From Eledone cirrhosa (taxonomy: Eukaryota), in the NCBI GenBank assembly GCA_964016885.1, contig CAXHJY010000263.1, forward strand, positions 1 to 52,929: a stretch of DNA of 52,929 nucleotides, read 5' to 3'. A program made the translations under genes and the position numbers. This document shows positions 1-52,929 of this stretch, in pieces. The notes beneath the pieces are model-generated. The model did no database searches and was not told where the DNA came from. It saw nothing but the letters and a program-made list of their open reading frames with translations. Numbering within the stretch: the first letter of the stretch is position 1; the number at the start of each line of letters is the position of its first letter.

Positions 1-415
1 TATAGTCGGGTGATGGCGAGACTGAGATGCTGGAACAACCAAGTGTCCTCATGAGCATCACCAGTTACTTCTGTTAGGCCAGCTGCCAGTGAAGATAGAT
101 CTTGCAGTCAGTAGCCCAACTCCACCAAACGTCTCGAACGCCAAAGGCTGGAAACTGTAGTTAGCCGACACATCATGGTATTTAAAGATTTTTTCTGTTC
201 AGCTGCGGATGCTGTAGCTGTCGCCCTTACCGCTACATCCAGGATGTGGGAAGAAGCTAAAGAGTCACTAACTGTGACATCTCAGATAAGGCACCTGCCT
301 CTCGACCAGGGGCACAGGGTAAGACCGTCAGTTTTTTTCCCATCAATTCTGGACAACCCAGACGGTTCTAAAATTGAAGGGATGTTTGTCCAGGCCAAAG
401 CTTTTAAGTGGTAAT
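1..415 (-). mobile_element. Degenerate CRE/R2-type non-LTR retrotransposon fragment, restriction-like endonuclease (RLE) domain
   Basis: The minus strand translates, across stops and frameshifts, to [37 protein letters not shown]...AAEQKK..KY....YSFQPLAFETFGGVG...WLFQHLSLAI. This matches the PD..(D/E)..K RLE motif series of CRE-clade elements. Confidence 0.75.
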
Positions 416-607
416 AGGACAGTGTGTGTATATGCGCGCGCGTGAATTGTCGGTGTTCTTAAATTAGAGACGTATGTGTGTGTCACGATTTTTAAGTTAG
501 ACACATATATACGTGTGGTATCCCCTTCCTTCCTTTTACATACACATACATTCACACAAACACGCACACATTGTGTGACGGACGGATGGACAGAAGTCGT
601 TCAAATT

Positions 608-1255
608 TAGATACATATGAATGGAGTTCCAATGAAGCAGTCAGAGAAGTTCAAGTATCTCGGGGCCGTGTTCATGAGTAATAGAAGGCAGAAAGCTGAA
701 TTAAGTGCAAGAATTGAAAAAGCTGATGCTGTAATGCGCCAGCTTCAGCATTCACTAATCAGAAGAAGGGAGGTTGGTGTAAAAGTCAAACTCGCTGTCT
801 TCCTGGTATTCCTGCCAACCCTTACCGAGAGCCATGGATCTTTGGTAATGACTGAATGAATACGATTGCAAATACAAGCGGCCGAAATGGGGTTCCTCCG
901 AAGGGTCTTTGGAATAACGTTACTCGATAAAGTGCATAGCTCGGAGAGTCACTCCTGGTAGAGCCGCTACTTCTCCGGATTGAGAGATCACAGCTCCGAT
1001 ACTATGGGCATGTGGTTATAACGTCTCAGGAAAGAATCGCTGGACAGATTTTGCAGGCAAAACCAACCGGCAACAGACCCTGAGTTAGACCCTGAACAAA
1101 ATAGTTGGATAACATCCATGAGCTTGGCTAGTCACGCTTTGATATCCAGCTGGATCAGTTAGAGATGTTTGCTTCTGACAGACTCACTGGAAGGAATGTT
1201 TCAGAAGGACTCTGCCCCAAGACCCCCTCATAAATAAATGGGCGAAGAAGAAAAA
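608..1255 (+). mobile_element. RTE-clade LINE 3' fragment (RT thumb/C-terminus), pseudogenised
   Basis: Translates to KFKYLG...ARIEKA...KLAVF..PTL...IQAAEMGFLRRVFGITLLDKV...RIERSQLRYYGHVV, with in-frame stops. Ends in an A-rich tail. Confidence 0.85.
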
Positions 1256-1615
1256 GATATTGTCAATTTACTTTTCAATTTACATATCATATCTATATGC
1301 ATATATATTTGCGTATAATACCAATATGCATACTACATATGCTAGCAGAAATCCGCTCGAAGGGCGGTTCTTCTGTTAGTAACAATAACGAATAACACAA
1401 CAATCGAATTTTAAATGCAAACGCTATCACCATCACCATCACCGTCACTATCATCACCAGCCGTATAACAGCAACAACAATAACAACAACACTAAGTATA
1501 ATTAAGTGGCCGGGGGTGGGGGCAGTGTTAATAACTTTGCTAAAACTATTGTCCCTTTCGTTGGCCATCATTATTATTATAGTGTCCTTTCGCATGTTTT
1601 TGTCTCTGAACTCAG

Positions 1616-1659
1616 AAGAGCACACCACCCAAGCATCACGTGACACATCGTGTCAGAAG
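1616..1659 (+). CDS. Candidate small exon of the host gene
   Basis: Pyrimidine tract ending ...ctgaactcAG and a strong donor AAG|GTAAGC. The 44 nt of unique sequence read (E)EHTTQASRDTSCQK or KSTPPKHHVTHRVR. Its phase does not join directly to the downstream phase-1 exons. Confidence 0.35.
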
Positions 1660-1737
1660 GTAAGCCAATCAATTTCATTTATTTTTTATTTGTCTGTCTT
1701 TCTGTCTAAATAGCAGTATTTCTATGTATATGTTGAG

Positions 1738-2640
<903 letters not shown>

Positions 2641-2800
2641 TCTTGTGTTTAAAGATGTTGACTAAATTGGTTGCGTATTCAATGCTCCAATCAGTAACAG
2701 ATGATGCTATTAGGTTCAAGCACTCAACGTCATGTGTATCCTTCTAAATGCGATTTTGTAGTGCATGACGAAACAAACGTACAATAAGGCCAGATGTAGA

Positions 2801-3083
2801 TATTGATAATTCATTTTATTCATAATCTGTCGTAATACATATTTCTGTGCCGTTAACATTTACGTATGGCTTCCATCACGCAACCACCAACACGACTGCC
2901 TCAAACGGCGTTTTAATTAATAGGGTGGTTATGAAATATTTCTAATGCAATGCAGGCTATCAACAATGGGATAGATAAATTCGATGTTGGTTCTATGAGA
3001 GTCCGTCAGCAGCATTACGTAAAGGTTAATGCCACAGAAATATGCATAACACAGTAGATTACGAATAAAATGAATTATGAATA
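2801..3083. repeat. Old diverged inverted repeat next to a (TA)n tract
   Basis: 2801-2866 (taattcattttattcataatct...atatttctgtgccgttaacatttacgta) is the approximate reverse complement of 3016-3083. Confidence 0.7.
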
Positions 3084-3108
3084 ACTAAATCTTGCTGTCG
3101 CATTTAAC

Positions 3109-3188
<80 letters not shown>

Positions 3189-3292
3189 TATGCACGCATT
3201 TATGTGTTTGAATACCTAACTATATCTATCTACACCTCTCTATCTACGTTAAATGCATCTCTATGCCTATCTGCCTGTCATTCTGACTATGT

Positions 3293-3361
<69 letters not shown>

Positions 3362-3556
3362 CCACTCTCCCTCTCTCTCCCTCTCTCACCCTTCTCTTTC
3401 TCTCCCTCACTCGCTCACTCTCTACCTATCAGTCTATTATTCCTCTCTATGCGTTAACCCTATTAGATGCCATTAACTATGTTTTTAACATTCATCATTA
3501 AATGCGAATGATTACAAGTTTGAACTTAACATTGATTGCGTAGCATACAAACATGT

Positions 3557-3695
<139 letters not shown>

Positions 3696-3846
3696 GATGT
3701 ATGTATATATATATACATATGAATACATACCAATATATATATAAATATATGCATATATATATTTAAACATAATACATATATATACATATATGTATATATA
3801 TATATATATATTAAAAAAAATATATATATAGATGCATACATATATA

Positions 3847-5590
3847 AATGAAGAGGCGGATTTTCAGGTCTTTACGAAGATCCGACTTCCACACCGATCT
3901 CAAGCTGTGGCACGCCGCCCAGTCTTTGCTCTTCCTCTCATCATCTTCCGTATTCCCAATCTTTGCTCCCAAATATAGGAAGTCCTCAACCAATTCTAGC
4001 GGCTTCCCGACTACATTAGTGATCCCCTCTGGCTTCTCAACCCCATTCTCAGCCCCACACTCATCGACACAGTCTCAATCTCCTGCATCAAATCCTCTGC
4101 CTCCTTCATTGTATTTGTCACCAAAACTATGTCGTCGTCAAATTCAGCATCTGATACCTTTTTCGCCTTAACTCTCCTGCTCTGAGCCGGTGCTACAGTA
4201 AAGCCAGAGTCCTGGTGTTTCTCCAGTGCAAGGCGCATACAATAGTCCACTAGGATGATAAAAAGGTAGGGAGCCAATGTATCTCCCTGGAGCACTCCAG
4301 CCAGTATCTCTAAGAACTCTGTCATCCCATCAGGTGTAATGACTTGGGCTTTGGTGTTGGTGTAGAGCAGTGATATCAGGTCCACTATCCTCTTGGGGAT
4401 TCCATAAGCCTGTAAGATCTTCATCAGGCAGTGACGGTCCACAGAATCAAAGGCCTTCCTAAAGTCAATGAAAACCATGACCACAGGAAGGCACTTTGCT
4501 CTAGCTCCCTCTAATATCCCCCTCAGCATCAGGATGTGACTGGTGGTTGATCTTCCCTCTCTGAAGCCGTTCTGGTTGTCCCTGAGCTTCCTCTCCATCT
4601 CAGGCTGGATCCTGTTAAGAATCATCCTGTTGAGGTTCTTTGCCACAAGTGACATCAGTGAAATCCCCCTGTATTTGTCGGTGCTAGAGAGATCTCCCTT
4701 CTTTGGGACTGGGACGATGTTACTGATCCTCCACTGATTCGAGGCAACTCCTTTCTCCAGTGCCTGGTTACAGAACCCCAGGATATCATCAAAATCACAC
4801 CTCTTCATCACCTCTGATGCCACTCCATCTTGTCCATGAGCCTTGCCCTCCTTGATCCTCTTCTTGGCTCTCTGAAGCGCCTCTCTGGTGAAGGCTCTGT
4901 CTCCATATCCAGTTCTTCAAACAGCCGCCTGATCTCCCCAGTGCTCTGGGCTGTGGAGGGTGGCTCTCCTAGTAGGGTCCTAAAATGGTCTAGCCATTTC
5001 CTCTTCCTATCCTCGAGCCCCGTTCCCTGGATCTGAATCGAACACCTTCTCTTCCTCCCTGTGATCTCGTTGATGATTATCCAGCTCTCCTTACATCCAG
5101 ATCTGTCAACCGCTCTCTCCACACTTCTGATCTTCTCTATCAGTGCCTCCTCTCTGGCCTCAGTGTAAGCGGTACAGAGTTCTTCCCTCATCACCTCCAC
5201 AGTCTCCATCCTCTCCTCCATAGGATCAGCATAGAATTGGTCCTTGGCAGCTTTCAGGTGTTCTCTGGCTGCACACACTTTTGGGTTTGCAGAGCTGACG
5301 TGCTTCCTTTTCTTCTTTTTCCTCCGCACCAGGGTTTCACTTGCTTCCGCCACTGCATTGGTGAAGTAGCCATACCTCCTCGTCACACTCTCCTCAGTCC
5401 ATCCAATCTCTCTCTCATCTGTCTCTCCACACAGAGCACTGAACCTGTTCCTCACTTCCACTGTGAACTTCTCCTGTAGCTTATCATCTTCCTTGAAAGC
5501 TCCCCAGTCATATATTGCTCTCCGGGGCTGAGCCTTGCTCTTTCTTAAGCTCACTCGGACCTCACTCATAACAAGCCGGTGGTCACTACT
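3847..5590 (-). mobile_element. RTE-clade LINE ORF (end of APE domain, linker, RT), inverted 5' segment
   Basis: ORFs 4808-5569 and 4011-4823 give SDHRLV, IVPVPKKGDLS..YRGISL, QNGFREGRST, FIDFRKAFDSV, GVLQGDTLAPYLF, FDDD (YADD-like) and FLYLG, ending at ...LKIRLF. Confidence 0.92.
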
Positions 5591-6018
5591 GTAGTGGAGT
5601 CTGTGCTGCTGTACGGGTCTGAGACTTGGACACTGACCAAGAAACTCACTCAGATGGTGGATGGGTGCTACACGAGAATGATGAGGATGGGATGGCTCTG
5701 AACATTAATCAGTATACACTGAGGATGAAAAACTCAGAGCTGTATGGGAACCTCCCAAAGGTCGGCTCAAAAGTGACACAGAGGAGACTGAGGTTAGCTG
5801 GACATGCTCACTGACATCCAGAGTTGACATTGCACTCAGTGCTCCTGTGGGAGCCGCTACATGGACACACTGGAAGAGGAAGACGAAGATTAACGTATGG
5901 TGACGCCCTAAGGACAGACACTGGTCTGTTGGAGACGCAGGACATGGCAGCGATAATGAGGGGCAGAGAGCGCTGGAGAGAACTCGTCCATGGATCTCGG
6001 GAATTTTACCCGCCCTAG
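5591..6018 (+). mobile_element. 3' end of the same RTE LINE in the opposite orientation
   Basis: Reads VESVLLYGSETWTLTKKL...DGCYTRM..MALNI...RRLRLAGH...LLWEPLHG..GRGRRRLTY...RERWR, which directly continues the KIRLF at 3848. Confidence 0.9.
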
Positions 6019-6059
<41 letters not shown>

Positions 6060-6229
6060 TATGTGTGTGTGTGCATCTGTGGTGCTGAAACCGCTTGGCG
6101 TCGTGAGCGGACTTTTACCTTCCTATATAAGTATATCTTTGTGTGTGTGAGTGTGTGTCAGATGTGTATATATATTTATATGTATTCCAACGTGAAAATG
6201 GACAACATATAAATAAATAAATAAATATA

Positions 6230-6261
<32 letters not shown>

Positions 6262-6678
6262 CATATTTGTACATATATATATATACATATTTGTACACAT
6301 AATATATATATATACACATATTTGTACATATAATATATACACGTGTGTTTGTGTATGTGTGTAATTTGCCGAAGAGGAACCGGGAACCACACTTAAATAA
6401 GGTACTATTTAGCTACAAAATTATGGCTATGACAGGAGATATTCGACGAAAGATTCATATTTCTATTTTCGGCCATTTTAATTTTTTACATTATTTAAGG
6501 ATACTAATATCCGTTGACCCTGTTTTACCCTATTCCGATTATAGATGTCTGTCATTAGATAATGTTTGGTAACCCGTAAAACACTTACCAACATATGTCT
6601 TGCAACAACCACATGATCATATATGTATAAATATATAAATAAATATATATATATATGCGTGTATGTATGCTTGTGTGC

Positions 6679-6729
<51 letters not shown>

Positions 6730-6910
6730 TATATACATATAAATATACATATATCTATATATATATTCATATATATATATATTATACATCTATATATATA
6801 TAAATATACATACATATATATAAATATACATATACATATATATATATTTATATATATATATATATATATATCTTTATATATATATATATAAATATATATA
6901 TATATGTGTG

Positions 6911-6948
<38 letters not shown>

Positions 6949-7053
6949 ATTATATATGTGTGTGTGTGTGTGTGTGTATGTGTGAATGAAGTAATTCCGT
7001 CGGAAAGGTACAGGAGTAAAAGAGTGCTCTATGTAGGTTACAGAGCTTATTAG

Positions 7054-7304
7054 TTATGTAATAAACAACATAAGATAATTATTTCATTTACCAGTGGTTT
7101 CTTGAAAGCAGATATATATATCTGTTTTCAGTCGTCAGAATGTATAAAAACATGGTGTCTTTATTAAATATGAATTTGAAAATCGTTTTCATAAAAACAT
7201 CATGTTTTTATTCATTCTGACGACTGAAAACAGATATAATAAATATCTGCTTTCAAGAAACCACTGGTAAATGAAATAATAATCTTAGGTTGTTTATTAC
7301 ATAA
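7054..7304. mobile_element. Fold-back element with a hammerhead ribozyme in each arm (PLE pLTR-derived)
   Basis: Arms 7054-7157 and 7198-7304 are near-perfect reverse complements; the right arm abuts (TA)n. Confidence 0.85.
7211..7275 (+). ncRNA. Type I hammerhead ribozyme (canonical core)
   Basis: Stem I TTCATT(7211-16)/AATGAA(7270-75); CTGACGA 7217-23; long stem II tgaaa.cagatat-aataa-atatctg.tttca; GAAA 7257-60; near-palindromic stem III ACCACTGGT; GTA cleavage triplet ending at 7269. Mirror copy on the - strand at 7083-7142. Confidence 0.8.
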
Positions 7305-7315
7305 TTATAACTATA

Positions 7316-7489
<174 letters not shown>

Positions 7490-7956
7490 AATATATATAT
7501 ATACGTACCCAGTTACTGGCATTATATGCATTGTTAACATTGATTGTATAATGTTTGTTTTTTAATTCGAAATACTTATTATTTCCTTTAAAATATGGCA
7601 CAAGGTCAGACAATATTTGCATATCTGATAAAAACGTTTCTAATTTCCACATCATTGGCATCGGTTTGAATGTTGATAGTTGTATTATTATTAATTATAT
7701 TATTGTTAATATTAAAATATATGTTTGCATTGGGTCGTCAATAAAATATATGTTTGCAATAAAATATATGTATGTCGTCATATGAAATTTGTAGAAATTA
7801 CTTGAAAGATAATAAATTTCTACAAATTTCATACTTGATGATACTTATAATTATGAATGTCTTCTAAACATTAAATTCGTTTCAACGAATTATTCTATCT
7901 GAATGTCATATAGATTAACTAATGGCACTGTATGTAAATATTACAATTTTGTGTCA

Positions 7957-8049
<93 letters not shown>

Positions 8050-8245
8050 ATCAAAAGATGGTTAAAAGAGTTCCATCTATTTTATTATGCGCATTTCAAA
8101 AACAAATATCATCATGCAATAACATTTGCGTTTTCGTCAGATAAAATAGGGAGACATGATATGAAGGTTAAAAAACACTTGTGAATAGTGCAGTTTTAAA
8201 TCAACATATGAAAAGTAGTTTTAGATTGATGTGTGATATTGAGAA

Positions 8246-8276
<31 letters not shown>

Positions 8277-8366
8277 TATTATTTATACTCCAGTCCTACA
8301 AACTGTAGAGTGCTACTTATCCAATATCTGCATTGCTTTATTGTACTACAATAAAACTAACCTCCT

Positions 8367-8706
<340 letters not shown>

Positions 8707-8818
8707 AAATGCTCGGACCTATCTTTGAGCTTATTTACGGGCGATATGGCGCACGCCGTTATGGCATGACACCCACAATTTCGATTTGGATTAAATTCAT
8801 TTAATTTATCTTAATTTT

Positions 8819-8862
<44 letters not shown>

Positions 8863-8882
8863 GTGTGTATATATATATGTAT

Positions 8883-9612
<730 letters not shown>

Positions 9613-10002
9613 TGCGAAAGACTAAAGAAGAGATACAGAAATATAGGTGAACAAGTTGGGGAAGATGATAGAAATGTAGCACGTGTTAATGTTTACATAT
9701 TGGTGAGCTAAAAAGCGGAAACACTTGACATATGTCTGTATGCACCGATATAAACGCACTCTTCCAAGCACATACACACAAATAAAAGAAGACACATATA
9801 ATGTGTGCGTGGGAGATTATTTGTAGTATTTTGCTGATACAGTAATATCTATGATCAGGGAAACACCGTATAATTTCTGTTCATATCATCAAATACCGTC
9901 CCTCTAGTTAACGCAACAAAACTCTTGATTTGTTCATCTTATAGATCTGCTAATTCGATTGTTCCATCCATCACGACTAAATTAGAAACCCATGTTAAAT
10001 AA

Positions 10003-10220
10003 TGGTTTCTTATATAGGCACAAGGTCAGCAATTTTTTTTCATTGGTGGTGGGAGGGGGTAAATGGACCTCAATGTATTACTGGTACTTTATTTTATCAA
10101 CCCCGTAAGGATGAAAGGCAAAGTTAACCTCGGCGGGATTTGAACTCAGATCATAAACAGGCCACTCTATGCTGCAAAGCATGGTGTCCGAACCTCTACT
10201 GATACTGACAATCCATCGCC
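10003..10220 (-). mobile_element. tRNA-headed SINE family A (Nin/Deu-domain-like core)
   Basis: B-box GAGTTCAAATCC and core GCCTTTCATCCTTACGGGGTYGATAAAATAAAGTACCAG; about 15 copies in the window. Confidence 0.85.
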
Positions 10221-10780
10221 CAAACCAATGTTAAATAATAAAAGAGTTCTAGACATGATCGATCATCATGTATCTTTCTATGATACGGTGTTCGTAAGAT
10301 CTTCTTATGCAATATATATGCCTTGTGTTAGAGAGATGTTTGTTAAAAGGGTCGTATGTATGTTTGAAGCAGAGATACAATGTTTAGGTCCAATGTCTGC
10401 ATTTGGTAACCAGTTCCGATTTTCTTTCTTTTGTGAGCGGACTCCCTTTCAGGCAGAATACAATTCTTTTGCGGTGTCTGTTGAGGATCTATGTACTTTG
10501 AATTCAAATGTCATCGAGGTCAACTTTGACTTTCGTAAATTTGGAGACAAATAAAGTACTAATCCAATGGCGGTGGATTTGTTAAAGTGCCAGTGTGCAA
10601 TCTGAATTAAAATCTGTTGGCGTTACGAAGAGCATTCGGCCGTAGAAGCCATGACAAAATAGGGCGCATCTTAGCGAGACGTGTTCATCCGGCCAATATA
10701 GGATGACAGTAGTTCCGATTCAGTACTGATTTGATCTGTAACTTGTCCAACTAGCATGATAACGATAACGATGCTAATAA

Positions 10781-11240
10781 TGGCACAAGGCCAACAATTT
10801 ACTGGCTGGTACTTTATTTTACCGACCCCGTAAGGATGAAAGGCAAAGCTAACCTCGGCGGGATTTGAAATCAGAACGTAAAGGGCCGTAACTATATGCT
10901 GCAAAGCATGTTGTCCGACGTTATACCAATACTGCCAATCCACAGCCTTATGGTGATGCTAATATTGGTTTCTTATATAGGCACAAGGCCAGCATGTTAT
11001 CCGGTACTCTTTCGATACCGCCAATACACTACCTTCACACCAGTTTAATAATTGTTTCTACATCTGGCGCACGGCCAGCAATTATCCCAGTGTATTACTG
11101 GTACTTTATTTTATCGACCCCGTAAGGATGAAAGGCAAAGTTAACCTTGGAGGGATTTGAACTCAGTCCGTAAAGGTACCTAATTTTATGCTGGAAAGCA
11201 TGCCCTCCGACTCTCTACTGATGCTGCCTATACATCGCCC
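10781..11240 (-). mobile_element. Cluster of three SINE family A copies (10781-10947, internally deleted 10964-11033, 11050-11240)
   Basis: Same core and tail (ggcacaaggccagca) repeated head-to-tail. Confidence 0.85.
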
Positions 11241-11520
11241 TATTATGATGTTAGTTCAACCTGCACTTCAACAGATCACATGTTTATATTATATATGTTG
11301 GTGTATTTTTGTTTCTTTAGAACTGCACACATAGATATATAGCTGCATGGCTGCACGTGCCTGTTGACAATGTAGCAAAGAGTATATATGCACCACTAAT
11401 AAACATATATCTGCATGTTTATCTGTCTTTTTTTTCTGCATGACAGCATCTTTCCCTTCATCTGTACTGGCATACAAACACATTCACACATACACACATA
11501 TACTTGTGTGTATATATATA

Positions 11521-11568
<48 letters not shown>

Positions 11569-11569
11569 A

Positions 11570-11685
<116 letters not shown>

Positions 11686-11723
11686 TGTATGTATATATAT
11701 ATATATATATATATACATATATG

Positions 11724-11760
<37 letters not shown>

Positions 11761-11894
11761 TTATATGTACATATATATCCATGTACATATATATATATAT
11801 ATACATATATGTATGTATATATATATATATGTATATATATGTATATATTTATATGTACATATATATCCATGTACATATATATATATATACATTT

Positions 11895-11956
<62 letters not shown>

Positions 11957-12311
11957 GGATTATGCAAGTTGTAGATGTCAAAGTAAGGAGCACTCAATAT
12001 AATGAATGTAGAGTTAATGCAGTTATAGATCCTTGCCATTTTTGGGTTCTCGTCATTTTCAAAATACTTTCATAGATCGAACATCGATCTTCTGACATTG
12101 ACTGATATCTTAAAGTATGTACGACCCCATCTAAGTGATGTATTTTCGGCACAAATATGAAATACTCTTTGCATCTGTTTGGTGCAATGTGCATGTATGT
12201 ACATACATACATATATATGTGTGTGTGGGCGTTTGTATGTCTGTGTGTGTAGTACATATTGTTATAGCAGTATGTATATGATATATATATATATAGACAT
12301 ATATATATATA

Positions 12312-12539
<228 letters not shown>

Positions 12540-12612
12540 TTGGTGGAAATATCCAAGGGTAAGAGTACTCAGTCCATAGGACGAGTTTAGTATAAATGAT
12601 TACAATTGCAAC

Positions 12613-12751
12613 AGTGACATAAACAGGTACTTATGTTTCATTGAGTTCGAGACCCCAACTCTCTCAGTATGTCATAAATACGTACATGATAGGCTGTGAA
12701 TGAGTTGGGGTCCAGAACCCCCACGAAACTTAAGCACCCGTTTATGTCACT
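12613..12751. mobile_element. Diverged fold-back with a degenerate hammerhead in each arm
   Basis: Arms 12613-12675 and 12686-12751. The + arm reads gtgaatga-gttgggg..cccc.ac-GAAAC-ttaag; the - arm reads ctgagaga-gttggg..ctcaat-GAAAC-ataa-GTA. Confidence 0.6.
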
Positions 12752-12772
12752 TTGTAATTATATATATGTATA

Positions 12773-12859
<87 letters not shown>

Positions 12860-13289
12860 GATTTATCAAAAGTTAGACAAAAATTAAAAATACAAGCATA
12901 AATATCAGAGGAATAAAGATAAAAGACAAAATTTGTTTTTGCTCTAACATGGTGGATACCTAAATGTATTAGTGAGTGAATGATAATAATATTATAAAAA
13001 TATTATTAATATTCGGTTCGTTTGCAAGCAAACAACCTCTCACTCCGTGTTGTTTCTGGATGACAACGTCATCTTTTTTGTTCCAGCACTAGCAGAGAGG
13101 AAACAGTCGTCAAATGTGTCGGAGTTAAGTTAAAGGAAATGGTAAATTTAATAAAGAATACATTTTTTCCAGCACATATCAAATGACATGTAATTAATTA
13201 TCAAAATAAGCAGTAATTAAATAACGAAGAGTAAAATAAACACTAAAAAATAAATGTAAAAAAGTAGAAACCACAAGCAATAAAAAGCT

Positions 13290-13473
13290 GATCCACTTGA
13301 TCTGCGGTCACCAAACTTTCGGACCTCACGGACCACTAAATTCATAATTTTAAATCCCGCGGATCACAAATATGAAATTTAAAAATGATAAATACACCAT
13401 TTTTCTGCAGACCACCAATATTTTGTCTCAGACCACCAATATTGGTCCGCGGACCACCTGTTGGCAACCGCTG
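13290..13473. mobile_element. hAT-type non-autonomous element end
   Basis: Terminus ggtccgcggaccacctgttggcaaccgctg, i.e. a CAGCGGTTGCCAAC TIR, with subterminal (c)ggaccac repeats. Confidence 0.55.
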
Positions 13474-13924
13474 CTCTATATAACCATTGAAATGATGTTA
13501 TTCATCTATGGAAAGTGTGTCATGGACATAGTAAACACAATTATTCTATTTATTGATTGTAAGGTTTGGTACATCTATTTTCTGTTGATTTTATTTTATT
13601 CTTTATTTTATTCTTTATTTGCTGCTTATTATATATATTTAACTACTTTTTTAAAATTATATTTTTAATTACTTATCATTTGCTCGGCGCTGCATTTAAA
13701 TTTTTTTTATTCTATATTCATAATGCAATAGCTATAAGCAGGAATGTTACTGAAACGACCGTAACGTATTAATCGGATGTTAAACGAATGATTTAACGCC
13801 AATGAAACCGAGATACATTGCGGGCTTAGGACAGATTTAAACTATTTTAAAAACTATATAGTGCAACGTTAACGAAAGTGAACACTCAAAAAACACAGTC
13901 CGGCAAATATTACATGTTTAACGG

Positions 13925-13981
<57 letters not shown>

Positions 13982-14011
13982 TACATGTATATATATATAT
14001 ATATATACATG

Positions 14012-14120
<109 letters not shown>

Positions 14121-14153
14121 ATATGTATATATATATAACTGTATAAATATATA

Positions 14154-14206
<53 letters not shown>

Positions 14207-14295
14207 GGATGTGTGTGTGTATGCATGTCTGTATGTGTGAATGTATATATGCATATTTACATACATGCACACATAGATACACATACATACATACA

Positions 14296-14328
<33 letters not shown>

Positions 14329-14793
14329 TCATACATACATACAAACACACATATATACATACATCAATCATCTAAATGAGTATATGCAGAGTGTATATAG
14401 TGATAGAAAGTAAGATCAAAAGAATCATTTTAAAATGACGAGGCTGAGTATGATAAATGACAATACAATACGGGATAGATTTAATGGTAAATCTTCACAT
14501 AGGACATCTTAAGCTTCAACGGGTGCATATTTCTATCTAATTCGGTGCTTAACTGCAACACGATATATATACATATATGTGTGTGTGTTTTTGTGTGTGT
14601 GTGTGTTTGTGTGCGTGTGTGTGTATATATATGTGTATATACATATTAATATATATATATATATATATGTACATATATATATATGTGTACATATATATAT
14701 TTGTGTGCATATATATACATATATATATATGTACATATATATATACATATATATATGTGTACATATATATATTTGTGTACATATATATATATA

Positions 14794-14835
<42 letters not shown>

Positions 14836-15312
14836 TATATATATGTACATATATATATATATATGTACATATATATATATATATATATATATGTACATAT
14901 ATAGGAATTGTACTTTTTAGTAAGTGACTTGATCTGAGGCTCTTGGAACTGGAGCAAATACATCATCCGTCATATTAGATAATTATGAACATAGAAACAT
15001 GGAAAAACGGTTATATTCAGTTTTCATTTATTGCTAGAGAGGTCAAACTTATTTTTGTTCAATAAATAAATAAATAAAGTGCACTAGAAAAGTAAAGAAC
15101 ACTCTTCCGGCTCTGAGTTCTATAAAAATCTTGCAATAACTATTTTTCAACAGCATCACTGTTTCAATGACGAGGTCACAAAAATGCGACGAAAAATTTG
15201 TCACCACAAGAAATAAACGAAATGATAAGGAACTCAACAGATTTAGTATGTTCTACAAACTTGGATGCAAATGCTCATTCGTTCACTAAATGTATATATA
15301 CACACACACGTA

Positions 15313-15416
<104 letters not shown>

Positions 15417-15710
15417 CACACACACACATACACATATATATATATATATATAATATGTATATATTTTAGAAATACATCGAGTTACTGTGTGTGTGAAACG
15501 TCAGCACTGATACATACACATGCAAACATCATACCATACGTTACATATACATAGAGACAACACGGGCGCACACACATTGTTCTTATCAAACAAAAGCTAC
15601 CGTCCTACACAGGACACATTATTTTTTTGAAGTAGGTAGTGAATCAGGGTGCGTGGAACACAGTGGTATTTTGTGGGAAGAGAAACAGAGTCTGCTAAAC
15701 ATACACACAC

Positions 15711-16148
<438 letters not shown>

Positions 16149-16263
16149 TATGTATATATATATATACACATATATAACTCCAATTATAATATATAAGAGT
16201 ATATGTGTATATATATGTGTATATATTTTTATATATATATATATAAGTGTATATATACATGTA

Positions 16264-16336
<73 letters not shown>

Positions 16337-16855
16337 GAAAAGTATAGAAATTGTTGTAGCGAGAAGCTAAGAGTATTCCATAACATATACCATAACATAT
16401 ATGCGACTATAGCGTCAAAATGGGAAAATAGTTAACATAAGATATGGGAAAAATAATTCAAACTCAATTCAAAAGGAATCAGGATATAGATTTATCCAAC
16501 AGAATTTAGAGAAATCCAAAGACTATTTCACGAAAACTTTCAGTGGAGATGGTCACGGTTGGATTTCGTTCCTCAGCAGAGCTCAACATGGTAACCAAGG
16601 TCTCACTGGTAATATGCCAAAAAGGGAATTTAAAAGCAGGCTAGTTTAACATCATGCATGGTTATTAAAATAAACGCACTTGTGTAAAAACAGGGCTGGT
16701 GACGTCAGAATGAGACAAATGTTTGTTTACATGAAACAACAGTCAAACACATTCCTAAAGAAAACTCTACAAAAGGAGTTCAGCAAAAAGCAATATCATC
16801 GCGGTTTTTTTCCAAAAAGAAATACCGGGATTAGTCACAAATAATATATAGTAGC

Positions 16856-16916
<61 letters not shown>

Positions 16917-16990
16917 GTATACATAGATATAGGTATATATATATATATGTATACATACATATATATATATACGTATATATATATTTGTAT

Positions 16991-17040
<50 letters not shown>

Positions 17041-17043
<3 letters not shown>

Positions 17044-17250
17044 GGCGTGTGGCTGAGTGGTTAGAGAATTGGATTCGCAATCGTAAGGTTGTGAGTTCGA
17101 TTCCTGGACCAGGCGATGCGTTATGTCCTTGAGCAAGACACTTTATTTCACGTTGCTCCTTCTACCTGGAGCGACCGATATTAGCAATTGGAAAGACTAA
17201 CGGAAACATTGTTCCCTCGGTCCGATTTGACGAAAGTCGATCGTTCCTTT
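17041..17250 (+). mobile_element. SINE family B variant
   Basis: tggctgagtggttagag, gagttcgattcc and tccttgagcaagacact; shares its 3' part with the copy at 32285-32516. Confidence 0.8.
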
Positions 17251-17403
17251 ATATATATATATATGTGTGTGTGTGTAGGTAGCTACTATATATCACCCAT
17301 TGACATCATGCTAGTGGGTAAAACTTCAGCTTATAAATTTCAGTTTTGGGGAGTCTCTGATCTCCAATTGTCGACAAATCTATCCAATATTCAGTTCTTG
17401 AAG

Positions 17404-17545
17404 GTTGCTACATTAGCAGAATTAGTAGAGCATTAGATGAAATCCACTTGCAACATTTGTTTTGGTTCTTTGCATTCTGAGTTCAAATCCCGCCATGGTC
17501 AACTCTATCTTTCTCACAAATTTGCTGGCCTTGTGCCTTAATTAA
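17404..17545 (+). mobile_element. Diverged SINE family A-related copy
   Basis: ttctgagttcaaatcccgcc...tgctggccttgtgcc. Confidence 0.65.
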
Positions 17546-17589
17546 AAATCAACTTTCAATCCTTCATCTTGTTCGTGGTTGTCCTTCTA

Positions 17590-18340
17590 CTTCTTTATTT
17601 GTGTCTATAGAATCCTGTCTCTTAACTTTCACTGTCCACCTGTTGTCATCCAATACTTTAGGAGTGACTAATTCAATTACATTTCAATGGTTTTATCAAC
17701 TTAACAATGACATATGCTTTTGTGTGTTTTTCTTATCGGTTTCGTTGTTCTATTGTCTTTCCACCGTATACCTGGTATAATGTTTATTGTTCATGACCAC
17801 GTTAACCTGGTCATGGCTTTGTTTGTTTGTTGTTTTTATCAGGTTCCATATTTCTTCATAAGAAATCGCTGTGGGCTGACACATTGTAAACTTGTCTTTT
17901 AAGGTTTAAGGACGGTTTGTTTTAAGAAATAGAATTTACCTTCTCGAGAGCTTTTTAGTCTAGCAAATCATTGTGTCTGTATTTTGTCTAAATGTAGAAT
18001 TATGTGTGTACGTTGAAACGAAGATATTTTTTCTCGGTTTTATCTATCGAACCACCAATTTTGGAATGTGCTAGAGTGTTGAAGTTATTGTTTATTTTAT
18101 TTTTTATTGAGTTTACGCCAATGTTCCAATACTTTCCCCATATAAGTTGTGGCTGTGTTCTTGCATTCTTTTTCCAGGCATCTCCTACCTTATACTACGT
18201 CTCAATTTTTACAGATTTATTTTTGGATTTTGTTTTTGCACATCTTGCAGCAATGTTTACTGGCACAGTAGGGCTTCTTGAAAATCGACAGCTAGATTCA
18301 TATCTTGTCACTTATGGTGTACTACGTCTCAGTTACACTG
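17590..18340 (-). mobile_element. Highly decayed LINE (RTE-like) 3' fragment
   Basis: Purine-rich minus strand with a remnant C-terminal pattern; many stops. Confidence 0.35.
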
Positions 18341-18342
18341 AC

Positions 18343-18567
18343 TACCAATAGGTACCAAGGTGCCTACTGGCCGTCAATGTAACGGATCTGGTACATAGCT
18401 AATGAAGTAACAATGTAACTATAGGTACCAAGTGCCTACTGGCCGTCAGTGTTACGGATCTGGTACATAACTAACGAAGTAACAATATACCAAAAGGTAA
18501 CAAGGTACCCAATGGCCGTCAGTGTAACAGATCTGGTGCATAGCTAACGAAGTAACAATGTAACAAT
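18343..18567. repeat. Tandem repeat, ~73 bp x 3
   Basis: Unit ggtaccaaggtgcctactggccgtcaatgtaacggatctggtacatagctaatgaagtaacaatgtaac repeated three times. Confidence 0.9.
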
Positions 18568-18648
18568 CAATAGCAACAGCAACAATTTATCAAGTAATAT
18601 TCACAAGACCACAGCGAAGGAATTAAGATTATCAAGCAACAATAACAT

Positions 18649-18825
18649 AATTGTTTCTACTTTTGGCACAAGGTCAGCAATTACCCAGTACATTTCTGGT
18701 ACTTTATTTTATCAACCCCGTAAGGATGAAAGGCAAAGTTAACCTCAGCGGGATTTGAACTCAGAATAGCAAGGGCCGTAACTCTATGTGTCAAAGCATG
18801 GTGTCCGACCCTCTACCGATGCTGC
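18649..18825 (-). mobile_element. SINE family A
   Basis: Shared core and tail. Confidence 0.85.
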
Positions 18826-18949
18826 GAGTGGCAAGTGCATCAAAAACACTAAAAAGTAACAGAGATATAACAACAATGACTATATCACCGCCACCAGCTT
18901 AATGGCAACCGGTCGAATAACTTAACACCAAGTAATACCACTAATACCG

Positions 18950-21300
18950 TAAATGATTCTATCGTGGCGGTCTGTCACATTACCTCCACGAACAACTATT
19001 ATAAAAAGGCAGTTGCTGGTGTTAACCTCTTCATAGGATAACATATCTGAGTATGTAAGAAACAAAGCAAGACTAGTAGTGTTGTAAAAGTAACTACCAA
19101 GAAAAATCAGAAGATCGTACAGAATGTCAGCAGAAAAGTCGCTTAGCTGTGTCCCTGAAATGGTTGGGAAATGCAGTGAAATGCACATTAACATGAGTCC
19201 TCCTGCATTTTCTGCATCTTCCAGTATACAGGCATAACATCTCTGGCATTTGCAAAGGCTGACATATGAGTAGGTGGAAAAATGACTGAATGCATTGTGA
19301 AACCAAACAAGCGTCACTCGCGGTAGGTGAAATTGAGCAGTAGACGTCAGGTTCCTCTTCGAAGGCGAGGCGAAGATCCACTCCATTGCTCTGGTTAATA
19401 ATGGGTAGTTTATTCTCATTCCGTCATGCCTTAGCCGGTAAGCAGCAACAGTGCTGGTAGTAGTTATACCGCCCAAAATAAGCATCTGGTGACGGCCATT
19501 TTTGACTGACGTGGAAGATGAGGTGACTACTCTGAGAGTACGTTGGAGAACTCGTCTGAGTAACGATGAAATGGAGTAAGAATTTGAGAAGCAGCACCCA
19601 GTTGCTTGTGGTGGTGAATGGGAGGTGGCCCAAGTACCACAATGTAGTGCCACTAAACATTTAGAAAACAAAAATAGGAAGGTCCACACGGCTACCAATC
19701 ACACAGCCACAGTCACAACAAAAATATCAGCAACCATAGCAGCAGCAATAATAGCAGAAGCAGCAACATCAACAATAAGAACAGCAACGGAATTCCTTGA
19801 ATACAATACAACAGATCACCAATACAGTAAAAAGCCTGTAGTGTCTCCCTCAGTAGGATAGAAACATATACGTGCAAAGCCTTACTTCTCCAGCCTTGCC
19901 TACAGTCTCTTTGATTCCGAGATTTCATCATGCGATGTACTTAAGGCAAAGGGCTGTCACAAAGTGTCATTTTTGTGGTAAATAAGAATGCAATACAAGC
20001 AAAAGGCAACTGCATGCCGGAAACCAAAACGTTTGATGAGGCGGGAGAAGGCCAATCAAGCCACCACACCCACACACTACTCCTTCCTCAACGACAATGG
20101 CGATAACAGCTAAACACTCAACTACATCATAAATAATGGGAAAACACAAATGCAACAACAACCACAGCAAAAACACCAACAGCCAAACTCACAAGAACCA
20201 TTCTCCGTTAACATTCCTGCTGTAGATAAAAATAATTTCAGTTGCTGGAAGCCATGACACATTAAAAGAAAAAAGGAAGACCTTTCAAGTTTTATCTCCA
20301 AAGCTCCATCGAACACCTAGATCTTGAAAATAAAATTTCAACATGGCGTGAGCATTTTCCGCAATAGAGAAAGCAAGACCCTCTTGGGGAAGTCGTTCAA
20401 GGATTCTTTGCCCTCTGAAAATACTGGACTGCCTGTCCTTTTCCAAAACTAAGGTAAGTCTCATTTCTTTTCTTCCGATCAGTCTGGCCTCACGCATAGT
20501 AGGTTGTATAAATGCAAGTGTCTTGGAAATAAAAGCACTTGCTAAGTGAACTCAGGTCATTAAACATAAATGGAATAACCACCATTGAGACCAAGATTTC
20601 AGGGATGACGATTTCCTACACATTTTCGACGTATATCTGGCTTATACATATCTTGGCCAACCTGGCACGTCCGGCAAGAAAGCAGCTTTATTTAGGAAAG
20701 GCCTAAAACTTAAAGTATGGATCTGCCATCTCGACTCGGTATTCAGTTTCATCCACAAATGGATTGGAAAGAGGCTATCTCTCTAAAAGCCGGACAAAAT
20801 TGGAAAATGTATACATCGTCTCCGTTTAATATTACTGCCTGACCGTTTTGCCTTGTCCTATGTTTTTTCTGACTAGACTGGAGTATCTGTCTGGAAGTAT
20901 CTACGTGGAAGTAGCACATTCCATTGGTCATGCGATGCATCTGCTTTCAACACCCTGCGCGAAGCGTTCAGTATATCATGACTGTTAATGCGTAGATAAG
21001 CACTACAGTTGTGGTATCTGCAGAAATTCCTAGACAGTATGTGAGCGTGGCTGCCTTTTTTTAAGATATGTTTTTCCATGGTTCGACTCTTTGATGGGAC
21101 TGCAGTCATGGATCAAGCAAATATATAGCTCCTATACAGGGCACGCATTTTGTTGAATGTTCTTCTACGTTAGATTTTCATAGGACGACAGCTAAGCAGT
21201 GATGTTATATAGCAATGGCATTCTCAAAGAAATTCTAGGCCTTGACGAGTATCCATTGGCTGATCTGTTTCGCGAGATTTTTATCGCAGAGAGACTATGA
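18950..21300 (+). mobile_element. Degenerate L1/Tx1-like LINE 5' half (ORF1 with zinc-knuckle remnant plus APE endonuclease start)
   Basis: Around 19605-19670 reads LVVVNGRWPK..CSATKHLENK (CCHC remnant). Around 20495-20600 reads IVGCINA...HLLSELRSLNINGITTIETKIS (APE N-terminus). Many stops and frameshifts. Confidence 0.5.
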
Positions 21301-21460
21301 ATAACTTCTGGAAATCACTAACCTGTCAGCTATCGACTAGGATGAAATAGCTGACAGGTTCGAGATGACCATTACAGGAATGGAGGTACTGCCAGCTACA
21401 CCTGTCTGAGGTGCATGTTGAGTGATAAAACTCATTTACATGAACTCATTATTATTATTG

Positions 21461-21560
21461 GTAGAGGGTCGGAAACCTTTCATCCTTACAGGGTCGATAA
21501 AATAAACCACCAGTAACGCACTGAGGTAATTGCTGGCCTTGTGTCAAAAGTAGAAACAAT
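21461..21560 (+). mobile_element. Internally deleted SINE family A
   Basis: gtagagggtcgga joined directly to cctttcatccttacagggtcgataaaataaa. Confidence 0.75.
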
Positions 21561-21677
21561 TATTATTATTATTATTTTCTTGGGGTCTCAGTCATTGATG
21601 TTATTTAACTGGAAAGTTTGTACAAATGAACATGAAGCCGCTACATGCAGTCTCAGATATTCAGGACGCATCAGAGG

Positions 21678-21736
<59 letters not shown>

Positions 21737-21850
21737 GGTGGTGGTGGTGGTGGTGGTGGTGGTGGTAGTAGCAGTAATTGTAGTAGTAATCGAAGAAGTA
21801 GTAGTAGTAGCAGCAGGAGCAGCAGCAGTAGTAGTAGTAGTAGTAGTAGT
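21678..21850. repeat. (GTA)n(GTG)n trinucleotide microsatellite
   Basis: Seen directly. Confidence 0.95.
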
Positions 21851-22203
21851 ATTTTCTTGCGTCCCCTTACATTCTGACTTCATATTTCATTAAAGTCAAC
21901 TTTAACCTTTCGTCAATTTTTTAATCGATAAAGTAAGTATCGGCGATACATTGAGAGATCGATATAATTGCCTCTACCTCCACCCATTCATTATCCATCT
22001 TATTAGTAATGAAGATATTTATCTTGTGATGTCCTATTCTGGTGCGATAAATGTTCTTGCTTCTATCATCAAAATAGCTTTGTTCATTCAGTCTAGGGTT
22101 ATTTTTCTCTCTAATTCACTTTTTATACGTGAAATATTCAGTCCGTTCCTGTGTTTTCCATAGTATCATCACTATGGTCGTCTGCTTTGTTGTCATCTTA
22201 GGT

Positions 22204-22396
22204 TTAACCTTTAGCATTTAAACCAGCCATATCTGGCCAGAATTCTTTCACCTCTTTCTATTCAAACCAGCCTTAACTGGCCGCTCATACTGACGTTAAG
22301 GTATTGATCTCAAAATAAATAATATCAAAGTCTAGTAGATTCTTTACCACAAAAATATAATAGTATATATAGAGTAATGTAAGTGCTAAAGGGTTA
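22204..22396. mobile_element. piggyBac-type MITE (TTAA target)
   Basis: ttaa-cctttagca...tgctaaaggg-tta; same family as 51930-52158. Confidence 0.7.
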
Positions 22397-22650
22397 TGGT
22401 TTTGTAGTTTAAAATCTGATCAAAATTCCTGGAAGTATTTTGTTAAAGTGTGAAAGTTCATTTACTGTCTTGTGTACGTTCATAGTCAACAAGGACATAT
22501 AAGCAAATCCCATTGTGAATTGGAGGAAAAGTAGTGGCTATCTTAATTAAGTCCTTCTTAAATCACCACAAGCTAGAAATGTCACCGTTTGTAGTTCTCT
22601 CTGTTTCGTGAGAATTTGACTAATAATTTTCATTCTTTAACATACTCTGA

Positions 22651-22864
22651 GGATGGTGGATTGACAGTATCGATAGAGGGTCGGACGCCATGCTTTGCAG
22701 CATAGAGTTACGGTTCCTTATGATCTGAGTTCAAATTCCGCCAAGGTTAACTTTGCCTTACGGGGTCGATAAAATAAAGTACCAGTAACGCACTGGGGTC
22801 GATTTAATCGACTTTCCTCCCCCCCCAAAAAATTGCTGGCCTTGTGCCTATATAAGAAACCATT
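22651..22864 (+). mobile_element. SINE family A, near full length
   Basis: Head, B-box, core and tail present. Confidence 0.85.
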
Positions 22865-23035
22865 CTTTAACTTACTCTTCATTTCCTTTTAATTTCTCTC
22901 TGATCTCTCTCCCCCCTCTCTCTCTCTCTGTCTTACACTCTTTATGAATGTTAATATTTCCTTGTTTCTAATATTCCCGTCACTCACTTTTTGTTCTCTC
23001 TTAAGAATTCTCACTGACATTTTAACTCTATATCA

Positions 23036-23450
23036 ATCTCTATATTTACTCTCTCTCACTTTATCCCTCTTTCTCTCTATATTTATTCTCGCACTTTATC
23101 CCACTTTCTCTCTAGATTTACTCTTTCTCAATTTATCCCTCTTTCTCTCTATATTTACTCTCTCTCTCTCACTTTATCTCTCTTTCTCTCTCTATTTACT
23201 CTCTCTCACTTTATCCCTCTTTCTCTCTATATTTACTCTCTCTCTCTCTCTCACTTTATCCCTCTTTCTCTCTATATTTCCTCTCTCTCTCACTTTATCC
23301 CTCTTTCTTTCTATATTTACTCTCTTTCACTTTATCCCTCTTTCTCTCTATATTTACTCTCTCTCTCTCACTTTATCTCTCTTTCTCTCTATATTTACTT
23401 TCTCTCTTCCTCTCTCTTTCTCCCCCGTCTCTATATTTACTCTCTCTCTT
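23036..23450. repeat. Pyrimidine-rich minisatellite (~34-40 bp unit)
   Basis: Unit ctctatatttactctctctcactttatccctcttt, roughly ten copies with variable (CT) length. Confidence 0.85.
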
Positions 23451-23771
23451 TCTCTCTCCCCCCTCTCTCTCTATTATTTTCTATTATCATCGCTAACAAC
23501 ACCGCCACACCCACAAGAGTTACGACTGCCAACAGTATTATTCTTACTCTATTTGAGTGACTTCCCTTAGCGAGAGAACCATCAACAATAAGTGGAAATC
23601 CATCTAAAAACAACAACGGTATTAACATAAAAATATATATTTAATTTCTTTTCTAATATTCTTTCTTCTTTCTCTTATTTATTCTTTATTTCTATAATTT
23701 TTTTATTTCGTAGAATCATTCATGTTGTTGCTATTACTTTTTGTTATTGCTGCTGTTGTCTGCTTTTAACT

Positions 23772-23835
<64 letters not shown>

Positions 23836-23849
23836 CAATAATAATAATG

Positions 23850-23908
<59 letters not shown>

Positions 23909-24266
23909 GCTAGTCTTTAACACGCATACACGAATGAACATACATACATACATACATACATCTACACACACATATATGTATATAAACATTACACGGCATT
24001 TGGATGAGTAGAGGAATAGTGAAAACTCCATGGGTCGGGAAGGTTAAGGAAATGCACACGGATAGGTGTTGTGGTGTTGTGGTTATCTTTCCCTGGTCAG
24101 GAAAAAGGTGATTGGCCTTACTAGTTTTAGTGCATATTAATGCATCATCGGTCATCACGTTCTCGTTTTCTTGTCCACAGAGAGAATAGCATCTGGTAGT
24201 TTACTTTGCATCACTCTCTATCTCTATAGTCTCTCTTTCTCCCCCCCCCCCCCCCACACTCATTAT

Positions 24267-24292
<26 letters not shown>

Positions 24293-24297
<5 letters not shown>

Positions 24298-24440
24298 AAT
24301 GTGAACACTAAAACCCAAAGATGGCTCGATAAGGATAAATATATATATCAAATATATAAGAACCATAGAGCAAATATTTATTAAAATAACAGATTAAAGT
24401 TTGAGCAAAGAATCGCTGCTTTCACCCTTAACGGGATCTT
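24293..24440 (-). mobile_element. HHR-module family X fragment
   Basis: Shares ~140 bp with 36500-36656 and 49820-49974; terminates at (G)AAGATCCCGTTAAGGGTGAAAGCAGCGATTC. Confidence 0.75.
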
Positions 24441-24458
24441 TTAATATATATATATATA

Positions 24459-24765
24459 TATTGTTATAATTTTTTTGGTGGGGAAGGGGCGTCATGTTGC
24501 CAATAAAAATATACGCACCTGTTGGTTTTCACTTCAATTTATTATAAATTTCAGGTTGACTGGTTGGTGCGATAATCGGAAGGTTATTTATATAATGTCA
24601 AAGCTCTTTCGTCACACATTTAGGGAAATTTATAATAAATTGAACTGAAAACTAACAGGTGCGTGTGTTTTCATTGGCAACATGACCCTCCCAAAGTATA
24701 ACAATATCTGTTTCAACACACGTTTTCAGATAAGAAATCTCGCTAAAAAAATTAAAAAAGGAATT
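24459..24765. mobile_element. Fold-back of family Y (same family as 36730-37350)
   Basis: Arms ~24459-24551 and ~24626-24707. The spacer holds the 3' half of the family Y hammerhead on the - strand (tgtgacGAAAgagctttgac). Confidence 0.75.
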
Positions 24766-24895
24766 ATATATATATATATATATATATATACAATATTTAA
24801 CATATTTAACATATTTATACTCTGCTATGTATTGAGTACCTTACTTACTGTGGTGACCTCCGATTGAACCCGGGATACACACACGCGCGCGCGCG

Positions 24896-24959
<64 letters not shown>

Positions 24960-25264
24960 CTATAATAAGGTTACATCAATACATATATTATGTATATTGA
25001 TTAAGTTATTCAACAAACGAAGCATAATGAACATTTAGGACAGAGCATTATACAAATTCCAACGTTATACGATAAAAAATAATCTTTCATATATCTGTTT
25101 CAGAAACGACTAGTATCATAAGCTACAATTTAGATGGAATCTCATTAGTGAAGCATGGTATAGCTAGTTGGACTGCTTTGTGTCCGAGAGACTCTACGAC
25201 GTTCGTCAGATCTTAGGTCTATAAGTTTAAGTTAATAAGGCTTAATATATATATATATAGGAAC

Positions 25265-25365
25265 GAGTAGGACCCCGACAAAGAATCGCTGCTTTAACCC
25301 TTAACGGGATCTTCAGAAGATCCCGTTAAGGCTGAAAGCATCGATTCTTTGTCGGGGTCCTACTC
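25265..25365. repeat. Palindrome (50-bp arms, 1-nt centre) folded exactly on a hammerhead CTGAAGA box
   Basis: gagtaggacccc...cttaacgggatcttc-a-gaagatcccgttaagg...ggggtcctactc; the centre is 25315. Confidence 0.85.
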
Positions 25366-25500
25366 TACTACCCTAAGTATTGAGTACTTTGGTGCGTTAT
25401 GGTCCATCTGGTTCCTTACCTCATTTCCTTCGTTATATATATATATATATATATATATCCTGATTATTACAGGAATTCTATAAGAATCCAGCTTCTATAA

Positions 25501-25591
25501 TTTTCGGCGGAAACAGGGGAGTGCGTGGCTCTGATGAACGCTAACCAGCGTGAATCAGACTGTCAGCTTCTCTCCCTTCTTTCGCCGAAAA
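25501..25591 (+). ncRNA. Type I hammerhead ribozyme with extended stem I (one core substitution)
   Basis: ttttcggcg/cgccgaaaa, gggag/ctccc and gct/agc form stem I; CTGATGA 25531-37; stem II acgct-aacc-agcgt; GAAT instead of GAAA at 25552-55; stem III cagactg; GTC ending at 25564. Confidence 0.75.
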
Positions 25592-25692
25592 GAAGTAAGT
25601 GACATAGTCAGTACTTTAAAACTGATAGCGTATTGTCTTCTAAATGATTTTAATTAAACATACGGTATATTGCCAAATATACCGTACATACA

Positions 25693-25794
<102 letters not shown>

Positions 25795-25800
25795 CATACA

Positions 25801-26224
25801 TAAAAGAACAGAATGCCGGACTTAGAATATCCTTTTATAGTTTTAATGTAGCAAAAAAAACTTATACCTATTTCAATGGCCAAATTACATCATCCGATCA
25901 TGACGCGAAACCTTGGAGACATCGTCAGGTGTGGATTGCATAATCAGTTAATCAATATACTTTATCCAGAGACGGCTTGAGATGGTTCGCCCCAACAACA
26001 ACGACGAATTTCTCGAGTTATCTCTGGATCAAGTATATTATCTGCTTGTGTTTGCCATAATTGCTTTCATTGATTAACTGATTATGCTATCCGAACCTGA
26101 TGATGTCGCCAAGGTTTTGCGTCATAATCAGATTATGTAACTTGGCCATTGATATATGTATAGCGTTTTTTGCAACATTAAAACTTTAAATGGATATATC
26201 CAGTCTGGCCTTCTGTTGTTTTAA
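25801..26224. repeat. Diverged long inverted repeat with a nested inner inverted repeat
   Basis: 25801-25956 versus 26069-26224; inner arms atactttatccagaga..cttgaga and tctcgag..tctctggatcaagtat. Confidence 0.8.
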
Positions 26225-26419
26225 ATAAATACTTAACTCTGTGTCTACACCTTCCACAGGATTCACCATCTTCGATGGATGAGTTGCATAACGAAGAGTG
26301 CTTTTCTTACTATTACATCATAGTATACTAACCGGAATGACCAGTTCTACCCATTGGTAAACCCCCACAACATAAATGGCATATGTATCTCACTCTCCCT
26401 CCTTCTTCTCTCCCTCTCT

Positions 26420-26521
<102 letters not shown>

Positions 26522-26611
26522 GCAAAAGGTAAACAGAATACAACACAACAACACAATCGGTACAGTATATGGAAGCAATATATTAGGTTAACGCTTGAAA
26601 TAGCAGAAAGA

Positions 26612-26650
26612 GGGTTTTAGCGTTTCGGACCCTAGTCCTTCATCAGAAGA
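26612..26650 (-). ncRNA. Minimal PLE-type hammerhead motif
   Basis: The minus strand reads CTGATGA-a-ggac-tagg-gtcc-GAAA-cgcta. Stems I and III are poorly formed. Confidence 0.6.
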
Positions 26651-26942
26651 AAGAATGAAAAATTAGAAAGATTGAAGTGAGGGGGTGGTGGAATTAGGCA
26701 CACAGTATTGAAATGAATTCTTTATATTAATGGTACTTAATGTATCGGTCCTAAAAACGATAAACATAATTAGACAAAGTAAGCAGGGGGAGGGAAGGGG
26801 TAAATGAGTGAGAGGGAAAGAAAGAGAAAGAGAGATAGAGTGAGAGAAATAGAATGAATCTGAAAGGCAAAGTAAAAAATAATGCCAACATAATTTGAAC
26901 CCATGTCATGTTCACATACATAAACACACACATACACCACAT

Positions 26943-27068
<126 letters not shown>

Positions 27069-27087
27069 GTGTAACACACAAGTTATT

Positions 27088-27453
27088 ATATATTGGTAAA
27101 CGGAATAGAAAATGCTGACAAATTGTTCACAGTGAAAAATAGTTTAATTAGGAATAAATGAGAATTAGTAATTATATTGGTTAGTATTCAGTTTTGGTTT
27201 TAAGTTTTACCGGTTGAGCATTTCTAAATGCTTTTCAAAAATAATTTTGAGATAGAGCGTCCGTGATGTTTGCTCTGATCAGATCACGGACGCTCTATCT
27301 CAAAATTATTTTTGAAAAGCATTTAGAAATGCTCAACCGGTAAAACTTAAAACCAAAACTGAATACTAACCAATACAATTACTAATTCTCATTTATTCCT
27401 AATTAAACTATTTTTCACTGTGAACAATTTGTCAGCATTTTCTATTCCGTTTA

Positions 27454-27462
<9 letters not shown>
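27088..27462. mobile_element. Near-perfect fold-back (arms ~180 bp) within (TA)n, with a degenerate hammerhead skeleton
   Basis: 27088-27267 is the reverse complement of 27283-27462 with one visible mismatch. 27312-27342 reads TTGAAAA-gcatt-taga-aatgc-TCAA-ccgGTA. Confidence 0.85.
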
Positions 27463-27536
<74 letters not shown>

Positions 27537-27750
27537 CTGTGTGTGTGTGTTTAATCTTGATATCCAATCTTCATCACCCTCTCTTCAGCTAAAATAGTCT
27601 AGCTGGTTAAGTGGTAAATGAAAAGTTCGGTTTAAAATCAAAGAATCTTTGTTCGGGGTTCGACCTTTAACTTTTATCTCATTTACTTCGAAATATTTAT
27701 TTTTATCCTTCTCTTTGTGCTATTTGTGTATATTCATGCATGCTTTGATT

Positions 27751-27831
<81 letters not shown>

Positions 27832-28066
27832 ACAGTGGCATCACTTTTTTTAAAATAAACAAAAGTATACTGATAATATAACATTAAATATTTCCGTCTA
27901 TTTAACCACTTACATTTTAATCTATATGTCAATAAACGGAGAATGCTTGACTCATTTATATTATGTAATTTTAAATACGAAAATATAAATAAACACTATA
28001 ATTTTTGATAGAATGAACAAAACCACAACAAATTTATTTCTCCTAGTAATCTTGTTCCATAAAAAT

Positions 28067-28262
28067 AATTGTTTCTACTTTTGAACGGAAGAAGAAAGCC
28101 GATTAAATCAATACGCAGTGCGTTACTGGTACTTTATTTTACTGACCTCGTAATGATGTAAGGCAAGGCTAACGTTGGTATGATTTGAACTCAGAACGTA
28201 GAAGGCCTTAAATCTCTGCCACAAATCATGTTGTTCCGCGCTCTACCGATACCACCAATGCA
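28067..28262 (-). mobile_element. SINE family A (diverged)
   Basis: Shared core. Confidence 0.75.
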
Positions 28263-28361
28263 GCGAGCGCCCTTCATCAACTAACATAATACAAACGAAA
28301 ATATAATCACAATACGAAATAAACCACGTAGTATTCTTTACCTTCTCCTTTCTCCACAAAG

Positions 28362-28394
28362 ATGACTTGAACGGGCTAACTATCCAATCAAAAT
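28362..28394 (+). CDS. Candidate 33-nt phase 1-1 micro-exon
   Basis: Pyrimidine tract ttctttaccttctcctttctccacaaAG, open frame (D)DLNGLTIQSK, donor AAT|GTAATT. Confidence 0.3.
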
Positions 28395-29332
28395 GTAATT
28401 TTCTTGATTATTCAACCTCTAAAACATGGTTCTCATGATAAAGTTTTGTTTTGCTGAATCAGGAAAAACGCATTTCGTGTCCGTCTTAGAGATACAGGAA
28501 CTAATACGCTAGTAGTTACAACAAAGAAAAAATAAAATGGAAAAACTTTTAATGGAAATGAATCGAACTTAATAGGAACATTTTAGAAAAAATGCATTTT
28601 ATATTAATTTCAAAATTTGATATTATACTCTATCTAAATAAGACAAACTATTAATAAATATATATACCTATACTATCTTCAGATCTGTTCATTCAGTAAA
28701 CAAAAGAACTTTATCATCAGAGATGCGATCAAGTAGCGTCTAACTACATAAGCTGAAATAGATTTTTCAAGCTGTGGCTGCTGAAATTGGAGGATCTGTA
28801 ACTGTAGCTCACTGCCTTTGATTTTCAAATAATTATGAAAATAATAATAAATTTGGAAGGATTTGATACAATAACTAACTTTATCATTATTAATCTGATG
28901 TCTGAAATATCTTACATAAAATTATGATGGAAGGCATTCATAAACACTTTAAAATATATGGCTTTGTATCAGGTGGGTTGGTATTAAAATAGATTAAAGT
29001 AGAGAATAATGTACATTTTCTACTGATGTACCGGTATACTTACGTTAAGTTCACCTAGAAGTAGGTATTGGCTGTCGTCAGACTGGTCGAAGTTTTAATG
29101 GTTGTGTGAATTGAAATTGTATGTGTTCGGCTTTAAAAATCGACTGCACGTTCGGTGTCGCACAGGAAAAGAATTTGACTTTAATGTTAAACACGCTGGG
29201 TTAGGGCTACATACCTGGGAAAACGGGATCAGTCCCACACATCAGATCAAAATCATGATGAATAGTGGAACCTATCGGTAGATCTTGGTGAAGAAATATA
29301 CTTTGGTATGTCAAGATTGGATTGATCGTAAT

Positions 29333-29521
29333 AATTGTTTCTATTTTTGGCACAAGGCCAACAATTAACCAGTGCATTACTGGTGCTTTATTTTATCGAC
29401 CCCGTAAGGATGAAAGGCAAAGTTAACCTCGGCGGGATTTGTACTCAGACCTTAAAGGGGCGTAACTCTATGCTGAAAAGCATGGCGTCCGATCCACTAC
29501 CGATTCTGCCAATCCACTGCC
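29333..29521 (-). mobile_element. SINE family A
   Basis: Shared core and tail. Confidence 0.85.
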
Positions 29522-30236
29522 CATGGGCTGATCGTATTAATGATACGAAACACACCGCGGGAATAATCAAAGTATTCACCAAATACCAGAGACTTAGAAT
29601 TCTATGGTAGCCTGCACTATCTTCGTTTATTAAAAATTGCTTCCTTTGTTCTTTCCATTGCTGATACTCTCTGCTGGTTGGAACTCATGAAAACGGGCAG
29701 GCACAAATATTGAACAAGTGAAATGCCAAAAAATTGAATGAATTATATGGTTTTGTAGCTAAGAAAATGTGAAGACTTCAAATCGAGTGGTAGACAATCT
29801 ATAGATTTAGAATTTGGGAAATGTAATTTACTTTTGGAGAAATTCCAGATATCTGACTAAACGTTAGTGTCTTATCATTTTACTTCTCACTCTTTAATGT
29901 ACATATTCCATTGTTCCGAAAAAGAAAATATTCTAATCTTTAACCCTTTCATTACCATATTACTAACGAAATACACTGCCTACGATTTACAAATCAATTT
30001 AGGGGGACTTAATAAAATAGCGAATTTACTCGGTTTTATATTATTAAGCTGATGTATGAAGTATAGCTCATCAAATGTTCTTAGATAAAATTATGATGGA
30101 AGGGTTTTCGATAAATATATACACTTTAATATGAACAGTTTAGTAGCACAAAACTAAAGATGATTTCAGTCAGTTTGGCAAGAAATGGATTCATCTTAAA
30201 TCAAGTGGCATTCATTTTGCTTTTTGCATTATTGAT

Positions 30237-30421
30237 AGTGGATTGGCAGTATCGGTAGAGGGTCGGACGCCGTGCTTTCCAGCATAGTTACGTCCCTTTA
30301 CGATCTGAGTTCAAATCCCGCCGAGGTTGACTTTGCCTTTCATCCTTACGGGTGGGATAAAATAAAGTACCAGTAATGAACTGGGTATTTGCTGGCCTTG
30401 TGCCTAAAGTAGAAACAATTA
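30237..30421 (+). mobile_element. SINE family A
   Basis: Shared head, core and tail. Confidence 0.85.
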
Positions 30422-30632
30422 TTGATAATATCAATAATTTCATTACCATAATTCAACATTTTCGTGTTTAAATATACATCGTTCAAAAGTTTGATAAAAG
30501 TTATCTTTCTAATCATAAATAGTTTGCATTGTAAGTGATTAAATAAAGGGAAATAATTCATATTTAATTATCAGTATACTCTTATCTTTAAACGAAATGA
30601 CGCCACACGTTTATATATATATATATGTATAG

Positions 30633-30667
<35 letters not shown>

Positions 30668-30766
30668 AGTATATATATTATATATATATATATATGTATA
30701 TATATAGTACATATAATTCCTTGTAGTACATTTCTGACGCATTCGCCCCTCCTCCTCCTTGATTAG

Positions 30767-30859
30767 GTTTTGGTTTTTCTCCCTCCCATATATGGAACCG
30801 CCCTTCCAACACACGACGCGAAAATGCAGAAGCAGCAAACACGGACAGCAACGAAGAAT
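30767..30859 (+). CDS. Candidate 93-nt phase 1-1 linker exon of the SMOC-like gene
   Basis: Branch-like ttCTGAC, pyrimidine tract, acceptor tTAG and donor AAT|GTAAGT. Open frame xFGFSPSHIWNRPSNTRRENAEAANTDSNEE joins in phase to the TY exon (T+AC=Tyr). Confidence 0.55.
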
Positions 30860-31217
30860 GTAAGTCCCAGAATATGACGTCATCACTGCCATTGTCTGTC
30901 TTATCTCTTCAGAACTCCATTTCATTTTATTGTGACACTCTCCTTACACCTTCTCCCCCTTCTCCTCTTTGCTCTTTCTCATTCTCTTGCTACTCCTATA
31001 TATATCTATATACTATTTCTCATCGTTATGTTTTCTTCCCCTAATCCTACTACATCTTTCGGTCGTTTTTGCTTATACTTCTTCTATATTCAAGCTCACC
31101 CTCCTCTCCCTCTTTCTCTCCTTTTCTCTGTCTACACCCACACACATATATATATGCTTATGTATATATATGTACATATACATATCTGTATATATACATA
31201 TGCATATACATATATAT

Positions 31218-31257
<40 letters not shown>

Positions 31258-31328
31258 GTTTGTGTATGTATACGTGTGTATGTTTGTGTATGCATGTATT
31301 TATGTATATATATATGTGTATATATGTA

Positions 31329-31384
<56 letters not shown>

Positions 31385-31390
31385 TGTATA

Positions 31391-31421
<31 letters not shown>

Positions 31422-31467
31422 CTTTCTATCTAACTATCTATCCATCTATCTATCTCTTTCTTTCTCT

Positions 31468-31528
<61 letters not shown>

Positions 31529-31639
31529 GACTTCTACAGGACTAGAACTGTTTCATTCGTGTGAAGCAGTTCTAGTTCTATAAAAGTTACTTCTATATAA
31601 AATAGAGATACCTATACTCTACTAGTGTATTGAGTACCG

Positions 31640-31758
31640 TGAGTTCAAATGCCGCTGAGGTTAACTTTGCCTTTCATCCTTACGGGGTCGATAAAATAAA
31701 GTACCAGTAATGTACTGGGTAATTGCTGGCCTTGTGCCAAATGTAGAAACAATTATTA
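31640..31758 (+). mobile_element. 5'-truncated SINE family A inserted in a PLE-like terminal sequence
   Basis: Flanks gtattgagtacc and tctgtggtcacctc reconstruct the uninterrupted motif seen at 24829-24861. Confidence 0.75.
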
Positions 31759-31784
31759 TCTGTGGTCACCTCTCGATACCCATC

Positions 31785-32260
31785 GGGAGGAGAGGAAGTT
31801 AGTAAAATACCGGTGCTTGACCAATTGCTTCCTCTTTGCACCGGTCTCTCTCTCGAGAGAGACCTCTGGCGTCTTTGGTGCTTGCGCTGCTGATTTCCTC
31901 TGTTAAGTCGGAAGGACAGTAGTCCGCTTGAGGAGGGAGCCCCGTAAGGTGGTGTGGTTGCTGCAGCGGGTGTCTCTGGCTATTCTCGGTAGTAACGTTT
32001 TTGACGTTTTGTCCGTGGGGCGCGGATGAGGCACCGCTCAGATTGGGGTGTAGTGACTGGACCCCCCCCCCTCCCTTTATTTCGTTGCTTGATCCTTCTT
32101 TCCTTCTCTTTTTTTCCTTTTTTGTTTTATTTTTCTATTTTTCTTTTACTTTTTTTCTTCTGTTTTTGCTCCCTTTAATAGTGTGTTTTGTTTTTCTTAG
32201 ATACTGCACAATATGTACTTGTAGTTTACATTGATTAATAAATTTAAAACTTGAAAAAAT
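31785..32260 (+). mobile_element. CRE-type RLE LINE 3' end with UTR
   Basis: Reads RRKLVKYRCL..FLFAPVSL / ETSGVFGACAADFL..VGR...WLLQRVSLAILGSN, the RLE C-terminus. Followed by a T-rich UTR, AATAAA and an A tail. Confidence 0.7.
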
Positions 32261-32284
32261 GTGATATATATATATAAATATATC

Positions 32285-32516
32285 ATCAAGAGTCGATTGA
32301 CAAGATCCCAGACCTTATTCGCTTAACGAGTGGGGTCGCGCTCGTCAAATCGGACCGTTGGTCTTTCCAATTGCTAATACTATCTATCAATCGCAAATTC
32401 CGGTAGAAGGAGCAACATGAAATAAAGTGTCTTGCTCAAGGACATAACGCATCACCCGGTCAGGGAATCGAACTCACAACCTCACTATTGCGAATCTAAC
32501 TGAGCCACGCGCCTTC
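32285..32516 (-). mobile_element. SINE family B
   Basis: Reverse complement of the 17041 type (agtgtcttgctcaaggacataacgcatc, ggaatcgaactcacaacc). Confidence 0.8.
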
Positions 32517-32585
32517 ATTATGCATGTATATGTATATATATGTATATATATATATATGTGTGTGTGTTTGTGTGTGTGTTTGTGT

Positions 32586-34820
32586 CAGGTCGTTCATGAG
32601 TACTACTGGTAAATTATAGCCCAATACAACCTGTTACCTGGTCGAGTCATCGGTGACTAAACCAGCAACCACACAAAGCTTGCTTGCGACAGGGATAAGT
32701 AAAGGGTATTACAGGAAAGGGACAAGTAAAAGGTATTACAGGAAAATATCTGGAGCTCTACACAGTGGCGATCATCATGTGATGGCCATTCGTGCACAAA
32801 ATATGAACAATTTCTGCTCTTCGTGTCTTCTGATGGTAACAAATTAAGTCTTTTTAGACATAGGACTGCTTCCCATACACAGAGAGGGGGCAGTAAAAGA
32901 AGCCCTAGCACATCCCAATTAGTAGAAGTAGGAGACGGCTACAATCTTCTGGTCCGGAATAAGACCAGGGTCCATCTGGTTTTGATTTTATCATTAGTTT
33001 TGACATTGCTAAATCCCTAACACCATTCCCTAAATATATCAGTGATTGCATCATGATTCTTTCTCTGGATGTAGCAACCAACACCTGTGTTACACTAGTG
33101 AGTTGTTACGCCCCAACCCTCTATTCATCTAAGCAGGATATTGAAACATTTTATGACCAGCTTCACACAGTGGTTCTCACAGTTCCCTACAAGAGGAATC
33201 TTATCATAATGGGAGATTTCAATGTTAGAGTTGGAAATTACTATGAAACATGACATGTTGTCCTTATGTTAAATGGAATCGGAACTATGTGCTTAAGCTG
33301 CTTTAACTCTGCAAGGAATTTGATCTTAGCATCACTAATAGCTTTTTTCAGCAACCTGCAAATTATAAGACAATATGGATGCATTCTAGATCCAAGGATT
33401 GGCACATGACTGACTATGTTATCAATCCCAAGTATGACCGAAAAGATTTAAAAAGTCACTTGCCATTTTCACCTTTCTTACTTTCCCTCGGTTCCTGCAT
33501 TGCTGTGCAGTAAGGTTTCATTTAATCTTCCCAACAAAAGGCGTTTTCAAAAGCCATCTATCTCACATAAGGTTGATGTGGGTGCTTTGAGATCCACGGA
33601 TACGAGGTTGAAACTTCCTGCAAAATTTGACTCATCCCTCGATTCTATCCAGATTTCTGATGACATTGAGGTTTCCAGAAAAGCGCTCAAAGATGCCACC
33701 TCTACAGCCTCCGTAGAAATTTAAGGATGTTTTAATAAGAAAACACAAAGACTGGTTTGATGAAAGCAACTCAGATGTCTGGAATTTTATCAGTGAGCTG
33801 CATAACTTACACAGGCTTTGGATTGCAAAGAAAAACTCAACAACTAAAATGAAAATCTATAAAGATAGTAAACTGCAGGCACAGTCCCCACTTACAAAGG
33901 TGAAATATGCTTATTGGGCAGCTAAAGTAGCTGATCTATACGAAGCTGTTGCATCTCTTCAAGAACAAAGGTAAAATATATGTGTGACACCTCACGTGGC
34001 ATCTCTCTACTCCGCATTGTTGGTAAGGTACTTGCCCGTGTCATTCCAAAAGAATTACATCCAGACTTGCTGATATCTACCCTAAAAACCAATGTGGTTT
34101 CCCCACACGTCGAGATACCATTGACATTATCTTCTCCCTTCGATAGGGTAAAAAAAAAGGTTCGTGAAAATAACTAGGAGTTGACTGTGGTTTTTGTCGA
34201 CTACACTAAAACGTTTGACACAGGTATATTCCTGAAAACGAAAGACAGTTTATCGTGCCGTGGTACTGCTGACATTTATATCCGTCTCCGAGTCATGGAC
34301 ACTTCATCGCACCTACATTTACAGGCTTGATGCTTTCCACAAACATTGTATTCGCCCTATCTGTGGTTATTCACTTTCTGACGGTCCCCAACATAAATGG
34401 GCTGGTCATGTCCTACAGATGACGAAGGACCGTACAACCAAGTTACTATTATACAATCAACTTGATAATGATGCACGCAATATAGACAGATCATTACTCA
34501 GTTATAAAGACAAACTGAAGTACAATCTTAAATTTACCTCTTACTTGTTTTGAAGCCTTTGCTGCTAACCGTGAAAAAAGGAGAACTGTCTGGCATAAAG
34601 GTATAAAGAAAATCTCGACTGGTCGATCTTCATGATCTAAGATCTAACACCAAGATTCGATCAAACCTTCCATCATGCTTCGCTCAAAATCTTGCTATCT
34701 GCACTAAATGCGGTCTGATTTGTAAATCTGGACCGAAGTGCCATTTAAGACATAACCACAAAAATGAACTCAGGGGACTGTTAAACCCTCATACGTCAAA
34801 ATACGACGGGAGAATCCTTC
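32586..34820 (+). mobile_element. Degenerate, internally deleted RTE LINE (APE, partial RT, C-terminal finger)
   Basis: Motifs TLVSCYAPTL..IETFYDQL..LIIMGDFNVRVG, TIWMHSRSKDWHMTDYVI, RGISLLRIVGKVLARVI, VFVDYTKTFD, KWAGHVLQM and CTKCGLICKS. Confidence 0.88.
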
Positions 34821-35175
34821 ATATAAAAATAAAGTCTTCCTTTCTAGTTCTGTAACATGCTAGATAAAATGACTATGTGCGGGTGTTAAGGGTAAGTTTA
34901 GATGTTTTTCGCTTTCTTAGCTAGAATCCATTTCTACACTTCTTCATTTCTACCTCACCCCCGCCCTGAAGTATTAGAAACTGATCATCTTTCTACTACA
35001 CCAGTACATCACTGCTCCATACCAAGCCATCGGTGCAACATTGCAATTCAATGCATATACATAGCTGCATCAGTACACTTAAATTCTCCCACATCACAGG
35101 TGAGGTACCTCCCTTCACATTAGAGACAGACAATCTCCCTGATTCGGCTGATATCTCTCTTCCTCCTTCATCCGT

Positions 35176-35284
35176 TAATCCCGCCGATGTTAACTTTGCC
35201 TTTCATCTTTACGGGGTCGATAAAATAAAGTACCAGTAATGTACTGGGTAATTGCTGGCCTTGTGCCAAAAGTAGAAACAATTA
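35176..35284 (+). mobile_element. SINE family A 3' half
   Basis: Core plus tail. Confidence 0.8.
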
Positions 35285-35869
35285 TATCTAATTTGGTTCT
35301 CTTCACACTTAAGACAGATTGCCCCCCCCCCCCCCCCCCTCACATATCATATATAGGTTACTCCTCCTCTGAAATCCCAGAAAGCTGTCCCTTCTACATT
35401 ACAGATAATCCTTCCTGTACTACATCACAGATGGTTGTTCCTTTTTCTTCATGATAGAAAACGGCACAACCACTACCACCTCATAATCACCCCCGCGAGA
35501 TGGAATGGCTCTTCCAGCGCATCTCCCTTACCATCCTCCGGGGACCCCATTTGTTCACCATAGAGAGAGCTGAGGGGGGGGGGGGTCGAGAGAGATGGAG
35601 GCTATGACAGAGGGAGTTCGACTCTTCCACGTTCGGACCATATCCTTGTTGCTTTAATATATATTTATTATGTAGAAAATAGTTGTAATAACAATATCTC
35701 TAGTAACCCTTACCCTTTCCTCTCATTTATAGTCATTTCAACCACCCCCTCGGTACTACAGTTAATATAGATTCCAAACCTCTATCATGACCTCTACATC
35801 AAAGTTAATATATACCCCACACCACCACCACCACCACTGGTAGTTAGAGCCAGATCACGGTTTGCGAAT

Positions 35870-36023
35870 TACATGTGTATTGTCTGACGAGTTTGGATTT
35901 AGGACTAAAACATTCTATACACTATGTCAATGTGTGTAAGGGAAGAAAACGTTACACTTGTCAATGACATAGTGTATAATCTGTTTGAGTTCTGAATCTA
36001 ATCTAGACAGACAATATACATAT
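35870..36023. mobile_element. Old fold-back with a degenerate hammerhead
   Basis: Arms ~35870-35929 and ~35965-36023. The + arm reads gtgtat..CTGACGA-gttt..ggac-TAAA...atacac. Confidence 0.6.
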
Positions 36024-36026
36024 GCG

Positions 36027-36112
<86 letters not shown>

Positions 36113-36293
36113 CATGTATATTGTGTATGTGTGTGTGTGTGTGTGAAAAATTCGGGACCCCGATGTCTGAGCTCCAGCCATTTCAACAGGTAGATCCATT
36201 CTGATGGGCCATGGTGCCCAAACACTGATTTGTAAGACTTCGCCAGGCGGTTCTATTAAGTTAGACATGGCCTGGGCCAATACTGGCCGAAAC

Positions 36294-36341
<48 letters not shown>

Positions 36342-36464
36342 TTATCTATCTATCTATCTCTCTCTCTCTATATATATATATATAGAGAGAGAGAGAGATA
36401 TAGCGCAAATTTATACGGGAACAAAACAGAGAGGCAGACAAATAAAGTAACAATATTGATAAGG

Positions 36465-36499
<35 letters not shown>

Positions 36500-36505
<6 letters not shown>

Positions 36506-36724
36506 ATAATAATAAATTTGAAGACTAAAATCCAAAGAGGGCTCGATAAGGATAAATATATATCAAATATATAAGAACGGTAGAGCAAATATTTATTAAA
36601 ATAACAGATTAAAGTTTAGGCAAAGAATCGTTGCTTTCACCCTTAACGGGATCTTCTGAAACCGTTAAGGGTGAAAGCAGCGATTCTTTGCTTAAACTTT
36701 AATCTATTATTTTAATATATATTT
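36500..36724. mobile_element. Family X element with fold-back at the hammerhead core
   Basis: Arms ~36588-36649 and ~36662-36724; the turn is at atcttctgaa. Confidence 0.8.
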
Positions 36725-36804
36725 ATATATATATATATATATATATATTTCGTTTCTGAATTTGTTTAGCAAGATTCTTTATCTGAAATCGTGTGTTGAA
36801 ACCG

Positions 36805-37342
36805 ATATTGTTATACTTTGGGAGGGTCATGTTGCCAATAAGAAACACACACACCAGTTGCTTTCACTTCAATTTAATTTATTATATATTTATAAATTTA
36901 CAAATTTATAAATTTCTGGTTGGTTGGTTGGTTCCACAACCAGATAGTTGTTTATATATATATAGTCATAGTTCTTTCGTCACACACTCTGTGACCTCTT
37001 CAGTGACTGGGGATTTCTTTCTTCGTTTCTGTGCCTTTCCTTTCTTCTATCCTACGCCATTTTGTTTGTGTGTGTGAACCCCCACACAAACAAAATGGCG
37101 TAGGATAGAAGAAAGGAAAGGCACAGAAACGAAGAAAGAAATCCCCAGTCACTGAAGAGGTCACAGAGTGTGTGACGAAAGAACTATGACTATATATATA
37201 TAAACAACTATCTGGTTGTGGAACCAACCAACCAACCAGAAATTTATAAATTTGTAAATTTATAAATATATAATAAATTAAATTGAAGTGAAAGCAACTG
37301 GTGCGTGTGTTTCTTATTGGCAACATGACCCTCCCAAAGTAT

Positions 37343-37350
<8 letters not shown>
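36805..37350. mobile_element. Near-perfect 268-bp-arm palindrome (family Y) with a hammerhead in each arm
   Basis: 36805-37072 is the reverse complement of 37083-37350, with a 10-nt loop. The ORF track shows the same peptide on both strands. Confidence 0.92.
37147..37191 (+). ncRNA. Minimal type I hammerhead ribozyme (canonical core)
   Basis: Stem I AGTCA/TGACT; CTGAAGA 37152-58; stem II gtcaca-gagtg-tgtgac; GAAA 37177-80; short stem III; CTA triplet ending at 37186. Mirror copy on the - strand at 36964-37008. Confidence 0.8.
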
Positions 37351-37417
<67 letters not shown>

Positions 37418-37855
37418 CCTTATCAATATTGTTACTTCTAGTGTCAAGAAAGTTAAAATGGTTTGAGTATCGAGTACTTTTCGATATCTCATCACCTACA
37501 ATCATCACACATTCACACACGTGTGTGTGTGGGTGGTGTGTTTGTAGTTTTTGTTTGTTGTTTGACCCTACAACCATTTACCTATTTCTAATAACTTCTC
37601 ATGAGATATATCAGTGTAAATAGTAATCTCTCTCTCTATCTATCTCTCTATATATCTATCTATCTATCTATTTATCTTTCCTTTTGTCTCTCCCGACCTC
37701 ACTCTTACAACCACCATCCGTGTCCCTCGTTCTCTCCATTATCTCCATCTTACACACTCTCTCACATCTGTCTGACACCCTCTTTCTCTGCTTACTTGTT
37801 TGTCTATCCCTCCCTCATCTCGCTCTTTCCCTTTCATTCTCTCTGTCTGCCTGTT

Positions 37856-37921
<66 letters not shown>

Positions 37922-37994
37922 CGTTCCCCCTCTTTCTCTCTCTCTTTCTCTCTCATTATCTGTGTCCCTCTCTCTACCTCTCTCTCTATTTTAT

Positions 37995-38064
<70 letters not shown>

Positions 38065-38269
38065 CTCTGTTTCTCTCTCTTTCTTTCCCTTTCATTCTCT
38101 CTCGCTGTCTCCCACTCCCCCTCTCTCTTTCTCTCTGATTTGATCATTCGCTAGATATGCTTTATTTCTTTTTTATTAAACAAAATATGTAAATGTTTAC
38201 TTGAAGACAATACTAACCTCTACAATAGATCGGAACCCTTGCTAACTAACTATTAGCATCTATGTGACT

Positions 38270-39670
38270 GGTACCGTAACTAACCATCAGTAGTTATAGT
38301 GATAAGATTGGTAGACCTTAACAATCTAACCATTAGTACTTATAGTGATAAGATTGGTAGACCTTAACAAACTAACCATCAGTAGTTATAGTGATAAGAT
38401 TGGTAGACCTTAACAATCTAACCATCACATCAGTAGTTATAGTGATAAGATTGGTAGACCTTAACAATCTAACCATTATTACTTATAGTGATAAGATTGG
38501 TAGACCTTAACAAACTAACCATCAGTAGTTATCGTGATAAGATTGGTAGATCTTAACAATCTAACCATCAGTAGTTATAGTGATAAGATTGGTAGACCTT
38601 AACAATCTAACCATCAGTAGTTATAGTGATAAGATTGGTAGACCTTAACAATCTAACTATCACTGTGTATAGTAATGTTATAAATGTGACTGGTATCTCA
38701 ACTAACCATCAGTAGTCGTAGTGATAAGATTGTGATACCTTGACAATCTAACCATCAGTACTTATAGTGATAAGATTGTGATACCTTGACAATCTAACCA
38801 TCACTGTGTATAGTAATACGATAAATGTGACTGGTGCATCAACTAACCATCAGTAGTCATAGCGATAAGATTACGATTCCTTAACAATCTAACAATCAGT
38901 AGTTATAATGATAAGATTGATATACCTTAACAATCTAACCATCACTATGTATAGTAATGTGATAAATGTGACTGGTATCTCAACTAACCATCAGTAGTCG
39001 TAGTGATAAGATTGTGATACCTTAACAATCTAACCATCAGTAGTTATAGTAATGTGATAGGTGTGACAGGTACTTTAACAATCTAACCATCAGTAGTTAT
39101 AGTAATGTGATAAATGTGACTGGTATCTTAACTAACCATCAGTAGTTATAGTTATAAGACTGCGATGCCTTAACAATCTAACCATCAGTAGTTATAGTGA
39201 TATGATTGCGATACCTTAACAATCTAACCATCAGTATTTATAGTGATAAGATTGTGATACCTTAACAATCTAACCATCAGTAGTTATAGTGATAAGATTG
39301 TGTTACCTTGACAATCTAACCATCAGTAGTGATAGTAATGTGATAAATGTGACTGGTACTTCAGTTAACCATCAGTAGTTATAGTGATAAGATTGTGCTA
39401 CCTTAACAATCTAACCATCAGTAGTTATAGTGATAAGATTGTGTTACCTTGACAATCTAACCATCAGTAGTGATAGTAATGTGATAAATGTGACTGGTAC
39501 TTCAGTTAACCATCAGTAGTTATAGTGATAAGATTGTGCTACCTTAACAATCTAACCATCACTGTGTATAGTATAATGTGATTGGTGTGAATTGTACCTT
39601 AATTAACCATCAATATTTGTAGTGCTGTGATGCTGTGATTGGTACCATAACTATCTAACCATCACTGTGA
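38270..39670. repeat. 46-bp satellite array with longer variant units
   Basis: Unit aacaatctaaccatcagtagttatagtgataagattggtagacctt (period 46 between 38301 and 38347). Confidence 0.95.
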
Positions 39671-39674
39671 ATAG

Positions 39675-40627
39675 CAGAGGTTCTCAATTTGGGCTCTACC
39701 GCCTCCGGTGGGCGTTGAGAAGGTCCAGCGGGCGCTGGGGTCTAAGGGTGGGGATAGGGATGATATAATAGTATATTAAATATCAAATGATACATATTAT
39801 ATATGAATATAGTAAAATAAAAAATATATGATAGTTATTTATGCATAGTATATATTATATTATCTATATATATAAAACTGATGATGTTTGTGTGTGTGTG
39901 TGTGTGTGTGTCTGTGAGTTTGAATCCCTAAAACTCGAGAAGTACCCAACCGATTTTTTTCAAACTTTACATGTGTATTACTTATGTTTCAGGGAGTGTT
40001 ATGCACATAAACAATTTAACTTTTTGATCCCCTAGGTGAAAAACTGCGTCTTTTCAGCTTTTTAGGGCTTTTTTGAGGCGTTACGTCTAGTCGATTTTCT
40101 CGAAATTTAAAGGCATATTATGCACATAAACAAAATTAATTTTCTTGATGCCCTAGGGCCCGCATTAGGTGAAAACCTGCATTTTTCCTGCTTCATCGAG
40201 GAAAATCTTAAAGATTATCCAACCATCAGAGTATTCGGTTTATTTTCTTTACATATGGTCCAGGGATGCAGTTTTTCCACGATTAGGTCTGTTGGCGGCT
40301 CGCGTTCCAAAATAGCTTATCCCGTGCACGCCGGGTACCACTGCTAGTTTATTATATAATGATTTCTAGTATAGGCACAAGGCCAGTAATTTGGGGGGAG
40401 GGGAAAGTCTATTAAATCGACCCCATAACGTTACTGGTGCTTTATTAATTATTATACAATAATACCTTTTCCACGGAAATACTTAACATATATATATATA
40501 TATATGTAAATTAACGATTTAATTTATTATATATTATTTACAATTTGCGTGCAGGCAGGTCTCTCTGGGAATAGGGTGGGAGCGCTGAGGGTATTACGTG
40601 GCCGTGAAGGGGGAGAGTGGCCCCAAA
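39675..40627. mobile_element. hAT-type MITE (CAGAGGTTCTCAA left TIR) hosting nested insertions
   Basis: Left TIR at 39675 and a GC-rich right subterminal at 40560-40627 with the right TIR missing. Contains a Helitron and a SINE A fragment (40361-40445). Confidence 0.55.
39863..40347 (+). mobile_element. Non-autonomous Helitron
   Basis: A|TC 5' end, 3' hairpin cccg-tgcacgc-cggg, then CTAG|T; body shared with 46370-47167. Confidence 0.8.
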
Positions 40628-40784
40628 AGTGTGTATAGTAATGTGGTTGGTGTGACTGGTACCTTAAGTAACCATCAATATCTGTAGTGCTGTGGTGCTG
40701 TGATTGGTACCTTAACTACACTGATATTATTGGTACTTTAACAAACCATCAGTATCTAGAGTTGATGTGATTAATACCTTAAAA

Positions 40785-41015
40785 CAGACATGGCAAACAG
40801 CGGGCCTTTACAAGCACACCTGCGGCCCGCACAAAGGTTTTTACAGCGCGAGCATGTTTTACCTTCGTAATATAAAACATGAAAAATTAGCTGTAATGTG
40901 CGCAATTAGTTGTCGTGTGTGGCCATCAGACGACACATATGTGACCCATGTGGCCCTCTCACAACACTTATGCGACCCATGTGACCCTCAGGGTACCCTC
41001 AGTTTGACATGCCAG
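40785..41015. mobile_element. hAT MITE with 8-bp TSD
   Basis: TIRs cagacatggcaaac and gtttgacatgccag; TSD CCTTAAAA at 40777-84 and 41016-23. Confidence 0.88.
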
Positions 41016-41330
41016 CCTTAAAAGATTAACCATTACAATCTATAATGATGTGAACTTAACTAACTACATATCAGTATCTACAGTGATGCGATGATACCTT
41101 AACTAACTAACCATCAGGCTCTATATGAATGTAATTGGTGTTACTGGTACTTTAACTAAACAACCACTGTGTATAGTAATATAATTGATTGGTAACTAAC
41201 TATTTATAGTAATATGATGATGTAATTGTTAACTTAAGTAACTAACCATCAATATCTCTAATGATGTGATGTGATTGGTACCTTAATATCTACAGTTATG
41301 CGACGGTGTTATTAGTATTTTTGGGGATTG

Positions 41331-41510
41331 GCTTTGCAGCATAGAGTTACGGCCATTTACGTTCTAAGTTAAAATCTCGTCGAGGTTAACTTTGCCTTTC
41401 ATCCTTCGGTATCGATAAAATAAAGTACCAGTAATGCACTGGGGTCGATTTAATCGACTTTCCCCTCCCATTCAAATTGCTGACCTTGTTCCTAAAATAG
41501 AAACAGTTAT
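41331..41510 (+). mobile_element. SINE family A
   Basis: Shared core and tail. Confidence 0.8.
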
Positions 41511-41589
41511 TAGTATTTTAACAACCTAACCATCCGTATCTGTAGGGTTTAGATGATATTTCGACTAAGTAGCCATCAATATGTGATAG

Positions 41590-42435
41590 TTTGCTTGGTA
41601 CGTTAACTAACTAATTACCACTGTCTATAGTTTTGTGTTAGTTTGCTTCGTACGTTAACTAACTAACTATCGCTATCATTGGTGATGTGATGATTAGATT
41701 AGTACGTTAACTAACTAATTATCAGTATCTATAATGATATGATGAGTACCTTAACTAATCAACCGTCGCTGTCATTGGTGATGTGATGATTTGATTGGTA
41801 GGTTAACTAACTGACCATCGCTATCATTAGTGATGTGATGATTAAATTGGTACATTAACTAACTAACCATTGCTGTCATTGGTAATGTGATTATTTGATT
41901 GGTACGTTAACTAACTAATTATCAGTATCCATAATGATTCAGATTAGTACCTTGACTAATTAACCATCACTGCCATTGGTTGTATGATGACTTGATTGGT
42001 ACGTTAACTAACCATTGCTATCATTGGCGATGTCATGATTGTATTGGTAGGTTAACTAACTAACCATCGCTATCATTGGTGATGTGATTATTAGATTGGT
42101 ACGTTAACTAACTACTTAACAGTATCTATAAGGATATGATTAGCACCTTGGCTAATTAACCATTGCTATCATTGTTGATGTGATGATTTGATTGGTACGT
42201 TAACTCACTAACCATCGCTGCTATTAGTGATGTGATGATTTGATTGGTACGTTAACTAACTAACCATTGCTACTATTAGTGATGTGATGATTTGATTGGT
42301 AGGTTAACTAACTAGCCATCGCTATCATTGTTGATGTGATGATTTGATTGGTAGGTTAACTAACTACAGCATCGCTATCATTGGTGATGTGATGGTTGTA
42401 TTGGTACGTTAACTAACTAACTATCAGTATCTACA
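41590..42435. repeat. ~50-52-bp satellite related to the 46-bp array
   Basis: Unit gtacgttaactaactaaccatcgctatcattggtgatgtgatgatttgattg. Confidence 0.9.
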
Positions 42436-42502
42436 TTACTCTACATTTTGTAAAATATTAAGAGATGAGAAACGATATTTATTTTCCTTATTTGTTTTAT
42501 TA

Positions 42503-42657
42503 CCGTATTTCCCGGCGCCGAAGACGCACCCTGATTTTGACAACCAATAATTAAAAAAAAATAAATGAATAAACAACCTTCGGCCTCCAGGACGCATGGT
42601 AGATTTTTGAGATTTATTTTAGGGAAAACGTAGCGTCTTCGACGCCAGGAAATACAG
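42503..42657. mobile_element. Tc1/mariner (pogo/Tigger-like) MITE
   Basis: TA-ccgtatttcccggcgccgaagacgc...gcgtcttcgacgccaggaaatacag-TA. Confidence 0.85.
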
Positions 42658-42760
42658 TAGTTCATTTAGCTTTTATTTTCTCTATAACCGCAGTCTATTT
42701 CAACAATTACGTCTTTTCGTCAGTATTATGCTGAGGCAGGTTAAGTAAATAAGTAAATAA

Positions 42761-42803
<43 letters not shown>

Positions 42804-43391
42804 GTAAATAAATAAATAAGTAAATAAATAAGTAAATAAATAAATAAGTAATTAAATAAATTATGAAATAAATATCATAAGCATGACGAAGGAATTCTAG
42901 AAAGAATTAGTGAGGTTAAATTGAAGTTTTGTCTGAAGTATTTTTTAATTGAAATGTTATTGGGATCATTGACTGAAATTTTTTCTACCGTGTGAGGGCG
43001 TGTCGTGAGTGGGGCGTTGTATTGAGTTGAGTGTGATGGGAACATGAGGATGTCCACACCCCAGCTGTCCATGCTTAACATCTACTTGTTTGTGTGGTAG
43101 GAGTACGTATGAGAGGAAGAGTGGGTGAGAATGTAGGGAGACTTCATACAGTTGAGATTAGTTAGGTAGAAAAAATTGAAAATACATACACACACAGAGA
43201 GACAGACTCACACACATGCAATGTGCATATGCATGCATATGGAAGCATGCGCACAAACACGCTTACATTGCAAAGTGCATCGAAGTGCACATGCATATAA
43301 GTGCTGTATAATCATGCTCGGAAGTATATATGCACACAATGAGCATGCATGTGAACACACCGCTTGTATGGATGTGCTTGCAAACATGTAA

Positions 43392-43429
<38 letters not shown>

Positions 43430-43684
43430 ATACTATATAATGTGTAAGTCTATGCAAATATATAGATGCATGCATAAAAGCACACTATAAATATACACAT
43501 AGGGCATTTAGAATTATCCAGTGTTTCTACATATATAAATATATATATATCATAAACGTATGTCCGTGTACACATACATATGTACAAACACAAATAGTGA
43601 TCTGCACATATTAGTGCATAATCCTGCGTTTATATGTATAGTGCTATGGTTAAGGCATGGCTTTGTGTTGTTGGTGATGGTGTG

Positions 43685-44510
43685 TGTAATTTTTCAAGAG
43701 AAAAGCGATTTTGTGCTTGTAATATGAAAATAGTTCTATTTTTATGTTGATGATATTTTGAATGGCTCCTTTCTCAGAGATACAGAGAAGGCAGCATTTA
43801 GGATCAGGGATGCAGAACTTTGCTGTGTGGTGTAATTAAGTCTTTAGATATAAACGTATTTAGCGTATCTAATGTTTGATCTTTTGTTGGAAGTTCTGTG
43901 TGCGTTTGTGTGCTGAGCAAGACGGAGTTTGAATTATTTTAGGGTAATGCCAATGTAATATCTATCCGAAATGTAAGTGGTAATTTAACTGATTGAACTG
44001 TGTCTTTGTAGAAACATTTATTTCTAAGTGGGCAGTTACGTGGTTTTCAACAGCTACAAAATCTAGTGTTAGTGTTTATGTGAAGTGTGTCATGTTTTTT
44101 TTGTTGATTTTTTTTTTTTTTTTGCAATTATTGTTATAGTGAAGTTTGGGGTGAATTGTAGAAGACTTTGAACGAGTTAGTTCGAAGGTAGAATGATATT
44201 TGTGCGAAGAAGAATTGCTTTTCGACAATTGTAAGGAAGTATTTGGTAATAGGTGTGATTATTTGGATGTTGGAAGGGGCTTGTACAAAGTGACTTTTTT
44301 CCTGTTTCTGTAATATGATTATGGGTTTGCTGGGATATATGTTATCTGTTATTTAAAACTCTTCACTGCCAAATGGATGAGTATAAGTATGTGCGCATGT
44401 TTGATTTGTGATCTTAGAAAGTTATAGGTGGATTTTGTTTTGGGGGAGGGTTAGTATTAGTTCTACTCAATTTTGGATCTTTTCTGACAATTGGCGCAAT
44501 TTCTGTGTTT
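43685..44510 (-). pseudogene. Decayed Penelope-like element ORF: RT thumb/linker plus GIY-YIG endonuclease
   Basis: Minus-strand remnants RNRKKVTLYKP..ITKYFLTIVEKQF..NSFKVFY, CSC*KPRNCPLRNKC, YYIGITLK*FKLRLAQH and KCCLLCISEKGAI match PLE motifs RKR.IIWFNPP, CNC..CPL..C, YIG.T..FK.R..H and C.LCL.EK. Confidence 0.75.
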
Positions 44511-44540
44511 ATGTAAACAAAATATTATACAATATGTACG

Positions 44541-44632
<92 letters not shown>

Positions 44633-45179
44633 TATATATATAACAGGGGACAATCTCTTCTTCAGTTGTCTGCTGGAGGTCACGGACATTTCAACGCATT
44701 AACGATAATAAGTCTAACTCCAGTGCGTCAATAACTTGTGGAAATTATTGGGGGGAGAAAAAAAGGAGAGAGAAAGAAAAATTAAACAGAAGGGAAAAAA
44801 GGAAAAAATAAACGCAGAGAATATACCGAAGAAGGGGGGGGGGGGAGAAGCACATGTATGTAAGTAACCGAGAGAGAGAGAAGTCAAAGCAGTTACTGAA
44901 CACATATGTGTGTGTGTGAGTGTCAGATTGAAATTACGTCTACAGGACTAGCAAGGTTTCATTCAGTCAAAACCATTACTTTCCTCATTATTTCAAGCGA
45001 GTGAAACAGTGGTAGTCCTTTAGAAGTCATTTCCATCTGAAATATGTTATATAGCCTCTCTACATAATGTATTATGATTGAGTACCATATTTTACTGCTG
45101 TCTCTTTCCGTTCTTCTATCGAAAACCATTCTGTACACACCCATACTTTCACAGACACACAGACCTTCGCCTTCCACAC

Positions 45180-45224
<45 letters not shown>

Positions 45225-45230
<6 letters not shown>

Positions 45231-46036
45231 TATGTACACGTACATACATATATGTATACCGACGTACAGTAGTATGTATATATATATATACATACATGCA
45301 CACATATATATATGCACGTATGGATTCACCGAACATTTATTATAATGCTCGGTGTGTTTGTAAACAAACATCCCGTATTAAGCCGTAGTGTCTAGCAACC
45401 ACCGTTGCTCGTTTGTTCAACACTGACAAAGGAACGCTGTACTAGTTTCAAGCTTGTTAGCTATCGTCAGCACCGTATACCTTCCTGCCAGATTGTTGAA
45501 CGTATATACTTACCTTATGCATATTAACGGCTGAGTAGCCCAATTTGCATATCGAGTGGGTTAATCGGCCGGGTGCACCGAAAACGATAAACGGAAAAAG
45601 TGAAACGATATTTCATTTCCCACTCTTAGTACGGCTGTTACTTAAATATAAGTATGTACACGTACATACATATATGTATACCGACGTACAGTAGTATGTA
45701 TATATATATATATACATACATGCACACATATATATATGCACGTATGGATTCACCGAACATTTATTATAATGCTCGGTGTGTTTGTAAACAAACATCCCGT
45801 ATTAAGCCGTAGTGTCTAGCAACCACCGCTGCTCGTAACGAGCATTATAATAAACACACCGAGCATTATAATAAATGTTCGGTGAATCCATACGTGCATA
45901 TATATATGTGTGCATGTATGTATATATATACATACTACTGTACGTCGGTATACATATATGTATTTACGTGTACATACTTATATTTAAGTAACAGCCGTAC
46001 TAAGAGTGGGAAATGAAATATCGTTTCATTTTTTCC

Positions 46037-46042
<6 letters not shown>
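45225..46042. mobile_element. Retrozyme-like element: ~1.45 tandem copies of a ~422-bp unit plus an inverted partial copy
   Basis: 45225-45412 is repeated at 45647-45836; 45852-46042 is the reverse complement of 45587-45783. Flanked by (TA)n on both sides, with no ORF. Confidence 0.8.
45434..45476 (-). ncRNA. Minimal type I hammerhead ribozyme (canonical core)
   Basis: The minus strand reads acggtg-CTGACGA-t-agct-aaca-agct-t-GAAA-cta-GTA-cagcgt. Stem III is the palindrome ACTAGT, and 5 of 6 stem I positions pair. Confidence 0.8.
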
Positions 46043-46079
<37 letters not shown>

Positions 46080-46369
46080 GCGTAGACACTACAATACAGA
46101 CAATACAGCAGTGGAAACATGAAAATAGTACTACTGATGATGTTGCAGATGTGCAACGAAAGAACTTTGTTAGACTATATATATGTATTTATATCTGTAT
46201 TTTTTACCGTTGGTCAGTCAATGATAAACATTGATGGCCAAATGAATTAACTATGGAGATATAAAAGATACAGAAGCGAAAACCAACCAAACAGTGAGTG
46301 TGTTCTGTTATTATTTCTGGCAATATTATTACAACAATATGACCCTCCCCAACTATAACAATATATATA

Positions 46370-47163
46370 TATATATATAAAACAGAGAATGTCTGTCTGT
46401 CTGTTTCCCTAAAACTCGAGAACCACCCAACCGATTTTTTTAAAACTTTACACATGTGATACTTATGGTCGTGTGAGTGTTCTGAGCAAAACATATTTCA
46501 AATTTCCAATGCCCTAAGGACCGCATTAGGCGAAAAACCGCATATTTTAGGCTTTAAAGGCTTTTTTGAGGCACAACGGAACAATAACCCAGGCGATTGC
46601 TTCAAAATTTGCATTACTTATGTCGTTTCTCATTTTTGGCCCCAGGCGAAGAACCGATTTTTTAAAGTATTTTGGTTGCGTTAGGGCCTGTAAATCGAGA
46701 AGTACCCAACCGATTTTTTTAAAACTTTGCATATGCATTACTTATGTTTCACAAATTTTCTTGACTGACAAAGATTTCAAATGTTTGCCCGGAGACTGCA
46801 TTGTTTAGCATTTGGATTGCGTTAGGGCCCGTAACCTTAAAAGTATCCAACTAAATTCCTTCATGCTCTCCACCACTGCAGTCCCGCATGCTTACTGCTC
46901 TGTAGCTATTGCATACATGTTCGGTTTGTCGAATACCTTTTTACTTAACCCTATCGTCTTGGCTTTCGTGGGTTGAACAATTTACTCTCAGGCACCCAAT
47001 TAAGTTAAACCCCTAGTAATCTACGACGAATTTTTTTTATAAGCACAAAATGTAGACACCATCCCCAGGCCGAGGTATTCCGTACTTCTCTGTACTGTTT
47101 CAGAAAGAAGGGATAAACATGTCAATCTATGTTTAGAATCCCGAGCCACGCCGGGCCATTCTG

Positions 47164-47167
<4 letters not shown>
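46370..47167 (+). mobile_element. Non-autonomous Helitron, second copy
   Basis: Shares ccctaaaactcgagaa.tacccaaccgattttt with 39863. 3' hairpin cccg..cggg followed by CTAA (CTAG variant). Confidence 0.7.
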
Positions 47168-47210
<43 letters not shown>

Positions 47211-47241
47211 AGTGTAATTTTCTACACAAAACGAAGGTTAT

Positions 47242-47694
47242 AGAGAAAATTGAGGTTGGTAATGGCACATGGAATATATAAGAGACAGAATACTTTTTTG
47301 TGAAAAAACATATAATTTTATAAGGTAAGGAAATAATAAAGGGTATAAAAAATGACCGGTTTCGATGGGTCTGCAAAAGCCATCTTTTCAAATGTTGATT
47401 AATATTAAGAAAAATTAATAATACGAAGAGTTCAAATTTGAGATTTGAAAATTCAAGTATAAAATTCATTGTGGGATTTCATAGTAGTTTTCATCTAGGT
47501 AGCAACAACAAGTTGACTGCTGTGTCCCTACCAGAATATTAATCAACATTTGAAAAGATGGCTTTTGCAGACCCATCGAAACCGGTCATTATTTATACCC
47601 TTTATTATTTCCTTACCTTATAAAATTATATGTTTTTTCACAAAAAAGTATTCTGTCTCTTATATATTCCATGTGCCATTACCAACCTCAATTT

Positions 47695-47699
<5 letters not shown>
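47242..47699. mobile_element. Fold-back (arms ~165 bp, 128-bp spacer) with a hammerhead variant in each arm
   Basis: 47242-47406 versus 47535-47699. 47550-47587 reads TTGAAAA-gatgg..ccatc-GAAA-ccgGTC. Confidence 0.85.
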
Positions 47700-47726
<27 letters not shown>

Positions 47727-47731
<5 letters not shown>

Positions 47732-48125
47732 TAATAAGAGGAATTCCAACTTTGTCTGATTTACTCGTTTTATTTACAATCCTTTAAAATTTATAATGGT
47801 ATTATAACGAAATAGTATGATAGAATATTAAATGTTAAGTGTTAATTGAACAAGTACTTTCATACCTTTCGCAATCTTCAGGTTCATAATGTGTAGTGAC
47901 AGTCAAGTTTGCAATTTTCAACTGTTTGTAGTTAAAAATTGCAAACTTGATTGTCACTACACATTATGAACCTGAAGGTTGCGAAAGCATGAAAGTACTT
48001 GTTCAATTAAAACTTAACATTTAATATTCTATCATACTATTTCATTATAATACCATTATAAATTGTAAAGGATTGTAAATAAAACGAGTAAATCAGACAA
48101 AGTTGGAATTCCTCTTATTAATATA
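47727..48125. mobile_element. Fold-back (arms ~195 bp) with a hammerhead in each arm
   Basis: - strand 47847-47886: TGAAC-CTGAAGA-ttgcgaaaggtat-GAAA-gtaCTT-GTTCA. + strand 47967-48005: the same with CTGAAGG and stem II tgc-gaaa-gca. Confidence 0.85.
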
Positions 48126-48167
48126 ATCTTCTATACACAATCATAGACACCCGTGTATATTTATCTA

Positions 48168-48217
<50 letters not shown>

Positions 48218-48359
48218 ACAAATGAAAGAAGAGTTTGTGTATGTGAAAAGAGAGTTGGATTAACGTTAATATCATTATCTAATCAATAAGACATGTGCTT
48301 CTGCGTCTATGAAACTCTGAGTAATTGCCGTGTGAGTCACCTACTGCCCCCACACTATC

Positions 48360-48430
<71 letters not shown>

Positions 48431-48554
48431 CATATATGATTATATGTATCTATATGTATTAATGTATGTATGCATGTACCTCTGTATGTGCGTGTGTTGT
48501 ATAGTTATATATATATGTATATATGTTGTGTGTGTAGGAGAGAGGTAGAGAGAG

Positions 48555-48628
<74 letters not shown>

Positions 48629-49234
48629 GAGCGAGAGAGAGAGCGAGAGAGAGAGAGAGAATAATGTAGTTTTATTCATATATAGTTTATATCATTTTTT
48701 TTTACTGAAGAGAAAGGAAAAAGTGGGGAAAGCACAAGTCGGTTTTCTTCTCTCCGATGAAAAATGATAAATAAGCTAGAAACACCCCATTCTCTCATTC
48801 AGCGTCAAACTAATATATATTTTTATCGTCTAACTATTTTGTACCTGTTTGTATTGTGCTGTTCAATATATTTTCTCCACGCTGAGACGGACAAATTCAG
48901 AGACATTTATTCCGATTATCTGCTGGATAAACAATATAGCTTACATGGAATGTATTATGTTTGCGAGTAAATGTGTGTGTGTGTGTGTGTGTGTGTTTTG
49001 TGTGTGTGTGTCTGAGTGTGAAATCGGGAGGAACAAAACTCCAAAATGTGTATAAAGTGGTGTTTAATTTATTATAGATGCGAACCTATACCAACTACTT
49101 GAGGGTCAGAAATTTCGGGCTTAATACGCACTTTTCAAACAATTTGTGAAGAGTGCATTGACCACAAAGCCCTGATGTAGCTTGGCAGATATAATATATA
49201 TGTATGTATATATGTATATATATGTATATATATG

Positions 49235-49330
<96 letters not shown>

Positions 49331-49819
49331 CGTGTGTAGTTGAAAAGGGGTGTAGCTTTTCATACAAATCGAAAATTAATGGTAAATATTTAAAGAGAAA
49401 AGCCACAGAGCTATCGTTATAGAATATTTTTCTTTAAGCTGACAGCAAATTATAATTGTTACATTAAATGGATTTAAAGTTTCTCATATATTGCCGGTTT
49501 CGATTGGTATGTCAATTTTATCAAATATTAAAAAATGTTCTTCCCATATTCTATGGGAAGTTAGAAGGTACGTGAATTGGCTGTCAAAATCTCTCCTTAC
49601 ATATATGTTTTTTTTATGAAGGTGGGGTGGTGGATATGGGATTCAACAGGTTAAGATTCATTTGATTCGCTAGAACATTCACTTGATTTAAAAAGAACAT
49701 TCCTTTTCTATTAAGAACAATGGTTCAAATGGCATTTTATTGTTCTGTAGTGTGTGTGTGTGTGTGGGGGGGTACCGTTGTGCCAAGAGTTTGAGTTATT
49801 TTCAGAGTATATATATATA

Positions 49820-49974
49820 GTAATAATAATAAATGTGAAGACTAAAATCCAAAGAGGGTTCGATGCGGATAAATATATATCAAATATATAAGAACCCCAG
49901 AGCAAATATTTATAAAAATAACAGATTAAAGTTTAAGCAAAGAATCGCTGCATCCACCCTTAACGGGATCTTCA
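49820..49974 (-). mobile_element. Family X fragment
   Basis: Same sequence as 36500-36656, ending at ...gggatcttca then (TA)n. Confidence 0.75.
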
Positions 49975-49985
49975 TATATATATTC

Positions 49986-50092
<107 letters not shown>

Positions 50093-50604
50093 AAGAAAAT
50101 GAGGCTTTTCTAAAAGCATTAGCGAAGTATTTGAAAGTGGTGCAACTGGAAATGGGAAAATGCACTCAAGCACAAATCATTCAGACATCTTGAAAGTCAT
50201 CTACAAGGAGATATTTACATACAACACTGCAATGTACACTAATGACCGCTCCTCTGCTAAATCTTTTTGAAAGGCACGAATATTAACTTTCCAAACCTGA
50301 AACCTAGGTTAACTTTCAAATCAATTGCATTTTCAATTTGAACCGCTTTAACGTATCATTTTACTCATAGAAAACAATTATTAAAATAATTTTAGAAAAG
50401 TAAAAAATTGATGATTTCGGAATTATAATTGCCTGACAAGCGATTTGTTCTGTGAGCGTGCGTTGAATCTGAGGCAATTACATAATGGGAGAGTTATTTT
50501 TGTCATTAAAAAACACACAGGACTTTTAAATTAACTTTTCATTTACTTTATGGTGTATACATACATACATACATAAATATATACATAAATATATATATAC
50601 ATAA

Positions 50605-50661
<57 letters not shown>

Positions 50662-50673
50662 CATATATATATA

Positions 50674-50747
<74 letters not shown>

Positions 50748-50896
50748 ATCTGAGTGTGTGTATGTATACACACACATGCACACACACACACGCATATATA
50801 TATATGTGTGTGTGTGTATATATATAAATAAAATTAGAATTTTATTTTTCGCCAGAGCATATAACGCATGCGTACATATGTATAGATGTGTATATA

Positions 50897-50928
<32 letters not shown>

Positions 50929-51391
50929 CACACAAAACTGTTAAAATTCATTTTACATTTATCATTTATTTCGTAGAGGTGTCAAAATAATCGTCGCATG
51001 TTTGCAAATTCATATTTCCTAAGGACTAGGCGAAGGTTGAAGGAAAATGTCGTGTGATTATTTATAGCGGCAAAATAATTCTTTCATGATAATAATTGTT
51101 GATTTTGTTTAACTCCGTAATATATCAAACTATAATGCAAAAGTCTAAAACTTGTTTTACATTGCTTCACATATATTTTCACTAATTTATTTCCAATTTG
51201 CATTATACTGGCTTTTTCTAAAATAAGTTTAACCCTATCTCACAATGCTTCTTCATATGAACGAAGTACAACACTCTATAAAAGAAAGTATTTTTCTCTC
51301 AAACCAAATCCAACACCGGGACCTGAAGTAAAATATTACTGTTTACTAATTCCATGTCGTTTCTTTCTTTTTTTTATCACTTTGTTTGCAG

Positions 51392-51623
51392 ACCACCGCA
51401 GTTGTTTAGAAGAGAGGGACGCTGCCATTAAGATCAACCGCGAGGAACCAAACGGTCAAACGTTCACACCAGAATGTACCCCAAACGGTAACTACAAAAA
51501 GACCCAGTGTTACAAACAATCTATGTTGGTGTGTAGAGGAAAACACGGGAAAGTCGATACATGCCACTTCATCCTTTAACAAGTCTCTCAACTGTGATAT
51601 GAAACCGGATCGGGAAATGAAAG
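51392..51623 (+). CDS. SMOC: Thyroglobulin type-1 domain exon of a SMOC/pentagone-like protein (1-nt frameshift in this sequence)
   Basis: Acceptor ttgcAG and donor AAG|GTAAAT. Reads HRSCLEERDAA...TFTPECTPNGNYKKTQCY, then in the +1 frame CWCVEENTGKSIHATSSFNKSLNCDMKPDREMK(G). All six TY cysteines, QC and CWCV are present; the TGKSI..TS and R.MKG ending resemble the second TY domain of invertebrate SMOC (from recall). Confidence 0.75.
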
Positions 51624-51929
51624 GTAAATCTAGCGACCCTGGTTCTCTTCTTCGTTGTTGTTGTTTTTGTGATGTGTTCTTTTTATTTTTATTTTTATTT
51701 TATTTTTTGCTGGCGTGTCTGTTTAAATTCAGATATATGTCGTTTCTGTAGTTGCTATACAGAGTGTCCCCCCAAAATGTATGGACATTTCAACAGCATT
51801 CTAATAAATATTGCCTGTAGAGGTAATCAAAGTGTGTATATATTTTTTGGAAACAACCTATATTATGGAGGGCTGGGCTGTCGATGTTCGTATTGATTTT
51901 GTTGTTGCTATTGTTGTTGTTGATATTGT

Positions 51930-52158
51930 TTAACCCTTTAATGTTCAAACCGGCCAAAACCGGCCAGAATTCTCTACCTTTTTTCTGTTGAAACTGGCTG
52001 TAACTGGTCGCTCAAACTGATGTTAACATATTGTTCTCAAAATAAATACTTTCAAAATCTCATAGATTCTATATTATGTGAGATAATTATGTGAGGTAAA
52101 GCCTTTACCATGAAAATATAATAATAAATATGGAGTAATGTGAATGCTAAAGGGTTAA
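51930..52158. mobile_element. piggyBac-type MITE
   Basis: TTAA-cccttta...taaaggg-TTAA. Confidence 0.8.
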
Positions 52159-52678
52159 ATCCGTGTATTTAATGTTTCTGTAGATGTTATATATTGTGGT
52201 GGCTGGGTTGTTGTTGATGTTGTTAGTGTGGTGGACGCTGTTGTTTTCATTAGCCATTCGAATAGTTCTCTTCGAGTGGTTGTTGCTGTTCCATACAGTG
52301 CAATTAATCTTTATATATGTTAGTGTGTGTGTGCATATGTGTGTTGGAGTATATACATGGATATGTGGATATGTAAAATAATTATTTTCTTATATTTATA
52401 TATATATGTTTGTTAATGTGTGTGTGTGTGTGTGGTGTGTGTGTGTGTTTGTATGTATTATATACATATGAAATAAGGATTATAATATATATATATATAT
52501 ATATTAAGAATTACACATATATATATCATGTATATGTGTATATAGTGATATATGTATATATATAAGAATTACAAGTATATATAGATATATAATTTATGTA
52601 TATATATATAGAGAGAGATATAAGAATTACACGTGTGTATATATATATATATATATTATTATATATACTATATAATAT

Positions 52679-52762
<84 letters not shown>

Positions 52763-52929
52763 TATATATATTTTATATATAAATGAAAAGTATTCGCTTG
52801 TTTATGAGTTTGCCTCTACTTGAGATAACGGTTGTCATTGACAGATGAGATCTTAAGTAGATGTAAGTTGGGGTGTATTATGATACTCTGTGCCGTCACA
52901 CTTGTTACATCTTTGCAAACACTGACATT

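Follow-up and report, generated by a model that had tools for sequence, protein, structure and literature searches.

The window, by which we mean the whole 52,929-nt stretch analysed here, carries three + strand exons of an octopod SMOC1-like gene, located by tblastn with Octopus and Argonauta SMOC1-like proteins. Exons at 1583-1659 and 30767-30859 flank the long intron listed in Table 1, the next exon lies at 51392-51623, and a Thyroglobulin_1 domain match supports the assignment of the host gene. Relative to the Octopus proteins, the exons at 1583-1659 and 51392-51623 contain single-base frameshifts (near 1644 and 51514, respectively), which are probably assembly errors; otherwise the allele is broken. 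The exon at 30767-30859 is found in homologues P0002, P0004 and P0005 and is missing from P0001 and P0003. Its phase is compatible with skipping, and it is probably alternatively spliced. Inside the intron lies a 257-bp palindrome, the arms of which are 88.9% identical over 261 columns by self-BLAST, and each arm carries a hammerhead motif, one on either strand.

Table 1. Coordinates of the palindromic insertion, its hammerhead motifs and the surrounding features
Feature	Position	Strand	Evidence
Host intron, 29.1 kb, SMOC1-like gene	1660..30766	+	tblastn, AG/GT borders
Left microsatellite flank (TC, TA, TG runs)	6902..6984		sequence
Family-derived 3´ extension (tail), left arm only	6993..7050	-	family reads
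Head-to-head palindromic insertion, two 3´-end fragments of one repeat family	7051..7307		self-BLAST, folding
Type I hammerhead motif, - copy	7083..7144	-	motif scan, arm alignment, family reads
Inversion junction (hairpin tip), absent from most family copies	7166..7189		arm alignment, read depth
Type I hammerhead motif, + copy	7211..7275	+	motif scan, isolated fold
Near-palindromic stem III/loop 3	7260..7268	+	8/9 positions self-complementary
Right (TA)n flank, likely target site	7311..7501		sequence
Solo hammerhead motif of unrelated family	8085..8149 (C3 8140)	-	structure-aware scan

Both arms have the type I core (C3-U4-G5-A6-N7-G8-A9, G12-A13-A14, A15.1-U16.1 and H17). In the + copy, CUGACGA occupies 7217-7223 (C3 at 7217) and the second core segment 7257-7260 (G12 at 7257). 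Stem I consists of six pairs (7211-7216 with 7270-7275) and stem III of three pairs with a 3-nt loop, while U16.1 and H17 of the GUA fall at 7268 and 7269, placing the predicted cut after 7269, exactly where the initial annotation had put it. Helix II (7225-7255) comprises 12 pairs and an A·C mismatch in its interior (7230/7250); in the - copy (C3 7138, G12 7101, H17 7089) there are 11 pairs, bearing out the proposed pair of hammerheads with a long stem II. The accompanying description of the cores as intact and complete holds for the core positions of both arms but not for the adjoining elements: positions 10.1 and 11.1 are C·A rather than G-C in either copy (7224/7256 in the + copy), and stem I of the - arm is broken. 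Although the arms are near-identical, two differences fall within the motif, one of which, a substitution at 7143, disrupts the fifth pair of stem I in the - copy to leave four contiguous pairs. The pairing base is present in 220 of 226 family reads, and the change in the - arm is private. The other difference is a 3-nt indel in the helix II loop (AAUAA in the + copy, a 4-nt UA run in the - copy), which may in part be an assembly error given the single-base indels in two of the three exons. Thus, the loops do differ between the arms as had been noted, but the stem cannot be said to have been preserved by selection at 7083-7275, since the arms are near-identical, one difference breaks stem I and the TA-run loop lies in an indel-bearing assembly.

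When folded in isolation, the + copy adopted the hammerhead as its minimum-energy fold, with the three-helix junction formed (z = -3.8). In the isolated - copy, stem I did not fold and the junction was not formed. A structure-aware scan of the window returned five motifs, compared with a mean of 0.01 (maximum 1) in 100 local shuffles, and the hammerhead motif pair is real. With the Rfam covariance models, no family reached the gathering score in the window, and an E-value scan of 6950-7350 (E up to 10) gave 34 matches, none at the gathering score and none to a hammerhead family; most were sub-threshold miRNA or generic hairpin matches, which we rejected as reflections of the long hairpin. Likewise set aside as chance were 34 metagenome and two viral loci from a pattern scan. 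None of these 36 had a clean helix II in register, the five inspected in detail fall within long ORFs, and the element had no BLAST match to any of the 36.

The palindrome belongs to a repeat family, which we counted in four of the 16 runs listed for the sequence (no RNA run is among the 16) by mapping on 6985-7185, the left arm plus tail, at 80% likeness. This gave 2,294 contigs in run X1 and 3,745 RAD-seq reads in run X14, as well as 17 contigs and 1 contig in runs that carry two further organism labels. The sequence common to the family extends from ~7152 to 6993 (~160 bp) and begins just before the hammerhead, read depth in X14 falling from ~120 at 7146-7152 to ~8 at 7153-7159. At the other side, 268 molecules among the family reads end at 6993, and a second set of copies stops at 7051, next to a TA run (256 reads in X14 and 21 contigs in X1), the same point at which the right arm ends. 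These two end classes fit an optional tail and an inverted 5´-truncated copy, as described for Penelope-like elements (PLEs) in PMC8557442 and PMC11167929. Strand-switch joints occur in the family reads at varied places (six rows, 3-5 reads each). We also noted that loose ends at 7015-7021 repeat neighbouring tail sequence, which suggests that many copies of the family have a short tandem duplication within the tail.

These observations bear on two other views of the insertion. The palindrome could be a MITE-like or fold-back non-autonomous unit in its own right, one that spreads whole and merely happens to contain hammerhead sequence; the window does contain many palindromes of this sort, several of them flanked by TA runs. 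Family coverage collapses past 7152, however, so the centre is not common to the copies, and with joints at varied places and a tail on one arm only, we regard such a unit as unlikely. Nor do we give much credence to the idea that the insertion is a scrambled piece of a non-LTR retrozyme or satellite-like family, rather than the end of an autonomous PLE. The shared sequence is indeed short and starts just before the hammerhead, and retrozymes are reported to be derivatives of PLE pseudo-LTRs (pLTRs) in bioRxiv 10.64898/2026.07.22.740005. Against this, self-BLAST detected a single inverted copy and no tandem same-strand repeat in the window, retrozymes are described in the same source as depleted from introns, and helix II of canonical retrozyme motifs is 4 bp long according to PMC4209133.

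Sequence variation in the family is informative about the motif. In X14, 1,181 reads diverge from the reference at 7110. By eye, their loose letters, and those of the single X6 contig, form another outer helix II, ~10 pairs long, next to an unchanged C·A opening and core. Most relatives have this other helix II of ~10 bp. The long stem is thus an inherited family trait, the outer half of which was replaced with pairing kept. The stem II singled out by the initial annotation as unusually long is so when set against published PLE hammerheads; it is not special within this genome. Twelve of the 13 core positions are without a variant at ≥5%, and only the free N7, which shares one CpG with G8, varies (51 of 339 reads). 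For comparison, variation is seen at 23 of the 87 non-core positions of 7051-7150, giving a chance of ~0.025 for 0 of 12, modest evidence since the reads are related and clustered rather than independent. Among 14 stem-position variants, which are unphased, eight maintain or re-create a pair, both repairs of the A·C among them, four break one (three at the two loop-side pairs and one in stem I), one depends on phase and one leaves the opening mismatch, with the proviso that transitions often retain pairs by chance. At position 10.1 the family has C (89%) or A (38 of 345 reads), there is no listed variant at 11.1, and G-C at 10.1/11.1 was never seen in family reads. Signs of selection are present at the level of the family only.

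The near-palindromic stem III offers a possible contact between copies. The self-duplex of 7260-7268 has a computed energy of -8.2 kcal/mol, and two same-strand + copies cofolded at -33.8 kcal/mol, versus 2 x -12.4 kcal/mol, with contact via this segment and a gain of ~9 kcal/mol. A palindromic stem III is the typical dimer interface of PLE hammerheads, and 7260-7268 is alike. The arrangement at this locus is of a different kind, in that the complement is transcribed before the ribozyme on either strand because the arms are joined head to head. In folding computed with proteins absent, 7030-7320 formed a single hairpin (-154.5 kcal/mol, z -27), and for 7051-7290 the hairpin reached -128.1 kcal/mol versus -51.3 kcal/mol for the forced hammerhead, a gap of ~77 kcal/mol. 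The probability of the hammerhead fold was ~1e-53 in this context versus ~0.07-0.1 alone, and addition of upstream sequence to 7130 had already lowered it to 1e-16. Prefix folding showed 7213-7224 (the 5´ strand of stem I plus CUGACGA) paired to the upstream arm with a probability of ~1, before the GAAA and the cut site emerge. The - strand transcript behaved in the same way. The opposite-strand partner cannot provide the stem III dimer and would instead act as a built-in antisense strand. Random A-to-G changes, used as a proxy for editing, left gaps of 42-75 kcal/mol, with the proviso that G overstates inosine pairing, and at each level between 5 and 15 of the 15 runs had a conserved core A changed; on these grounds we rejected editing as a way to rescue the ribozyme. 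According to the folding, only a transcript starting inside the palindrome centre could free the motif, and the hammerhead pair in the host transcript probably does not cut.

That the + copy would cleave the SMOC1-like pre-mRNA in cis as an active ribozyme, with an effect on splicing or transcript level, is invited by its complete core, its intact stem I, its minimum-energy fold when isolated and its place in a sense-strand intron, but we consider this highly improbable given the computed gap to the hairpin and the capture that precedes completion of the motif, the failure of the A-to-G proxy to close that gap or spare the core adenosines, the lack of a second same-strand copy for a dimer in the window by self-BLAST, the C·A at 10.1/11.1, and the low or protein-dependent activity reported for PLE motifs in PMC4209133 and PMC11167929. 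The initial annotation was right to place the + copy in the host pre-mRNA, but its choice of this copy as the best candidate for an active ribozyme is not supported, given the predicted capture by the antisense arm, which is transcribed first.

We instead favour, as quite probable, an ordinary insertion of a high-copy Penelope-like family in the intron, now a silent relic with masked hammerheads. A short 3´-end (pseudo-LTR) fragment and an inverted copy would have inserted into a TA microsatellite within the intron, each fragment bringing the type I hammerhead of a PLE. In the original setting of tandem same-strand copies in the element RNA, the motif most likely would have cleaved weakly as a dimer via the palindromic stem III, possibly aided by an element protein, by analogy with other PLEs; helix II, long and A-U-rich, and the C·A opening would be inherited family traits. 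The head-to-head geometry would put an antisense arm upstream of each ribozyme and give a pre-mRNA hairpin of ~125 bp. With the motif masked, the intron would remain uncut, and the stretch would more likely be a substrate, as dsRNA, for ADAR or small-RNA pathways. We infer the PLE origin from the architecture of the insertion, and past dimer activity, silence in vivo and editing are likewise proposed by inference.

With regard to that architecture, the insertion resembles the inverted 5´-truncated PLE insertions of Craig et al. 2021 (PMC8557442) and the PAc insertions of PMC11167929 in having an inverted copy joined at the 5´ end, an optional one-sided tail and a microsatellite or AT-rich target, to which a high copy number can be added. 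It differs from them in lacking an ORF remnant and in having a somewhat longer tail (~58-66 nt here versus the 30-40 bp described in PMC11167929). Within the window, we found no RT or GIY-YIG ORF linked to the family. The only RT fragment (4014-4916; RVT_1, E 1.4e-28), part of a decayed LINE-type stretch at 4011-5704 (-), looks like an unrelated LINE. A second decayed fragment of LINE type, with a weak endonuclease match, was seen at 32963-33250 (+).

The palindrome at 7051-7307 is not an isolated oddity. A masked self-BLAST found 13 long palindromes (91-526 bp) at sites in 7762-48111, covering 3,341 bases or 6.3% of the window, all of them intronic with respect to the host gene and most adjoining TA runs, and at least two others carry opposite-strand hammerhead motifs. 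Those at 24491-24686 and 36815-37340 look related. Around six other hammerhead-like families are present in the window. The solo motif 0.9 kb from the palindrome, which is antisense to the host gene and ends at a TA run, has 15 of 16 pairs in a helix II that opens with A-U, a stem I of 9 bp and a stem III that is a perfect 8-nt palindrome, and is a cleaner long-stem case than the pair at 7083-7275. Two families represented at 45470 (-) and 47881 (-) combine a short helix II opening with U·U and a perfectly palindromic stem III; the + partner of the latter, near 47972 within 47741-48111, has lost A9. Motifs of the conventional PLE type, which have the 5´ bulge and G10.1-C11.1, were seen at 37003 (-)/37152 (+), a pair that sits in a near-perfect 526-bp palindrome, at 46134 (+), a sense copy that stands alone, has a weak stem I and is not masked by an adjacent arm, and at 26646 (-). 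A minisatellite array with a period of ~46-49 bp occupies 38234-39645.

As one of many transposon remnants, and predicted to be silent, the locus itself has little significance. It does call for caution with inverted hammerhead pairs in introns, which by predicted folding mask themselves. At the level of the family, the natural range of the hammerhead would be extended with respect to helix II length and the lack of G10.1-C11.1, and PLE palindromes become a possible source of intronic dsRNA in cephalopods. A broader proposal, which we advance only tentatively and think somewhat doubtful, is that octopods harbour a PLE sub-type whose hammerheads open helix II with a 1x1 mismatch instead of G10.1-C11.1, such as the C·A here or the U·U of two other families in the window, sometimes have a 10-15 bp A-U-rich helix and are active as dimers, that head-to-head insertion auto-silences the copies, and that the palindromes may be a main dsRNA source of octopus hyper-editing.

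A role of the hairpin as dsRNA is plausible in light of known ADAR substrates. Palindromic repeats that fold on themselves, such as frog Harbinger and lizard Penelope, are heavily edited according to PMC5625713, a survey in which octopus ranks among the top two for hyper-editing signal and was left out of the repeat analysis. In those substrates, a single insertion self-folds into tight dsRNA with a short loop, as is predicted here. The likeness to other intronic hammerheads is more limited. Type I motifs of amniote introns and non-LTR retrozymes share the type I core, and the canonical amniote motifs also the intronic position, but they have a 4-bp helix II with tertiary contacts between its loop and stem I, as outlined in PMC4209133, a geometry impossible here. 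Unlike them, the motif in this intron has thousands of relatives and would be masked by an adjoining antisense arm.

The closest match is with the hammerheads of PLEs from Drosophila, rotifers, mosquito, shrimp and Saccoglossus, described by Cervera & De la Pena 2014 (PMC4209133). These have the same type I topology and CUGANGAH core, a U-rich 5´ flank, a short stem I and a palindromic stem III, and are similarly dispersed genome-wide with opposite-strand pairs at short distance (100-700 bp apart in that paper). They are characterized there by a lengthened helix II, one additional base following A9, a palindromic loop 3 and low activity, and PLE motifs have elsewhere been described as weak in vitro (also the review PMC6765202) or protein-assisted (PMC11167929). 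With 11-12 pairs, helix II in our motifs exceeds the 3-8 pairs that we counted by eye for the 56 PLE hammerheads of Fig. S3 in PMC4209133, where 7-8 bp is already called larger than usual, and the ~10 pairs of the majority subfamily are also beyond this range. C·A stands here in place of G10.1-C11.1, a pair described as highly conserved among PLE hammerheads. In Perreault et al. (PMC3088659), G10.1-C11.1 is the most conserved pair after A15.1-U16.1, though a natural U·U is reported. If the motif is instead read with the PLE bulge, helix II opens with U-A, which has a precedent in 2 of the 56 rows, and an extra A precedes GAAA, with a precedent in 1 of the 56 entries. Every oddity of the motif except the length of helix II thus has a precedent. 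No cephalopod is among the 56, and the literature searched contained no account of octopus hammerheads or of a long-helix, mismatch-opening variant, which Lunse et al. 2017 or the supplement of PMC4209133 may cover. Collectively, the comparisons point to a family that is a variant of the PLE pseudo-LTR hammerhead, departing from two features of the consensus, G10.1-C11.1 and the length of helix II.
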